Positions 1 through 54,755 of a stretch of 54,755 bases of DNA are shown here, one piece after another. A model generated the notes under the pieces. That model had not been told where the DNA came from and made no database searches. It saw only the letters and a list, made by a program, of their open reading frames with translations. Origin of the DNA: a virus (taxonomy: Duplodnaviria; Caudoviricetes). Numbering within the stretch: the first letter of the stretch is position 1; each line of letters starts with the position of its first letter. The translations under genes were made by a program, and so were the position numbers. The stretch covers positions 1 to 54,755 of IMG/VR virus record IMGVR_UViG_3300025276_000039; one strand, given 5' to 3'.

Positions 1-389
1 TCCCCATCTATTGTAGAGGTAGTATCTAACTATAACCCATCTATGGTCAAAGTATATGAGGCGGTAAGTTTAGAGGGAAATAATAAAGATTGGACTGCGG
101 AGATAACCAACACGGATCAAACAAGTGCTCTGGCTAATTCTATATGGCAAGAGAAAGAAGGTTTTTATTACGCACCAATCCATCAAGACTCTAATAACAC
201 GGTATCTTACACAGCAACAGCGGACATCACTAAAGTAAATGGAACATCAGAGGTCTTTTCCCTAGGGGTTGTAGACTCAACGAGTACGAATGTAATAACA
301 TTTAAAAACGCTATAAACAATATGTCCTTTCCACTAGGAAATAGTACGGCTTTGTTTAAAGTAGACACCTCTTCAAAGGCATTAGTACC
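1..389. repeat. Direct terminal repeat / circular overlap, left copy
   Basis: 1..389 aligns to 54367..54755 with substitutions at 95, 102, 135, 261 and 267. Confidence 0.97.
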
Positions 390-630
390 TCTTGTTTTAT
401 TTGCGTCTTCTGTATCAGGAAGAACTACTCTGGTTTGTAACGGTACCGTATCGGGAGTTATTCAAAATGACACGATAGTATTAATAGGAAATTCTCCTAT
501 TGAAGGTGATTCAATTAGGGACTATTATTTAAAAGCAAAGTTCAGTAATAGTATAACAACGCCTCACGAACTTTACGCAATAAACTTTATTTATTCTAAG
601 TCTAACCTACACAACCAGCAAGGTCAGTGA
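1..630 (+). CDS. C-terminal end of the tail nozzle/stabilisation protein (continues 49930..54755 across the origin)
   Basis: Track ORF 43..630 corresponds to 54409 in the right repeat copy, the same frame as ATG 49930. Confidence 0.9.
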   Translation, partial: SPSIVEVVSNYNPSMVKVYEAVSLEGNNKDWTAEITNTDQTSALANSIWQEKEGFYYAPIHQDSNNTVSYTATADITKVNGTSEVFSLGVVDSTSTNVITFKNAINNMSFPLGNSTALFKVDTSSKALVPLVLFASSVSGRTTLVCNGTVSGVIQNDTIVLIGNSPIEGDSIRDYYLKAKFSNSITTPHELYAINFIYSKSNLHNQQGQ

Positions 631-637
631 TAATCAG

Positions 638-645
638 TACTTTTG
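638..645 (+). promoter_or_regulatory. Bacteroidota-type -7 promoter element TACTTTTG
   Basis: TAnnTTTG match 4 nt before ATG 650; the transcript would be nearly leaderless. Confidence 0.6.
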
Positions 646-649
646 TATT

Positions 650-2137
650 ATGAACAATGTTAAGAAATTTTGGGTCGGAGGAGCCTTGAACATGGCAGCA
701 GGGGCTTATGGCGCAATTGCTGGAGGCATTCAAGAAAGAAACGCAAAAAAGAAAATGGCTATGGCTGCTGAAGAGGCGGCCAGTCCTATTAGAAGTCAAG
801 CCGCTAGGCAAAGAGTAGCGAGACAAGAGGGTGACGCACAGGCTTCTATAGACTCAGCACTTAGGGCAGAGGCAACAGCGGCTCAGCAACTCGCTCAATC
901 TGGTGGGTCTAGGGCGTTGGCAGGAAGAACGGCTAGTCTTCAAAGGGCAACCGGTATGTCTACTGATAGAGCCTTAAAACAATTTGGAGACTATGGTGCA
1001 CAATTATCTGCTGCCCAAGACGCGTCTCAAGTCAATCAAATAAACCAAAGACTAGGAGGTAATCTAACTAGACTTCAACGTGCTGCTGATGCCGGTCGTG
1101 CTCAAACCTATGGTGGTATAGCACAAGGTCTTGGTGGACTTGCACAAGTAGCGGGTAGCCTATCAAAGAAAAAGAAGGATAATAATACTGATGTGTCTGG
1201 CAACTCTTTGTTGGGTGATCAAACAGATTCATCTTTAGAGGTTAGCAATATGGCAGAGGGTGTTCCTGGAATTGGTAGTAATAAGAATGCTAATCAAATT
1301 GGTAGTTTTGATATTACCGGAGGAAGAACTCAAACTGTTCAGGACCTAAGAGGTGGTAGTTTTGATATTACCGGAGGAAGAACTCAAACTGTTCAAGATT
1401 TAAGAGGCGCTACGCCTGGAATGAATAGGGCCGCACAGATGATGAGTGAAATAACCCCTCCTCGATCTCCACCTGATCTAAACTTTACAAGTATTACACA
1501 AGAACCTTACGTTCCTCAGATGTTAGAAGAAACTGCCTTCGAGGATTTATCTATTGGAGGGGCAGCATTTAAGGAGAACTTAACAACTCTTCCTGAAATG
1601 GATCTCATAGACTCATCTCTACCTAGAAACACTTTTACCTCAGATAATATAGTTTTAAATCCCGATGGAGGTTATGACTATGTTCGTGAAGGAGGGGAAA
1701 GAAGATTTCCCCAATTAATTAGTCGTTCGCCAAAATATGCAGCGGCAGCAGATCAATCCGTTCAAGACGTTATGATTCCTTTTGATGAGGCTGTAGAAGA
1801 AGAGTTCATGTACGACAGAGGAGGTATGCAACCCACGTCATCAGACGAAGAGGTTGATGCACTAAAGGCTATGCTCAACATGGTCTCTACTATTAAAAAA
1901 GAAGTTAGCCCCAGTGACTTAGAAGAAGAAGTAAGGGAAACGCCAGGAGAATTTGATCACGATGATAACCCTATTGATATCGTTCAAGGAGAAGAGAAGA
2001 TTGGAGAGATGACTGGAGGCGAATATATATTTAATCCGGAACAAGCAGAGATGCTTAAGCAATTATCCAACGAAGGAGACAGTGAACTGCACGAGTTCAT
2101 ACGTAACTTGTTAAGTAAAGAACAATTTAATGGCTGA
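650..2137 (+). CDS. Putative internal virion/ejection (cargo) protein
   Basis: Ala/Gly/Gln-rich helical N-terminus, acidic C-terminus with GEMTGGEYIFNPEQ; first gene after the nozzle gene. Confidence 0.65.
   Translation: MNNVKKFWVGGALNMAAGAYGAIAGGIQERNAKKKMAMAAEEAASPIRSQAARQRVARQEGDAQASIDSALRAEATAAQQLAQSGGSRALAGRTASLQRATGMSTDRALKQFGDYGAQLSAAQDASQVNQINQRLGGNLTRLQRAADAGRAQTYGGIAQGLGGLAQVAGSLSKKKKDNNTDVSGNSLLGDQTDSSLEVSNMAEGVPGIGSNKNANQIGSFDITGGRTQTVQDLRGGSFDITGGRTQTVQDLRGATPGMNRAAQMMSEITPPRSPPDLNFTSITQEPYVPQMLEETAFEDLSIGGAAFKENLTTLPEMDLIDSSLPRNTFTSDNIVLNPDGGYDYVREGGERRFPQLISRSPKYAAAADQSVQDVMIPFDEAVEEEFMYDRGGMQPTSSDEEVDALKAMLNMVSTIKKEVSPSDLEEEVRETPGEFDHDDNPIDIVQGEEKIGEMTGGEYIFNPEQAEMLKQLSNEGDSELHEFIRNLLSKEQFNG
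1301..1408 (+). repeat. 54-bp tandem duplication (GSFDITGGRTQTVQDLRG x2)
   Basis: 1301..1354 and 1355..1408 differ only at synonymous sites. Confidence 0.95.
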
Positions 2138-4124
2138 TACTAGATTTTTTCAATCAACAGCGAGTATGCCCCAGGTAGACTTTGGTGCTATCTACGATAA
2201 CGCTGTTGCTAAAAGAGAGGCACAAGAAAATAGGGAACTAGAGTACATGGACTCTTTTAAAAAGGTAAGGGGAGCATTGACCCCAGGTCTTAAGGACTTA
2301 GGTCAAGGTTATTTCAACAAGATCCAGGACAGTCTTAATGAGGGGGACATGTCCGTAGATGCTAGAAGATATAGGACAGATCTTTACAATCAGTATCAAG
2401 ATGTAATGTCTAGTGGACTTCAGTATACACAGGAGTTAAACAAACGCGAGGCTCGAATTCTTTCTGACCCTTCTAAATATAATAGCCCTGATGTATTGAT
2501 TGCTGATCTAGATGATCTTAGAAATACTGACATCACAGATCTTTCTCAATTAGACAATCAACTCGCTACCCTTCCTCAATTAAATAAATACAAAAGATTT
2601 AATGTTCCCACCGCTAATGTGATGGATATATCTAGTGAGTTTAAAAGGACAGTAAATGAGAATCTGTTTAGGGACCAGGACACAGGTATAATTGATCTTG
2701 ATAAATTAAAATCTACACAGGCTACATTTCTACAAACAAGGAATCTAGATACTGAGGATCTGGAAGGGGTATATGCTGCGGCATTATCTCATCAGGGTCT
2801 TTTAACTAATACAGCGTCAGATATTGGATTGATCAGAGAGTATGCTAAGGATCCAGAAAAAGCAAAAGGCTTAATAGAATACTATGGAGATCTTTTCGGT
2901 GCTACCTACAGGTCTCAAGTAGAAATGGATGAAAGAACAGCGGCAGAAAACAAAGCAAAACAAAAAGCGCTAGCCGATGCAGAAAGTGTTTTTGGTTATC
3001 AAGTACCTGAGAACAATACTATTCCCCTTACTCCTGCAAGAACACTGAAAAAAGGCACAAACTTTGTCGATACAAAAGTTAAAGCACCTAGGGGGTTTGC
3101 AAACAATATAGCGTTCATTACAAACATAAAAGGTAATAGTCCTGCTTACGAGGACGACAAAGGTGTTAAGAAAACTATTGAAAGTATAGGTTTAGATACA
3201 GAAGGAAATTCTATTGTAAAAATAACGTATGATCAGAAGATCGAGACAAACAATTTTGATAAAGAAAACTATAAAGTAACGGAGGTTGTTCCTTGGGAAC
3301 AAATCAAAAATCAGGGTTGGAATAACGAGGGGCAAATTCAGAGAATAATAAACACATACGATGATATGCAGAACCGGTTTGCAAATCTAGATCCATCAAC
3401 CTTAGCCTCATTCCGACCACTAGATCCGAATGATCCTAGAAACAAACCAAGGCCAGGTGAAGTAATGGAGAGCGTGAGTGAGGAAGTAGTGAAGACTATA
3501 GACCCAGAAGAAACTCAAGTAAGGCCATTAGATCCTCGTATGCCAATGGATGTGAATGACCCTAATTATCAACCAACGAATCCAATAGGTGGGCCACAAT
3601 CAGCAATGGAACAAATATTTGGTGGACTTACAATGGATATTCCTAGCGTCAGTTCTCCCTCAGATAATACAAATCCTGATTTAAGTCCTGAACTTAGGGG
3701 GGCTTCTGAGGTTGAGGAAGAAACAGTAGTAACAACAGATCCATTACCAAGAAGAGAAGTAGAAGCCACTGAGGTAAGTGAGACAGAAGTGGTAGAGGAT
3801 GATGGCAAAGATCGTACTCTTGTTGATCGACAATACGAAGAGCAAGACAAGATTAAGGCGTTACCAAATACGGAAGAAGTTTACAACGATATACGGAATG
3901 TTTCTGAAATCGTAGAAGAATTGGACTCTGCTGTAGGTTTAGATTATGGGGATCAACCAGAGGTTAGTGTCACCATGATGACAACTGAAGCCTTACAAGA
4001 TTTAGTAGACCGAAAAGTAATTGATCTAGGAAAATATTCACCGGAAGAGTTTAAGGAATTAATCTCAACCTACATGGATGAGTATCCGTTGTTCTTTAAC
4101 GGAATGGAATTAGTTCAAGTTTAA
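2130..4124 (+). CDS. Putative internal virion/ejection protein
   Basis: 664 aa, helical N-half and acidic Pro-rich C-half; lies between two other cargo-like genes. Confidence 0.55.
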   Translation: MADTRFFQSTASMPQVDFGAIYDNAVAKREAQENRELEYMDSFKKVRGALTPGLKDLGQGYFNKIQDSLNEGDMSVDARRYRTDLYNQYQDVMSSGLQYTQELNKREARILSDPSKYNSPDVLIADLDDLRNTDITDLSQLDNQLATLPQLNKYKRFNVPTANVMDISSEFKRTVNENLFRDQDTGIIDLDKLKSTQATFLQTRNLDTEDLEGVYAAALSHQGLLTNTASDIGLIREYAKDPEKAKGLIEYYGDLFGATYRSQVEMDERTAAENKAKQKALADAESVFGYQVPENNTIPLTPARTLKKGTNFVDTKVKAPRGFANNIAFITNIKGNSPAYEDDKGVKKTIESIGLDTEGNSIVKITYDQKIETNNFDKENYKVTEVVPWEQIKNQGWNNEGQIQRIINTYDDMQNRFANLDPSTLASFRPLDPNDPRNKPRPGEVMESVSEEVVKTIDPEETQVRPLDPRMPMDVNDPNYQPTNPIGGPQSAMEQIFGGLTMDIPSVSSPSDNTNPDLSPELRGASEVEEETVVTTDPLPRREVEATEVSETEVVEDDGKDRTLVDRQYEEQDKIKALPNTEEVYNDIRNVSEIVEELDSAVGLDYGDQPEVSVTMMTTEALQDLVDRKVIDLGKYSPEEFKELISTYMDEYPLFFNGMELVQV

Positions 4125-4136
4125 AATTCATATAAG

Positions 4137-7100
4137 ATGACCGAAGGAGAATTAAAACAATTAGAGGCTGCATACAAGAATGATGTATCACTGGAACAGG
4201 TCAAGCAAGCCCTCATAGATGGTGGGCAAGAGCAAGGGATTCCACAAGTAGAGGATTTCTACAAAAAAAAAAAAGACTTTGGAGTCGAAGATTCAGTCTC
4301 AACCTCGGTCGATTCATACTCACTGTCCAACTTGCCAGTGTCGATCGCAGCCCAACAACTCCCCGATAACTTTGAAGAGCAGGCTGAAGCGAATCCTTCG
4401 CTGGCTAAGAGGAATGGAATAGTAGAGGATGTACTAGGTACGGTATCTGATGACCCTTCTGAGGGGAAGAGTACATGGATGATCGTAGATAAAAATCCAA
4501 ACGAGTTACAGCGGTTATGGAATAGAGGGAATTCAAGAGGTAGACTTGCTGCTGAGATGGCAGCAACATATCCCGACCTAGAAAATATAGCGTATTTTAA
4601 CGCTATCCTAAAAAGGGACGCACCTAAAGAATCAGATGTTTTAAAATTAAACCAGGACACTCATCCTATTGCTTCTTTCGTTTTAGACGTGGCAACCATG
4701 CTGCCTGAAAGTCTTTTCTCAAGTTTCTCTGCTCCTGAAATAACCATTCCTGCGGCACTAACCGGGGGCGCTGCTGGTTCTGTTATACCTTTCTTTGGGA
4801 CAGTAGGGGGTGCGCTGGCAGGTTTCTTTGGCACAGGATCAGGGGCCACGGAGTATACTGGATCTTTCTTTGAGGCACTACAAGAGTCAGGGGTAGATAT
4901 TACCGATGAGGATCAATTACGTGATGTTCTTTTTAAGCAGACTCCAGAGGGTGAGGCTAAACTTAAAGAGGCTAAAGAAAAAGGCTTGGAGAAAGGAATA
5001 CCTGTTGGTCTTCTTGATGGAATAACAGCGGGACGAGGTGGTCAGTTTATTAAGAGCGCCATGAAAAAAGGAACATCCTTGACCACAGCAACGGCTAAAG
5101 AGATTGGATTTGACTCAGCACTAGGTGCAGGAGGAGAGGCTATAGGAACCGCAGCCCAGGGCAAAGACATAAACATGAGAGAAGTATTGTTAGAGGCTGC
5201 CGCAGGCCCCTTCACAGGAGCGCCAGGGGCTATCTACAATTACTATGCTACGCAGGCACTTACTCCAGGTGAAAGAAACTATTCTAAGTGGGCAGGTACA
5301 CAAGATAGTGACATGCTAAATAAAAGTATGGCGGTGTCTTTAGCCGTTGACAATGGTCGCATTGGGATCCTTGACACTAAGATTAAAGACATTAAAAAAA
5401 CCTTAAAGAAACCGGATCAATCCAGAACAATTAAGAAGGCTCTTCAAAGAGATCTTAACCAACTCACTAATCAAAAGTATACTTCTCTTTTAGAAATACA
5501 ACAACAGTTAGTCGGGTTAGACGAAAAGATATTTGCTCAGGCATCAGAATTAACTCAAAGCATTTTTGAAAATGTCGCTGTACTTAGAGACAACAGAGAC
5601 AATAAAGACTTTGGCCCAACAGAAAAGGCCGCTGTAGAAAATCAGTTAGACGAACTAGGTACTGCTTTAACTAAATTAATTAATGAGAACGCAACCAGCC
5701 GACAAGCAACTGTATTTAGTGCAGGAAGTACAACGGAGGAGGAAGCATTACAGGAAAAATCTGGAGAACTAAAGAGCGAGGAAGTAACAGAAAAAATATA
5801 TAAAGATTTTATAGACACAGGCAATGTTTCAGAAGGAGTTATCTCTTCTATTGCAGATAAGTTTATAAATAATGAAGTTCTTACAGATCAAGAAAGGGCT
5901 ATTTATTCAGAAAAAGGTAGAGAAATTGAAGCAAAAATAAAGATAAAATCAGAAGAAAAAATAAACTCTACGGCTAGTAATATAATAAAAGATCGTCAAC
6001 CTAATAGAGACATAGAGGTTGATACACTAGAAGAGTCTAGGAATAGATTTAAAAACGATGGGTATCTAAATTTATTTGACCCTGGTGATATGGCTGTTTT
6101 ATTTGGGGAGATGGAAAACCTTAGCCCTGGAGATAGAGTAGAAGTACAGAAGATGATACTAGCATCTGAAGCATTCAAGTCTTTAAACCCTAATGCTGAT
6201 ACGTTTATAATTGGATTTACAGAGGACGGATATAAAAAAGGCGCTAAAGCCAGTGGTTTTGGAAACGTAGAGGGGACTGCTGGTGTTACTAGTACTACCA
6301 AAGCAGATGGAACTAGAGGAGTTGGTAATAAAATTATACAGTTATTAGGTAACAAAATTCAAAGAAAAAAATCAGATCGAATAGCATATAAGACGGCCTA
6401 TCATGAAGTCATGCACCAGGTCTTTGCTGATTATTTTGACTCTAATCCTGTAGATTTTAATCAGTTTAGAAAATTAATTGTTAATCGACTGAAGAGATCT
6501 GATGTTAAAGAACTGAATGAATTTGCGGAAAGATATAAGGAAAGATCCGGAGGCGCTTACAAGTCTGAAGAGTTCATGGTAGAGTTAGCCGCTAAGATAG
6601 GAGGGAGACAGATTGAATTTTCTCCTTCATTCTTAGAAGAAATAAGAGCATTTTTAAATAACATCATACGAAAGATTACTAATAATAGAGTACAGTTGTT
6701 TGAAGATGCTGGACTTGCAAAGGATATAGAAGGTTATCTTACTGGTGTTACTGAGGCTATACGTACCGGTTCCGATTTAAGAAAAGTAAAAACAGCGGAA
6801 AGATTAAAGTCCGATAGGTTTAAAAGAACTTCTGAAAGGGTGGATGTCAACATAGATCCTGAGACTCAAGAAGAAACATTTAGAGTTACTGAATCCAGAA
6901 ATGTAGAAGGACGACCTGATCCGGAGAGTTACGAGAGACAGAAAAATATACTTGAACCTATTACTGAATGGATAAGATCTAAGTCTAACATTACCTTAAA
7001 AGAGTTTGAGAAAAAACTAGGTACAAGATTAAGAGGAGCGGATAGAAAAGTAGTCCAGGCTCAAGAGGTTGCTACTTCTATGATTGAACCTATTAAGAAT

Positions 7101-9947
7101 CGTTTATATCTTGCTTCTCTTCGAATAAAAAAAGCCGTAAGTAAATTATCCCAGGAAGATCAAAAGCGGATATTAGATTTGACAAACGAATACTATTTTT
7201 CTAAGAGTAGTGAGGCACAAACTAAAGCGCTTCAAGAAATTATACTTGATAATGAAAATATAGCACAGGACATTCAGTTACTTAAATTTCTACTTGAGGA
7301 TCAACAAAAGAAAATCCTGAACAATCCTGCTTTTGATTCCTTAAGTGAGGACTTATTGCAAACAATTAAGGATAGCGTGGGTGAATATGGTGTTCGATCA
7401 TATAGAATATTTACAGACCCTAATTTTAAAATAGATCCTGAACAGCGAAAGATTGCTAAAGAAGATTTAATACAACAAAAATTGTTTGAACTTCGAGAAA
7501 AAATATTAGATGGTGACGAGGAGGCGATAGCAGCAATCAGGGAATATTTTGAAACTGACCCGAATCTAAAAGAGATTATGGATCAAATAGAGATTGATCC
7601 TACAGGTGAATTTGATACTGTAGGGGCAATTGCCATTACCGAATATCTTAATAGTAATGAGGTAAAAAAATCTATACAGCGAGATGTAAATAGGACCTTA
7701 AAATATTACGATGATGTTGCAAACAATAGGGCCAAAATAAAAAAAGGATATACTGGGGATCCTGATATGGCTCAGGTTCGAGTTAAGGGTAAGAACTTAA
7801 TGAGAAGACAAGATCTTCCTGAGTCATTAAGAAAGATGATGGGCGAGGAAGATAACGCGTATGTTAGAATGGTGACCTCTGTTACTAACATAGCACAGAT
7901 GAACGCAAACTTTACGATGATATATAAATTGAATGAGATATCTCGTGAAAGCGGAATGGGTCCTATGATATTGCGTCCTATGGAGTATAGTCCTATGAGG
8001 CAAGTATCGAATAATCCAGAAATAGTTTTAACTCCAGATAATTTAACAGGTTTTGCAATAACCTTAGGCTTAATTGATTCTGACATGAACGTACAGGATC
8101 TCATGAAGCAACAAGGATTTAAAGATATCAGACAGGCTCAAGATTTTATCCTTGATTTTTTCCAAGATAACTATACAGTTGTAAACGACAAGAGATCTCC
8201 CATGGATGGTAAGGCTGTCTCAAATGAATTCTTGAGCATGGTTAAACAAACACCTATGTATCAGGCAAATGGTGATGATTTAAAAAGCAACCTTCTGCAA
8301 GGTTATTATAATACTTTATTACAAATGCGAAAGGTTAGGGTGCTTTACAACCTACCTACCTGGAGAAAGAATATAATGGGGGGATGGTACTTCCTTGGCG
8401 CTAACGGTATTTTTGGTTACAACCAGCAGCGAGGTGGGTTTACTGTAATGAAGGATCTTAAAAACAGATTAAAGAAAATCAAAACTGGAGAGACTGATCC
8501 TGAAATAGAGGTGTTGCTTGAGAAGGTTGGTGAGTTAGGCTTGCTCGGTGCTTCTTTAAACGCGGCCTTAGTAGGAGACATAAACGACTCGTATTATGAC
8601 ATGGGATCTGGAGGAGATCCTAATACTGCATGGGCTTGGTTGCCTAAGTACCTTCAAGAAACACAAAAAAAATTAGGCACTAAGTCTTCTCGTATTGCTT
8701 ATCAGTATGGTTTTATAGATGACTATACAAAACTTATTGCTTACCTATCTAAAAGAGAAAACTTTGCCAAACGATTAACATCTAACCCTGAAGGTAAATC
8801 ATACAGCGAATTAACTGCCCCTCAACAGCAGGAAGTAGACATCGCTGTAGTGGAAAGGATCAAACAAAATTTTCCTACCATGTCTAGGATTAGTCCAATG
8901 TTTAGGAATATAATGTCGTTACCATTCGGAGACTTCTTATCATTTCGAGTAGAAGCATTTCGAAGTTTCTTTTCAATCTATTTAAATGCAATCAACGATC
9001 TAAAGGAAGGTATAAGTAATAACAACCTTACGGAATCACAACGTAATGCTTTTATGCTTGATGGATTTAGATCTTTATCTATGGGTATAGCGATGTCAAC
9101 AATGTCTGCGTCAGGATATAAATTTATTCTTAACCAATTCTTGGATGACGAAGAAGATATAGAATTGTCAGATGATGTAAGGGGTGTTAACTATGTTCTT
9201 CCTCCTTGGATGGTGGGTTCTAATATCATGCCAGTATCCATGAAGGAAGATGGAACTATGAGGTTTATAAATATAAGTTCTGAAGATCCTTATGATGAAA
9301 TGCAAGGGCTTATTTACGGTAGAAAAGGAATTTCTAGGAGCGAAAGTTTAATCTCTATAGGCAGGGATTTTTCAGATCCTAACCTTGCTGTTAGTTTATT
9401 AACTAATCTTATTAAAGGTCAGAACTCCTATGGTGCACCTATAGTTCGTAATCAGGATGCAACATGGTTTAACAGATGGATCATAGGTAGTACTCTAAGT
9501 GATTGGTCAAGTGCTTATGGGTCTTATATATTTAAAGAAATGTTTATCCCACCAAACATTAACTACGTATCGAAACAGGTTCGTAAACGACTCAAGGAAG
9601 CAGAAGAAAACCCTGATGCACAATTAGACCCTATCTCAACAGCGTTACAACTAGGCACATCCCTTGTATTTAGAGACTACCCTGTTAATATTGGCAAACA
9701 GTTTTATTATAACCTAGAGGATCAAAACTTTTTTACTCCGTATTCGGATTTATCTAAACGAGAAAAGTTCAACAGAAAAGTTAGGCTTAATGAAATCAAA
9801 ACAGCATATGATTTTATAAGAAGATATGGAAATAAAAATAATAACGTGGATATAATTCGATCGGCTTCCAGGAGTATAAAAAATAAATTTAGAAAGAGCA
9901 GAGCAGAGCAGTTGTATCTCCTGTATGATATGGATTTGCCAGAATAA
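4137..9947 (+). CDS. Large ejection/polyvalent protein with zincin-like metallopeptidase motif
   Basis: 1936 aa; Gly/Ala-rich hydrophobic stretch (aa ~200-370); TAYHEVMHQ (HExxH) followed by SEEFMVE. Confidence 0.75.
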   Translation: MTEGELKQLEAAYKNDVSLEQVKQALIDGGQEQGIPQVEDFYKKKKDFGVEDSVSTSVDSYSLSNLPVSIAAQQLPDNFEEQAEANPSLAKRNGIVEDVLGTVSDDPSEGKSTWMIVDKNPNELQRLWNRGNSRGRLAAEMAATYPDLENIAYFNAILKRDAPKESDVLKLNQDTHPIASFVLDVATMLPESLFSSFSAPEITIPAALTGGAAGSVIPFFGTVGGALAGFFGTGSGATEYTGSFFEALQESGVDITDEDQLRDVLFKQTPEGEAKLKEAKEKGLEKGIPVGLLDGITAGRGGQFIKSAMKKGTSLTTATAKEIGFDSALGAGGEAIGTAAQGKDINMREVLLEAAAGPFTGAPGAIYNYYATQALTPGERNYSKWAGTQDSDMLNKSMAVSLAVDNGRIGILDTKIKDIKKTLKKPDQSRTIKKALQRDLNQLTNQKYTSLLEIQQQLVGLDEKIFAQASELTQSIFENVAVLRDNRDNKDFGPTEKAAVENQLDELGTALTKLINENATSRQATVFSAGSTTEEEALQEKSGELKSEEVTEKIYKDFIDTGNVSEGVISSIADKFINNEVLTDQERAIYSEKGREIEAKIKIKSEEKINSTASNIIKDRQPNRDIEVDTLEESRNRFKNDGYLNLFDPGDMAVLFGEMENLSPGDRVEVQKMILASEAFKSLNPNADTFIIGFTEDGYKKGAKASGFGNVEGTAGVTSTTKADGTRGVGNKIIQLLGNKIQRKKSDRIAYKTAYHEVMHQVFADYFDSNPVDFNQFRKLIVNRLKRSDVKELNEFAERYKERSGGAYKSEEFMVELAAKIGGRQIEFSPSFLEEIRAFLNNIIRKITNNRVQLFEDAGLAKDIEGYLTGVTEAIRTGSDLRKVKTAERLKSDRFKRTSERVDVNIDPETQEETFRVTESRNVEGRPDPESYERQKNILEPITEWIRSKSNITLKEFEKKLGTRLRGADRKVVQAQEVATSMIEPIKNRLYLASLRIKKAVSKLSQEDQKRILDLTNEYYFSKSSEAQTKALQEIILDNENIAQDIQLLKFLLEDQQKKILNNPAFDSLSEDLLQTIKDSVGEYGVRSYRIFTDPNFKIDPEQRKIAKEDLIQQKLFELREKILDGDEEAIAAIREYFETDPNLKEIMDQIEIDPTGEFDTVGAIAITEYLNSNEVKKSIQRDVNRTLKYYDDVANNRAKIKKGYTGDPDMAQVRVKGKNLMRRQDLPESLRKMMGEEDNAYVRMVTSVTNIAQMNANFTMIYKLNEISRESGMGPMILRPMEYSPMRQVSNNPEIVLTPDNLTGFAITLGLIDSDMNVQDLMKQQGFKDIRQAQDFILDFFQDNYTVVNDKRSPMDGKAVSNEFLSMVKQTPMYQANGDDLKSNLLQGYYNTLLQMRKVRVLYNLPTWRKNIMGGWYFLGANGIFGYNQQRGGFTVMKDLKNRLKKIKTGETDPEIEVLLEKVGELGLLGASLNAALVGDINDSYYDMGSGGDPNTAWAWLPKYLQETQKKLGTKSSRIAYQYGFIDDYTKLIAYLSKRENFAKRLTSNPEGKSYSELTAPQQQEVDIAVVERIKQNFPTMSRISPMFRNIMSLPFGDFLSFRVEAFRSFFSIYLNAINDLKEGISNNNLTESQRNAFMLDGFRSLSMGIAMSTMSASGYKFILNQFLDDEEDIELSDDVRGVNYVLPPWMVGSNIMPVSMKEDGTMRFINISSEDPYDEMQGLIYGRKGISRSESLISIGRDFSDPNLAVSLLTNLIKGQNSYGAPIVRNQDATWFNRWIIGSTLSDWSSAYGSYIFKEMFIPPNINYVSKQVRKRLKEAEENPDAQLDPISTALQLGTSLVFRDYPVNIGKQFYYNLEDQNFFTPYSDLSKREKFNRKVRLNEIKTAYDFIRRYGNKNNNVDIIRSASRSIKNKFRKSRAEQLYLLYDMDLPE

Positions 9948-9977
9948 TTCAGATAATTATTTTTAATTAAATGGTAA

Positions 9978-9985
9978 TACCTTTG
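9978..9985 (+). promoter_or_regulatory. -7 promoter element TACCTTTG
   Basis: Intergenic TAnnTTTG upstream of ATG 10003. Confidence 0.7.
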
Positions 9986-10002
9986 CAGTATACAAACCAT
10001 TT

Positions 10003-10308
10003 ATGAAAAGAAGATCCCCTATAGATATGTTAGATACGTTTGGAGAAGATAGAGTTCTTGGTATTAGTATCAAGTCCCTCATTGCGATAGGGATGACTAT
10101 AGCGATGGCGGTATCAGGTTATTCAATGATAAAGCGGGACATCGAACTGGCTAAGGTCTTACCCAAAAGCCCGGTATCAGCCCAGCAATTCGAGTTGCAA
10201 ACAGAGATCATTGAGAATGCTATCCTTGGAACGCAACAAGACATCAATGCCATAAACAGTAGCCTTAAAAAAATTGACGAGCGTCTTTATAATTTATCTC
10301 GGAAATGA
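10003..10308 (+). CDS. Single-TM plus coiled-coil protein (holin/antiholin-like)
   Basis: One N-terminal hydrophobic helix then coiled coil; coupled to the spanin-like gene. Confidence 0.45.
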   Translation: MKRRSPIDMLDTFGEDRVLGISIKSLIAIGMTIAMAVSGYSMIKRDIELAKVLPKSPVSAQQFELQTEIIENAILGTQQDINAINSSLKKIDERLYNLSRK

Positions 10309-10742
10309 AATGCTCTACGCTAAGTATAATTCTTCTTGTGGTTTTGGTAGTGGCAGGATTAACAACCGGCTGTAGCACACAATGGCATCTCAAGAGAGCG
10401 ATCAAGAAAGACCCAACGATTCTAGTCCAGGACACCGTGATTGTAAGGGACACGGTTGTGACAAATTCGACTGCTGTATTGGATACGGTCACCATCTCAA
10501 AGATCGATACAGTAGAGATAGTAAAGAACAACTTCCGAGTAAAGATTATGCGGAGTTACGACACCCTAATAATAGATGGAGGTTGTGAGGCTGACACAAT
10601 TGTCAGGACAGTCAATGTTCCATTTGAAAAAATAGTATACACTTCTCACGACAAGTGGTACCACAAAATATATAAAGGGTCCTTCTTTATATTGACGGCA
10701 CTACTGCTCTTCTTGTTCGGATACAGGGTGCTCAGGAACTAA
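10305..10742 (+). CDS. Putative unimolecular spanin (lipoprotein with C-terminal TM)
   Basis: Signal peptide ending LTTG-C, DT-rich beta region, C-terminal TM (FFILTALLLFLFGY) and basic tail. Confidence 0.65.
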   Translation: MKCSTLSIILLVVLVVAGLTTGCSTQWHLKRAIKKDPTILVQDTVIVRDTVVTNSTAVLDTVTISKIDTVEIVKNNFRVKIMRSYDTLIIDGGCEADTIVRTVNVPFEKIVYTSHDKWYHKIYKGSFFILTALLLFLFGYRVLRN

Positions 10743-11243
10743 CTCATGAAATCTTGAGTAGCCTCCAAATACTACTGGCCATTCTCTTACTTCTTCAGGT
10801 GTATAATGCCCTACTAAGTATTGACTACTGGAAGTAAACATAATAAAAATCATTTCATCACAGTCCTCTTTCTTCATGGCTGCTTCATTGGCTTTAAAGG
10901 ATCCCTCAGAAGTTTTTATACTAACCTTTTTAACCTCACCATCCTTCATTACTTTCATGTCATCATCATGCTTAATGTCCTTCTTGTTCTTTAGTAGGGT
11001 AGAGACAGCATATCTAGAATACTCAGGGGTTATCTCATAATAATACCTAACCAATAACTCACCTAGAACTCCAACAAATTCTGTATAGTATTCTCGTGTA
11101 ACCTCTCCAAGTAACAGCGATCTTTTAATACCTGTCCTCTGGCGATGGGTTCCTTTATATCTTTCTTTATTGGCGACAACTCTTCTTTGCGCTATGTCCG
11201 CGGCATACTCCCTAAGGTATTGAGGAATATCAACCTGTATCAT
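10701..11243 (-). CDS. Hypothetical protein, possibly PD-(D/E)xK nuclease fold
   Basis: GVLGE...DDD...VSIKTS pattern; the catalytic motif is imperfect. Confidence 0.35.
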   Translation of the reverse strand: MIQVDIPQYLREYAADIAQRRVVANKERYKGTHRQRTGIKRSLLLGEVTREYYTEFVGVLGELLVRYYYEITPEYSRYAVSTLLKNKKDIKHDDDMKVMKDGEVKKVSIKTSEGSFKANEAAMKKEDCDEMIFIMFTSSSQYLVGHYTPEEVREWPVVFGGYSRFHELVPEHPVSEQEEQ

Positions 11244-12235
11244 GCCAGCCCCTCCAGCCTTATCTTGTTTATAGTATGGAGATCATACTCTTTGATGCAG
11301 TGCTCATATAAATTATTGGCTAAGTCTTCTGCCTTATTCAACGTCATTGTTTTGACCGCATCTTTCCAATCCCCAGGAGAACTACAAAGGATTCCTGTCT
11401 TCCCATTTATTATAGCCTGCTTGTATGGTCTTACATTACTAGCGATGATCGCTGTTTTAGTTAGCCCTGCTTCAACAACTTTAAGTTCTGACTTGCATCG
11501 ATTAAACTTACTGTCTAAAAGCGGAGCCAAAGAGACATCGAACTTCTTATAGAGAGATCCATACTCATGAGGTTCAAGTGGCAACAACTTATGCTTCGCT
11601 TTAAGAAAGTCAACGTATGAAACCCCTTTGTCGTTCCAGGTTCCTAATGCCATGCAGTATAACTCATGATCCTCAAACGTCATACCCATAGTTTTTAAAT
11701 CCTCTGAGTGTCCATTGGCACCAAGGTAGCCGAACCGAACTAAGCCCTCAGGGTTTGGATTCTTTTCTTGATCCACCCATTGTTTTTCTTTGGTATATAA
11801 TGTATTAGGAACTACTCTAATCTTAACCTCAGGATTTATTTTTTTCATCCGGTTACCTAAGTACTCAGAAGGTGTCCATATTTCATCCGCAATATTTATA
11901 GTCCCTAAGATATTTTTCTTCTCTGTTTTTTCGTAGTGAGGACGAGCGGGATTATCTTTTGGTATGTCCCAGAAGTCATCATTATCCAGGATCAATTTTA
12001 TATTATTCTTTTTTAGAAAAGATTTAAACTCATTGTGATTAGATACACTGCATCGCCTAGAGATAACCAGGTTACTCACCTTAGTAAGGTCCCACTTTTT
12101 AAGTTCATTAAAGTTATCAAAGTAATGGGTGTTGACTCCTAGTTCTTCTTTGAGTCTTATAAATGGAGTAAGTATCCTATGATAATTAATCCCACTTAAA
12201 CCATCAAGGTAAATCAGGGTCATCATTTCCATCAT
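11240..12235 (-). CDS. GT-B glycosyltransferase
   Basis: LILDNDD, ADEIWTPSEYL, FDVSLAPL..SKFNRCKSELKVVEAG..IIASNV motifs. Confidence 0.8.
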   Translation of the reverse strand: MMEMMTLIYLDGLSGINYHRILTPFIRLKEELGVNTHYFDNFNELKKWDLTKVSNLVISRRCSVSNHNEFKSFLKKNNIKLILDNDDFWDIPKDNPARPHYEKTEKKNILGTINIADEIWTPSEYLGNRMKKINPEVKIRVVPNTLYTKEKQWVDQEKNPNPEGLVRFGYLGANGHSEDLKTMGMTFEDHELYCMALGTWNDKGVSYVDFLKAKHKLLPLEPHEYGSLYKKFDVSLAPLLDSKFNRCKSELKVVEAGLTKTAIIASNVRPYKQAIINGKTGILCSSPGDWKDAVKTMTLNKAEDLANNLYEHCIKEYDLHTINKIRLEGLA

Positions 12236-12437
12236 AGAACTCTAAGAGCGCAGCACGGACCATATCAAACTCCATGTCTATGTCTCTCTTGTATTTGCGG
12301 ATTGTATTATGCAGTCTCTCTGCGTCAACCCTTGGCTTCCCTCCTTCGTCATGCAGATTCTCGTACAGGTTTGTTGCCGAATTGTGCATTCTAGATGTTG
12401 CTAGGAAGTATGTCTCACTCAACGACTTTGTATCCAT
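12204..12437 (-). CDS. Hypothetical protein
   Basis: 77-aa ORF overlapping both neighbours in the operon. Confidence 0.7.
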   Translation of the reverse strand: MDTKSLSETYFLATSRMHNSATNLYENLHDEGGKPRVDAERLHNTIRKYKRDIDMEFDMVRAALLEFYDGNDDPDLP

Positions 12438-12795
12438 GTCCTTTTATAATTGCTACAAATTGATTCTTCTCTAATGTTTCATCGTACGTTGTTGACTGGC
12501 CCGAAAAATATTTAGGGGAATCATCAATAACATAGCCGTGGTTTCTAAGGTAATCAGCCATAAATTTGCAACAACATATAGCATTGTCAACATCATAGCG
12601 ACAATTATACTTAACATCAATCCTAAATTTGTCCATAGTGAAGTGATCAAATGAATCAAGCGCACTCTTGATCTCCTCCCAGTACTCGGCTTTGTGTTTA
12701 GTTCGTATCGCGAAATGCCCGCCCGCATAAAACTTATTAAGCGAGACTGGCTTCGGTAAAAATACCGTAATCTCTTGATACCCATTTTCTTCCAC
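12415..12795 (-). CDS. rusA: RusA-like Holliday junction resolvase
   Basis: PVSLNKFY...RYDVDN...K..AD.L...VIDDS matches the RusA motif pattern. Confidence 0.75.
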   Translation of the reverse strand: MEENGYQEITVFLPKPVSLNKFYAGGHFAIRTKHKAEYWEEIKSALDSFDHFTMDKFRIDVKYNCRYDVDNAICCCKFMADYLRNHGYVIDDSPKYFSGQSTTYDETLEKNQFVAIIKGHGYKVVE

Positions 12796-12800
12796 ACTTA

Positions 12801-14594
12801 CTAATGTAAGTCCAAAAGTTTCGTATTCAAAGAAAAAGTTGGAAAACTTTTCTCTCCGGTCCCAACCATACTGAAGCCTGTGCGTGTTGAATTGATCCTC
12901 ATAAGTATAGGTCCATCAAAAGGAGTAGGGGATCCTCCGGTTTCCTGGTTTCTCATTTTTCTAATGTGAATCTCTACGGTACTACGGATATCATGATCTG
13001 GAGAAGCAATTTTTCTGTGGAACGAGGCAAAAATATCTGAACGATTCACCATCTTGCCCCCACCTTCTGTGTCCTCAGCAAACGGAGCCATTTGTAATCC
13101 ATCAGGACCTTTTCTTCTTGCGGCCTCTGTTATAGCGTGAGTGTTTAACCATACCGCAAGATCATTCTTGTTAGAGAAGGTAAGCAACTCACTAGCCGCT
13201 TGATAATGATACTCGTGACTAGACAACTCAGCACCCTTCGACATAGTAATCTTCAGCGAATTGTATGGGTCAATAAAAAATCCATCATACTTCTCTTGTC
13301 TAATTAACTTCTCAGCAAACACAATTAGATCAGTATAACTATAGACCTCATCATTACTTATAATAGTAAAGTGTTTGTTCACCCACTTGAATGCCTCTAC
13401 CCTTTCCTCATAATGCATCTGATCAATAGGTATGTCCATTAGAAATTCCATAAGTCTCATCTTTAAGGCCGCTGTTTTATTTTCACTAGAGTATATTATC
13501 CATCTCCAATTATGAAGGACAGCGGATGCTACCATAAGGTACAGGCCCATGGTTGTTTTACCTACATTACTATGCCCATTAAAAATGGTGAACTCTTTTT
13601 TAAATAGAAAATAGTTGTCTAATTTTTTAAGTCCTGTACTTAATCCTTTAGGAATCTCTCCTCTCGCGAACTTCTCTATCCATTCCCTATCACTATCGTC
13701 TGAAGATATAAAGGACATGTCTCCATCAAGGATAAGCATCTCTCTTTTGATCCTTTGCTCATCATCAATCACCTCACGTATAGGCATCATCTTACCTTGA
13801 ACAAGACCATCGGAGATTGTCCTTTTGGCTTGGTCCATATCCTCTACCGTATCTCTTTGCTCTAATTCCCGGAGCATTATCCTTACTGCCTCCTCTTCTT
13901 CCATCCTTCCCGCGGATATGTATCCACCACAAAGAATAGCGGCCCTTAGTAATATGACATGCTTCTCCCCTTCCTCTGCTTTACGTAGCATGTGAGCAAC
14001 TATGTCTATCTTCTCATAGTCGGTAAGTACTTTCTTCTCTACCCTTTCCTCTGCTTGTACAGATTCAGATAGCATGTGACCAAATATTTTACAGTCCTCC
14101 TTACTTATAATGTCCGGGTCATAACTTTCAAAACAAGCCCTTGCTTCATTGACCCCTGATGCGTCAACCTCTAAGCCATAAGTCTTATCAAAGTATGCTT
14201 GGAGTCCTTTGAAATGATCCCGATGACGCTCCGGGTTAGATATCTTAATTAAAACTTTAAGACCATCCCCTGATGGAGATACCCAACAGGCTCTAACAAA
14301 ATCATCAGTACCAAGTAAAGACTTATATAGTTCTACATCTATATGGTCGAAGTCAAGTATAATATTACCACTGTGCCCTTGTATGTCATCATCACGCCTT
14401 CCAGTAAAGACCCCAGAGAATAAGGCAATAGGTAATGTTTTCTTTAATGCCGTCTCACCATCCCTAAGTTTGTCAATTGTTTCTTTATTCTTTCCCTCTC
14501 GTATACGATCCAATGCAGTCGACAGCGGAAGGTAGTGTGGCTCTGTTGTGTTCGTTATAGACCCGAACATGGTGATCATTTCATTTGAACTCAT
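12801..14594 (-). CDS. Primase (BT4734/VirE-N-like AEP) - RecA/DnaB-type helicase fusion
   Basis: LDFDH and WVSPSGDGLK (BT4734-like); Walker A GHSNVGKT; Walker B FFIDPYN; ATG 14594 preferred over the track start. Confidence 0.85.
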   Translation of the reverse strand: MSSNEMITMFGSITNTTEPHYLPLSTALDRIREGKNKETIDKLRDGETALKKTLPIALFSGVFTGRRDDDIQGHSGNIILDFDHIDVELYKSLLGTDDFVRACWVSPSGDGLKVLIKISNPERHRDHFKGLQAYFDKTYGLEVDASGVNEARACFESYDPDIISKEDCKIFGHMLSESVQAEERVEKKVLTDYEKIDIVAHMLRKAEEGEKHVILLRAAILCGGYISAGRMEEEEAVRIMLRELEQRDTVEDMDQAKRTISDGLVQGKMMPIREVIDDEQRIKREMLILDGDMSFISSDDSDREWIEKFARGEIPKGLSTGLKKLDNYFLFKKEFTIFNGHSNVGKTTMGLYLMVASAVLHNWRWIIYSSENKTAALKMRLMEFLMDIPIDQMHYEERVEAFKWVNKHFTIISNDEVYSYTDLIVFAEKLIRQEKYDGFFIDPYNSLKITMSKGAELSSHEYHYQAASELLTFSNKNDLAVWLNTHAITEAARRKGPDGLQMAPFAEDTEGGGKMVNRSDIFASFHRKIASPDHDIRSTVEIHIRKMRNQETGGSPTPFDGPILMRINSTRTGFSMVGTGEKSFPTFSLNTKLLDLH

Positions 14595-14865
14595 CTGAAT
14601 AATTTTTATCTTTATAATGTGCTGATGCACCTACTTCTTTTTGACTTACTATGTTAGTTACACGCAGACTTAGATAATTTTTTAACTTCATCCGGTCGGC
14701 AATGCTTGTTATAACATCTTTATTCCTGTTCATGTGTCCTATTGTCTTGGCTCTAGACACTAAGGAAATGTTGCGTACTCGATGTGGTACCGGAGGCTTC
14801 TTGCCTCTACTCTTTTTTATATATATCACATCAACCAAATAATAATAAATGGTTTGACCACTCAT
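14581..14865 (-). CDS. Basic hypothetical protein
   Basis: ATG 14865 overlaps the upstream stop codon. Confidence 0.6.
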   Translation of the reverse strand: MSGQTIYYYLVDVIYIKKSRGKKPPVPHRVRNISLVSRAKTIGHMNRNKDVITSIADRMKLKNYLSLRVTNIVSQKEVGASAHYKDKNYSDEFK

Positions 14866-15350
14866 ATTATCCTCTCCTTCTCTATGACTTGATGCTGTCT
14901 CCATACAGGATAATCGTCTACCATAATGACTAACCTCCACTTCATCTCTCTCATTTCAGATTCTTCTGGAATATTAAAGTAATGATTCAAGACTCCCTTA
15001 CCATTCATGTAAGTCATGGCATACAATTCATGCACCCTTGCTTCAGAATTATTGTTGATCCTACTCATGTATGCATCATGGTTACTAATATGATGTTGCA
15101 CAGTACAATGTGCCTTATCAAATCTGTCGCCAAGTTCTTGGTATGTTAGTAAGGTTCGTTCTCTTACATACTTCCAAATCATTGATCTTGCTTCGACCAC
15201 TGACCTCTTGCGTGTCCCGGAGTATAAATCTTTAGGGGTTACTTTATTTACCGCTGAAAATATTTCAACCGCTTTAGTAAATAAGTGTTGAGATTCTATG
15301 TGTCTGTGCAATCTTTTATCTTGCATAACCTCCTTTAGTTTTTGTGGCAT
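14862..15350 (-). CDS. Stand-alone DnaA C-terminal (domain IV)-like HTH protein
   Basis: SGTRKRSVVEARSMIWKYVRE.T.LTYQELGDRFDKAHCTVQH resembles DnaA R...I..AR...L.R....SL..IG..F.RDHTTV.H. Confidence 0.8.
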   Translation of the reverse strand: MPQKLKEVMQDKRLHRHIESQHLFTKAVEIFSAVNKVTPKDLYSGTRKRSVVEARSMIWKYVRERTLLTYQELGDRFDKAHCTVQHHISNHDAYMSRINNNSEARVHELYAMTYMNGKGVLNHYFNIPEESEMREMKWRLVIMVDDYPVWRQHQVIEKERII

Positions 15351-15366
15351 TATATTTAATTTAGAA

Positions 15367-15543
15367 TTAATATATAGGATTGTTTGGAAGTATTACGTTA
15401 TCATACCAATGATTGACACCCTCTTCGGTGCCTGAAAAAACTACTAGACCCCTTCTTTTTAGGTGCCATGCCTTATGTTTTTCACTATAAGTAATGGTAT
15501 AGTTACGATGAATGCTTTCCTTTTTGAATTCTGAGTATGGCAT
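15367..15543 (-). CDS. Hypothetical protein, 58 aa (not in track)
   Basis: MPYSEFKKESIHRNYTITY...NNPIY fills the operon gap. Confidence 0.6.
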   Translation of the reverse strand: MPYSEFKKESIHRNYTITYSEKHKAWHLKRRGLVVFSGTEEGVNHWYDNVILPNNPIY

Positions 15544-15670
15544 GTTGTCGTTTTCTTTTAAGCCATCTCACATACATCTTCCCTGCAAGAGCAGTGCGTT
15601 GCGGGTAATAACTTATGTTCTTACGCAATTGAGCATTCGCAATTCGCATAAACTTTTCCAAGTCTTTCAT
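15503..15670 (-). CDS. Small basic hypothetical protein
   Basis: MKDLEKFMRIANAQLRK...; ATG 15670 preferred. Confidence 0.6.
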   Translation of the reverse strand: MKDLEKFMRIANAQLRKNISYYPQRTALAGKMYVRWLKRKRQHAILRIQKGKHSS

Positions 15671-15790
15671 ATATCTGAGAATGAATATTGTTATTGAAAG
15701 AATCAAAACCCCAGGAACTTCATGCTAAGACGACCACCCATGATATTTAACAATGATAGCAATCCGCTCCAGGGATAATGATAAATAAAT

Positions 15791-16075
15791 TTAGAAGGGT
15801 AAATCTTCTTTGCTTTCCGCTACCGCTTTCGCTGCATTATTCTTTGCGTACTTAGCGTTGTCAGGGTGACGAGGATTAAACACAGATATGAAAGCAGATC
15901 CATCAGTCTTCATAACTAAATCCATGTTGACATTACCGGCTTCACTAGCGAATTTTTTCATCTCATCTAGTTGTTCCGTACGAAACGAGATCGGGAACTT
16001 GCTCACACCGCTATCGTATACCTTCTTTTCGCCTACATATCCAATGTACACGTCCTTTTTTGATTGATTCTCCAT
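15791..16075 (-). CDS. Putative single-stranded DNA-binding protein
   Basis: Small beta-rich protein with acidic EDLPF tail, next to recombination genes. Confidence 0.6.
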   Translation of the reverse strand: MENQSKKDVYIGYVGEKKVYDSGVSKFPISFRTEQLDEMKKFASEAGNVNMDLVMKTDGSAFISVFNPRHPDNAKYAKNNAAKAVAESKEDLPF

Positions 16076-16086
16076 GATAATAAAAA

Positions 16087-16869
16087 TTAAATTTCCCCTT
16101 GAATATAAAAATGCGTAGATGGCTTATCGCTTAGAGCGTAATCTTTGATTACATTCAGTGCGTGTTCCACCTTTCTACGGCCTGAGTCAAGAGTATCCTC
16201 AGAACATTTTAATGCCATTGGCAGGTATGGGTAAAATTTGTTTTGCGCCAACCAGTAATAGTCATCTATACCAAAAGCCTTGGTATATAGATATGCTTGG
16301 ACATCATAGCCCATACTTTTTACATCACGTTTGAAGGCCCACATATTGGAGGCTCGTGTACTTTTCAGGTCCGTTATAAACCCATCACCTAACACATCTA
16401 GAAATCCTCTAAATGGAATGACATGATTGCCTATTTCTAATTCTTTGTTGAACTCTACCTGATATTGTCCTTTGAGATAGATCTCTCGTACCCCACTATC
16501 CTCAAGCCTAGTAATCATATCGATTGCTTGCTGATGTTCTTCAGCAGACAGGTGTCTTTTACCTACAGACAACGCTTCTTGTTCCTTAAGCCATTCTTTA
16601 TATACCTTAGTTGCTCTAGGGTTTTTACCACCTATCTCTCCAAGGATTTCTTCCTCTTCAAGAACAAAGAATTGATTATCGAATTCATCCGGGGTAAATA
16701 ACATAACATCAAAGGCGGCACCAAAAGTAAATGCCTGAGAATCTTTCTTCATCTTCCCCTGTAGGTACATCTCTCCTTTTACTACATCATCTAGGAAGTG
16801 TTTAACAGACGAGTAAGACAGATACTTTTTCTGAGTCTTCTGAATTACCTTTTCAAACCAAGGACTCAT
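16087..16869 (-). CDS. RecE/exonuclease VIII-like PD-(D/E)xK exonuclease
   Basis: YLSYSS, FG.AF, FRGFLD, ITDLKST, YDVQAYLY motifs. Confidence 0.85.
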   Translation of the reverse strand: MSPWFEKVIQKTQKKYLSYSSVKHFLDDVVKGEMYLQGKMKKDSQAFTFGAAFDVMLFTPDEFDNQFFVLEEEEILGEIGGKNPRATKVYKEWLKEQEALSVGKRHLSAEEHQQAIDMITRLEDSGVREIYLKGQYQVEFNKELEIGNHVIPFRGFLDVLGDGFITDLKSTRASNMWAFKRDVKSMGYDVQAYLYTKAFGIDDYYWLAQNKFYPYLPMALKCSEDTLDSGRRKVEHALNVIKDYALSDKPSTHFYIQGEI

Positions 16870-17480
16870 GACTTGCTACCTGTTACTGCACCTTCTAATA
16901 ATTTTGATTGACGAGAATCAGGAGTAAACTCCATCCTCTTTACGATGATTGTTTTTCTTTCGTTTCTTTCAGGTACAGTCTTCCCATCCATAATGTAATT
17001 TACTGCCTGAATTACCTGTTTACTTTTCTCATTCTCCGATATCTCTTTAACAGCGGAAGGTTTAGCCTCAGGTGATTTCGTTTTAACAGGTTTAGTGGCT
17101 GTCTTTTTTCCTGTGATACCTTCTTGATCTTTAGCAATAGCAATCTCTACTTCATCTGCTGATGCCATAGATGTGTCGATACCAATAGCCAACATCGCCA
17201 ATGCCCTACCTACTGCTGATGTCTCACAGTTCTCTATGTATGAAGTCTTATTAATATAAGATGCTTCCTGGACCTCATGCGCTAGTCCTGTGGATTTAAT
17301 GATTCCTTCGGAGTCTTTTATAGTAGTCTTCATTACTACTTCTCCACCATCCATTGAAATGATTTCGGTATCTATTGACCAACCTTTATATTCAGGGGCA
17401 AGTCTAAAATACTTTACTCTCTCGGTTACTTCAACGTATTGTTTTCCTTTTACGTTAGTGGTTTTAAATTGGTAAGCCAT
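16866..17480 (-). CDS. Rad52/Sak-like single-strand annealing protein
   Basis: KGKQYVEV.ER, TGLAHE, ENCETSAVGRAL; paired with the exonuclease. Confidence 0.75.
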   Translation of the reverse strand: MAYQFKTTNVKGKQYVEVTERVKYFRLAPEYKGWSIDTEIISMDGGEVVMKTTIKDSEGIIKSTGLAHEVQEASYINKTSYIENCETSAVGRALAMLAIGIDTSMASADEVEIAIAKDQEGITGKKTATKPVKTKSPEAKPSAVKEISENEKSKQVIQAVNYIMDGKTVPERNERKTIIVKRMEFTPDSRQSKLLEGAVTGSKS

Positions 17481-17521
17481 GGTATATTATTTATAAATTT
17501 AATTAATGGGAAGTTACAATG

Positions 17522-17656
17522 TTAATTTCTTTTGAACAAATTATAAGACAAATCTTTTGCGATTCCCTTATCTAATTCTTTAGGATTGGCATAGTATATA
17601 CTCTTGATGTATAGCATCCAATCAATGTAGGATTTACAGACTTTTTTATTTGTCAT
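17522..17656 (-). CDS. Hypothetical protein, 44 aa (not in track)
   Basis: ATGA-coupled to the upstream ORF. Confidence 0.4.
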   Translation of the reverse strand: MTNKKVCKSYIDWMLYIKSIYYANPKELDKGIAKDLSYNLFKRN

Positions 17657-17817
17657 TGCAGTAATGAACTAAGTCCAGTAACTATTAGATAGCATATTGA
17701 AAATGGCACACCATACATAAGAGTAAATGCAATTATTTCAAGTAACACCGAGGGTCTCTTCCTTGGTTCAAAATCCTGTGGTGTATATTCTCTTCCTTTC
17801 CAGTCTTTTTCATTCAT
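17653..17817 (-). CDS. Small membrane protein, 54 aa (not in track)
   Basis: MNEKDWKGREY... with C-terminal TM; ATGA overlaps on both sides. Confidence 0.6.
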   Translation of the reverse strand: MNEKDWKGREYTPQDFEPRKRPSVLLEIIAFTLMYGVPFSICYLIVTGLSSLLQ

Positions 17818-18005
17818 GATATAGTATGTGTTATGTTATTAATTATCTTTTGATTAAACTTTTTGTCGAGGAATCGCAGTCTTTTCTGCATGTGGTGTAC
17901 TTCACCCCTGACCATGGTGGAATTCATCACGTCAGGTAAGGTATAGAAAAATTCTAAATCCCGATTGATGTCCTTGATTATTTGCTCAACTGATTCGTCT
18001 TTCAT
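17814..18005 (-). CDS. Hypothetical protein
   Basis: Tightly packed early-operon ORF. Confidence 0.65.
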   Translation of the reverse strand: MKDESVEQIIKDINRDLEFFYTLPDVMNSTMVRGEVHHMQKRLRFLDKKFNQKIINNITHTIS

Positions 18006-18006
18006 A

Positions 18007-18222
18007 CTAAATAGGGTTTTGTTTTTTATAATCTCTCTCCCAACATAAGGCCAGTTTTTTTACTTCTCTATTATCTAGCATCAATTCCAGGCCATTGGAT
18101 AGAATAAATACTGATCCTCCTGCATGATGTGCCCTTATGTTTTTATCCTTTAAGTAAACTACGGCCTTGATCGGATGTCGGTTACCTTTCCTCTCTTCAT
18201 ATGTGCTCCTTAAGTTATCCAT
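18007..18222 (-). CDS. Hypothetical protein
   Basis: Tightly packed early-operon ORF. Confidence 0.65.
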   Translation of the reverse strand: MDNLRSTYEERKGNRHPIKAVVYLKDKNIRAHHAGGSVFILSNGLELMLDNREVKKLALCWERDYKKQNPI

Positions 18223-18223
18223 A

Positions 18224-18445
18224 TCAAATAAAGTCTAGTTCAATGTCCTCCTTAAATTTCCTCTCGTCCTGAACAAGTAACAGCGCATCCTGTAACCGCT
18301 TCTTTAGTTTAGATTGTTTCTCCTCATGCAGGGCATGGGATATCTCAATTATCTCTGGAAGATTATCGTATAACAATTCATTGTTTACCTTCCCATTTTT
18401 TGTAATGATCTTAATTATTAGGTTTAGTTCTTCTTGATTTCCCAT
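18224..18445 (-). CDS. Hypothetical protein
   Basis: Tightly packed early-operon ORF. Confidence 0.65.
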   Translation of the reverse strand: MGNQEELNLIIKIITKNGKVNNELLYDNLPEIIEISHALHEEKQSKLKKRLQDALLLVQDERKFKEDIELDFI

Positions 18446-18446
18446 G

Positions 18447-18602
18447 TTAATCTATTTTATTTATCTCTACATAATTAAACTTGTTGTAACATTCCTTTGA
18501 GCAAAACAATGTGGTGGATTCGTACTCACATTCTAGGCAGTACCCACTGCCCTCCTCTGTATAGGGATTCCCTTGGTCTAGTCCTTCGTCGTGGTTCATC
18601 AT
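18447..18602 (-). CDS. Small zinc-finger protein, 51 aa (not in track)
   Basis: YCLEC...FCSKEC treble-clef-like motif; TAATG coupling to the upstream gene. Confidence 0.7.
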   Translation of the reverse strand: MMNHDEGLDQGNPYTEEGSGYCLECEYESTTLFCSKECYNKFNYVEINKID

Positions 18603-19183
18603 TAGTTCCTTACAATTCCCCAAACGATCGCTTGGAATTCATACCCTCTCACACCTACCATCTCTGCACATTTCAATGTTAGTTTTTCTAATTGCTTGTA
18701 CCTAAGTGGTGTCAATCCTGATTCAATAGTCTTACCAAAACATGCCCTTAAATGCCAGACATCTATAGTCACCTTGCTATCATCTAGTTCAGCGATATTC
18801 TTAACAAAGGAATAGGTCTTTGGTGATGCCTGATCGATTCCTCTCTCACCTCTGGCGATCTCAAATGCTTTGTTCTTATTGTTATTGAAGGTACATACCT
18901 TGACATCTTCGGGATTCATCCCCTTATTAACCGCTTCTAGAACAGTCCTCGTGTCAATTATATTTCTCTCCCATTTATTCCTTGGACTCAATGCACTTAT
19001 TACTTGTGCAGCAACAGCGGGATCATAGCCTAATTGCTTCCCCATGTTCCTACACATTTGGTTAGCGGTCTTGTACCACTGCATTCCATCTTCTGTATGT
19101 TGGTCTGTACGTGTTTCGTACATCTTTAAAAGATTATTTTTGATCTTTCGCAAGTGATAAGGTGATAAGGATTTGATTTTCAT
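18602..19183 (-). CDS. Conserved phage protein, DNA-glycosylase-like (DUF7178-like)
   Basis: WY...ISALSPRNKW.RN...PKTYSF...VTIDVWH.RA...QAIVW pattern. Confidence 0.6.
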   Translation of the reverse strand: MKIKSLSPYHLRKIKNNLLKMYETRTDQHTEDGMQWYKTANQMCRNMGKQLGYDPAVAAQVISALSPRNKWERNIIDTRTVLEAVNKGMNPEDVKVCTFNNNKNKAFEIARGERGIDQASPKTYSFVKNIAELDDSKVTIDVWHLRACFGKTIESGLTPLRYKQLEKLTLKCAEMVGVRGYEFQAIVWGIVRN

Positions 19184-19217
19184 AATTAAAAGGATTTGGT
19201 TTTGGTTTTGGTTTCTC

Positions 19218-19234
19218 GTACGTATATAAGTTAG
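19218..19234 (-). promoter_or_regulatory. Repeated early promoter/operator motif CTAAnTTRTATACGTAC, copy 1
   Basis: 17-nt motif also at 20201 and 21389, each followed by an AACCAAA-rich leader. Confidence 0.75.
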
Positions 19235-19236
19235 GA

Positions 19237-19440
19237 CTATTTTATTAATTGCTCCACTTTATGGGGATCGGTTGTCCCGAATCGTTTCTCATATGTTTTT
19301 AACATAGCCGTGATGGTGTCATATAGGGCCGAATCTTCAGGCAGGGACATATTCTCATTTCTTCTTTTCTTTAAGGAAAATAATTCTTTGTTGAAAATAA
19401 TCAGTGTTTGAATCTCGGTTAAACCTTTAGGTAAAATCAT
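19237..19440 (-). CDS. Hypothetical protein
   Basis: MILPKGLTEIQ...; ATG 19440 preferred over the track start. Confidence 0.6.
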   Translation of the reverse strand: MILPKGLTEIQTLIIFNKELFSLKKRRNENMSLPEDSALYDTITAMLKTYEKRFGTTDPHKVEQLIK

Positions 19441-19549
19441 AATAAAATATATAAATGAAAATTGAATAGATAGCCACATAGTATGCTAATAAGGTGGTGA
19501 GTAGGCCAATTATCCCCACCGCTAGCGTCATTCTTGGTTTTAATCTCAT
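19427..19549 (-). CDS. Small membrane peptide, 40 aa (not in track)
   Basis: MRLKPRMTLAVGIIGLLTTLLAYYVAIYSIFIYIFYYDFT; ATGA-coupled. Confidence 0.55.
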   Translation of the reverse strand: MRLKPRMTLAVGIIGLLTTLLAYYVAIYSIFIYIFYYDFT

Positions 19550-19716
19550 GCCCTCATGGCGTTAATGTATTCTTGATGTTGTGCAAGGAATTTAGACTTG
19601 TATTTCGGGTCAGTCATTGCCAGTGATAGTTCCCTTATCCAATCTTCATTTCGCATCAGACAATTATTGCGATCAACTTCATACATATAGGTTAGCATCT
19701 CTTCAATATCATTCAT
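19546..19716 (-). CDS. Hypothetical protein, 56 aa (not in track)
   Basis: MNDIEEMLTYMYEVD...; ATGA overlaps on both sides. Confidence 0.65.
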   Translation of the reverse strand: MNDIEEMLTYMYEVDRNNCLMRNEDWIRELSLAMTDPKYKSKFLAQHQEYINAMRA

Positions 19717-20174
19717 AATTGAAATGTGTTAGGTATAGTATGTCCTCCTTCAAGTGCTATAAATCCACCATAATCAATGATGTGTAAAAATTGCTCATGG
19801 TTTGGAATCTCACGATCGACCCATACCCATCTATAACCAATTTTTTCTCTTGACAATTCATATAATGCACCATCATACTCTTCCCAAATCATTTTACGAA
19901 AGTGAGATTCATGATTTCCATATAATAGTTTACTGAGAACAATCCATACAAAGCCATCGTCTTCGCACTTCAGCATGTAAGGTTTAGTCCCTTGGATTTG
20001 CCATAATACATCATCATCGTTCCAAGTATATCCAGTATGGTCTACAATAGACACATCTAGCGCATTCTCTACTGCTTCTTTTTCTTTTAGGATTGAAATT
20101 TGTTCATTAGTCATTATAACATCTTTAGGAATTGATCTCATAAACTTTTCAGCGTTCGACATTTCTTTATTCAT
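19713..20174 (-). CDS. Early hypothetical protein
   Basis: 153 aa, acidic and aromatic; preceded by the repeated promoter and leader motif. Confidence 0.75.
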   Translation of the reverse strand: MNKEMSNAEKFMRSIPKDVIMTNEQISILKEKEAVENALDVSIVDHTGYTWNDDDVLWQIQGTKPYMLKCEDDGFVWIVLSKLLYGNHESHFRKMIWEEYDGALYELSREKIGYRWVWVDREIPNHEQFLHIIDYGGFIALEGGHTIPNTFQL

Positions 20175-20200
20175 GGTTTCGGATTTGGTTTTTGGTTTGT

Positions 20201-20217
20201 GTACGTATATAAATTAG
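20201..20217 (-). promoter_or_regulatory. Repeated early promoter/operator motif, copy 2
   Basis: CTAATTTATATACGTAC on the minus strand. Confidence 0.75.
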
Positions 20218-20235
20218 GGAACATTCTTTTGCATT

Positions 20236-20424
20236 TCAACAATTATTTTTATTCCCATAGGGAACATTTGGTTCAGACTTCATATAAACACCTATCCCTT
20301 TTAGCGATGCACAATCACTGAACAGATTTATGAAATGATATTTACTCCAATCTTTGTTTAACATTTCCAATTCATTTAATTTTTGCCATTCGCTTGATCT
20401 CATTTCAAATATTTCAACTTTCAT
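20236..20424 (-). CDS. Early hypothetical protein
   Basis: ATG 20424 after an A-rich leader; the track start at 20463 lies inside the hammerhead. Confidence 0.6.
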   Translation of the reverse strand: MKVEIFEMRSSEWQKLNELEMLNKDWSKYHFINLFSDCASLKGIGVYMKSEPNVPYGNKNNC

Positions 20425-20442
20425 AATTATTTTATTTAAAAT

Positions 20443-20494
20443 TTCCGTTTCATGCTTTTGCAATCATCAGTTAAGGTTACACCTTAATACGGAA
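20443..20494 (-). ncRNA. Hammerhead ribozyme, type III
   Basis: UUCCGUA | UUAAGG-uguaa-CCUUAA CUGAUGA UUGC-aaaa-GCAU GAAA CGGAA; GUA triplet, cut between 20488 and 20487; stem II is short with a U.U closing pair. Confidence 0.8.
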
Positions 20495-20525
20495 GCAGTT
20501 TTACATCTTGCTTAGGATAGGTGGT

Positions 20526-20948
20526 CTATGTTAAGGGAATATTTACAGCGATTCTTTGGAACTTATCCGTTGAATTCTCAACACAGCGATAAGAAAGTCT
20601 TATAAGATTTATAGCCATGTGGTTATAATAATTTTCAATTATCTTGTCCTCTAGGTTTTCGGACAAATTGTCTGTCTCTAAAAGAGATTTAGCCAACTTG
20701 AGTATATCACCACTATAAAATGGTAAATCAATGACACTCGGTAAGCCACTTAGCCACTCGGCTATATTCCTTTCAATTGGAAGGTGGCAGTTGTTCTTAT
20801 GAATAAATTCCTTGCTGAAGGTTTCCAAAAGGAACGTCATCTTTTCAGATGGTGTATCGGTCTTTACTTGGTACTCTGTACCATCGATACTCTCTAGTAA
20901 GTAAGTATAGATATTATTCCTATACTGCGAAGAATTTGTCTTTAACAT
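20526..20948 (-). CDS. Early hypothetical protein flanked by two hammerheads
   Basis: 140 aa, includes IAEWLSGLPSVIDLPFY; function unknown. Confidence 0.8.
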   Translation of the reverse strand: MLKTNSSQYRNNIYTYLLESIDGTEYQVKTDTPSEKMTFLLETFSKEFIHKNNCHLPIERNIAEWLSGLPSVIDLPFYSGDILKLAKSLLETDNLSENLEDKIIENYYNHMAINLIRLSYRCVENSTDKFQRIAVNIPLT

Positions 20949-20967
20949 GGTTGTGGATTTTTAATTT

Positions 20968-21019
20968 AACCTGACCCCTTTCGGGGTTTCGTTCCATTTC
21001 AGGATACTCTTCAGAGGTT
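20968..21019 (-). ncRNA. Hammerhead ribozyme, type I
   Basis: AACCU CUGAAGA GUAUCC-ugaaau-GGAAC GAAA CCCC-gaaa-GGGG UC | AGGUU; complete core, GUC triplet, cut between 20973 and 20972. Confidence 0.9.
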
Positions 21020-21328
21020 TTTTACATACTCACAATCCTTTTCGGGTTGGGTTGAGTACTTTTCCCATTCACCACCGATAGACATCTCTTCAGACTCATT
21101 GAGTATATAGTCAATTAATATTCTCTTGTATCTATCAGATAAAGAAGCATAGAATCTCATAAATCCCAAAGTATTATCTTCTGATTCATCGCAAAACTTA
21201 TCGAAATTTTTGGCTAAGTGATCGGTGTGGGAGGTTTCTCTTGGGAAGGCTTTCTCTATGAAATCATACTCATAGTTAAAAGCATACATTAAGACTAGAT
21301 TACAGTTATTAAAGGTTTTGTTTTTCAT
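21011..21328 (-). CDS. Early hypothetical protein
   Basis: 105 aa; its UGA stop is the UGA of the hammerhead CUGA core. Confidence 0.75.
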   Translation of the reverse strand: MKNKTFNNCNLVLMYAFNYEYDFIEKAFPRETSHTDHLAKNFDKFCDESEDNTLGFMRFYASLSDRYKRILIDYILNESEEMSIGGEWEKYSTQPEKDCEYVKNL

Positions 21329-21388
21329 GATATTTATTTATTTGAGATTATTATGGTTGTCGAAATTTGGTTGGTTGGTTTTTCTTTC

Positions 21389-21405
21389 GTACGTATACAA
21401 TTTAG
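21389..21405 (-). promoter_or_regulatory. Repeated early promoter/operator motif, copy 3
   Basis: CTAAATTGTATACGTAC on the minus strand, with TTTG upstream. Confidence 0.75.
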
Positions 21406-21863
21406 CACCGCTTTTTCTGAACAAAACAAAAAAAATGTGAATTAATTTTCTTACGTAGTAAAAAAGTTTTTCATTCAGTTCTGGGGCAGTCTTGAACCTC
21501 GTGCCTAATCTATATCACTTTGAAGAATGATCAACTCTAAACACAATCTTGATTCCTAGCGCATGCCTATGGACATCCACAACTTGAGAAACAAGTCAAC
21601 CAATGTGTCCCCTCCTCTGGAGGGATAGGGTAAGTCGTTTGGGTTGGGGGCTGATTGTTCGCACCCTCCTTAAGACTGGTGGAAATTGCTGATCTGTCTT
21701 CGACAGTACTCCTCGCACCCTCCTACGCTGAGACCCACTGCCTTCGCGTGGAAACGCCTAAACCTTGCGCGCATTTCGGCAGGAAAGGCCCCCCCCGTCG
21801 AACTGGTTTGGGTTTCGGATCTCCTGGCTGACCGCGTGTATATATATATAATCCCCCCGGTAC

Positions 21864-22088
21864 TTATTTCTGATAACTTTTCGCAGACTTGCTCAAAGAC
21901 TTGAGTGCTGCTTTCTTGCTTTTGTATTTCGCTTTAAGTTGTGAGTACTTCCGCTGTAAAATCAATATTTGGGAATATTGCTTTCTAAGCCAGGGGAACA
22001 TAATAAGAACACCTAGCGCAAAAAATAAAGAACACAATGTGATCAAGATGATGACCTCAGGGTTGTCGTTTATTTGCTCCAGGTTCAT
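21864..22088 (-). CDS. Small membrane protein
   Basis: One TM followed by a basic coiled coil. Confidence 0.6.
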   Translation of the reverse strand: MNLEQINDNPEVIILITLCSLFFALGVLIMFPWLRKQYSQILILQRKYSQLKAKYKSKKAALKSLSKSAKSYQK

Positions 22089-22318
22089 TTGTCCTGGTGA
22101 AGTAGTAGTGACTTTCCTAGTGTAGGATTAATTTTAGATATGGCCCTATAGATGACCCTACTTTTTTTCTTAACATTTTGCTTCTCGGTCTTATTGCTAT
22201 CCTTTCCTAGGTTCTGATATTGTACAGCATCCATGTACAGTAGTTTGTCTACTCTGTACTTGTCGGATTGGTGTACGCATTTAACGGTTTTTTCTATTAA
22301 GGCCTCATTATATTCCAT
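22085..22318 (-). CDS. Conserved-looking phage hypothetical protein
   Basis: DKLLYMDA..Y.NLG.DS...KSR.IYRAI pattern recalled from Bacteroidota phages. Confidence 0.7.
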   Translation of the reverse strand: MEYNEALIEKTVKCVHQSDKYRVDKLLYMDAVQYQNLGKDSNKTEKQNVKKKSRVIYRAISKINPTLGKSLLLHQDK

Positions 22319-22490
22319 GTGTTCTCTGTCAATTGATTACTCTATTAAATTTTATGCAAAGGAGTAGCCCTGGCACACTGAGTTTCGTCTATTAAATGTC
22401 GAGATGTTCGTCGATGTACGACACAATCTATATTACGCTTGTTGCTTATAGATATGGTCTTTGTTCATATTGTCAACACAAAGACGTGTT

Positions 22491-22521
22491 CGAAGTTACA
22501 GTAAAAAAATTGGATATGCAA
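22491..22521 (-). promoter_or_regulatory. Promoter TTG-N20-TAACTTCG
   Basis: -33/-7 spacing fits the Bacteroidota consensus; one mismatch in the -7 box. Confidence 0.55.
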
Positions 22522-22560
22522 CACTTGTTATAACATCCTTTCCCCTTAACTCTTCTAGAT

Positions 22561-22716
22561 CTAAAACTTATTGTGTCTGTTCATTAGGATACCTAAATAG
22601 ATACATATCATTCCTAACAGTGATTTGAGAGTTCCTGTAGGTAGGAGCACCCCGCCAGTTATCATTAGTGCCTCTGGCAGTATTGTTTTAATAAAGGATA
22701 TGATTCTATCTTTCAT
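22561..22716 (-). CDS. Small two-TM membrane protein
   Basis: MKDRIISFIK...; ATG 22716 preferred. Confidence 0.55.
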   Translation of the reverse strand: MKDRIISFIKTILPEALMITGGVLLPTGTLKSLLGMICIYLGILMNRHNKF

Positions 22717-22789
22717 CTCTATAGAATGTATATAAAAAGAAAACAAAAGAGGAGATCACCATTCCGTATAACATCCCCAGGAGTAACAT
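22706..22789 (-). CDS. 27-aa hydrophobic peptide (not in track)
   Basis: MLLLGMLYGMVISSFVFFLYTFYRDER; TAATG-coupled. Confidence 0.4.
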   Translation of the reverse strand: MLLLGMLYGMVISSFVFFLYTFYRDER

Positions 22790-22959
22790 TAGGCTGTTCT
22801 TCCGGCAGCGGCCTTAGCGGCCATCCCTGCTTTTCCGAATTTCTTTGCGCCTATTGAGTAAGCAATCTTCTGTGCAGACTCTTTAGACTTTCCTTTTTTC
22901 ATAAGTTGAGCAACTAATTTCTTGAATGCTCCACCTTTATCGAATTTATTTTTCATCAT
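22789..22959 (-). CDS. Small Lys/Ala-rich basic protein, 56 aa (not in track)
   Basis: MMKNKFDKGGAFKKLVAQL...IGAKKFGKAGMAAKAAAGRTA. Confidence 0.75.
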   Translation of the reverse strand: MMKNKFDKGGAFKKLVAQLMKKGKSKESAQKIAYSIGAKKFGKAGMAAKAAAGRTA

Positions 22960-23590
22960 TATTTCTTTTAGGGTACATATTCATCTCTGGATCGGACATA
23001 CCGTCCGGTAATATACCAGAGGAACTTAACTCTGTTATAATCTCTTCGGCATCTCCTGGCTTTAGATTAGGAAGAACACCTAGTATAGATCCAACAAAGT
23101 TATTTGCTACATCTTCTCCTGTAGTTCTTAGTGCATCATACACTCCACGGAGGCCATTCTTCCCATATCCTTCTTTTAGTGCCGATGGTAAATGCTTTGC
23201 TTCATGTCCTGCGCCCAGTATATTGGCGGTAACTAAACCTGCGGCATCTCCAATTATGTTTGTTATGACATTGGAATTATAACCTCCGGTAATCATATTG
23301 CTTATATTTTGTGCAGTATATGTTCCAGCCAATGCATGACGTATGTTATCAGTTTGATCATCATCTACCCGACCAGACTCAACTAAACTCCCAGCATAGT
23401 TGTATGCTTTTTCTTTTGGATTGCCTATAAAATCATTTACTTGTTGTTCACGAGTAGGTGCCCCTTCAGGTGGGTCGACAAAGTCGCTCATCCTGTCAAC
23501 CATTTTTCCAGGAGATCTGTATGCTTTAATCTGTTTCTTTACAGCGGAAAGTTTACCGCCTTCCTCAAGGGGTCTGAACCTATAGTTCAT
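22946..23590 (-). CDS. DUF6973-like helical domain protein
   Basis: DNIRHA...GHE...EDVANN.VG motif set. Confidence 0.55.
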   Translation of the reverse strand: MNYRFRPLEEGGKLSAVKKQIKAYRSPGKMVDRMSDFVDPPEGAPTREQQVNDFIGNPKEKAYNYAGSLVESGRVDDDQTDNIRHALAGTYTAQNISNMITGGYNSNVITNIIGDAAGLVTANILGAGHEAKHLPSALKEGYGKNGLRGVYDALRTTGEDVANNFVGSILGVLPNLKPGDAEEIITELSSSGILPDGMSDPEMNMYPKRNNDEK

Positions 23591-23787
23591 CCCGCATCAA
23601 CTCCTCCGCCTTTCGCCATTGCGTCGTCGAAGACAATACCATTCAATACTAATAACTCTCTTCCGTCTCTACTTTTCAACATCTTAGAAAAAGCAGGAAC
23701 GTCTTTAGCGATAGGAGCGAATACCTCTGTGCCAGAAGAAAGATTTTTGTTCTCTGCAAAAGGAACTTGCTTACGATACTTTGCCAT
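23587..23787 (-). CDS. Hypothetical protein
   Basis: TAATG-coupled to the amidase gene. Confidence 0.6.
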   Translation of the reverse strand: MAKYRKQVPFAENKNLSSGTEVFAPIAKDVPAFSKMLKSRDGRELLVLNGIVFDDAMAKGGGVDAG

Positions 23788-24455
23788 TATAACAATTTTA
23801 ACATTTCTATTATCTCTGGTTGAGGGAATATGTCTGACTTATCCTTTCGTACAGAGTTGTGTGTAAAGATACCACTTTCTCCCCTTAGTGCTTTCTTTGA
23901 AACTCCCCACATATCTCTAGCATTGTACTCTGTATTAATACCATAATGCTCTTTCCAATACTTTAACAAGTTCTCTGTACTTCTTATCTGCTCGTCAGAG
24001 TACCTATGATAATACCGGTGCCCTTTGAATGGTTCTTCTAATGTACACACCTCTTCCTTTGGAACCTCTTTGTTTACGTAGTTATAAAAACGACCCTTCT
24101 TTTCTTCTAAGTGTCCCCACGCGCAAAGTTCTATACCTATGGAACGCTTATCTAAAGGAACATAATCAAGATTGTACGAATCAAACACCTCACGTTTAAT
24201 CCCCAAGTGATATGCCCAGTACTTACTAGAGAATGCCTGGACAATTTTACCATCACCTTCTGCTGCCCCAGTATTAGATATGCAGACGCATGTGGCTATA
24301 CGACCCCTGGTGTCATTGTTCCAATAGTTAACCGTGTTTTTACCACTAGCATTCCCGGCTGTGTGGTGTAAATAGATCTGATTCTTTTTATGTTTCTCCT
24401 TAACATACTCGTTAGAGGATAACTTAACCTGTAATATATCATCAAGAAAACTCAT
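23787..24455 (-). CDS. Endolysin, N-acetylmuramoyl-L-alanine amidase (Amidase_2)
   Basis: IYLHHTAG, WAYH.G, SIGIELC, H....DKSD zinc-binding pattern. Confidence 0.9.
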   Translation of the reverse strand: MSFLDDILQVKLSSNEYVKEKHKKNQIYLHHTAGNASGKNTVNYWNNDTRGRIATCVCISNTGAAEGDGKIVQAFSSKYWAYHLGIKREVFDSYNLDYVPLDKRSIGIELCAWGHLEEKKGRFYNYVNKEVPKEEVCTLEEPFKGHRYYHRYSDEQIRSTENLLKYWKEHYGINTEYNARDMWGVSKKALRGESGIFTHNSVRKDKSDIFPQPEIIEMLKLL

Positions 24456-24481
24456 AATGTCTCATTTGCTTTTTTCATAGT

Positions 24482-24498
24482 CAAATCTATTAACTTTG
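24482..24498. promoter_or_regulatory. Back-to-back divergent -7 elements
   Basis: TAGATTTG on - (24482..24489) toward the amidase; TAACTTTG on + (24491..24498) toward the holin-like gene. Confidence 0.7.
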
Positions 24499-24519
24499 CA
24501 TATACACATACATACTGAA

Positions 24520-24744
24520 ATGAGTCTAATAGATATATTTAAAGACGATAACAATTATAACGAGAAGACCATTATAGGTTTTATATCGTTTGCTGTTATG
24601 ATAGTAGTGATGATCGTGGATTTGGTTACAGGTTGGTTAGGTAAAGACCTGGTAGTCAATGAGTTTATATATAATTCATTCTTGTTTGTCACCCTTGGAT
24701 CATTTGGGATTGCAGGACTAGAGAAATTCTCACAGAAAAAATGA
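24520..24744 (+). CDS. Putative holin (two TM)
   Basis: Two hydrophobic helices and EKFSQKK tail; divergent from the amidase. Confidence 0.55.
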   Translation: MSLIDIFKDDNNYNEKTIIGFISFAVMIVVMIVDLVTGWLGKDLVVNEFIYNSFLFVTLGSFGIAGLEKFSQKK

Positions 24745-25016
24745 AACTAAAGAAAACCAAGGACAGTAAAAAGGTAAAAGCCCCCGAAGGATTTCACTGG
24801 ATGACAGAGAATGGCCGTCATTTTTTAATGAAGGGAGATTACAAACAACACACAGGCGCTAGTGAAGCCGCTTCATTCAGAGTTGTTAGCCATGACAAGG
24901 ACATGAAGGCTGACATGGGAATGAAAGTAAATGCCGCAAAGGAAGCAAAGAGCCGACTCAAGACTATGGAGTACGAGAACGGAGGCAAAGTAAAAAAAAA
25001 GTTCAATCTAAAGTAA
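24741..25016 (+). CDS. Small basic protein; may extend by a -1 frameshift to 25174
   Basis: APEGFHWM motif; A_AAA_AAG near the 3' end. Confidence 0.7.
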   Translation: MKLKKTKDSKKVKAPEGFHWMTENGRHFLMKGDYKQHTGASEAASFRVVSHDKDMKADMGMKVNAAKEAKSRLKTMEYENGGKVKKKFNLK

Positions 25017-25174
25017 ACGAGGCAGGCAATTACACTAAGCCATCATTACGCAAAAGAATATTCAATAGAATAAAGGGCGCGGCTAAAGGAGGTAACGCAG
25101 GACAATGGTCTGCAAGAAAAGCACAGATGCTCGCAAAAGCATACAAGGCTGCTGGAGGAGGATATAGAAACTAA
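25001..25174 (+). CDS. Start-less conserved basic domain in the -1 frame (SKVNEAGNYTKP...GQWSARKAQMLAKAYKAAGGGY)
   Basis: Recognisable phage motif normally found upstream of DUF5872-like genes; no ATG/GTG/TTG between the TGA at 24911 and the conserved block. Confidence 0.8.
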   Translation, partial: VQSKVNEAGNYTKPSLRKRIFNRIKGAAKGGNAGQWSARKAQMLAKAYKAAGGGYRN

Positions 25175-25419
25175 TGGCATTACGTAAATCACAACAATCA
25201 TTAAAGAACTGGACAGCCCAGAAATGGAGAACTAAGTCTGGGAAAAAGTCTTCTAAGACTGGGGAGAGATACCTTCCTGAGGCCGCCATAGAAAGTATGA
25301 GCGACGAGGAGTACGCTGCAACAACGGCAGCAAAAAGAGAGGGTACAAAGAAAGGAAAACAATTTGTTGCTCAACCTAAGAAGATCGCAAAGAAAACTAA
25401 GAAGTACAGAACTAACTAA
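25174..25419 (+). CDS. DUF5872-like small basic protein
   Basis: SQQSLKNWT.QKWRT...GERYLP...KR.G.K.GKQFV.QP. Confidence 0.75.
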   Translation: MALRKSQQSLKNWTAQKWRTKSGKKSSKTGERYLPEAAIESMSDEEYAATTAAKREGTKKGKQFVAQPKKIAKKTKKYRTN

Positions 25420-25846
25420 AAGGTTCTTCCCCGTTCATCTTTCTATATAAACGCGTAACGACTAGACGACCCCTTTGTGTAATGGCATAACGCACCCTAT
25501 AATTATATTTTGTTTCATCCCTAAAGTATGCATCTTCTACATTAGCACTAGGTGTCAACTTGTCAAAATGTTTATAAACCCATCCATCACTAACCATTTG
25601 ATAGATCAACCTTTTACGCATTCGTGACTCGCTCTTATTCAGCGCTTTAGCAATATGCTCTATGGTAAAAAACTCATAGTCATAGATGAACATTAAGAAA
25701 TCTAACTGCGCCCTACCTAGTTCATGATTTTTTTTTGCCTCTTGATATAAAAAGTGTAGGTTCTTAAGGTTAGTATAAGAGATCTCATTTGAATCTTTCT
25801 TAGCGAACTCCCGAAATAACTTCTTTCGGCTTGCGTAACTTTTCAT
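25412..25846 (-). CDS. Winged-helix (MarR-like) transcription regulator
   Basis: QLDFLMFIY...TIEHIAKALNKS...GWV...YAITQRGR. Confidence 0.7.
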   Translation of the reverse strand: MKSYASRKKLFREFAKKDSNEISYTNLKNLHFLYQEAKKNHELGRAQLDFLMFIYDYEFFTIEHIAKALNKSESRMRKRLIYQMVSDGWVYKHFDKLTPSANVEDAYFRDETKYNYRVRYAITQRGRLVVTRLYRKMNGEEPFS

Positions 25847-25854
25847 GATATAGG

Positions 25855-25873
25855 TATCTTTGTTTCAAAAGTA
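25855..25873. promoter_or_regulatory. Face-to-face -7 elements
   Basis: TATCTTTG on + (25855..25862) and TACTTTTG on - (25866..25873) in a 32-bp divergent gap. Confidence 0.7.
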
Positions 25874-25878
25874 ATAAT

Positions 25879-26817
25879 ATGGGAAGTCTTAGCGGTGTAA
25901 AAATTAAAGATACATTTGGTATTCTATTAAAGATGGCCACATCACAGTTGTCGGCTACAGAAGAAGTTGTACAGGATGGCGCGGGAAACAATAGCGCACT
26001 AAAATTATCAACGGATACAGTAGAAACTACAGGAGAATTAAAGATAGGATCAGCCACTACATCCACTACGGATAACCAGGCATTAATGCTAAGTTCTGGT
26101 GGTGTTGTAGTTCAAAGAAATCTCTCGACAAATCCTATAGGTACAGCGAGTATTACAGCGAATAGCCCTATCGTTGCTACAGGAAGTACAGTAGGATTGA
26201 CTGATCCATCCGCATTAACTTCCCTAGCGGCAAAAGACGTTGCCAATAACGATCAGTACTTAATATGGGACGAATCAACATCCTCATACAAGGCTATCTC
26301 TATGACAGACGTAGCAACCTCTGTTGAGGGTAGAATAGCAGCAAACATAAACGTATTTACCGCAAGGGTAGCGGCACAAACTATTGCAGGATCAGGAGCA
26401 GACATATCTTTTGCCCAAACCTTTGGACTGGCTGACGACACAGGAACAACTATTGCAACATCATCTACCGCTATAGGAAGCGCTACGGCTGACGTTACAC
26501 TGGCAGATGGTACAGGAATAAGGACAGACATTCAAATAAACACAACAAGTCAGTATAGGGTTGAATTAGATTTAGAAGTAACAACAGCAGGATCTCAGGT
26601 CGTTACTATACAACTTGTACATGACTCCGCAGCCATAATGAGATTCTCAGAAACACTGGCCTCAGGAACAAGTACGGTATCGTTAAGCAGATCATTATAT
26701 GCTACTGGTGGATTACTCTATCAAGTAAAAGTAACAGGAGGTGACTCAGTTCAGGTTACAGCAAATAGTACAGTAAGAGTTTTAAGAGAAGGCGCTCCGA
26801 ATACTGCATTCTCATAA
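25879..26817 (+). CDS. Putative fibre/structural protein
   Basis: Thr/Ser/Ala-rich with a beta-rich C-terminal domain. Confidence 0.6.
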   Translation: MGSLSGVKIKDTFGILLKMATSQLSATEEVVQDGAGNNSALKLSTDTVETTGELKIGSATTSTTDNQALMLSSGGVVVQRNLSTNPIGTASITANSPIVATGSTVGLTDPSALTSLAAKDVANNDQYLIWDESTSSYKAISMTDVATSVEGRIAANINVFTARVAAQTIAGSGADISFAQTFGLADDTGTTIATSSTAIGSATADVTLADGTGIRTDIQINTTSQYRVELDLEVTTAGSQVVTIQLVHDSAAIMRFSETLASGTSTVSLSRSLYATGGLLYQVKVTGGDSVQVTANSTVRVLREGAPNTAFS

Positions 26818-27128
26818 TGGATAGTCAGAAGAGAGCACAAATGTTTATCGCCATTAAAGGAAAGATGGAGGAGATTCAAGAGATAGTAAAAGACTACGAT
26901 GCAATTGATGAATTCTTAGCATCTTATTGTTTTGGTCTCTCTACAGACACACCCTTATCACAACACTTCAACGAGAAAACATCCTATGAATTCCTAGCGG
27001 GTTTTAATGCTGAGAACATGGATGAAGTAGACGCGATGTTCGATGCCATGCAGCGCGTTTATGAGGAAAGCGAAGACTCTGATGATGGGCCTTCAAATCA
27101 AATAAACTTTTGGCTTAATCAAAACTAA
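26817..27128 (+). CDS. Acidic hypothetical protein
   Basis: TAATG-coupled ORF. Confidence 0.7.
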   Translation: MDSQKRAQMFIAIKGKMEEIQEIVKDYDAIDEFLASYCFGLSTDTPLSQHFNEKTSYEFLAGFNAENMDEVDAMFDAMQRVYEESEDSDDGPSNQINFWLNQN

Positions 27129-27140
27129 ACCAACACACAA

Positions 27141-27254
27141 ATGGAGGAAAGCAAAAAGGACGCTTTTAGTTCTTGGATAAACGATTTAGAAGAAGTCCCT
27201 GTAGACTCTTCGTGCAGCATAGATAACCCCGACTGCGAAACGTGTGGAAGTTGA
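27141..27254 (+). CDS. 37-aa acidic microprotein ending CSIDNPDCETCGS (not in track)
   Basis: A-rich leader, fills the gap; the tail resembles the RNR alpha redox C-terminus. Confidence 0.7.
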   Translation: MEESKKDAFSSWINDLEEVPVDSSCSIDNPDCETCGS

Positions 27255-27275
27255 AATGAAAAAGAATAAAATTAA

Positions 27276-27515
27276 ATGGATATTATTAGAAAAATTGTTA
27301 TTGGACAAAACCCCAAGGACGCAATGGCCTACTTTGTGGGGCAGCGCGCTGGTGGGGCAATCGTGGATTCTATCGTATTAGACGAAAGAGTATTTGCTAA
27401 ACACGGAATTCGTCGCTACCTTGTATACTTATTTGATACAGAGAAAGGTATAACACTATGGAAAACCATAGACGACATGCCATGTTTAATTGAACACGAT
27501 TGCGACTTTGAATGA
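27276..27515 (+). CDS. Conserved-looking phage protein upstream of GroES
   Basis: IIRKIVIG..PKDAMAY.VGQ...LWK...MP..IE.D. Confidence 0.75.
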   Translation: MDIIRKIVIGQNPKDAMAYFVGQRAGGAIVDSIVLDERVFAKHGIRRYLVYLFDTEKGITLWKTIDDMPCLIEHDCDFE

Positions 27516-28162
27516 AGCCTCTTAAATATTTTATTGTAGATATACCTAAAACAACAGCGGATACATTCACTGTTGGCGAGAAAGAATTTTTTCTTGATTC
27601 TAAGTTTAATGAGTTTGAACATAGGGCTATGGAAGGCCTGGTTCATGCCGTGCCCACTAAGTATAAAACTGGAGTAAAGAAAGGAGACACTCTTTATTTT
27701 CATCACCACGTAACCCTTGGGGGTAACCACTTAACCTTACCAGAGAACGAAAAGCAACTAAAGGCCACCGAAAGAAAAGGTCAGTATGTACATGGCTATA
27801 AGGATCTATATTATGTGATGTTTGATGGGGGACAGGATCCCTTTTTCTGTCAAGCCTACGCTTACAAAAGCAAAAAGACAGGGAAGATAAAACTATTAGG
27901 GGAGTGGATCTTCTTAGTTCCTGGAGAGCAAGAGCCAGAACTTAAAAGCAGCATCATTCAATTACTACCTCAAAAGAAACCAGACTCGAATCAATATGGT
28001 TATGTAAAGTTTGGATCAAGCAAACTAAAAGAGTTAGGTCTTGACGTGGGTGATAAAGTCTATATAAGAAAAAACATGGACTACGTTATGTATGTTGATG
28101 GGGAAAAGTTATTTAGAACATACGTAAACCACATCTATGGCAAAGTCAAAAGCGAAGTATAA
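27512..28162 (+). CDS. groES: Tandem (two-domain) GroES-like co-chaperonin
   Basis: GLVHAVP...VKKGDTLYF and GYVKFG...GLDVGDKVY...VDGEKL. Confidence 0.75.
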   Translation: MKPLKYFIVDIPKTTADTFTVGEKEFFLDSKFNEFEHRAMEGLVHAVPTKYKTGVKKGDTLYFHHHVTLGGNHLTLPENEKQLKATERKGQYVHGYKDLYYVMFDGGQDPFFCQAYAYKSKKTGKIKLLGEWIFLVPGEQEPELKSSIIQLLPQKKPDSNQYGYVKFGSSKLKELGLDVGDKVYIRKNMDYVMYVDGEKLFRTYVNHIYGKVKSEV

Positions 28163-28433
28163 CAATGTAATCACTGCTGTGAGTTTAAAGGAGGCTATGC
28201 AAATAGCGATACATCATATGATTAGCGAGATACAAAAGCCTGTAGATCAGGACTTAAGCGGGTCTCAAAGAAAAGCAGAACTCCAAGCAATAAAACAAAC
28301 AGCCGTTGATGCTAAGGAATTGATTGTTGAAAGAGAAAGACTAGAGCAGTTAATTAAAACACTCCAGGACAAAGGAGAGTTAAAAGAAGAGCAGGATTAT
28401 TCAGGTGGATTTGCAGAAAAATACTCTAAATAA
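28137..28433 (+). CDS. Putative terminase small subunit
   Basis: Small helical protein shortly upstream of TerL; positional inference. Confidence 0.5.
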   Translation: MAKSKAKYNNVITAVSLKEAMQIAIHHMISEIQKPVDQDLSGSQRKAELQAIKQTAVDAKELIVERERLEQLIKTLQDKGELKEEQDYSGGFAEKYSK

Positions 28434-28439
28434 AAAACC

Positions 28440-28997
28440 ATGATTATAGTCGACGACTTTATAAAAGACAAAACTCTTTTAGAGAACATAGCCAAAGACA
28501 AAAAATTCTTTGATAATAATGGTCGGTACTATTGGTATGATGGATGGTGGGTCGAAAAGCCTAACACGCTGAAGAAAAAACTTATAGAAAATATATGGGG
28601 TTATCAGTCGCCTTATCATGACGTTAGTGTTTGCGGATTTGAATACTGGACAGGACAGTTAGGTCCACAAATGACGCATAAAGAGTTACCGGCACACATA
28701 GACAAAGATGAGGCCGAATATGAAAAAACTGGCAAACAGATAACGCCAACGATAGGGACTGTTTTTTATCCAATACCCATGGACATAGAGGGTGGGGAAT
28801 TAGTTATATATTCAAATGGAGAAAAAGCACCTGAGATTGTAAAGCCCGTTTTTAATCGATTAATAATATTTCCAGCGGGTCAACATGCACACAAAGTAAA
28901 CATTGTAAATCAAGGACTTAGGTCGGCTATAGCAATAAACTTATGGAAAAAAAAACCATCTGTACAATTTTTAAAAGAACCTATACAGTTTATGTAA
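28440..28997 (+). CDS. 2OG-Fe(II) dioxygenase (prolyl-hydroxylase-like)
   Basis: HxD (HID), GGEL, FNRLIIF, distal H, R.AIAIN. Confidence 0.85.
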   Translation: MIIVDDFIKDKTLLENIAKDKKFFDNNGRYYWYDGWWVEKPNTLKKKLIENIWGYQSPYHDVSVCGFEYWTGQLGPQMTHKELPAHIDKDEAEYEKTGKQITPTIGTVFYPIPMDIEGGELVIYSNGEKAPEIVKPVFNRLIIFPAGQHAHKVNIVNQGLRSAIAINLWKKKPSVQFLKEPIQFM

Positions 28998-28998
28998 T

Positions 28999-31095
28999 AT
29001 GTCTGGACTAATTACAATTGATGAAGATGTTCTGGTAAACATTTGCCCAGATAATTCGTCGGGTAAAAATGTAGTTATAGCAGAACTAGATATCCAACTT
29101 CCCAAGCAACCTCCCAAGAACAAAATATTATTTAATAACTTACCAAAATCAGAACAGCGGTGGCAGAGAACACCATTGCCTGAGGACCTAAGGAAAGTAA
29201 CCTCTATGGAGGAATGGTTAACAATGCCTGAATCGTTCAGGAAGGTACACACATCTTATATTGCACAAGAATATGAAAGACGACGAAGTGGTGTTTGGTT
29301 CTACAACAACGGACTACCCACCTATATCACAGGCAACCACTACTTCTTTTTACAGTGGTCTAAAATTGACATCGGATATCCAGACTATCTGGACTTCCAG
29401 CGTGAACTCTATATACACCTTGAGGCCTGCTCACAAGATCCTAGATCGTTAGGTCAGGTATATGTAAAGTGTAGGCGTTCAGGATATACAAATATGTCCG
29501 CATCAATACTGGTAAACGAAGGGACTCAGGTAAAAGAAAAACTATTAGGCCTCATGTCTAAGACCGGTGCGGACGCTCAGGAGAACATCTTTATGAAAAA
29601 GGTTGTCCCTATTTATAAAAGCCTTCCATTTTTCTTTAAGCCAATTCAGGATGGAACCACTAACCCCAGAATGGAACTAGCATTTAGGGAGCCATCAAAA
29701 AGAATAACAAAAAAGAATAAAACATCCAAAAGCGGAGAGGCTTTAAATACAGTAATCAACTGGAAGAGCACAACTAATAATGCATACGACGGAGAGAAAC
29801 TTCACATTCTATATTTAGATGAGGCGGGAAAATGGGAAAGGCCTACTGACATCCGAGAATCCTGGAGGATCCATAGGACGTGCCTGCTGGTCGGTAGAAA
29901 GATTGTGGGCAAAGCATTAGTAGGGAGCACAGTTAATCCCTTAGACAAAGGCGGAAGGCAATACAGGGACCTGTATGAAGCAAGTAACCCACTAGAGAGA
30001 AACGAAAACGGAAGAACACGCAGCGGTTTATACTCTATTTTTATTCCATCACACGATGCACTAGAAGGATTCTTTAACGAGTATGGCCTACCTGTTGCAG
30101 AAGATCCAGAGACCCCTGTTCCATCTAATGACGGAGAGTTTATTGAGATAGGCGCTCGGACATTTTTAAAGAACGAAAGAAAGGCACTAACAGGAGACTC
30201 CTATGAACTTAACGAAGTAATAAGGCAGTTTCCGTTTACAGTGGCTGAAGCATTTAGAGATAGCGCAAAGGCATCACTGTTTAACGTTCAGAAGATATAC
30301 GAACAGGTGCAGCACAACCAGGAGATGTTTCCTTCCCCTGTTCTTGTTGGAAACTTTGTTTGGAACGAAGGGGTGCAGGATACTCAGGTTATGTTCAAGT
30401 CCGATCCCAATGGAAGATGGAGAGTATCATGGCTTCCTCCTGACGAACTAAGGAACCTACCAAAACCATCTAATGACTGGCTTGGGTGTGGAGGCGTTGA
30501 CTCCTATGATATTGATGCCACTGTTGATGGTAGAGGTTCTAAAGGTGCTTGTCATTTATATAATAAATTTAACATGGCTCACCCATCTAATACTTTCGTA
30601 GCCGAGTACGCATCTAGACCTCCCTTAGCAAAAATATTCTATGAGGACGTTCTAATGGCATCTAAGTATTATGGCTTCCCTATTCTTATAGAGAACAACA
30701 AATACGGTATAGCCAGGCATTTTGAGTCAAGAGGTTATTCAGATTGGCTAATGGAAAGACCTACACATATTGGGTCTGGCTTTGGAACTAAGACAAAGAC
30801 AAAAGGTATACCATCAAATTCTCAAGACATAATTCAGGCCCATGCTCAGGCTATCGAATCTTATGTACATAACTACGTGGGCCTCAACGAGGAAACATTA
30901 GAGTACGGAAATATGTATTTCGAAAGAACGCTCGAAGACTGGGTGAACTTCAAGGTAGACGATAGAACAAAGTTTGACCTCTCTATTTCTAGCGGCCTTG
31001 CACTCCTTGCAGCCCAAAGCACACCTAAGAAAAAACCCCAATCTGACATGAACTTAAAGAAATTCTTTAGACCCGGTCAGATAATTATACGATAA
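28999..31095 (+). CDS. terL: Terminase large subunit
   Basis: KCRRSGYT Walker A-like, LYLDEAGK Walker B, GST, GVDSYD nuclease motif, IENN. Confidence 0.92.
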   Translation: MSGLITIDEDVLVNICPDNSSGKNVVIAELDIQLPKQPPKNKILFNNLPKSEQRWQRTPLPEDLRKVTSMEEWLTMPESFRKVHTSYIAQEYERRRSGVWFYNNGLPTYITGNHYFFLQWSKIDIGYPDYLDFQRELYIHLEACSQDPRSLGQVYVKCRRSGYTNMSASILVNEGTQVKEKLLGLMSKTGADAQENIFMKKVVPIYKSLPFFFKPIQDGTTNPRMELAFREPSKRITKKNKTSKSGEALNTVINWKSTTNNAYDGEKLHILYLDEAGKWERPTDIRESWRIHRTCLLVGRKIVGKALVGSTVNPLDKGGRQYRDLYEASNPLERNENGRTRSGLYSIFIPSHDALEGFFNEYGLPVAEDPETPVPSNDGEFIEIGARTFLKNERKALTGDSYELNEVIRQFPFTVAEAFRDSAKASLFNVQKIYEQVQHNQEMFPSPVLVGNFVWNEGVQDTQVMFKSDPNGRWRVSWLPPDELRNLPKPSNDWLGCGGVDSYDIDATVDGRGSKGACHLYNKFNMAHPSNTFVAEYASRPPLAKIFYEDVLMASKYYGFPILIENNKYGIARHFESRGYSDWLMERPTHIGSGFGTKTKTKGIPSNSQDIIQAHAQAIESYVHNYVGLNEETLEYGNMYFERTLEDWVNFKVDDRTKFDLSISSGLALLAAQSTPKKKPQSDMNLKKFFRPGQIIIR

Positions 31096-31105
31096 TTAAT
31101 TGAAG

Positions 31106-31113
31106 TATATTTG
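31106..31113 (+). promoter_or_regulatory. -7 element TATATTTG
   Basis: Intergenic, upstream of the portal gene. Confidence 0.7.
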
Positions 31114-31133
31114 CAACATTACCCTCATTGAGT

Positions 31134-33572
31134 ATGAACAATCAATATAACAAGGGACAGTCTTCTTTCCCAGACCCATTAGCAAGCACAGAAGAGAAGT
31201 TAGACAACTCGTACGGACTTCAATACGCAAAGTCTATGTTTGCTCAGTGGGTAGGAAGCGACTATTCAAATTCACTATACGGAAGAAGAAACGCTGAGAT
31301 CGAAAGATGTAGAGATTACGCACAAGGAACTCAGGACACTTCCATCTACAGAAAAATATTAAACTCATTAGATCCTAATGGAGGGGGAGGAACTCTTCTT
31401 ACTTTGGATTACACTCCTGTTCCTATCGTTCCTAAGTTTGTTAAGATAGTAGTAAACAAGATATTATCTAGAGCACCCTATCCAAACATAGAAGCGGTAG
31501 ATCCATTATCAAGATCTGAGAAAGACAAAAAAAAGAACGCTACGATTTTAAAGATTGAGAACAAGCAGATGCTCATGGAAGCAAAAGAACTTGGTCTTGA
31601 TATAGACGTTGATCCAGAGAATCTCCCAGACACGCCTGAGGAGACTGAGATATTTATTGATACAAATGTTAAGACAGACGCTGAGATTGCTGCTCAATTA
31701 GCAACAGAGATGACGTTAAAGTGGAACGACTTTGGTGAGGCAATATATAGAAGATGCGTAGAGGACTTAGCGGTAACCGGATTAGGAATTGCCAGAAGAT
31801 CTAATGATCCTAATTATGGTATTAAAGAGGAGTACGTAGATCCTGCAAAGTTTATTCACAACTGGACTGATGATCCAAATTTCACAGACCTTACTTACGC
31901 TGGCAACTTCCGTTACATAACAATAATGGAACTAAAAAGAATTGCAAGAGATCAGTTTACTGAAACGCAATATGAAGAGATTGCCAAAACGGTAATGAAC
32001 AAGTACGGTAATCAACCTGATCAGTTCTCAACATCTACTCAGTCTGGCTATAGCCGATCAAATAACAAGTTCCAACAGGGATATGATGAGTACAAGGTTG
32101 AGGTTATGGAGTTCGAGTTCATGTCTGTTGACGATGTGATCTTCGAAAAGAAAGAATCAGCCTACGGTAATATTGGTTTTTATTATAAGGGAACGGAGTA
32201 TAACGCCCCTCAACAATCTGTATATGACAGAGAGGCTGTATACATGAGCAATGCTACGGTATACGGAGGGACATTAATTGTTGGTACTGATCACCTATAT
32301 AACTATGGGGCTAAAAAGAACATCCCTAAAAATGTTCATGACATTAGCCGTGCGAGATTATCATACAGTATTGTTGCCACTAACATTAGAGGAATGATAC
32401 CTAAGTCAATGGTGTCATCTGTAATTGGGTTTGCGGACATGTTACAAATAACTCATTTAAAGATTCAACAGTCAATAGCCAAGGCAAAGCCCGATGGACT
32501 TATTATAGATATCGAAGGACTAGAGAATGTTCAACTAGGTAAGGGGGGAGCATTACAGCCTCTTGAGATACAAGATATCTATGAGCAGACTGGTGTGTTT
32601 TATTACCGGTCTAAAAACCCAGAAGGAGGATTTCAAAACCCTCCAGTAAGGGAGATAGGTAACGCCATTAGAAACATTGGAGAACTAGTAAACATATACA
32701 ATCACTACCTCCGAATGATCCGAGATGCCACAGGTATTAACGAAGTAATGGATGGCACTACTCCAAAAGGAGACTCTTTGGTAGGAGTGAGAGAGCAAGC
32801 AATGGCGGCAGGTAATAATGCAATATATGATATTACTAATGCTGCACACGTATTATACAAAAAGGTATGTGATGATATTGTTCGCTGTTTGCAAATTATT
32901 CCTAAGGATAGTATTCTTTACAACGTATACACCAATGCAGTAGGAGATACAAACATGGCGGTTCTTTCTTCTTTTGATAACCTGGCTATGTACAACTTCG
33001 GAGTGATGGTTGTTACGGAAATGAATGACAGAGAAAAGGCATATCTAGAACAGAACATTCAGATTGCTTTAGGTCAAAAAGAAATAGATCTTGAGGACGC
33101 TATTGCTATTAGACAATTACGCGACGTAGAACAAGCGGAAAGATTGTTAGTAGTAAGACGTGCTAAGAGAATAAAGAGTCAGCAAGAGCAAGCACAGCAG
33201 CAGATGCAGATGCAAACTCAAATGAATTCTCAGTCTCAACAAATTGCAGCACAGGCTGAAATGGAAAAAGACCAAATGAGATCTCAACTAGAGATACAGC
33301 GGATGCAGTTAGAGGGACAAATAAAGACTCAACTAATGGAACTAGAGTATCAATACAAAATGCAGATTGAGCAACTTAAAGGCCAATACGATATTGTTGA
33401 GCAAGAAATAGAAAGTGGAGTTAGACAGGCTGAAAACTCAGAGTCAGAGAATCGTAAAGACGAAAGGATAGACAGACAAGCCATGGCTCAAAGTAAACTG
33501 ATAGCGCAAAGAAAAGGTGATCGACCTCCATTGGACGAGACCCTGTCTGGTGCCTTAACTAATATGCAATAA
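31134..33572 (+). CDS. Portal protein
   Basis: ~812 aa directly after TerL; TGINEVMDG motif; Gln-rich C-terminal coiled-coil barrel. Confidence 0.88.
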   Translation: MNNQYNKGQSSFPDPLASTEEKLDNSYGLQYAKSMFAQWVGSDYSNSLYGRRNAEIERCRDYAQGTQDTSIYRKILNSLDPNGGGGTLLTLDYTPVPIVPKFVKIVVNKILSRAPYPNIEAVDPLSRSEKDKKKNATILKIENKQMLMEAKELGLDIDVDPENLPDTPEETEIFIDTNVKTDAEIAAQLATEMTLKWNDFGEAIYRRCVEDLAVTGLGIARRSNDPNYGIKEEYVDPAKFIHNWTDDPNFTDLTYAGNFRYITIMELKRIARDQFTETQYEEIAKTVMNKYGNQPDQFSTSTQSGYSRSNNKFQQGYDEYKVEVMEFEFMSVDDVIFEKKESAYGNIGFYYKGTEYNAPQQSVYDREAVYMSNATVYGGTLIVGTDHLYNYGAKKNIPKNVHDISRARLSYSIVATNIRGMIPKSMVSSVIGFADMLQITHLKIQQSIAKAKPDGLIIDIEGLENVQLGKGGALQPLEIQDIYEQTGVFYYRSKNPEGGFQNPPVREIGNAIRNIGELVNIYNHYLRMIRDATGINEVMDGTTPKGDSLVGVREQAMAAGNNAIYDITNAAHVLYKKVCDDIVRCLQIIPKDSILYNVYTNAVGDTNMAVLSSFDNLAMYNFGVMVVTEMNDREKAYLEQNIQIALGQKEIDLEDAIAIRQLRDVEQAERLLVVRRAKRIKSQQEQAQQQMQMQTQMNSQSQQIAAQAEMEKDQMRSQLEIQRMQLEGQIKTQLMELEYQYKMQIEQLKGQYDIVEQEIESGVRQAENSESENRKDERIDRQAMAQSKLIAQRKGDRPPLDETLSGALTNMQ

Positions 33573-33574
33573 CA

Positions 33575-33982
33575 ATGGCCTGTAACACATGTAACCAATC
33601 TTCCTCTGCTTGCAGATGTCAAACCCCAAAGAATGTAGATCTTTCTGCGGCTACTCAATTAAACATATGTTGTAGAAGGGCGAACACTTTTATTCTTAAA
33701 GCAAACGTAAAAGACTCAGCAGGTACCGCTATTGACCTGACCCTTTATACATATGAAATGCAAGTAAGGGAATACGACAATGGCCCTTTGATTATTTCAA
33801 ACGCAAACATAACCATCACAGGAACGGCCGCTGGGCTTCTTAATATAACTATTACTGACGCTGTCATGACCGTTGATGCAGGGACTTATGTTTATGGTGT
33901 AGAGTTTAACCTAACAGCGACTGGGGAAAAAGAAACTTGGTTCTATGGAACATTCGATGTACAGCAAAATATTGTAAACTAA
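33575..33982 (+). CDS. BppU-like fibre attachment protein
   Basis: IDLT.Y...MQVR...G.YVY...GTF.V pattern; immediately before the fibre gene. Confidence 0.6.
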   Translation: MACNTCNQSSSACRCQTPKNVDLSAATQLNICCRRANTFILKANVKDSAGTAIDLTLYTYEMQVREYDNGPLIISNANITITGTAAGLLNITITDAVMTVDAGTYVYGVEFNLTATGEKETWFYGTFDVQQNIVN

Positions 33983-33985
33983 ATT

Positions 33986-36900
33986 ATGTCAAACCCAGGA
34001 CCTATCGACATTATTATAACTGAAAAGCCTGCACCTGTAGTAACCATAACTGAAAAGCCTGGAGATGTAGTAACCATTACTCAGCCAAAGCCTATATCTA
34101 TTGATATTAATAATGGAGCCGTAGAGCAACTTGTTGGATCAAAAGGTCAAAAAGGTGCTCAAGGAGAGAAGGGTACGAAAGGTGAGGTAGGTCCTAAAGG
34201 GGCGGAAGGTACTAAAGGTTTACAAGGGGTCAAAGGAGAAAAGGGTGAGAAAGGTCTTGATGGAGATGGAGACAAGGGAGCGAAAGGACAAGACGGTCAA
34301 AAAGGTGAACAGGGTGCTTCAGTAAAAGGACAGAAAGGTGAAGAGGGTTCTGATGGAGACGATGGTGCTAAAGGACAAAAAGGTCAAGAGGGTGCTTCAG
34401 TAAAAGGACAAAAAGGTCAGCAAGGTGATTCTGTCAAAGGACAAAAAGGACAAGATGGCGCTTCAGTAAAAGGTCAGAAAGGTGAGGCCGGTACTGATGG
34501 AAGCGATGGAGGCAAAGGACAAAAAGGACAAGATGGTCAAAAAGGTGAGGCCGGTACCGATGGAGACGATGGAGCCAAGGGTCAGAAAGGACAACAGGGT
34601 CTATTGCCTGCTGCAACATATGAGTATGTATTTAGCACTGATGTATCAGGAAACCCTGGTACTGGTAAGGCTAGGTTCAATAATGCGACTCAGAATACAT
34701 CTACCTCTGTTGTTATAAACTCTACTGACAAAAATGGAGACACTATCCCTACCCCAAGCGCTGGGTCGGTATTGGTAAGATCTGTAGCCACATCTACAGA
34801 CTTTGTAAACTTTAACATTAATAGTGTTGCAATTGATACAGGAATAATAACCTGTACTGTTAATGTACAAGGCAGTAGCGCAAATAGTCCATTTAGTAAT
34901 GGAGAAGAAATAACTTTATCTTTTGCCGAAGGTGGAGCCAAAGGTGAAGTCGGACAGAAAGGACAAGACGGTCAGAAGGGCGAGAAAGGTCAAGACGGTG
35001 CTTCAGTAAAAGGACAAGATGGTCAGAAAGGTGAGCAAGGTGCTTCAGTTAAAGGACAAAAAGGAGTGGCTGGTGCTGATGGAGGCGATGGAGGCAAAGG
35101 ACAAAAAGGACAAGATGGTCAGAAGGGTCAAGATGGCGCTTCAGTCAAAGGACAAAAAGGAGTGGCTGGTGCTGATGGAGGCGACGGAGGCAAAGGACAA
35201 AAAGGACAAGATGGTCAGAAGGGTCAAGATGGTGCTTCAGTTAAAGGACAAAAAGGAGAGGCTGGTGCTGATGGAGGTGATGGAGGCAAAGGACAAAAAG
35301 GACTAGATGGTCAGAAGGGTCAAGATGGCGCTTCAGTCAAAGGACAAGATGGTCAGAAGGGTCAAGATGGTGCTTCAGTCAAAGGACAAAAAGGAGAGAA
35401 AGGTGAAAAGGGAACCAGGGGTCAGAACTCTGCGAACAGTTATCCCTATAACTTTAGAACAGATACTTCTGGGAACCCAGCCGATGGGGACCTAAGAGGA
35501 AACGAAACAAATCAGAACGCATCTACCAGAATTGTTCTCAATCAAACGGATGGTGATGGTTTAACTATCCCTGCGGTGGGTGCTAATCAGGCAGGAACTA
35601 TAACCATAAGAGGTGTAGAAACCCAAACAAACTTCTTGACGTTCGACTTTAGTGGAGGCGATACTGCCTCTGGAGAAGTAGAACTTACTGGATCTATTAG
35701 TGCTTCAAGTGCCACCAGTCCTTTTACTGACAATACATCAGTCACTGTTTCTTTTGTGTTTGATGGAGCCAAAGGAGAGAAAGGTCAGAAAGGACAAGAC
35801 GGTCAAAAGGGAATAGATGGCACTTCTGTTAAGGGTCAGAAAGGTGCAGAAGGAACTTCTGTTAAAGGACAGAAAGGCCAAAAAGGAACAACAGGAGCAC
35901 AAGCACCTAATGTATTCCCTTATACTTTCAAAACAGACACATCAGGAAATCCTGGTGCTGGAGAACTTCGGGGTAACCAATCCACACAGAACACATCAAC
36001 ACGGATTGTCTTAAATCAAACCGATGGAGATAATGTAACTATCCCTGCCGTTACTGGATCGCAAGCAGGTACTGTTGTCATTTCAGGAACAGCGGAAAAT
36101 TCTGGGAACTTTTTACAGTTTTTATTTACTGAAGGTTCTACTACTGGTGGAGAGATAGAACTCTCAGGAACAATGTCTTCCTCTAGTGCTGCTAGTCCGT
36201 TTAGTAATGACGACACTGTCAATGTTGCGTTTCAGTTTGACGGAACAGATGGCGCTAAAGGTGAAAAAGGTCAAGACGGTGCTTCAGTAAAAGGACAGAA
36301 AGGTGCAGCAGGAGCAGATGGGACCTCTGTTAAAGGACAAAAGGGAGTGGCCGGTACTAATGGTGACGATGGCGCTAAGGGTATTAAGGGTCAAGACGGT
36401 GCTTCAGTTAAAGGACAAAAAGGTCAAGATGGTGCTTCAGTTAAAGGACAGAAAGGACAAGATGGCGCTAAGGGTATTAAGGGAGAGAGGGGTGAGAAAG
36501 GAATTGCAGGAACAAACGCTGCCAATATATACCCTTATACTTTTAAAACAGATACCTCAGGAGACATGGGTTCTGGTGAACTTCGAGGTAATCAGTCCAC
36601 ACAAAACACTTCTACGAGAATCAAGTTGAATTCCACAGATGGAAACAATACGACTATCCCCACTCCGACGGCTCCAGGTTCTGTAACCTTACGAGAAGTA
36701 GAGACAGAAAGTAACTTCTTAATCTTTGCATTTAGTACAGTAACTGTAGATGCTGATCAGATAGAATTAGAAGGTAGCATAAGCGCCTCAAGCGCGTCTA
36801 ATCCTTTTGATGGTGAAGATAGTATTACTGCCTCATTTGTTTTTGATGGATCGGACGGTGCAAAAGGTCAAAAAGGACAGGCGGGAGCAGACGGGGCTTC

Positions 36901-38782
36901 AGTCAAAGGTCAGAAAGGACAAGATGGCGCTTCTGTAAAAGGTCAGAAGGGTCAAGATGGTGCTTCAGTCAAAGGACAAAAAGGTCAAGCAGGAGCAGCG
37001 GGAACAGCAGCCACTGTTGACGTTGGAACCACCGAAACACTTGCCGCTGGGGAGCCAGCGACCGTTAATAATAGCGGATCTACAGAGAGCGCTACATTTG
37101 ATTTTGGAATACCTCAAGGTATTACTGGCGCTAAAGGACAAGATGGCGCTTCGGTTAAAGGACAGAAGGGTCAAGATGGTGCTTCAGTTAAAGGACAGAA
37201 AGGACAAGACGGTCAGAAGGGTGAGCAAGGTGAGGAAGGCCCTTCGGTTAAAGGACAGAAGGGTCAAGATGGCGCTTCAGTTAAAGGACAGAAAGGTGCA
37301 GCAGGCACCAATGGAGACGATGGTGCTAAAGGACAGAAAGGAGCAGAGTCATCTGCCTCTGTTACAGGTTCAGGATCCGCAACAAGGGTTGCCTTCTGGT
37401 CAGGGACTCAAGCCCTAAGTAGCAATTCAAATCTTTATTGGGATAATACTAATGACATATTAGGTTTAGGAGGAACAGGTACATTTACATCTTCACATTC
37501 TTTAAATATAGATGGAACTGGTTTAGCAATAAAAAATAATGTAAATGGCTCAAATAATAATTGGAGTACAATTACCAACATCGATACAGGGAATAGTTCA
37601 AACCTAGTATTTACTTCAGGACAAGGAGTTGCTTTAACATTAAATAATAATAAAAACGCAGAGTTCTCAGGAGATGTAAGAGTCGTTGATAGGTTATTAA
37701 TAAATGCTGCGGCATCAACAGGAAGCCCTTATCTTTCTCTTGATCAAGATGGAGTAGAGAAAGCCTATATACAATATGTTGATGCAGGAGATAATCTTGT
37801 TATGCAATCGGACGGTGTAATGAATTTTAGAACTGGCGCTACATCAAGACTAAGTATTAGTAATGCTGGTGACTCAACTTTTACAGGACAAATAACTGCT
37901 TCAAAAAATCAAAATGCTACAAGTAGTTTTAGTTTTCAAAATTTAGATACAACAGGCACAGGTGTAAGAACACATTTAAACGCTATTGCAGGAAATAGGT
38001 CAATAAGATTAGAGGCTATCCATAACGACCACAGTTATTTAGTAAGTGGTAATTCAACAATGTATCTTCAAACTAGTGGTGGTAGCAATAACACTGTATT
38101 ATTACAAGACAAAAACGCAACGTTTGCAGGAGATTTAATTTTACCTGCTCAAACTATACAATTTGGAAGTAATAGTAATCACATTTTATCATTTGAAAGT
38201 TTAGATAGTACTACAACTGCAATGGAGTTACAGATGGTATCTGTACAAGGAAATGCCATAGGAAAAATTTATGCAGAGGGTACTGTAGGGGATGGAAACA
38301 ATCTTCTGGCTTTTCGAAACGGAAATGGAAATAACTTTATGGCTTCTACTCAAGGGGGTTCTACTGTATTTTCTACAAGTAATACAGAAAGAATCAGAAT
38401 TACTAGCGCAGGCCCGGTGGGAATTAACAATACGTCTCCTGGTACAGTAAATGGTACTGCTTTTGGAGGTGTTATGCTTCATATTACAGGTTCTGGAAAT
38501 ATAGGAAGATTAGTATTAGAAGGTGCTGTTCAAGGAACTATGTTGATGAACGCAACTGGTTCAACTGCAAATCAAAGACTCAAGTTTATCCAAAGCAAAC
38601 AAAACGAGTTTAGGATGGGTAAGGTTTCGGACAGCGGAACAGAAACAACTCAATTTTCGATAGACGATAGTGGTGACTGTGAAATAGAGACTAACGGTGG
38701 CGCTTTAATATTAAGAGACAGTAGTGGAACTCGATATGCAGTTACAGTAGACGGAGGTACATTAGAAGTAAATCAATTATAA
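33986..38782 (+). CDS. Collagen-like fibre protein (Gly-X-Lys rich) with four interspersed globular repeats
   Basis: Blocks of GQKGQDGASVKGQKG; four Y.F.TD.SG...G..R.N...QN.ST domains; beta-rich C-terminal tip. Confidence 0.9.
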   Translation: MSNPGPIDIIITEKPAPVVTITEKPGDVVTITQPKPISIDINNGAVEQLVGSKGQKGAQGEKGTKGEVGPKGAEGTKGLQGVKGEKGEKGLDGDGDKGAKGQDGQKGEQGASVKGQKGEEGSDGDDGAKGQKGQEGASVKGQKGQQGDSVKGQKGQDGASVKGQKGEAGTDGSDGGKGQKGQDGQKGEAGTDGDDGAKGQKGQQGLLPAATYEYVFSTDVSGNPGTGKARFNNATQNTSTSVVINSTDKNGDTIPTPSAGSVLVRSVATSTDFVNFNINSVAIDTGIITCTVNVQGSSANSPFSNGEEITLSFAEGGAKGEVGQKGQDGQKGEKGQDGASVKGQDGQKGEQGASVKGQKGVAGADGGDGGKGQKGQDGQKGQDGASVKGQKGVAGADGGDGGKGQKGQDGQKGQDGASVKGQKGEAGADGGDGGKGQKGLDGQKGQDGASVKGQDGQKGQDGASVKGQKGEKGEKGTRGQNSANSYPYNFRTDTSGNPADGDLRGNETNQNASTRIVLNQTDGDGLTIPAVGANQAGTITIRGVETQTNFLTFDFSGGDTASGEVELTGSISASSATSPFTDNTSVTVSFVFDGAKGEKGQKGQDGQKGIDGTSVKGQKGAEGTSVKGQKGQKGTTGAQAPNVFPYTFKTDTSGNPGAGELRGNQSTQNTSTRIVLNQTDGDNVTIPAVTGSQAGTVVISGTAENSGNFLQFLFTEGSTTGGEIELSGTMSSSSAASPFSNDDTVNVAFQFDGTDGAKGEKGQDGASVKGQKGAAGADGTSVKGQKGVAGTNGDDGAKGIKGQDGASVKGQKGQDGASVKGQKGQDGAKGIKGERGEKGIAGTNAANIYPYTFKTDTSGDMGSGELRGNQSTQNTSTRIKLNSTDGNNTTIPTPTAPGSVTLREVETESNFLIFAFSTVTVDADQIELEGSISASSASNPFDGEDSITASFVFDGSDGAKGQKGQAGADGASVKGQKGQDGASVKGQKGQDGASVKGQKGQAGAAGTAATVDVGTTETLAAGEPATVNNSGSTESATFDFGIPQGITGAKGQDGASVKGQKGQDGASVKGQKGQDGQKGEQGEEGPSVKGQKGQDGASVKGQKGAAGTNGDDGAKGQKGAESSASVTGSGSATRVAFWSGTQALSSNSNLYWDNTNDILGLGGTGTFTSSHSLNIDGTGLAIKNNVNGSNNNWSTITNIDTGNSSNLVFTSGQGVALTLNNNKNAEFSGDVRVVDRLLINAAASTGSPYLSLDQDGVEKAYIQYVDAGDNLVMQSDGVMNFRTGATSRLSISNAGDSTFTGQITASKNQNATSSFSFQNLDTTGTGVRTHLNAIAGNRSIRLEAIHNDHSYLVSGNSTMYLQTSGGSNNTVLLQDKNATFAGDLILPAQTIQFGSNSNHILSFESLDSTTTAMELQMVSVQGNAIGKIYAEGTVGDGNNLLAFRNGNGNNFMASTQGGSTVFSTSNTERIRITSAGPVGINNTSPGTVNGTAFGGVMLHITGSGNIGRLVLEGAVQGTMLMNATGSTANQRLKFIQSKQNEFRMGKVSDSGTETTQFSIDDSGDCEIETNGGALILRDSSGTRYAVTVDGGTLEVNQL

Positions 38783-39126
38783 TGGCAACAATAATAACAT
38801 GGAATTGCAAAACAGTAGACTGTTACCCTACTGACGGAGAATACACAGATGTGGTATACAACGTGCATTGGATAGTAAGAGGAACTTCAGACACTTTAGA
38901 CCCTGATGGTAATGCTTACACAGCAACAAGTATTAACACACAAGTAATAAGTACTAGTGATCTTAGTGGGTTTACACCTTTTGCTGACTTGACTAACTCT
39001 GATGTGGTGTCTTGGACTAAGGCGGCTATGGGGTCGGATAAAGTAACAGCGACAGAAACAGCGGTTCAGTCAGAAATAGACGAGCAAATAAACCCATCAT
39101 CAATAACTCTTACGATAAACAATTAA
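38782..39126 (+). CDS. Fibre-associated small protein (chaperone-like)
   Basis: VVYNVHW...FTPFADLT...V.SW pattern; TAATG-coupled to the fibre gene. Confidence 0.65.
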   Translation: MATIITWNCKTVDCYPTDGEYTDVVYNVHWIVRGTSDTLDPDGNAYTATSINTQVISTSDLSGFTPFADLTNSDVVSWTKAAMGSDKVTATETAVQSEIDEQINPSSITLTINN

Positions 39127-39137
39127 TTTAAACATTG

Positions 39138-39145
39138 TATATTTG
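39138..39145 (+). promoter_or_regulatory. -7 element TATATTTG
   Basis: Upstream of the modification operon. Confidence 0.7.
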
Positions 39146-39165
39146 AAGTAATTCAATATAATGCA

Positions 39166-39915
39166 ATGCAAATTCAAGAAGAATGGGACAAGATGTCCCT
39201 TGAGTTAGAGCACTCTATAAAAACAGGAGACCTTTATATGTTTAGAGACTGGCACTCTGTTTCTATTATTCCCCTATACGAGTGTTGGCTATACCAAGGA
39301 TATCTAGACTATGCTAAAGATGTTTATGACTCTCTTGAAGAATCAGAAAAATATATTTGGGAATTTTGTATGTTACACACAACCTATGGCTATACTTCCA
39401 AACATCATTTTCATAAAAAACAGTCTATTCCTTTTAAGCATTTTACCACAAATCCCTATAACTTAAAAAGCAATCATCACTTTTTTAAGTATCAAACACA
39501 TACAAAGAATAATATTACTGACTTTGACAGAATAGTTGAATTAGGTGGAGGGTGTGGTGACTTCTGTAAGTTTGTTATGAATATGGGGTACACTGGAGAT
39601 TACGTTATAATAGACTTACCTGTTGTTACTAAAATTCAAAAACACAACCTTGCTGGTTATGATGTAAGATTTACTTCTGCACCTGTTCATTACAAGGAAA
39701 ACACTTTGTTTGTTTCTACTTGGGCTATATCAGAATGTCCTTTAGAGTGGAGAAATGAAATTATAAGCAAACTAAATCCAAGCAATTGGTTAATATCCTA
39801 TCAATCTAAGTTTAACGAAATAGACAATGAAAAATATTTTAAAGATTTTGAAGGAGTAAGAGAAAAAATTCCTTGGGTACATTGGGATGGTGGAAGTAAA
39901 TACATCTTAAAATGA
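39166..39915 (+). CDS. SAM-dependent methyltransferase (putative sugar O-methyltransferase)
   Basis: IVELGGGCG motif I, YVIIDLP, STWAISE. Confidence 0.8.
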   Translation: MQIQEEWDKMSLELEHSIKTGDLYMFRDWHSVSIIPLYECWLYQGYLDYAKDVYDSLEESEKYIWEFCMLHTTYGYTSKHHFHKKQSIPFKHFTTNPYNLKSNHHFFKYQTHTKNNITDFDRIVELGGGCGDFCKFVMNMGYTGDYVIIDLPVVTKIQKHNLAGYDVRFTSAPVHYKENTLFVSTWAISECPLEWRNEIISKLNPSNWLISYQSKFNEIDNEKYFKDFEGVREKIPWVHWDGGSKYILK

Positions 39916-42233
39916 ATATAGTATTTCATGTAGGCTACTCAGCCTCGCCTTGGAATTGTTATACTCCAGGTCTTGGAGGAACTGAACAGTGTGTAAATAA
40001 GTTAGCATCATGGTTATCCATTTTGGGTTATAGAGTATTTATAGTAGGACAGGTAGAGCATACAACCATACTTAGAGAACACACGGACGAAGTGGCTATA
40101 CAGTATTTGCCTCTTGAGAGTTTTTATCAACTTCCTAAAGAGATAGATGTTCTCGTGGGCGTTTCTTATTTACATTTTTATAAGCATTACAACTGTTATC
40201 AGATACAAAAGGTTTTATTTTGGTTACACAATGAAGAACCTTTCTATTGGTTCGAGGGTGAAAAAATGCCAGAGGTCCATATTCAAGAGGCATATGACAT
40301 ATGTGATAACATTATTTGTTTAACGAATTGGCACAAGCAACATTTTTTATCTTACAATCCTACGCTCGAAAACAAGATAAAAATAATAGGTAATGGTATT
40401 TCTTTATCAGACATTCAAAAAGGAACCTATAAACTTCCTGGAAGTTATTTATATTCTTCTCACCCAGAAAGAGGATTGGATAACTTATTAAACGAGTGGC
40501 CAACAATAAAGATAAAACGACCATATGCTACACTTGCAATTGCCACTCCAGCATACGGTTTAGAATACTATGACAAATACTTTGCAGAAAAAGTTAAAAG
40601 TCTTGAGACTGAAAGTGTAACTTTTCTTGGCTCCCTCCCTACGGAAGATCTGTATAAAAGAATGGGAACTACGGAGACCTGGTATTACCCAACAGACTAC
40701 AAAGAAACATATTGTATTACGGCTCTAGAGATGATGGCTCATGGTGTTATCGTGGACACTAATGAGATTGCTGGATTAAAAGAAACCGTCAACGGTTTCA
40801 ACAAGTCTACGGACTGGGAAAGGATTGACAAATACATTCAGACCAGGGATTGGTCTAACGTCACTAACGAATGGTTAAATTTAATAGACAACAAAATGAG
40901 CGCAGGACCTCTACTTTCAAAAACACAACCAACAGCGACAACATTAACTGTTACCGAAGACAAAGATGCGGATATGACATATGTAATATGTCTAGACCCT
41001 ACAGATGAAAAAAAAGCAGACATTAAAAAAAGATTCAAAGAGTTTGGTTTTAAGTCTTCATTAACGATATGGGACGCTTGCAACGGTAAGACTGGGGAAA
41101 ATATGCCCTCTGATTATGGCGTATTTAAGAATTGGGTAATGCCTAATTCGTCTAGTCGTTTTCATAACAGAGAAATAACTGATGGGGAAATAGGTTGTGC
41201 CGCATCACATCACGCGGTTTGGAAAGATGCATCCAAAAAAAAATACAAAAAGATTTTAATACTAGAGGAAGACTTTTCTGTAAAAAGAAAATTCGAAGCC
41301 AGCGAATTAAAAACTGATCAGCATTGGACTCTAATGTATTTCTCTTGCAATTTTGTTCAGCCTCCAAAGGGAGTAAATAAATATTTATGTAAGCCCAGGT
41401 ATGCTTATAACGCTCATGCGTATATGCTTACCGATGAAGGAGTGCAAAGAATACTTGAACAGAACTTTCATAATTATCTTTTCCCTGTTGATGAGTTTCT
41501 TCCCGCTACCTTTTGTGATCACCCAAGAGGTGATCTGGATTTCATAACTCAGGATAGTATTGCTATGGCTGTAAAAAATGATTTTATAGGACAGTCAAGC
41601 ACTCGTGCAACTTCTACAACAGAACCAAAATCAATTCATTCTTTGTCAGATTATTCTTATAATGAATTTGTAAAGAGGTTTGTTCATGAATCAGCCAAAA
41701 CAAAAGAGTGGGATTTAGTTGTTGATGAAACGATGCCAGATGTTTTTTCTTATCCATTGTTTACTGAGGAGTTTTGTACTCTAGTAATTGACGAAGCGAA
41801 CAAGTTAGACAAGTGGACAAAAGAGCGTCATGACTTTTATCCAACAACAGACATACTATTAGAGTCGATTGGATTAGATAAAATCTACTCTAAGATTTTA
41901 AAAGAATTTGTTTACCCCTGTGCTATTCATAAATGGCAGTTGCATGGTAAGCCGTGGCCAGATCTATCGAGCGAAAACTTTATGATAAAGTATCAAGAAG
42001 ACGTTCAAGGTCATCTATCCTTACATCACGACAGCGGTTCTATATCTTGTGTCTTGACTTTAAATAGAGACTTTGAGGGTGGGGGTACTTGGTTCTGGAG
42101 ACAACAAAAAGTTCATAAAGGAAATGTCGGGGAGATATCCATACACCCAGCCCAGATAACACACAGACACGGGGGTCGGCCAATCTCAAAAGGAGAAAGA
42201 TATATAATTGTTTCATTCTGTTCTAAGCCATGA
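39912..42233 (+). CDS. GT4 + GT25 glycosyltransferase + PLOD-like lysyl hydroxylase fusion
   Basis: LGGTE and E-x7-E (ETYCITALE); GEIGCAASH, ILEED, AHAY, PVDEF; NF..KY, HHD, FEGGGT, HP..THRHGG.P...G.RYIIVSF. Confidence 0.85.
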   Translation: MNIVFHVGYSASPWNCYTPGLGGTEQCVNKLASWLSILGYRVFIVGQVEHTTILREHTDEVAIQYLPLESFYQLPKEIDVLVGVSYLHFYKHYNCYQIQKVLFWLHNEEPFYWFEGEKMPEVHIQEAYDICDNIICLTNWHKQHFLSYNPTLENKIKIIGNGISLSDIQKGTYKLPGSYLYSSHPERGLDNLLNEWPTIKIKRPYATLAIATPAYGLEYYDKYFAEKVKSLETESVTFLGSLPTEDLYKRMGTTETWYYPTDYKETYCITALEMMAHGVIVDTNEIAGLKETVNGFNKSTDWERIDKYIQTRDWSNVTNEWLNLIDNKMSAGPLLSKTQPTATTLTVTEDKDADMTYVICLDPTDEKKADIKKRFKEFGFKSSLTIWDACNGKTGENMPSDYGVFKNWVMPNSSSRFHNREITDGEIGCAASHHAVWKDASKKKYKKILILEEDFSVKRKFEASELKTDQHWTLMYFSCNFVQPPKGVNKYLCKPRYAYNAHAYMLTDEGVQRILEQNFHNYLFPVDEFLPATFCDHPRGDLDFITQDSIAMAVKNDFIGQSSTRATSTTEPKSIHSLSDYSYNEFVKRFVHESAKTKEWDLVVDETMPDVFSYPLFTEEFCTLVIDEANKLDKWTKERHDFYPTTDILLESIGLDKIYSKILKEFVYPCAIHKWQLHGKPWPDLSSENFMIKYQEDVQGHLSLHHDSGSISCVLTLNRDFEGGGTWFWRQQKVHKGNVGEISIHPAQITHRHGGRPISKGERYIIVSFCSKP

Positions 42234-42451
42234 GTACCACTCCCAAATACTATATTGGTAAGCACAAACGCATAGAAGCGTTTGATGTTGTCCTGGACTT
42301 TCAATCAGATAACTATAATTTAGGGACTGCTATTACATACTTATTAAGGGCTGGTAAAAAACCAGATAACCCAATCACCCAAGATATTCAAAAAGCCATA
42401 GCCCATTTAAAAAAAGAACTAGACCACCAACAAAAAAAAACCAATAATTAA
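42230..42451 (+). CDS. DUF3310-like protein
   Basis: PKYY...IEA...NLG.AI.YL.RAGKK...DI.KA..HL. Confidence 0.8.
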   Translation: MSTTPKYYIGKHKRIEAFDVVLDFQSDNYNLGTAITYLLRAGKKPDNPITQDIQKAIAHLKKELDHQQKKTNN

Positions 42452-42457
42452 ATGTCG

Positions 42458-42465
42458 TATCTTTG
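42458..42465 (+). promoter_or_regulatory. -7 element TATCTTTG
   Basis: Intergenic TAnnTTTG. Confidence 0.65.
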
Positions 42466-42488
42466 GCAGATACTTTAAACCCAATAAA

Positions 42489-43037
42489 ATGAAATACTTC
42501 ATAGAGATAGGATCAAATAGTTTTAACACCTTAATACCTTTAGCAGAACACGGATGGACAGGCGTAATTGTTGAGCCTTTATCACAATACTTAGAAGAGT
42601 TACCAGTCCTAGAAAACGTAGCCTATGTCAATGCCGCTATATCTAATCACGACGGCTCAGGTGTTATGAAAGTATACAATGAAGACGTGTGTGAACAAGA
42701 TTCTGACTTTAGGGGAATGGCTACTTTAGAAACTGAAGGTCTTGTAGAAAAGAACGCCCATATGGTTCATGACGAAGAGGTTGAGTGTATGACATATCAA
42801 ACTTTACTAGATACGCATTGCTCTGATTTCCCTCAGATTGATTTCTTGAAAATAGATGCAGAAGGTCATGATTTAAAAATACTAGAAACGATAGACTTTC
42901 ATGGTCCTCTTCGACCTAAAGTCATTAAGGTTGAGCACGCTCATTGTAATGATATTAAAATGTCTGCTTTGTTAGAAGAGGCGGGGTACTTTAATATGGT
43001 TGACAATATTGACATATACGCTATATCATACGAGTAA
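42489..43037 (+). CDS. FkbM-family methyltransferase
   Basis: FIEIGS, GVIVEP, NAAIS, IDFLKIDAEGHD. Confidence 0.88.
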   Translation: MKYFIEIGSNSFNTLIPLAEHGWTGVIVEPLSQYLEELPVLENVAYVNAAISNHDGSGVMKVYNEDVCEQDSDFRGMATLETEGLVEKNAHMVHDEEVECMTYQTLLDTHCSDFPQIDFLKIDAEGHDLKILETIDFHGPLRPKVIKVEHAHCNDIKMSALLEEAGYFNMVDNIDIYAISYE

Positions 43038-43042
43038 AGTAA

Positions 43043-43327
43043 ATGGCAACGAAAAAAGATTATCGATTAACAAAGGTTGGAGTCTCTGGCTTTAACAAAC
43101 CAAAGAGAACACCATCCCATCCCAAAAAATCACACGTTGTGGTCGCAAAAGAAGGGGACAAAATAAAGATAATTAGATTTGGAGAGCAAGGAGCAGACAC
43201 GGTAACAGAGAAAAACCCTAGTCCTTCACGTGCCAAAAAGAAAGCATCCTTTAAAGCCAGGCATGCAAAGAATATTAAGAGAGGAAAAATGAGCGCTGCC
43301 TACTGGTCTAACTTAGTAAAGTGGTAG
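43043..43327 (+). CDS. Conserved-looking small basic phage protein
   Basis: NKPKRTP.HPKKSH.V...IRFG.QG...SFKARH...SAAYWS...W. Confidence 0.75.
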   Translation: MATKKDYRLTKVGVSGFNKPKRTPSHPKKSHVVVAKEGDKIKIIRFGEQGADTVTEKNPSPSRAKKKASFKARHAKNIKRGKMSAAYWSNLVKW

Positions 43328-43411
43328 TTTTCAGGCATCATACTCAAGTGGACGAAAAAAGATTAATGGCCTATATAAAATCTCACATAGCGAACTTATC
43401 AAGTAGTGCCG

Positions 43412-43419
43412 TAAATTTG
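43412..43419 (+). promoter_or_regulatory. -7 element TAAATTTG
   Basis: Upstream of ATG 43443. Confidence 0.65.
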
Positions 43420-43442
43420 AAACATCTAAAAACAAAAATGTA

Positions 43443-44309
43443 ATGGGTCAAGGTTATAATAGCAGAGACGACGAGTCTATGGGAGAAAGAGATTACCTCC
43501 GAGGGATTAAGAAAAAATTTCTTCAAAGTCTTACAGACAGAAGAAACGAGAGTCGTGGAGAAAACAAACAAATGGGACAACGACCTAATGATTTTGTTAG
43601 AGCACAATCAGGTGGTAAGTTGAGTGAGATGTATGGCTCAGGCGGGGCAATGAAGTATCGCAAAGGAGGAGCCAACTTAGCAATGAGTAACAGCGAGGCT
43701 GTGAGAAGCGGACGTGCTGGAAGAGGTGCAGGAGAACAAGCATATGGTATGGGCGGAAAGATGGACTACGAAAAAGGTGGTATGTTGAAGGCTCTACTAG
43801 ATGATCCAAAGCAAAGAGATATGGCACGAGCCATCCTAAGCGACACCAATACCAAGGCTGTAACAGATGGAAAGGCTGGTCGCTATGAGGAGGGCGGAAA
43901 TATGCCTGACGAAAAACGATACATTCAAAAAAGTATGCCAAGGTCTACTGAAGATTTTCCGGATGAAATTTATAATGCGTCTATGCCTATACTAAGAGAT
44001 ATGCTTAGGGGATCAAAACTTAAACCCCAAGATGAGCAGATGATTGCAGAGTTCGTTATCGGAACAGAGGGTATTGGTTCTGTTAATCCTCAACTAAGAG
44101 ATATGGCACAAAGTGCTAAACAAGGAGGGATGGATTACCTAAGATCAGACGAAGGTGGTAACTTTATTATGGACAAGTACTTTGACCAAGAAACTGGAGA
44201 AGAGGTAACAGAAGAAGTTTTAATGCAGATGAAAGAAAGAGGAAAATCTTTTAGACCACTCAGCAATACGATGGAGGGTGAAGGTAGATATGTTTTTGAA
44301 ATAAGATAA
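43443..44309 (+). CDS. Met/Gly-rich protein with repeated YxxGGx motifs
   Basis: YGSGGAM, YRKGGAN, YGMGGKM, YEKGGML, YEEGGNM. Confidence 0.75.
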   Translation: MGQGYNSRDDESMGERDYLRGIKKKFLQSLTDRRNESRGENKQMGQRPNDFVRAQSGGKLSEMYGSGGAMKYRKGGANLAMSNSEAVRSGRAGRGAGEQAYGMGGKMDYEKGGMLKALLDDPKQRDMARAILSDTNTKAVTDGKAGRYEEGGNMPDEKRYIQKSMPRSTEDFPDEIYNASMPILRDMLRGSKLKPQDEQMIAEFVIGTEGIGSVNPQLRDMAQSAKQGGMDYLRSDEGGNFIMDKYFDQETGEEVTEEVLMQMKERGKSFRPLSNTMEGEGRYVFEIR

Positions 44310-44330
44310 CTTATAGATTGATATAAGAAC

Positions 44331-44360
44331 AAAAAAAGGGGGCTTATGGCCCCCTCTTTT
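44331..44360. terminator. Bidirectional intrinsic terminator
   Basis: A7-GGGGGC-ttatg-GCCCCC-TCTTTT between converging genes. Confidence 0.85.
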
Positions 44361-44379
44361 ATTGTCTGTGTTTAGGAAT

Positions 44380-44784
44380 TTATTGTAACACTCCGCTGAC
44401 AACTTTACGTGTAGGTCTGTTTAACCTAACACCTGTTCCTCCTGAAGCAAAAAACTCAGGAGTGTCTGTGCCTTCTGTATTTTCCCAGTAGTTAACATAG
44501 TGATCATCCTCAAAGTAGAAGGTGTAGCAATTACTAACACCAACAAATAAATCGGCATTTTTTACATACGACTCCGCTTGATTCATTAAGATGCCCAACA
44601 GTTCTTTTGATTTATACTTAGACGTAATGTCAAAGTGTCGGCTGCCATTATTACCTAAAGGATATAGTGTGTGTTGTATACCACATTCGATTAAGGGCCA
44701 CATGGACTCTCTTACTTGTGGTTGATCTTGTGCTTGTGCTCCCAACGAGAGAGCAACGGCTAACGATAAAAATAGATGTTTCAT
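44380..44784 (-). CDS. Secreted/periplasmic protein, counter-oriented moron
   Basis: Sec signal MKHLFLSLAVALSLGAQA followed by Q; has its own promoter and terminator. Confidence 0.75.
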   Translation of the reverse strand: MKHLFLSLAVALSLGAQAQDQPQVRESMWPLIECGIQHTLYPLGNNGSRHFDITSKYKSKELLGILMNQAESYVKNADLFVGVSNCYTFYFEDDHYVNYWENTEGTDTPEFFASGGTGVRLNRPTRKVVSGVLQ

Positions 44785-44811
44785 TTTATTAAAGATTTGG
44801 TTTCACTCCTC

Positions 44812-44839
44812 CAAACCTAAGAATAATATTTTAGATTTG
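44812..44839. promoter_or_regulatory. Divergent -7 elements
   Basis: TAGGTTTG on - (44812..44819); TAGATTTG on + (44832..44839). Confidence 0.7.
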
Positions 44840-44866
44840 CAAGAACAACTATAAAATTTAATTGAG

Positions 44867-46000
44867 ATGAGTACAGAAGGCAACATGGAACAAGCAGTTA
44901 AAGATGCTGGTTTCGAAATAATGAGTGGTCCACCTGAAGGGATGGGCAGAGCACTGGAGGCTCCTGCTCCACAAGCAGCAGAAGTTTCTCCAAATAATAC
45001 ACCAGCCGAACCCGCTCCACAAACAGCGGCACCGGTTGAGCAAGCAACGCAGGAACCCGCGCCTGTACAAGAGCAAGTGGCACAACAACCACAACCTCAG
45101 GTAGAAAGCGGAAGTTCTATGACAAACGAACAATCTGTTTCGAAGTTAGATTTTTTAGACAGCCTTGGTTCTCCCGAAATGGGATCGCCCGCTGTACAAG
45201 AGTCTAGCCAAGTAGCAGAGGAAGCGTCAAATCTAGATCCTCGAATCCAAGTAATTGCTGATTTTGTAGAGAAGACAGGAAGAAACCCAGAAGATTGGTT
45301 TCGCTATCAGTCCTTAGAGCCGTCCGAAATGGATGACCGTACTGTAATGCGAGTCCACCTTGCAAGTGAATATCCTTCTTTAGGTAACGATGAAGTTGAT
45401 ACATTAATCAACTCCAAGTACAAAGTAGATGATGCATTATATAGTGAAGAGGAGACAAAGGTTTCAAAATTGCAACTGAAGATTGACGCACAAAAAGCCA
45501 GACAGTCTATTGACACACTCCGTAGTGAGTATGTTAGCCCGGCTGTTGAAGCGAATAATGATGGAAGTGAAGATGGTGGTAATCCATTTGATACGCCATG
45601 GATACAAGATAGCGGACGCTCGCTTGCAGGATTAGATAAAATATCTTTTGACCTGCCTAGTGGAAAAGAGTTTCACTATGGTGTATCTGAGACATATCGA
45701 AATGATTTAAACAAGTCTAACACTAACATGAATGAGTACTTTGAGAAGTACGTAGATGACGGTGGCTCTTGGGATCACGACCTCTGGAATATGCACAGGA
45801 CTGTTACAGACAACCTGCCTAGTATTATAGAGAATGTGTATCGACAAGGGATGAGCGATGGTCAAAGGGGGATAGTCGAAAAGGCTGCCAACATTGACGC
45901 GAGCGGACCAGCGGCACCGGTACAACCTCGGAACAACTCAGTTGCTAACCAGGTGCTTGATGCACTAGGAAGGCGACAACCATTTTTAAAGAATATATAA
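44867..46000 (+). CDS. Putative capsid scaffolding protein
   Basis: Disordered Pro/Gln/Glu-rich N-terminus, acidic helices; directly before the MCP gene. Confidence 0.7.
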   Translation: MSTEGNMEQAVKDAGFEIMSGPPEGMGRALEAPAPQAAEVSPNNTPAEPAPQTAAPVEQATQEPAPVQEQVAQQPQPQVESGSSMTNEQSVSKLDFLDSLGSPEMGSPAVQESSQVAEEASNLDPRIQVIADFVEKTGRNPEDWFRYQSLEPSEMDDRTVMRVHLASEYPSLGNDEVDTLINSKYKVDDALYSEEETKVSKLQLKIDAQKARQSIDTLRSEYVSPAVEANNDGSEDGGNPFDTPWIQDSGRSLAGLDKISFDLPSGKEFHYGVSETYRNDLNKSNTNMNEYFEKYVDDGGSWDHDLWNMHRTVTDNLPSIIENVYRQGMSDGQRGIVEKAANIDASGPAAPVQPRNNSVANQVLDALGRRQPFLKNI

Positions 46001-46018
46001 ATTTCAAAATAAACTATA

Positions 46019-47404
46019 ATGGCAAATACATTTCCTCCAGTTTTTAATGACAACAAGCCTGCTGTCTTTAGACAATTGGATCCAGCGAAATACTCTTCTT
46101 TAGGAGATTTCATTAACGAGATTAACGCTCCTGATAACAGGGATCAGTTAGTCAAAACTTATGGTTACCAGCAAATCTCTGGTGGCTTAACAGGATTTTT
46201 ATCCTTAACCGGTGCTATCAGAGCATCTGGAACGGCTGACGAAGTTCAGTACTGGGAAGAGACTAGATTGCATTCAACTGCAAAAGTTACTCCAACAGCC
46301 ACTGCTGCCGTCGCTGCAACAAGTGTTATCGCTACTAAAGCAACAACTGACGCTTCAGTTCTTCGTTTAAATGACGTAGTACTTATAGAGGGCCAGGATC
46401 GTTTTATCGTTGCTGCTATTTCCCCAACAGGAGAGATTGGCTTAACAGCGACTGCGACTTATACATTTGAATCATTAGCAACTACAGGACTTACTGGTTC
46501 AGGAAGTACTGCAACTGTTGAGATTCCTGTTATTGGTAACTTGTTCGGACAAGGAACTGATCAAAACAAAGGTTACTTAGAGAGTAACGTAATCAAGCGT
46601 ACTAACCCTTATAACATTATAAAGGAAGTATTCAAGGTTACAGGTTCTCAAGCAACTAACATTGGTTGGATCAACGTAGGTAACGGAGACTACAGATGGT
46701 ATGTTAAAGGAGAGATGGACACTCGTGCTCGTTTCTTAGACAAGCGTGAAATGATGATGCTTCTCGGTGAGAAGATTGGAAACGCTGCTAACTTAAATGC
46801 AAATGTTTCTACTATCACAGGTGGTGAGGGTTACTTCTCTGCTATCGAAAACAGAGGTATTGTTCATGACGGACAGATCGACGGATTCGACGAGTTAGAT
46901 GTTCTTATCGCAGAACTTGACAAGCAAGGCGCTGCTCCTGAGTACGCTATGTATGTTAATACTACACAAGGTCTAGCAATTGATGACATGGTAGCAACTA
47001 TGAATGGTGCTGCTGGATTCGGAGACGGAACTAATGGCATTAGTGCTTTTGGTGGTCGTGGTGCTGAGTTAGGATTCCAATCGTTTATTCGTGGAGGGTA
47101 TACTTTCCACAAGCATTCTTGGAAACTTCTTAACGATCCTACTTTGTTAGGTGCTGCGGATGCTAAGTACAGAGGTGCTATGATTCCTTTGACTACGGTT
47201 GTAGATCCAAAGACTGGCGATCGTGCTGCTGCTTTGGAACTTAACTACAAGGATACAAACGGATATAGCCGTGAGATGGAGCACTGGATGACTGGTTCTA
47301 TTTTAGGTGTCAATAATACAAATACTGACGACCTTCAATTTAACTATCGTTCTGAGTGTACTCTAGTTACTCGTGCTGCTAACCAGCATATCTTAATTAA
47401 GTAA
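46019..47404 (+). CDS. Major capsid protein
   Basis: 461 aa; YWEE.RL, N..NIIKE.F.V.GS, LGF.SF.RGGY.F.K; strongly biased codon use. Confidence 0.85.
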   Translation: MANTFPPVFNDNKPAVFRQLDPAKYSSLGDFINEINAPDNRDQLVKTYGYQQISGGLTGFLSLTGAIRASGTADEVQYWEETRLHSTAKVTPTATAAVAATSVIATKATTDASVLRLNDVVLIEGQDRFIVAAISPTGEIGLTATATYTFESLATTGLTGSGSTATVEIPVIGNLFGQGTDQNKGYLESNVIKRTNPYNIIKEVFKVTGSQATNIGWINVGNGDYRWYVKGEMDTRARFLDKREMMMLLGEKIGNAANLNANVSTITGGEGYFSAIENRGIVHDGQIDGFDELDVLIAELDKQGAAPEYAMYVNTTQGLAIDDMVATMNGAAGFGDGTNGISAFGGRGAELGFQSFIRGGYTFHKHSWKLLNDPTLLGAADAKYRGAMIPLTTVVDPKTGDRAAALELNYKDTNGYSREMEHWMTGSILGVNNTNTDDLQFNYRSECTLVTRAANQHILIK

Positions 47405-47427
47405 TCACTTATTGATTCTTAGGGAAC

Positions 47428-47448
47428 GGAGGGGGTTCTGCCCCCTCC
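47428..47448 (+). terminator. Strong hairpin after MCP (no U tract: stabiliser or weak terminator)
   Basis: GGAGGGGG-ttctg-CCCCCTCC. Confidence 0.6.
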
Positions 47449-47483
47449 TCACTCCCAAATAAACTTATTAATTATATTCAATT

Positions 47484-48305
47484 ATGTCACAAGAAAAAAC
47501 AAAAAGCGCACCTGCTGCGCCAAGAACAATAAAGGCCCCAGCGCCTCAGACCTCAAAAGGTCGATACTCCCCAATTAAAAAAGAAAGAACAAGAGATGAA
47601 ACAGTGGTCTTTGAGATCGTTAAAGGTGGAGGCATTATCTGTAAAATAAAATCCGAAATCCCTGTATACGATAAGGTCACAAAAAAAGTAAGACAGATTC
47701 GTTATTGTCCAGGAGAAACTAGTATTTTTAAGGATGAGCAAAGCACATCATCTGTTCGCTCTCATGTAGTATTTAGGGATGGTTTATTAAGCGTCCCAGA
47801 AGAAAAGGCTAACCTCAGAGAGTTCCTATATGCACACTCTTCTAACATAGGTAACGGAGGAGGCTTGTTTCGCATTGTTGATAACACCAGGAATACGGAG
47901 GCAGAGGTCAATAAAGAGTTCTTAGTTCATGACGCTGTAGCGTTAGTTCGTACAAAAGAACTTGATGAGATTCTAGCGGTTGCTGTTGCCTTAAATATTA
48001 ACATAGAGCAAAAGACTCTAGAGATAAGGAGAGAACTTCTTAGAGAGGCGAAGAGTAGTCCTGACGCTTTTATCAGAATGTTTGATGATCCTAGGGTTAA
48101 GGTTCGATCTGCGATTATTCAATCAAAAGATTTTCAAATAATCAAAATGAAAAACGACGGAGCGTATTGGTTCGACAGCGGTAACTTAATTCTTTCAGTT
48201 CCTCCTGGTCAAGATCCAATTGACGTTTTAGTAATGTTTTGTCTGACAGAAAAGGGTGCGACTTTGTATGAAGAAGTACTTGCCAGACTAGAAAAAATGG
48301 CCTAA
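47484..48305 (+). CDS. Conserved-looking protein downstream of MCP
   Basis: R.IRY...ETSIF.DEQ...VF.DG.L.V pattern. Confidence 0.7.
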   Translation: MSQEKTKSAPAAPRTIKAPAPQTSKGRYSPIKKERTRDETVVFEIVKGGGIICKIKSEIPVYDKVTKKVRQIRYCPGETSIFKDEQSTSSVRSHVVFRDGLLSVPEEKANLREFLYAHSSNIGNGGGLFRIVDNTRNTEAEVNKEFLVHDAVALVRTKELDEILAVAVALNINIEQKTLEIRRELLREAKSSPDAFIRMFDDPRVKVRSAIIQSKDFQIIKMKNDGAYWFDSGNLILSVPPGQDPIDVLVMFCLTEKGATLYEEVLARLEKMA

Positions 48306-48310
48306 GTTTG
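48280..48310 (+). promoter_or_regulatory. Promoter TTG-N20-TAAGTTTG for a candidate sRNA
   Basis: Both Bacteroidota elements at consensus spacing, with no ORF before the next terminator. Confidence 0.65.
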
Positions 48311-48314
48311 TAGG

Positions 48315-48398
48315 ACTACATGTAAATTTAGTGGACGTATAAGGATTTGGTTTTCCACGTTCCTACCAGAGGGGGTCTCGCAAGAACCCCCTTTGTTA
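48315..48398 (+). ncRNA. Candidate trans-acting antisense sRNA
   Basis: Stem GUGGA/UCCAC presents AUAAGGAUUUGGUUU; complementary to start regions at 19165, 19190, 20181 and 44791. Confidence 0.55.
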
Positions 48399-48400
48399 TT
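48370..48400 (+). terminator. Intrinsic terminator
   Basis: AGGGGGT-c-TC-GCAA-GA-ACCCCCT followed by TTGTTATTTT. Confidence 0.8.
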
Positions 48401-48404
48401 TTCG

Positions 48405-48412
48405 TATATTTG
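48405..48412 (+). promoter_or_regulatory. -7 element TATATTTG
   Basis: Restarts transcription for the tail operon just after the terminator. Confidence 0.7.
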
Positions 48413-48431
48413 CTAAAACGCCTAACAGATT

Positions 48432-49184
48432 ATGGCAAGTGTACAAAGAGTTTTCGACGCAGTAAAGAATATAGCAAACAAAGATCAGCGAGGTTTCGTC
48501 ACCCCTGCAATATTTAACCAGTTCGCTGGTGTCGCACAGATGAACGTGTTCAATCGTTTGTTTGGAGAGATTAGTATGGGTAATAGATTACGCAGATCTA
48601 ATATAGATGGGCCTAGAATATTTTCTAGATCAAAGACAGTCCTAGAGGACCTATCTGTTTTTTCTAAAAAAGTCACACTAAACCTGACCGCAGGCGCTGT
48701 GACTAAACCTTTAGATCTTGCTAGGGTTATTTCCATAAACACAATAGGTAAAAAAATACTAGGGGTAGAAGAGCAGGAACAAGTTCAATTGGTTTACAAT
48801 GAAGACCACATTGATAGAATACTCAACAGCGATCTTTCCGCTCCTTCAAACTCTGCCCCTGTAGCATTAATCGCTACAAGCATAGAGGTTTTTCCTAATG
48901 TAAACACCAGCATTAATAAGATAATTTTACGGTACTATAAGTTACCTGAAGGACTAGTTCCAACGACTCAAGCACAAACACCTTCGTCACCAAAGTTTGG
49001 TTATACAACGGTTGTAGCAGGGGTAGAGTTATATGACGCTTCAACAAGTGTAGACTTTGAATTACCAGAGCAATATTTTGCTGAGTTGGTTGAAGAGGTT
49101 CTAGTATTAGTAGGAGTTAATCTTAGAGATAAAGATGTTTACTCGTATGCAAGCAATGAAGTAACTAAAGAAAATAATTCTTAA
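48432..49184 (+). CDS. Tail ring/head-tail adaptor protein
   Basis: NKDQRG..TP..FN..A..AQ and DFELP pattern; position. Confidence 0.65.
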   Translation: MASVQRVFDAVKNIANKDQRGFVTPAIFNQFAGVAQMNVFNRLFGEISMGNRLRRSNIDGPRIFSRSKTVLEDLSVFSKKVTLNLTAGAVTKPLDLARVISINTIGKKILGVEEQEQVQLVYNEDHIDRILNSDLSAPSNSAPVALIATSIEVFPNVNTSINKIILRYYKLPEGLVPTTQAQTPSSPKFGYTTVVAGVELYDASTSVDFELPEQYFAELVEEVLVLVGVNLRDKDVYSYASNEVTKENNS

Positions 49185-49927
49185 TGAGTCAGAATTACAT
49201 AGCCCTGGATTACGTTGTCAATGATTACATAATGAGCATTGATGATGATGACTATGGAGCAACACCTGCCGATTACATGGTACGCCAGTATGCGTTACGT
49301 GGTATTCGAGAGTTCGGGTTTGACATAAGTCATAATATCAAGACAGAAATATTAGATGTAAACGAAAACCTGGGAACGGTAGAACTTCCCTGTGATTATG
49401 TTGACATGGTAAAACTGGGACAGTTAGGAGCAGATGGCTTAGTCTATGTGTTTGCCAATAACCCAAACATGAACCTATTAAATAACCAGCCGGCAGAAAC
49501 AATGCCGAATTATCTTTTAGGATTTGACTCTTATGTTTTCCAGAACTTCATGTATGAGTCTACTCAGGGTAGATTATATGGAATGGGGGGAGGACAAGGT
49601 GCCGGGGAGTACAGAATAAATCTTAATGAAAATCGTATAGAGATATCTGCTATTTCATCAACAACCAAGGTGGTCTTAGAGTATATATCAGATGAGGCTA
49701 AATCACAAAACCCTTGTGTGCCAGTAATGGCAGAGCAGGCATTGAGAGCCTATATATATTTAAAGATTATAGAGAGAAAATCTAGCGTACCATTAGGAGA
49801 GAAACAACGCGCACGTGCAGAATATTTCAACGAAAGAAGATTAGCGAATTCACGCATGAAGTCATTCAATAAGTTTGATGCACTTAGTGTGAGCAGGCAA
49901 AACTTTGTTCTTAGTCCTAAATCTTAA
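49184..49927 (+). CDS. Tail ring/tubular protein
   Basis: LP.DYV...KL and VVLEYISD pattern; precedes the nozzle gene. Confidence 0.65.
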   Translation: MSQNYIALDYVVNDYIMSIDDDDYGATPADYMVRQYALRGIREFGFDISHNIKTEILDVNENLGTVELPCDYVDMVKLGQLGADGLVYVFANNPNMNLLNNQPAETMPNYLLGFDSYVFQNFMYESTQGRLYGMGGGQGAGEYRINLNENRIEISAISSTTKVVLEYISDEAKSQNPCVPVMAEQALRAYIYLKIIERKSSVPLGEKQRARAEYFNERRLANSRMKSFNKFDALSVSRQNFVLSPKS

Positions 49928-49929
49928 CC

Positions 49930-52900
49930 ATGCCAAGAATAAATAAGTTACTACCTAGGTATCTCAACACAGACGACGACGAGCGCCTAATCAAAAGGAC
50001 AGAGATGACGGACGCTCAAAACGTAAGGGTTGCTGTTGATGTGGAGAAAGATTCTTTAGTACTTAAAAACGCCTGGGGAAATACTCTGAGATCAGGTACT
50101 ATTCAAAATGGATCGTCTCTCACAGGTACCAGTGTAACTATTGGTGTTGTTGCTGACGATAACACTAGTCAAATATATTACTTCGTTTATAATTCAAATC
50201 TAGATCATACTATATTTAGATACGATCAAAACTCAAAACAAACATTCATAGTATTTCGAAACTCAATTCTTCAATTCTCCGAGGATGGGTTTATAGATGC
50301 GGATCTAATAAGGTTAGCGAATAACGATATACTTATTTACTTTAACGACGGACGCAGTGCCCCTAAAAAAATCAACGCTACTCTTTGTGAGGAAAGTGTT
50401 AGTGGGGTTGGTGGTTATCCTACAAAATTTACCACAGGAACCGTCCAAGAAAGACTTCAATATATAACAGCGGCCAAAGCACCACCTTTGTCACCGCCTA
50501 CTCTTGAGTTTAAAAACAATCCATCGTTTCCACAGAATGATATTTTCACTAAGAACTTTCAGTTCGCTTATCAGTATGAATATTTTGATGGGGAACAGAG
50601 TGCGTTAAGTCCTTACTCTGAATTGTCTGTTGCGCCAAATCAACTTAAGGATGGATTCAATAATCAGGGACAACAAAACTTTTTCAATCAAATAAATATT
50701 GGGGTTCTTAATAGCGTTGCTGATGTAAGCCGTCTTAAGATTTATGGTAGAGTTGGAGACAGAGATGCGGCTTTCTTTTTAATAGATACTATAGATAATA
50801 TTAACGGTACCACAAAAAGCATTATTCGGTTTAGAAATGACACTAACTATATTGGTCTTAGTGCTACTGTCCAGGACAAAGTGTTTGACAATGTTCCCCA
50901 AGTTGCTGACTCTCAGGCTATAGCCAACGGAAGGCTGTACTATGGAGGATATACGGAAGGGTATAACCCTACGTCTACAAACATTAGTCTGCTACCTAAC
51001 TATAACGCTAGGCCATCCACTGATGACATAACGATACAGGCTTATGCTGGTACAGACAACGAATTTACAATAGACACGACGGCTCTAACCCTTCCCATAG
51101 CAGAAGCAAGTACATTGTTTTTATCCTTTACATGGAATGACGGTGCTGTAATAATAAAAAATACTTTAGGAAATAATAATGACTATAATTTTTTAGCAGT
51201 AGAGGGTGCTAATTTTATATCGTTAAGAAACGATGTAAATAATTCTCTTGCTACAACATTTCCAGAGGAAATAAAAGCCCTTGCAGGTTTAAGAACCGAC
51301 AGATTTCTTGGGGGTACAGAAATAAATGCCCCTAATGGTGTTTTAAATAGCCCTCCTAATCTAAGATTTGTCGTGCAAAAGGGAACCTCAGATACAAAAG
51401 AAAAAGATATTGGCGTTAGAAAGATAAAGAAAGGGATTCGCGTTATAAGTTCAGGGGTTCAGTTCAGAGAAACAATTGAACTTGCAGCCGGAGACGATAG
51501 AGTTACTATTGTACAAAAGATAAGGAACGCTATAGCAAAGAATCGTCCTATAAGTTTTGACCCTCAGTCTGGCGAGGCCGGCTTTAGTGTTTTGCGAACT
51601 GGAGGTCAAACAAGTTCTAATCAAGAGAACGCATCCTTTAAAGGTCAAGGAGTTGCTTTCCCTATGCAACAAAATCAAACCGAATCAGATACTACAGGTA
51701 TACTAAGGTTTAGAATAAAACTAGAGAAAGTAACATTCAGTATAAACAAACTTACTTTTGGGGATCAAGAAACTGAACTAATAGAGCCAAAGGGTATTGC
51801 CTCAACATTCGATATAATTGAAGGGTCAATGAACAATGCGGGTCAAACTAATGCATTAATTTTTGGTAACCCTCCACAATTTACTCCAACAATTGGAGGG
51901 CAATTTATTAAAATGACACAACAATTTGCTAACCTAAGAGGAGGTAATGTTGTAAGAAATGGTTCTTATGTATCTACCGGTGGTTGTTTTGTGGTTGCCA
52001 ATGATCAAATGTTTGGCGATAGATGTTTTAAATCTGGTTCAACCCATCAATTTGGTATTCTTCATTTTGATGACAGAGGGAGAGCGGGAAGTGTTGAGCC
52101 TATAAGTAATGAAGTATTTGTTGATCACACAAACAATAGGGCCAGCGAAGATGATAACGATGGCTTTGCTAACGTTGTGGCAAGACTAATCAATCCTGCA
52201 CCTTACTGGGCATCTACATATTCAATTGTGTACGCTGGTCAAGGAAGTATCATTAACAAAGTGCAGTACACAATAGGGGGCGCATACGTTGCAACAAACG
52301 ACAATAGCAACGAAGGTTCATTCGGTGCCACAAAGTCCATCTACCTGTCGCTAAACACCCTTCAGAGCAAAGCAAACTCCTATGACAATCAAATGGGAGC
52401 ACAGATTAATTACGGATACGCCTCAGGGGACATTTTAAGGATTGTTCAATACGGTAGTAGTCCGGTCGAAAAATCTACAAAAGAGTGGAGGGTGTCTAAA
52501 GTGGTTAGTCTTTTAGCGGACCCTTTAACTAATCCTCTTTTAGATCAGAGTAGTAAGGCGGCTATAGAAAATACTACAGGAGATTTTCTGGTTATAGAAG
52601 ACAACGGCACATTGGGTTTTAATTATAACAGTATATCTAAGAACAGTAGCAACTGGGATAAGGAATGCTTGATAGAAGTTTATCGCCCATCAAAAGCATT
52701 TGAGGATTTATTTTATTATGAGATAGGGGTTAACGGTACGGTCGACTCTAGTCAATCGTATAGTACTCAAAGGTCTTCAACCACCACAAGTATAAAACTT
52801 ATTTCTCCACCATCCGTAGGAGATGGTAAGTCGTTTCAGTTCTTTTCCTCAGAGCAACTATATAAGGGAGACGTGATAGCGAATGGTGGTAACGAAATAA

Positions 52901-54755
52901 CAGTAGGTAACGTATCAGAAGACACCTCTGAAACAGGGTTTTTGTACGAATGTTATGGGGTCTCAAATTTTAACTGGGCAACAGATACGGCTATTAGTAT
53001 GACGGTTACAAATCCCGACGCTGTTCTTAGTTTTAGCCAGGGAGATTCTTACTTTAGATTAAGAACACTGTTCACAGGTTCGGCACCAACAGCGGGAGAT
53101 ACCTGGAAGAATATTGCCACTGCATTTTCTCAAAATTCTATTGTAGAGTTCATAGAGGATCCGAGGGTTAGTGACTTCTTCCCTTCTAACTTTACATCGT
53201 TAGGTCGTCGATTCGCTTACCTTCCTAATGAAAGAAGGATCAAAAGATTTGGCTCCTTAACCTGGTCTGATACGTTTGATATAGACAGTCTCACGCTGGG
53301 TCTATCTTCTTTTAATATTACTCAGATAAATTATGTGAACCTATCCTATGATTATGGTTCAATAAAGGCGTTGGTTTCTTATAATCAAATCATGTATGTT
53401 ATTCATGAGAGAAGAGCCGGTATTGTTCCAGTGGATAGGAATCTATTAACCGCTCCAGCAGGAGATACGTTAACAGCGACTAATAAAGTCGTAGGTCCAG
53501 TTAAATATTATGCCGCAGAATATGGGTGCAACGACAACGCAGAGTCTGTAGCGACATATAGGGGTAGTGTATTCTTCGTTGACGCAAAGGCAGGAAAGGT
53601 TTGTAAAATAAATTTTGATACAGGAATCCAGGTTGTAAGTGAACAACTTATGGACTCATTCTTTAAGTCTAAAATGTTTTCCTCCTCTGCTAGTGCAATG
53701 AATCGTAAGTATATCGGAGGAATGGACAGAGAGAATAATGAGTACATCATTAGTTCCCCTGCATTAAGTACCTCAACAATAACCATTGTAGACAATTTAA
53801 CATCTGAGTTGTCGGCTACCACCGTAACAGGATTAGGAAGGACAAACGCAGGGGGTACTACAATAGAAGTAACCCCTGTCTATAATAATGAACTCACGTT
53901 TGATTGGAGTTCAGATCCTAGAGATTTCTCAGTAAGTCAGGACAAAGCAGACAAGTCCGGAGAGGCTTTGCTGATTGTTAATCAATTAACGAATACCCCA
54001 ATTGTAGCGATCGCTGAAGATTTAGAGCCAGCACAAAATAGTAGCGCATCTCTAAACACCGCTATAGAACTTCCTTTATTAACGTCTTCATTTAGTGCAT
54101 TTACTCCTGGAGAGTTTAACCAACAGACTGGAGCGGTTTCTATATCTGCATCAAGTGCTAGTTCTTCAGGAACCATTACTAACACAGCAGAAACACTCCC
54201 AGCATTCACTGTTGCGTATGATGTTCGTAGCGATTTTTGGAGTACGAGATATTCGTATATAGCCGAACAATTAACAGGACTATCTGACAGGTTGTATACC
54301 TTTAAAGATGGACAGATCTATGAGCATGAACCAACAGCCGCTAGAAATACTTTTTATGGAGTTGCTTCCCCATCTATTGTAGAGGTAGTATCTAACTATA
54401 ACCCATCTATGGTCAAAGTATATGAGGCGGTAAGTTTAGAGGGAAATAATAAAGATTGGAGTGCGGAAATAACCAACACGGATCAAACAAGTGCTCTGGC
54501 CAATTCTATATGGCAAGAGAAAGAAGGTTTTTATTACGCACCAATCCATCAAGACTCTAATAACACGGTATCTTACACAGCAACAGCGGACATCACTAAA
54601 GTAAATGGAACATCAGAGGTCTTTTCTCTAGGCGTTGTAGACTCAACGAGTACGAATGTAATAACATTTAAAAACGCTATAAACAATATGTCCTTTCCAC
54701 TAGGAAATAGTACGGCTTTGTTTAAAGTAGACACCTCTTCAAAGGCATTAGTACC
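49930..54755 (+). CDS. Tail nozzle/stabilisation protein (~1688 aa, ends at 630 across the origin)
   Basis: MPRINKLLPRYLNTDDDERL...DAQNVRV start; frame runs off the window end in frame with the 43..630 ORF; FAYQYEY.DGE.S..SP and YG.I.A-type motifs. Confidence 0.85.
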   Translation, partial: MPRINKLLPRYLNTDDDERLIKRTEMTDAQNVRVAVDVEKDSLVLKNAWGNTLRSGTIQNGSSLTGTSVTIGVVADDNTSQIYYFVYNSNLDHTIFRYDQNSKQTFIVFRNSILQFSEDGFIDADLIRLANNDILIYFNDGRSAPKKINATLCEESVSGVGGYPTKFTTGTVQERLQYITAAKAPPLSPPTLEFKNNPSFPQNDIFTKNFQFAYQYEYFDGEQSALSPYSELSVAPNQLKDGFNNQGQQNFFNQINIGVLNSVADVSRLKIYGRVGDRDAAFFLIDTIDNINGTTKSIIRFRNDTNYIGLSATVQDKVFDNVPQVADSQAIANGRLYYGGYTEGYNPTSTNISLLPNYNARPSTDDITIQAYAGTDNEFTIDTTALTLPIAEASTLFLSFTWNDGAVIIKNTLGNNNDYNFLAVEGANFISLRNDVNNSLATTFPEEIKALAGLRTDRFLGGTEINAPNGVLNSPPNLRFVVQKGTSDTKEKDIGVRKIKKGIRVISSGVQFRETIELAAGDDRVTIVQKIRNAIAKNRPISFDPQSGEAGFSVLRTGGQTSSNQENASFKGQGVAFPMQQNQTESDTTGILRFRIKLEKVTFSINKLTFGDQETELIEPKGIASTFDIIEGSMNNAGQTNALIFGNPPQFTPTIGGQFIKMTQQFANLRGGNVVRNGSYVSTGGCFVVANDQMFGDRCFKSGSTHQFGILHFDDRGRAGSVEPISNEVFVDHTNNRASEDDNDGFANVVARLINPAPYWASTYSIVYAGQGSIINKVQYTIGGAYVATNDNSNEGSFGATKSIYLSLNTLQSKANSYDNQMGAQINYGYASGDILRIVQYGSSPVEKSTKEWRVSKVVSLLADPLTNPLLDQSSKAAIENTTGDFLVIEDNGTLGFNYNSISKNSSNWDKECLIEVYRPSKAFEDLFYYEIGVNGTVDSSQSYSTQRSSTTTSIKLISPPSVGDGKSFQFFSSEQLYKGDVIANGGNEITVGNVSEDTSETGFLYECYGVSNFNWATDTAISMTVTNPDAVLSFSQGDSYFRLRTLFTGSAPTAGDTWKNIATAFSQNSIVEFIEDPRVSDFFPSNFTSLGRRFAYLPNERRIKRFGSLTWSDTFDIDSLTLGLSSFNITQINYVNLSYDYGSIKALVSYNQIMYVIHERRAGIVPVDRNLLTAPAGDTLTATNKVVGPVKYYAAEYGCNDNAESVATYRGSVFFVDAKAGKVCKINFDTGIQVVSEQLMDSFFKSKMFSSSASAMNRKYIGGMDRENNEYIISSPALSTSTITIVDNLTSELSATTVTGLGRTNAGGTTIEVTPVYNNELTFDWSSDPRDFSVSQDKADKSGEALLIVNQLTNTPIVAIAEDLEPAQNSSASLNTAIELPLLTSSFSAFTPGEFNQQTGAVSISASSASSSGTITNTAETLPAFTVAYDVRSDFWSTRYSYIAEQLTGLSDRLYTFKDGQIYEHEPTAARNTFYGVASPSIVEVVSNYNPSMVKVYEAVSLEGNNKDWSAEITNTDQTSALANSIWQEKEGFYYAPIHQDSNNTVSYTATADITKVNGTSEVFSLGVVDSTSTNVITFKNAINNMSFPLGNSTALFKVDTSSKALV
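54367..54755. repeat. Direct terminal repeat / circular overlap, right copy
   Basis: Starts tccccatctattgtag at 54367 and ends gcattagtacc; implies a 54,366-bp unit genome. Confidence 0.97.

Follow-up and report, generated by a model that had tools for sequence, protein, structure and literature searches.

Predicted Type I and Type III Hammerhead Ribozymes Between Small Genes of an Uncultured Phage, and Their Probable Role in Processing Polycistronic RNA

Genes at the Locus

The DNA analyzed here (the window, 54,755 nucleotides) represents an uncultured phage of ~55 kb that looks lytic and is related to phages of Flavobacteriia; its identity as a phage rests on terminase, portal, and tail genes. 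Three small genes follow one another on the minus strand. ORF A, the upstream gene (21011..21328; 105 aa), belongs to no recognized Pfam or PHROG family. ORF B (20526..20948; 140 aa) matches phrog_11100, a family of unknown function (E 7e-20), gave no match to a Pfam family, and is 92% and 84% identical to homologues on two IMG/VR contigs. ORF C, the downstream gene (20236..20424), encodes 62 aa from the ATG at 20424. Two hammerhead motifs, 474 nt apart, lie around a single gene in the window, ORF B. A blastn search with positions 19500-22500 found no match in a phage collection.

A 44-nt promoter- or leader-like repeat, D1 (21363..21406, minus strand), stands ahead of ORF A. Its direct-repeat family has three copies with 66-100% identity, the others lying at 20175-20218 and 19192-19235, each just before a minus-strand ORF; the copy at 20175-20218 precedes ORF 20174..19713. 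A transcript carrying both ribozymes may start at the D1 copy at 21363..21406. The initial annotation had proposed a three-gene early transcript. Such a unit is plausible, with D1 repeats before ORF A and before ORF 20174..19713; the genes belong to a minus-strand, non-structural module, and gene order suggests that it may be early. Scans for sigma-70 promoters and terminators across 18000-26500 did no better than shuffles and are uninformative for a probable Bacteroidota host. ORF 19713..20174 also gave a Pfam RLIG1 score of 12.2 bits, below the cut-off of 25.

The Two Hammerhead Motifs

The type I hammerhead occupies 20968..21019 of the minus (coding) strand (read 21019..20968) and was identified from sequence, descriptor, fold, and family. 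Read from the sequence, helix I is open-ended and has 5 bp; the core comprises a CUGAAGA box and a GAAA strand after helix II; helix II has 5 bp and one bulged A, with G-C as pair 10.1-11.1; and helix III has 4 bp under a GAAA loop plus a core-adjoining C-G pair. Cleavage is predicted after a GUC triplet, at 20973/20972, which would give a 24-nt leader followed by the ORF B ATG at 20948. The TGA stop of ORF A (21013..21011) falls within the CUGA box of the ribozyme. The MFE fold of the 52-mer is a three-way junction, also within 111-112 nt of native context, with a folding-energy z-score of only -0.99. A loop-loop or pseudoknot contact was sought in this element, whose helix I has only 5 bp, and none was found. 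The helix II loop reads UGANAU (among the compared copies, N stands for A or G), a pattern fixed by the search; a partner for it was sought and not found. Six nucleotides upstream, within the end of ORF A, the MFE fold of 21060..20949 predicts a minus-strand hairpin (21027..21059). The RAGATH-1 model has a 5′ hairpin to which it aligns. In the relatives G001 and G003 the sequence upstream of the type I is different, and by eye the hairpin is not evidently conserved.

The type III hammerhead occupies 20443..20494 of the same strand (read 20494..20443), recognized on the same four grounds. Its predicted cut, read from the sequence, follows a GUA triplet at 20488/20487, 38 nt past the last base of the ORF B stop (20526). 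Helix III is open and has 5 bp, helix I has 7 bp with a 3-nt loop, and the core has a CUGAUGA box and a GAAA strand after helix II. Helix II is capped by an AAAA loop and has 3 bp plus a core-adjoining U-U at 10.1/11.1, a position that lacks a Watson-Crick pair here and is usually G-C in hammerheads. U10.1-U11.1 is a natural variant with more activity than other mismatches, according to the available text of Perreault et al. (2011; PMC3088659), so it does not bar the element from the hammerhead class, although it may slow cleavage. The 52-mer has a three-way junction as its MFE fold, again also within 111-112 nt of native context, and its z-score is -2.44. Model R1 scores this copy at 70.5 bits, the copy having been in the training set of the model.

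The type III element sits in an intergenic spacer (20420..20530, minus strand) made up of ~35 nt of conserved leader, the ribozyme, 18 A+U-rich nucleotides, and the ATG of ORF C, which begins 18 nt past the ribozyme 3′ end. The spacer is 96.4% identical over 111 nt to G001 36168..36058, the flanking coding DNA is 80% identical between the two, and the neighbor genes differ. A second copy in G001 is 85% identical and the copy in G003 91.8%; the gene downstream of the spacer differs between the window, G001 (two tandem copies), and G003. Judged from these alignments, the 111-nt spacer behaves as one portable block. Further copies of its leader were sought across the window, and only the leader itself was found.

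Detection in the Window

The final descriptor specified the exact core and all three helices, allowing one bulge or one closing mismatch. Applied to both strands of the 54,755-base window it returned exactly two sites, the type I and the type III, and on dinucleotide-preserving shuffles it returned none in 1000. An earlier descriptor had missed the type III because of its U-U, and another had missed the type I because of its bulge. Both elements carry the full core (C3 U4 G5 A6 N7 G8 A9, G12 A13 A14, A15.1-U16.1, H17). Two loose descriptor matches near 16.1-16.3 kb had very long loops and were regarded as chance.

Rfam at gathering thresholds gave no match anywhere in the window. In E-value mode over 20350-21100, the type I element matched RAGATH-1-hammerhead at 22.5 bits (E 0.32; gathering 56.3), and no Rfam hammerhead model matched the type III at E <=10. 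The comparison with Rfam models that the initial annotation had suggested gives a match below gathering for the type I and nothing for the type III. Twenty loci with type III family members were likewise without a match to any Rfam hammerhead model at gathering score; phage hammerheads of both families are missed by Rfam 15 at those thresholds. Over the type I region Hammerhead_3 scored 14.8 bits in a mis-registered alignment, which was discarded, and the G+C-rich segment 21330-21900 returned nothing at E <=1.

Covariation and Start-Codon Spacing in Two Families

Both motifs belong to families. The search patterns fixed the core and parts of helix II and required minimal helices, and only the free positions serve as tests. 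For the type III, a core pattern with four free positions matched at least 119 stretches in IMG/VR. The full architecture was present in 120 of 127 among the matches listed, and the two variable pairs of helix II were complementary in 125/125 among the matches listed. Alignment A1, with 83 distinct rows among the matches listed, has helix I paired in 99.7%, with six of its seven pairs changing on both sides, and the free pairs of helix II paired in all 83 rows; the inner pairs of helix III covary as well. The covariation score of helix I was 0.674, against <=0.129 for slid partners, and 0/500 shuffles reached as high a value. With regard to a tertiary contact between helices I and II, which speeds cleavage at low Mg2+, two loop-side positions of helix I (columns 15-16) are invariant or nearly so. 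The AAAA loop is fixed by the pattern, as is the U-U found in every family member.

The type III copies also have a regular genomic placement. A same-strand ORF of >=50 aa begins 8-35 nt on in 74 of 98 distinct contexts among the matches listed, and only 2 of these 98 contexts place the ribozyme inside a same-strand ORF; in 21 of the 98 it overlaps a mechanically called opposite-strand ORF (>=50 aa). A strong hairpin lies directly upstream in 53/90 among the matches listed, vs 14% of 270 control windows.

The type I family, assembled from the window, IMG/VR, and metagenome sequences, comprises 45 matches and 33 distinct copies. All 33 are complementary at the three free pairs of helix II, in nine combinations; several different helix I and helix III sequences occur, all of them paired; and the full type I descriptor is passed by 27 of the 33. 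An alignment of seven copies (A2) was poor in helix III owing to length differences, and the tabulated copies were used instead. The leader from cut to ATG measures 23-29 nt in 17 of the 26 copies with a downstream ORF. In both families the distance to the next start codon is fixed.

These data uphold the two hammerheads of the initial annotation at the positions given above, by sequence, descriptor, the 0/1000 shuffles, compensatory changes, and family membership; that both lie on the coding strand, differ in topology, and are not duplicates of each other is borne out by reading the sequence. The weak stem II had been counted there against the type III. It proves instead to be the conserved hallmark of a large phage family, and its variable pairs are complementary in 125/125 among the matches listed.

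Arrangement in Related Sequences

G001 and G003 both keep the type I element before their ORF B homologue; a U-A pair of helix II has become C-G there, and helix III has another sequence but still pairs. In the type III copies of G001 (two) and G003, helix I has C-G in place of a U-A pair and helix II has C-G in place of G-C. An extra gene lies between ORF B and the spacer in both relatives, in which the type I and type III enclose two genes. G001 has three hammerheads, around one and two genes, with a 59-aa gene unit between its two tandem type III ribozymes; G003 has two. The single-ORF bracket described in the initial annotation is therefore specific to the window, and as to its question of whether ORF B homologues are ribozyme-flanked elsewhere, a type I does precede them in G001 and G003, without the same one-gene bracket. 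A further sequence, G002, has an ORF C homologue (75% identity) that starts at the equivalent ATG; it has no type III ahead of it and a different type I hammerhead after it, and the homologue scan found no ORF B in G002. Another sequence, L144, carries three hammerheads within 1.9 kb.

Proposed Role in mRNA Processing

We consider it likely that both elements are genuine hammerheads that lie between small genes and would process a polycistronic RNA, with cleavage, transcript extent, and benefit as the conjectural parts of this reading. Self-processing of the transcript into separate mRNAs, which the initial annotation had also put forward, is the most likely role on the grounds of motif, fold, conservation, covariation, and fixed start-codon spacing, with cleavage itself presumed. 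Each ribozyme would fold and cut itself during transcription, so that ORF A, ORF B, and ORF C would end up on separate messages. After the type I cut the ribozyme body would remain on the upstream RNA; the ORF A message would end in it, with a 2′,3′-cyclic phosphate, and hairpin 21027..21059 together with the type I would make a structured 3′ end. The ORF B message would gain a short, unstructured 5′-OH leader. The type III body would remain on the downstream RNA and give the ORF C message a folded 5′-OH cap that ends 18 nt from the ATG. The benefit would be that each gene has a defined leader, independent of upstream sequence. The RNA ends would also resist 5′-monophosphate-dependent and 3′-exonucleolytic decay, such that the stability and translation of neighboring cistrons would be uncoupled; this expected gain in stability and insulation is argued from what is generally known of RNA decay and not from Bacteroidota data.

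A more far-reaching reading, to which we would give somewhat less than even chances, is that both families are dedicated leader-making modules of phages, natural counterparts of synthetic ribozyme insulators, which would place a 5′-OH at a set distance from the start codon and serve as portable junctions at which genes are swapped. It is unlikely that the ribozyme spacers are mainly such junctions, providing shared homology for cassette swaps or duplication, with cleavage secondary or serving to make incoming genes expressible. The pattern of identity does suit that account, in that the window and G001 share 96% identity over the 111-nt spacer but have flanking genes that are 80% identical or unrelated, that the spacer precedes different genes in the window, in G001 (two tandem copies), and in G003, and that in G001 and G003 an extra gene separates ORF B from the spacer; which genes clustered hammerheads flank also varies in the available account of Perreault et al. 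(2011; PMC3088659). Homology for recombination needs no catalytic core, however. Yet in the distinct copies compared, at least 83 of type III and 33 of type I, the core is invariant and the helices compensate, which shows selection on the RNA fold. Exchange at these junctions is in any case compatible with mRNA processing and does not exclude it.

The same compensatory changes weigh on the notion that at least one of the motifs is an inactive relic or a chance resemblance, in spacers that act as promoter, terminator, or protein-binding site, which we regard as very unlikely. Rfam thresholds are unmet, the U-U of the type III adjoins the core, the type I combines a short helix I with an unremarkable folding energy, and the ~35 nt upstream of the type III are conserved without an assigned role, all of which would fit it. 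Against this, 0/1000 shuffles yield any match, many independent copies keep the core invariant and show compensatory changes in every helix, and the U-U variant is described as tolerated in the available text of Perreault et al. (2011; PMC3088659).

The processing reading is separate from the proposal, also made in the initial annotation, that the RNA between the two cuts becomes a circle. That piece (20972..20488) does measure 485 nt, as had been calculated, and holds the complete ORF B with its leader. Hammerhead cuts leave 5′-OH and 2′,3′-cyclic phosphate ends, which are joined by RtcB, and the predicted cuts would leave the piece with ends that an RtcB-type ligase could join into a protein-coding circular RNA. 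Every hammerhead product bears such ends, however, so that they are no specific signal for circularization. The proposal finds no support in the arrangement: the bracket is not conserved, as G001 and G003 have two genes between their type I and type III and as the ORF C homologue of G002 has no type III before it, with no ORF B homologue detected there; the two ends of the excised piece derive from ribozymes of different types, I and III, and cannot re-form one for self-ligation; and the MFE fold of the 485 nt leaves the ends unpaired and apart, not juxtaposed. No ligase gene was recognized when 24 ORFs of the window were compared with PHROGs. Retrozymes and viroid-like circular RNAs resemble the 485-nt piece in having hammerheads at both ends of the unit and the same end chemistry, but they have the same type at both ends, a rod fold, and a conserved unit, all three of which are absent in 20972..20488. 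Circular or spliced products of clustered prophage hammerheads were sought and none were detected, as reported in the available text of Perreault et al. (2011; PMC3088659). We therefore hold a circular RNA made from this piece to be highly improbable. A speculation to which we would attach equally little credence is that a translatable circular mRNA forms during infection by rejoining of the 485-nt RNA or, as the more plausible substrate, of the 59-aa gene unit enclosed by the two tandem type III ribozymes of G001.

Comparison With Known Hammerheads

The closest precedent for processing comes from prophages, where clustered hammerheads flank genes and cleaved in vitro, those of A. tumefaciens also in E. 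coli (PMC3088659); processing of polycistronic RNA was proposed for them, according to the available text (Perreault et al., 2011; PMC3088659). Those clusters, as described there, and the present locus share mixed types on one strand, single genes or short blocks flanked, and variable gene content. They differ in that the 2011 clusters lie in prophages of Clostridium, Azorhizobium, and Agrobacterium, while this locus belongs to a lytic-looking uncultured phage of Flavobacteriia type; in that both families of the window escape Rfam at gathering score, in contrast with those clusters as far as the available account goes; and in the fixed ribozyme-to-start-codon spacing, which is absent from the visible part of the 2011 account. 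Both sequence families may already figure in Dataset S1 of that paper (PMC3088659).

Among the Rfam models, RAGATH-1 (RF03152) describes a type I with a 5-bp helix I, a preceding A-rich run, and an upstream hairpin, and the type I of the window aligns with it end to end; the match stays at 22.5 vs 56.3 bits, and the upstream hairpin is not evidently kept in G001 and G003. Hammerhead_3 (RF00008) has the topology of the type III of the window but does not match it, the latter differing in its 3-bp helix II under AAAA and its U-U closing. Type I hammerheads of chrysovirids and fusarivirids, found in 5′ UTRs and intergenic spacers, have a helix II of ~6 bp with a bulged A and lie just upstream of an ORF, as does the type I of the window, in the available part of the report (NAR 2026, PMC13725137). 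Three IMG/VR sequences (L006, L007, L145) that match the helix II pattern of the type I are themselves chrysovirus-like, with RdRP_4 and fungal-virus capsid domains. Those viruses have RNA genomes, infect fungi or plants, and have leaders of 95-121 nt, in contrast to the DNA, bacterial host, and 24 nt here, and the role proposed for their ribozymes in the same report, as available, is eukaryotic translation initiation (PMC13725137).

Synthetic insulators of the RiboJ type, engineered from a plant satellite RNA ribozyme, use a hammerhead, positioned after the upstream sequence and before the ribosome-binding region, to trim a variable 5′ part and leave a folded 5′-OH end, giving context-independent expression. 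The layout of the type III family matches these insulators; the phage modules have their own sequence families, and an effect on expression is hypothetical.

The locus adds no new principle, the gene-flanking arrangement of phage hammerheads having been known since 2011. It is a clean case, with two topologies, strong family covariation, and each element at a fixed distance from a start codon, and the family layout of hairpin, ribozyme, 8-35 nt, and start codon makes a concrete prediction about leaders and RNA ends. A literature search, with subscription journals and supplements mostly outside it, found no paper on hammerheads of Flavobacteriia phages or on fixed ribozyme-to-start spacing in phages; a 2019 review, in its available text, urges more work on the role of DNA-encoded bacterial and phage hammerheads (PMC6765202).

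Three related records of isolated phages were scanned. Loose matches to the core in MW202828.1 and PP540027.1 were no more numerous than in reversed-pattern controls, and convincing hammerheads came from NC_055854.1 alone. This record, Flavobacterium phage elemoE, has a type III with the same style of helix I and a canonical helix II, matching Rfam Hammerhead_3 at 36.3 bits (E 1.7e-5), and a type I lies 1.8 kb downstream on the same strand; the predicted GUA and GUC cut sites fall near record positions 18150 and 16310. As a cultured phage that carries both types and has a Baltic host, Flavobacterium sp. BAL314, elemoE is suited to testing mRNA processing. In its record a small opposite-strand CDS is annotated across the hammerhead spacer, which we attribute to phage hammerheads being missed by Rfam 15 at gathering thresholds.

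Hammerhead Ribozymes Flanking a Small Phage Gene

Two complete hammerhead motifs can be read from the minus strand of the window, a type I ribozyme at 21019..20968 and a type III ribozyme at 20494..20443. Helix I of the type I element is open and 5 bp long, and helix II has 5 bp and a single bulged A; a CUGAAGA box, GAAA, a short closed helix III and a GUC triplet complete the element, whose predicted cut (20973/20972) lies 24 nt ahead of the ATG of ORF B (20948..20526, 140 aa). In the type III element, helix III (5 bp) is open and helix I (7 bp) closed; it also has a GUA triplet, a CUGAUGA box and a helix II of 3 bp under an AAAA loop, in which a U-U adjoins the core, followed by GAAA. Its predicted cut (20488/20487) falls 38 nt past the stop of ORF B, so that 485 nt of RNA separate the two cuts. 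The initial annotation, in which two hammerheads bracketed ORF B, was correct on both elements and on all these distances; it did not mention that ORF A, which lies upstream (21328..21011, 105 aa), has its TGA stop codon within the type I CUGA box.

With a descriptor that requires an unaltered core and the full set of three helices, and permits one bulge or one closing mismatch in helix II, the window yields these two sites only, and 1000 dinucleotide-preserving shuffles yield none. The minimum-energy structure was a three-way junction for each 52-mer, also within 111-112 nt of native context, with modest folding energy z-scores (-0.99 and -2.44). Rfam at gathering thresholds gave 0 matches across the whole window. 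In E-value mode, the type I element aligned along its whole length with the RAGATH-1 hammerhead model, scoring 22.5 bits against a gathering score of 56.3, and no Rfam hammerhead model recognised the type III element up to E 10. The U10.1-U11.1 mismatch is described as one with which helix II can begin, and as the best tolerated in an earlier mutational study (Perreault et al., 2011, PMC3088659).

The window, an entire IMG/VR virus record (54755 bases, completeness rated 96%), carries terminase, portal, tail-fibre and virion genes on its plus strand, while the minus strand from ~25.8 to 10.7 kb encodes numerous small ORFs and then exonuclease and primase/helicase genes. Phages of Flavobacterium, Cellulophaga and Maribacter have large terminases 38-47% identical to its own, which makes a host among the Flavobacteriia likely. 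Because both ribozymes are located amid the small minus-strand ORFs, calling the genes around them early is a reasonable guess, gene order being its sole basis.

Conservation of the Locus in Related Phages

Homologues of ORF B occur in two IMG/VR contigs, G001 (55.7 kb) and G003 (a 15-kb fragment), each time with a type I hammerhead directly ahead in which a helix II pair has changed from U-A to C-G and helix III is different yet fully paired. The type III ribozyme is also kept, in two copies in G001, with changes of G-C to C-G in helix II and of U-A to C-G in helix I. In both contigs, the ORF B homologue is separated from the first type III ribozyme by an additional gene; type I and type III bracket two genes there, vs. 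one in the window. The related contig G002 has an ORF C homologue with no type III ribozyme in front and a different type I hammerhead directly behind. In a block comparison with G001, the 111-nt spacer carrying the type III ribozyme (20530..20420, minus strand) is 96.4% identical, compared with 80% for the coding DNA upstream, and the downstream genes are unrelated, so that the spacer behaves as a portable block. The tandem type III spacers of G001 (35797-36133, minus strand) are 85% alike. They have a 59-aa gene between them and a paralogous gene behind them, which suggests that a cassette of ribozyme plus gene was duplicated.

The Type III Family

A pattern with the core, the U-U, a U-A pair and the AAAA loop fixed, and four helix II positions free, matched at least 119 IMG/VR stretches, as well as 24 stretches in bacterial genome contigs, which represent several phyla and come mostly from metagenome bins. 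Since the set was chosen by pattern and minimal helices, the free positions are the true tests; they were complementary in 125/125 among the matches listed, in seven combinations. The architecture was type III in 120 of 127 listed matches, some of the other seven being type I ribozymes that share this helix II. Across 83 distinct sequences among the matches listed, helix I was 99.7% paired, with six of its seven pairs changed on both sides, and the covariation score was 0.674, vs. at most 0.129 with slid partners; 0 of 500 shuffles reached it. The bracketing used for this score had helix II misassigned. Rfam at gathering thresholds found no hammerhead in 20 loci holding family members.

Placement follows a common layout. 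Among the matches listed, 87 of 98 distinct contexts had an ORF of 50 aa or more on the same strand within 1.5 kb downstream; it started 8-35 nt past the ribozyme 3′ end in 74 of those, with a median of 24 nt over all 87. An upstream ORF ended no more than 60 nt away in 62 of the 88 listed contexts having one. Only two of the 98 ribozymes lay inside a same-strand ORF, and 21 overlapped a mechanical opposite-strand ORF. The 42 nt directly upstream reached -8 kcal/mol or lower in 53/90 of the listed cases, vs. 14% of 270 controls. The window's type III ribozyme conforms, lying 18 nt before the ATG of ORF C (20424..20236, 62 aa); the hairpin upstream of it is weak. Some members (e.g., L042, L046, L064, L071, and L073) have a common A+T-rich motif in place of the hairpin. 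This motif may be a phage promoter, in which case the ribozyme would trim the primary 5′-triphosphate end and not separate cistrons.

The Type I Family

A pattern in which the core was fixed together with the loop of helix II and its bulged-A frame matched 6 IMG/VR and 37 metagenome stretches; with the window, this makes 45 copies, of which 33 are distinct. In 33/33 distinct copies the three free pairs of helix II were complementary (nine combinations), and 27 satisfied a full type I descriptor. Where a downstream ORF was present, the leader from cut to ATG measured 23-29 nt in 17 of 26 copies, most of which combine the window's helix I with several different paired helix III sequences; remaining leaders were 12 nt (two copies) or 57-126 nt. 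One 13.5-kb phage contig holds three type I hammerheads with differing helices within 1.9 kb (L144, 3338-5252, minus strand), and the window's helix I recurs in one of them.

Among the longer-leader copies are three IMG/VR contigs (L006, L007, and L145; 2985, 3462, and 3712 bases) that encode RdRP_4 and fungal-virus capsid domains and resemble segments of a chrysovirus-like RNA virus. In each contig, 95-121 nt separate a type I hammerhead from the ORF behind it, and the contig termini fall within further hammerhead copies. Helix II of these hammerheads hardly differs from that of the phage type I ribozymes, and agrees with the bulged-A helix II of the type I hammerheads that a 2026 report describes in chrysovirid 5′ UTRs (PMC13725137).

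A cultured, tractable relative, Flavobacterium phage vB_FspP_elemoE_6-9C (NC_055854.1), carries a pair of hammerheads on one strand, separated by 1.8 kb. Its type III ribozyme has a helix I in the style of the window family and a canonical helix II, scores 36.3 bits with Rfam Hammerhead_3 (E 1.7e-5, below gathering), and lies 17 nt ahead of gp59, where it heads a leftward operon beside a divergent intergenic region; its type I ribozyme (RAGATH-1, 27.8 bits) lies 28 nt ahead of gp66. The 35-aa CDS gp65, an annotation that crosses the type I hammerhead's spacer (16289-16396) in the opposite orientation, is probably a spurious gene call.

Proposed Transcript Processing and Predicted Fate of the Cleaved RNA

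A 44-nt direct repeat (19192-19235, 20175-20218, and 21363-21406; 66-100% identity) stands directly upstream of three minus-strand ORFs, namely 19183..18602, 20174..19713 and ORF A. It has a tail rich in C and A on the coding strand and resembles a promoter with a leader. Genes of this stretch that do not have the repeat have a ribozyme spacer in its place. If transcripts start at the repeat, ORFs A, B, and C would form one unit, from which co-transcriptional cleavage would release three RNAs. The ORF A message would carry a cyclic phosphate at its end, behind a predicted hairpin and the type I body; that of ORF B would have a bare 24-nt 5′-OH leader and a 3′ end 38 nt beyond the stop; that of ORF C would carry a 5′-OH and begin with the folded type III body.

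Conservation, covariation, and placement of the ribozymes are observed, and cleavage, the shared transcript and the benefit are inferred. The self-processing of a three-gene transcript put forward in the initial annotation is supported as the best reading. Both families keep a fixed spacing to start codons, which argues that the purpose is a defined leader and end for the downstream gene. Engineered ribozyme insulators act in much the same way. The hairpins upstream of the ribozymes suggest protection of the upstream message.

The same annotation also proposed that the 485-nt piece could circularise into a circRNA, an idea that is not supported. Its ends would have the chemistry that this needs, but such chemistry is common to every hammerhead product; moreover, the single-gene bracket is not conserved among relatives, the two ends derive from ribozymes of different types, and the predicted fold leaves them apart. 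We regard circularisation as very improbable for this piece; a test of the idea would be better placed at the tandem type III pair of G001. The ORF that follows the three-gene unit (153 aa; 19713-20174, minus strand) matched Pfam RLIG1 (RNA ligase 1) at E 0.082 and 12.2 bits (cut-off 25), a below-threshold match that is probably noise.

Processing of mRNA fits what is described for prophages, where multiple hammerheads often surround single genes or short blocks, the bracketed genes not being constant; three arrays self-cleave in vitro, one of them also in E. coli, implying that long phage transcripts are cut into gene-length mRNAs, and the account given there considers circular or spliced products and reports none detected (Perreault et al., 2011, PMC3088659). 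A 2019 review still counted the purpose as unresolved (PMC6765202). Flanking phage hammerheads are a known kind, and the added value here is modest: a family-level placement rule, and the finding that current Rfam thresholds miss these ribozymes.

Upstream of the unit, a G+C-rich non-coding stretch (21480-21860) lies between ORF 22088..21864 and ORF A in a phage that is otherwise A+T-rich. Rfam gave no match within it at E up to 1. It is 81-83% conserved in G001 and G003 and may be a structured RNA.

Follow-up and report, generated by a model that had tools for sequence, protein, structure and literature searches.

A short non-coding stretch that is flanked by two virion genes of an uncultured marine phage probably encodes a trans-acting antisense small RNA (sRNA) of ~85 nt, which would block translation initiation on mRNAs of the same phage. 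The best reading of the sequence comparisons is that a secreted-protein moron is the conserved target of this predicted RNA, and that the leaders of early operons are extra targets in this lineage. We infer the transcript, its ends, its timing, and the direction of regulation (repression) from the sequence, and the target operons are called "early" from their gene content only. The analyzed DNA (the window) comprises the 54,755 nt of the virus record IMGVR_UViG_3300025276_000039, and the features discussed here are collected in Table 1.

Table 1. Candidate sRNA gene, neighboring genes, and predicted target sites in the window.
Feature	Position	Strand	Details
Upstream gene	47484-48305	+	273 aa; TAA stop 48303-48305
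Possible -33 element TTG	48280-48282	+	20 nt before the -7 box, within the 3′ end of the 273-aa gene; doubtful
-7 box TAAGTTTG	48303-48310	+	Bacteroidota-type TAnnTTTG; overlaps the TAA stop of gene 47484-48305
Spacer	48306-48431	+	126 nt; -7 box, seed hairpin, terminator, promoter of the next gene
Predicted sRNA, ~85 nt	48316-48402	+	Putative start ~5-8 nt past the -7 box; end in the U-tract; no ORF
Hairpin 1	48329-48365	+	Main stem GGACGU (48333-48338)/ACGUUC (48357-48362); minimum-energy folds
Seed AUAAGGAUUUGGUUUU	48339-48354	+	Core GGAUUUGGU at 48343-48351
Intrinsic terminator	48367-48402	+	12-pair hairpin 48367-48395; GCAA tetraloop 48380-48383; then UUUGUUAUUUU
-7 box of the next gene, TATATTTG	48405-48412	+	Outside the RNA; next gene 48432-49184, ATG 48432
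Predicted target 1	19190-19203	-	Leader of gene 18602-19183 (193 aa, DUF7178); 14 Watson-Crick pairs, -20..-7
Second site, same mRNA as target 1	19165-19180	-	Codons 2-6; 15 Watson-Crick pairs + 1 G.U
Predicted target 2	20181-20192	-	Leader of gene 19713-20174 (153 aa); 12 Watson-Crick pairs, -18..-7
Predicted target 3	44790-44804	-	Moron leader; 10 Watson-Crick pairs, 15 allowing G.U; covers A-rich -14..-12
Weak extra site	21365-21374	-	Long leader of gene 21011-21328; 8 Watson-Crick pairs + 2 G.U, ~40 nt before the ATG
Moron	44380-44784	-	134-aa secreted protein with signal peptide; about 3.5 kb upstream of the spacer; conserved gene
Host-type promoter of the moron	TTG 44840-44842, N20, TAGGTTTG 44812-44819	-	Read from sequence

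The phage group is widespread and comprises uncultured marine and freshwater podovirus-like phages that are distant kin of Cellulophaga phage phi38:1. Named phages give no DNA match to the window, and their protein matches are all below 60% identity. The spacer was compared across 159 related loci, among which a long spacer is one with the terminator at least 35 nt from the stop codon (65 loci in the count of -7 boxes) and a short spacer is one with the terminator directly after it (86 loci). A scan of viral contigs for the seed together with the promoter of the next gene returned the W lineage only; the 15 other matches are unrelated coding DNA. The window and the related genome G001 share a mean identity of 80%, yet many 60-nt segments are 93-100% identical. 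Because this similarity is patchy everywhere, the near-identity of the two spacers is not an outlier, and it was dropped as a sign of selection.

The putative promoter is best defined by its -7 box. TAnnTTTG is given as the Bacteroidota -7 consensus in the available text of PMC7366714, and TAAGTTTG matches this primary-sigma sequence and is kept together with the hairpin module. A TAnnTTTG on the stop codon is found in 42 of the 65 long-spacer loci and in none of the 86 short-spacer loci. The other long spacers mostly carry TAGATTTA, or TATATTTG shifted by 5-6 nt. The TTTG after the stop is kept across relatives while the remaining spacer diverges completely. The sequence-only reading had described a TTG-N20-box promoter; its -7 box stands, tied to the hairpin in relatives, but the -33 TTG is not conserved, being spaced by N20 in the window and G001 and by N23, or absent, in the other lineages.

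Downstream of the hairpin, a G+C-rich stem-loop followed by a U-tract forms an intrinsic terminator, which occupies the same position in 151 of the 159 related loci and also in phi38:1. All cells of its stem are paired in the group A alignment. A simple terminator scan missed the hairpin because the stem has one bulge. The -7 box of the next gene is near-universal among relatives as ..GTATATTTG.. and is likewise present in phi38:1. The spacer itself contains no ORF, as its sole ATG runs straight into TAA. The order proposed from the sequence alone, an ORF-less stretch with a GNRA-capped terminator and a new promoter for the next gene, is therefore confirmed. The motif TATACGTAC was tried as a link between the spacer and early promoters and rejected (12 matches versus 8.6 expected, not significant).

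The predicted RNA has the same architecture in relatives, with lengths of 73-90 nt, and the spacer folds better than 200 of 200 shuffles (z = -3.1). In the predicted fold, the main stem of hairpin 1 is extended by an outer UAG/CUA helix and an inner GGA/UCC helix, and the apical loop reads UUUGGUUU. The hairpin displays the seed as GGAUUUGGUUUU, the GGA part of which is paired in the weak inner helix. The predicted mean unpaired probability of the seed is 0.58-0.8 (0.58-0.71 in the four GGAUUUGGU-type lineages scored). The core GGAUUUGGU is invariant in four lineages with unrelated stems, and a fifth lineage, L202, has GGGTTTGGT / GGGUUUGGU. In the hairpin of group A, four of ten stem pairs have changed on both sides and 94.8% of the cells are paired, with no change in the 13-nt loop. 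Three W-lineage sequences give 97.2% paired cells for hairpin 1 with one double and two one-sided changes, which is not significant at n = 3. Invariant loops above variable or covarying stems are the accessible seeds expected of a trans-encoded sRNA, and stems that differ or covary around fixed loops favor an RNA as the conserved entity. The loop-borne seed of the sequence-only reading is retained, but not its GUGGA/UCCAC stem, which is broken by L198 (92% identity) and by G001 and is replaced by GGACGU/ACGUUC with the inner GGA/UCC helix.

Searches for known RNA families and transcripts complete this description. Rfam 15 has no match at gathering score in the whole window, and the best weak matches on the spacer (E = 0.4 and 0.84) reach 18.8 and 15.2 bits versus cut-offs of 55 and 50. 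Metatranscriptome contigs from four marine sets cover the moron, the 377-aa gene, and capsid-region genes; none lies between 47640 and 48425, where contigs could not show small RNAs anyway.

The seed segment recurs in the window far more often than expected. The 16-mer ATAAGGATTTGGTTTT (48339-48354) is found again at 19165-19180 and 19188-19203 with one mismatch each (19190-19203 is exact, 14/14), and at up to three mismatches also at 20177-20192 and 44789-44804. Its matches total seven versus 1.57 expected, a count that 0 of 100 shuffles reach. For the 11-mer core GGATTTGGTTT at no more than one mismatch, nine matches are found versus 1.48 expected (0 of 100 shuffles reach nine), and eight of the nine are on the + strand. 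The matches that start at 19190, 20181, and 44791 are each 7 nt away from a minus-strand ATG, counted from its first base at 19183, 20174, and 44784, respectively. Both the recurrence and the 7-nt spacing had been noticed from the sequence alone, and all coordinates and matches hold.

Potential targets were ranked by the duplex energy between a 21-nt seed region and 65 start regions, with 500 shuffled seeds as controls. The three proposed start regions take the first three ranks, with -18.0 kcal/mol for target 1, -17.5 kcal/mol for target 3, and -16.4 kcal/mol for target 2, and the next-best region reaches -12.3 kcal/mol. A third-best energy this low is obtained with 2 of the 500 shuffled seeds. 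Duplex folding of the full hairpin against start regions was too noisy (nine at -18 kcal/mol or below versus 5.4 in shuffles) and was replaced by counts of contiguous runs and by the 21-nt seed.

Every predicted site falls within the -20 to +9 interval around a start codon. Gene 18602-19183, which carries target 1, is the first gene of a long replication operon; its site is kept in G001 (14 nt), as is the leader sequence of target 2. The second site on the mRNA of target 1 may be incidental, because synonymous changes weaken its pairing in G001. The significance of the weak match at 21365-21372, which reads ATTTGGTT and lies outside the initiation region, is doubtful. The divergent 5′ part of the G001 spacer has its own matches of 13-15 nt and 11 nt over other minus-strand start codons. 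Early-operon leader tags are seen only in the lineage of the window and G001. The loop 11-mer of group A was considered as a multi-copy tag and rejected, since four of five genomes contain exactly one copy and the remaining genome contains two; a tag with several copies in early leaders is thus specific to the lineage of the window.

The moron has no Pfam or PHROG family, and its scores in a protein atlas (at most 0.81) are at chance level. Its slot takes exchangeable cassettes for secreted proteins, preceded by a promoter, leader, and signal peptide that are conserved.

The strongest argument for pairing comes from the co-variation of seed and moron leader across lineages. In all 14 lineages, the moron start region is complementary to the lineage's own spacer RNA over 9 or more consecutive Watson-Crick pairs (mean 10.2), whereas cross-class pairs of seed and moron leader reach this length in 4 of 152 cases (mean 6.0); the maximum of the sense-strand control is 7. 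Complementarity that is kept within lineages and lost between classes is the behavior expected of a trans-encoded sRNA. The 14 lineages fall into six classes with unrelated sequences, in which the seed GGAUUUGGU is matched with the leader ACCAAAUCC, AAUCGGUUAA with UUAACCGAUU, UUUUGGUUAG with CUAACCAAAA, CUUGUUGUUA with UAACAACAAG, AAUCUCUUUCUCU with AGAGAAAGAGAUU, and UCUGGUUGGUA with UACCAACCAGA. The natural pairs of the six classes come from the W type, group C, L162, L223, L231, and group A. As the lineages inside a seed class are related, these represent about six independent events rather than 14. A whole-genome cross-test of seven genomes counted the start regions that are complementary over 10 nt or more; 25 were found in the 13 within-group cells, 4 in the 36 cross-group cells, and 9 in the 49 cells of the sense control. 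The complementarity per lineage is short (9-13 nt), and 9-mers alone are near noise in one genome; in each genome, shuffles yield about one start region that reaches 9 nt. The asymmetry of G.U over A.C that is the expected mark of RNA pairing is modest (+26 versus +10 nt in 19 related pairs). Groups B and D and locus L139 harbor the hairpin module, and no target was found in their examined DNA.

The sequence-only reading had called for a target ranking with shuffled controls and for seed/leader covariation in related phages, and the outcomes are the first three of 65 ranks and the six co-varying pairs in 14 lineages. Its proposal of a multi-target sRNA gains support from both, as well as from the tie between -7 box and hairpin and from the covarying stems; the conserved target is the moron.

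In the proposed mechanism, a short transcript would be initiated from a host-type promoter that has its -7 box on the stop codon of the upstream gene, a member of the virion module. Transcription would end at the pre-existing intrinsic terminator of the upstream gene. The seed GGAUUUGGUUUU atop the first hairpin would then pair with the tag AAACCAAAUCC, which lies 6-8 nt upstream of the AUG in three minus-strand mRNAs. The predicted targets are the secreted-protein moron and the first genes of two replication-block operons. In Flavobacterium johnsoniae, A at -12/-13 and low structure of the start region promote initiation, as stated in the accessible text of PMC6847099. The duplex of seed and leader would cover the A-rich positions -11..-14, which promote initiation in Bacteroidota, where no Shine-Dalgarno pairing is used, and the 30S subunit would therefore be kept off the mRNAs. 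Translation would be repressed as a result, and decay of the mRNAs would probably be faster.

Other explanations have to be weighed against this candidate sRNA. One rival reading, which is unlikely, has no separate sRNA: a long late mRNA that stops at this terminator would carry the hairpin and seed in its 3′ untranslated end, and this end would pair with the targets either intact or after processing. Such an arrangement fits with the terminator being ancestral and serving the upstream gene in all relatives, even those without the hairpin, with the lack of a conserved -33 element, and with transcript ends that are known here from sequence prediction only. It does not account for a perfect TAnnTTTG exactly on the stop in 42 of 65 long spacers versus 0 of 86 short ones, and a TTTG that is kept past the stop amid total divergence of the spacer is hard to explain without promoter function. 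We regard it as quite improbable that the motif is a DNA operator for a phage regulatory protein downstream of several promoters, with RNA complementarity as a by-product. The motif is not palindromic, and its distance is fixed to the ATG (6-8 nt) but variable to the -7 box (about 10, 19, and 24 nt), even though every copy is found 10-40 nt past a promoter-like box. Two co-varying DNA sites of identical sequence would also result from the co-evolution of a protein with its site; six unrelated sequences, however, would require six changes in protein specificity, and several proteins would be needed because the 5′ end, loop, and linker of one spacer match different genes. Furthermore, the spacer copy always sits in the loop or single strand of a covarying hairpin, and mismatches lean to G.U-compatible ones.

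Promoter, structured leader, terminator, and gene stand in the classic order of an attenuator, which could gate read-through to the downstream virion genes while the seed binds an antiterminating factor or RNA. This is very improbable, as the downstream gene has its own near-universal -7 box right after the terminator, also in hairpin-less relatives and in phi38:1. Moreover, no alternative antiterminator pairing was found in the fold, and the complementarity to distant start regions would be left unexplained. That a G/U-rich hairpin resembles low-complexity CA-rich leaders by chance is hardly credible. The leaders are indeed repetitive, of the form (AACCAA)n, and shuffled G/U-rich seeds average a best energy of -15.2 kcal/mol, with 8% reaching the observed best; but 0 of 100 shuffles reach the motif counts, and the third-best energy is matched in only 2 of 500. 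The complementarity within 14 of 14 lineages versus 4 of 152 cross-class pairs includes seeds that are not G/U-rich. A trans-acting antisense sRNA remains the preferred reading.

The candidate sRNA resembles known antisense systems in part. The c4 RNA of P1 and P7 and the CI RNA of P4 are small phage antisense RNAs that act at several target sites and determine immunity specificity. They use short exposed stretches to pair at multiple sites on phage mRNA, which blocks expression, and between related phages the sequences of RNA and target have changed in parallel. c4 is released from a precursor by cleavage and acts on same-operon targets in a temperate phage; P4 CI brings about premature termination. 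The candidate shows neither the same-operon upstream targets nor the temperate background of the c4 type: it has its own promoter box, its predicted targets are in other transcription units on the opposite strand, and no tyrosine integrase (PF00589) was found in the phage record. DapZ and MicL are 3′-UTR-derived sRNAs that have an internal promoter at the end of the upstream coding sequence and share the terminator of the mRNA. They are chromosomal, Hfq-dependent, and enterobacterial, while the candidate has its promoter box on the stop codon itself and belongs to a host phylum without an evident Hfq homolog.

A close parallel within the phylum is GibS, a trans-encoded sRNA from Bacteroides thetaiotaomicron. 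As described in the available text of PMC7366714, no Hfq or ProQ homolog is evident in Bacteroides, and GibS shares with the candidate a TAnnTTTG-type promoter and this phylum background. Targets of GibS are repressed when its seed, an extended single-stranded stretch, binds them around the start codon (PMC7366714), and the candidate is predicted to act alike. The two are unrelated in sequence and share no Rfam family. GibS is encoded on the chromosome, has little structure, and regulates host metabolism, whereas the candidate is phage-encoded, carries its seed on a hairpin, and is predicted to act on mRNAs of its own phage (PMC7366714).

Phage antisense and small RNAs covered in the accessible text of a 2025 review (PMC12197685) include sar, sas, OOP, aQ, STnc6030, PAK_P4as15, VpdS, PreS, and DicF, all with Proteobacteria as hosts. 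Like the candidate, they act by base-pairing, several of them at initiation regions (ant, sieB, tailspike, and endolysin genes; PMC12197685). Most of those acting on phage genes overlap or are antisense to their target (asRNAs), in contrast to the predicted trans action of the candidate, and the trans-acting VpdS, PreS, and DicF are Hfq-dependent or act on host genes (PMC12197685). The text of the review that was available contains no words beginning Bacteroid or Flavobacter (PMC12197685), and a literature search found no phage-encoded regulatory RNA for Bacteroidota phages.

Nearly all known phage-encoded regulatory RNAs come from phages of Proteobacteria, and the candidate would be the first family from Bacteroidota phages. 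Its six matched natural pairs of seed and leader form a test set for a block of initiation that works without Shine-Dalgarno pairing or, apparently, Hfq. The arrangement of the gene suggests a simple route for the birth of an sRNA gene, in which a promoter box arises on a stop codon and the terminator of the upstream gene is reused. Speculatively, and with rather low probability, the six classes may define the specificities of an RNA-based system for kin discrimination or superinfection. If so, when a phage of the same class enters the cell, the sRNA of the resident phage would silence the newcomer's tagged moron and, for the lineage of the window, also the first genes of its early operons, and diversifying selection would change seed and tag together to escape cross-regulation. 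The exchangeable cassette in the moron slot would contribute to such a system. For the phage group itself, the predicted pairing points to post-transcriptional control of a polymorphic secreted-protein cassette.

The 126-nt spacer lies between the gene of a 273-aa protein with no assigned function (47484-48305) and that of a virion protein (48432-49184). All elements listed for it by the sequence-only reading, which had proposed a multi-target small RNA, are present as judged by sequence reading and folding. The spacer contains no ORF and is matched by no Rfam family. Its fold reaches -37.1 kcal/mol, which beats 200 of 200 shuffles (z = -3.1).

Features of the spacer and of the surrounding phage genome
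Feature	Position	Strand	Basis
Block with primase-helicase, PDDEXK nuclease, DUF7178 and amidase	10701-24455	-	
Terminase	28999-31095	+	
Portal	31134-33572	+	
Tail-fibre protein	33986-38782	+	
Moron, 134-aa signal-peptide protein	44380-44784, start 44784	-	
Promoter-like TTG, N20, then TAAGTTTG overlapping the stop codon	across the 5' border of the spacer	+	sequence reading
First hairpin, then GCAA-capped terminator with U-tract	inside spacer	+	fold
-7 box TATATTTG belonging to the gene that follows (48432-49184)	3' of terminator	+	sequence reading

The seed 16-mer has seven matches in the window (1.57 expected) and its 11-nt core has nine (1.48 expected), with 0 of 100 shuffles as high in either case; the + strand holds 8 of the 9 core matches. 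Three of the copies lie in leaders, as noted earlier, directly upstream of the minus-strand ATGs at 19183, 20174, and 44784. When the 21-nt seed region was paired with 65 start regions, these proposed targets took ranks 1-3 (-18.0, -17.5, and -16.4 kcal/mol), followed by a fourth at -12.3 kcal/mol. A third-best energy this low occurred in 2 of 500 shuffled seeds; the best energy alone was equalled by 8% of them because G/U-rich sequences readily pair with CA-rich leaders. The predicted duplex spans an AAA at about -12 to -14 of the target leaders. In F. johnsoniae, initiation is promoted by adenines at -12/-13 and by low structure of the start region, as stated in a passage of PMC6847099.

On the minus strand, a longer block, TAAnTT(A/G)TATACGTAC, is common to the leaders at 19183, 20174, and 21328; CA-rich repeats of (AACCAA)n type, ending in AAACCAAATCC, come after it. 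The corresponding promoter regions are 19184-19236, 20175-20235, and 21329-21410 (minus strand), and exact TATACGTAC is found at all three and at one other place only. They could be promoters of a class specific to the phage, enhancers of translation, or both at once.

The co-variation of seed and leaders in relatives, which the sequence-only reading had proposed as a check, was found at the moron. With one representative for each of 14 lineages, Watson-Crick runs between the spacer RNA and the moron start region of the same lineage measured 9-13 nt (mean 10.2) in 14 of 14, compared to 4 of 152 different-class pairs that reached 9 nt (mean 6.0); own pairs in the sense-strand control did not exceed 7 nt. 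Seeds and leaders form six classes of unrelated sequence, and since lineages of the same class are related, the independent events number about six. All moron-leader sites are between -19 and the AUG; in the pyrimidine-rich class, AAUCUCUUUCUCU is matched with AGAGAAAGAGAUU over 13 nt and abuts the AUG. A whole-genome cross-test of seven genomes agrees with this co-variation: the 13 cells that compare within a group contain 25 start regions matched over 10 nt or more, the 36 cross-group cells contain 4, and the 49 sense-control cells contain 9.

The predicted layout is alike in all lineages (73-90 nt). In group A, a group of related loci with six different sequences, both partners have changed in 4 of the 10 stem pairs, with no change in the 13-nt loop; 94.8% of the alignment cells are paired, and slid controls fall to 30-57%. 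In five lineages whose stems are unrelated to one another, the seed GGAUUUGGU tops the hairpin (window with related locus L198 and collinear relative genome G001; L200; L201; L202, as the variant GGGUUUGGU; L207/L209). The window's lineage keeps 97.2% of pairing with one double change, which is not significant for its three sequences. The hairpin drawn earlier, GUGGA/UCCAC, has to be replaced: it is broken by changes in L198 that keep GGACGU/ACGUUC paired.

G001 (L012-L014) retains the seed together with the tags of the three leaders, and the 5' part of its spacer differs from the window's. Two paralogous small minus-strand genes of G001 match this 5' part across their start codons, one over 15 nt (G001 positions 35768-35782) and the other over 13 nt (36053-36065), and a third gene (148 aa) matches it over 11 nt (36932-36942) in its leader, just upstream of the start; no such matches were found for the 5' part of the window's own spacer. 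Protein-binding DNA sites are another possible source of identical sequences that co-vary between two positions. Several observations argue against this explanation: six unrelated sequences would demand six changes of protein specificity, a single spacer matches several genes through separate segments, the sites keep a constant distance to the ATG and not to the promoter box, and the spacer copy is always in a loop or single strand. Additionally, over 19 related pairs, helices are extended by 26 nt through G.U-type mismatches versus 10 nt through the mirror A.C-type, a modest excess in favor of RNA pairing.

Loci encoding relatives of the 273-aa protein were taken from viral contigs (80) and metagenome contigs (80), and the 159 with a readable spacer were scored; the two collections share some contigs, which makes the loci not fully independent of one another. 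Almost all relatives carry a terminator and then ..GTATATTTG.. 3' of this gene, as does phage phi38:1, and a simple scan detected no terminator in 8 of 159 loci. Long spacers, with the terminator at least 35 nt past the stop, make up 65 of 159, and TAnnTTTG sits exactly on the stop codon in 42 of these 65 versus 0 of 86 short ones; most other long spacers carry TAGATTTA, or TATATTTG displaced by 5-6 nt. The extra module thus consists of promoter box, 5' single strand, and hairpin, placed ahead of a terminator that predates it. Of the promoter proposed earlier, the -7 box is tied to the hairpin module; the -33 TTG is not conserved in relatives; a -33 motif is not detectable in F. johnsoniae promoters either, according to a passage of PMC7366714. 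A distant lineage of about 50% protein identity (L232, L237, L240, L242, L245, L252, L255, L256, L261, and L263) has TA(A/G)nnTATATTT(G/A) after the stop, a hairpin, a conserved single strand UUGAUUGGUUGG, and then the terminator. This resembles a variant of the small-RNA module described above; a search of the available sequence turned up no target.

The moron has a consensus host-type promoter, TTG-N20-TAGGTTTG. Of 124 loci long enough to cover this slot, 39 have a signal-peptide minus-strand gene there, at 3.47-3.59 kb upstream of the spacer; in group A, a homologous gene sits elsewhere in the genome. The slot acts as a swappable cassette (window, L137, L138, L146, L200, L201, L207, and L297), with a conserved promoter, leader, and signal peptide and unrelated mature protein parts. 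The signal regions of L138 and L146 are 100% identical in the first 19 residues, and the moron proteins of two other relatives, G002 and G003, share 87% identity over 32 residues. Family searches and the protein atlas assigned no family or function to the moron. A two-way terminator hairpin (44332-44360) separates its 3' end from the + strand gene 43443-44309.

The record (54,755 bp, estimated completeness of 96% in IMG/VR) is a circularly permuted, nearly whole genome, as a 1608-aa ORF that is 3'-open at the window end (49930-54753) runs on into a 5'-open ORF at 1-630. Virion proteins are also encoded on the + strand, and no tyrosine integrase was found in the window. Protein matches to named phages of Flavobacterium, Cellulophaga, and Maribacter are all below 60% identity and no DNA match to them was found, so these are distant relatives only; gene order around the spacer is the same in Cellulophaga phage phi38:1 (Pervagoviridae) and Maribacter phage Panino. 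G001 (55.7 kb) is collinear after rotation, with a mean nucleotide identity of 79.9% across 49,203 aligned bases. The near-identity of the two spacers was rejected as a sign of selection because, in spite of this mean, the genomes share many 60-nt stretches of 93-100% identity throughout. This patchy similarity points to mosaic exchange between G001 and the window's phage. The tail-fibre gene has many internal repeats (34100-37450), which hit dozens of sites in the 50.6-55 kb region of G001; they also match families of collagen-like and tail-fibre proteins. Marine metatranscriptome contigs (four runs, one study) match 44470-44782, 45071-47631, and 48426-49300, with 90-100% identity over the moron and a number of virion genes. 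These four RNA libraries thus contain the phage or one of its close relatives, with DNA carry-over as an alternative source of the contigs. None of the contigs reaches across the spacer, which speaks neither for nor against a small RNA.

In the proposed mechanism, the small RNA would begin a few bases 3' of 48310 and end near 48400, and its seed would pair with the tagged leaders and block 30S binding; the 3' end of the long late mRNA may act too. The moron would be the conserved target, and the two operon leaders (19183 and 20174) would be targets added in the window's lineage. The same action, repression by start-region pairing, is described for the Bacteroides sRNA GibS in a part of PMC7366714, which also notes no evident Hfq or ProQ homologue in Bacteroides. 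The mechanism would be a classical one, and the case for the small RNA rests on comparative sequence evidence. A full-text literature search found no report of regulatory RNA in phages of Bacteroidota, and the text of a 2025 phage-sRNA review (PMC12197685) has no words beginning with Bacteroid or Flavobacter. For this group of phages, the spacer may provide a candidate regulatory RNA.
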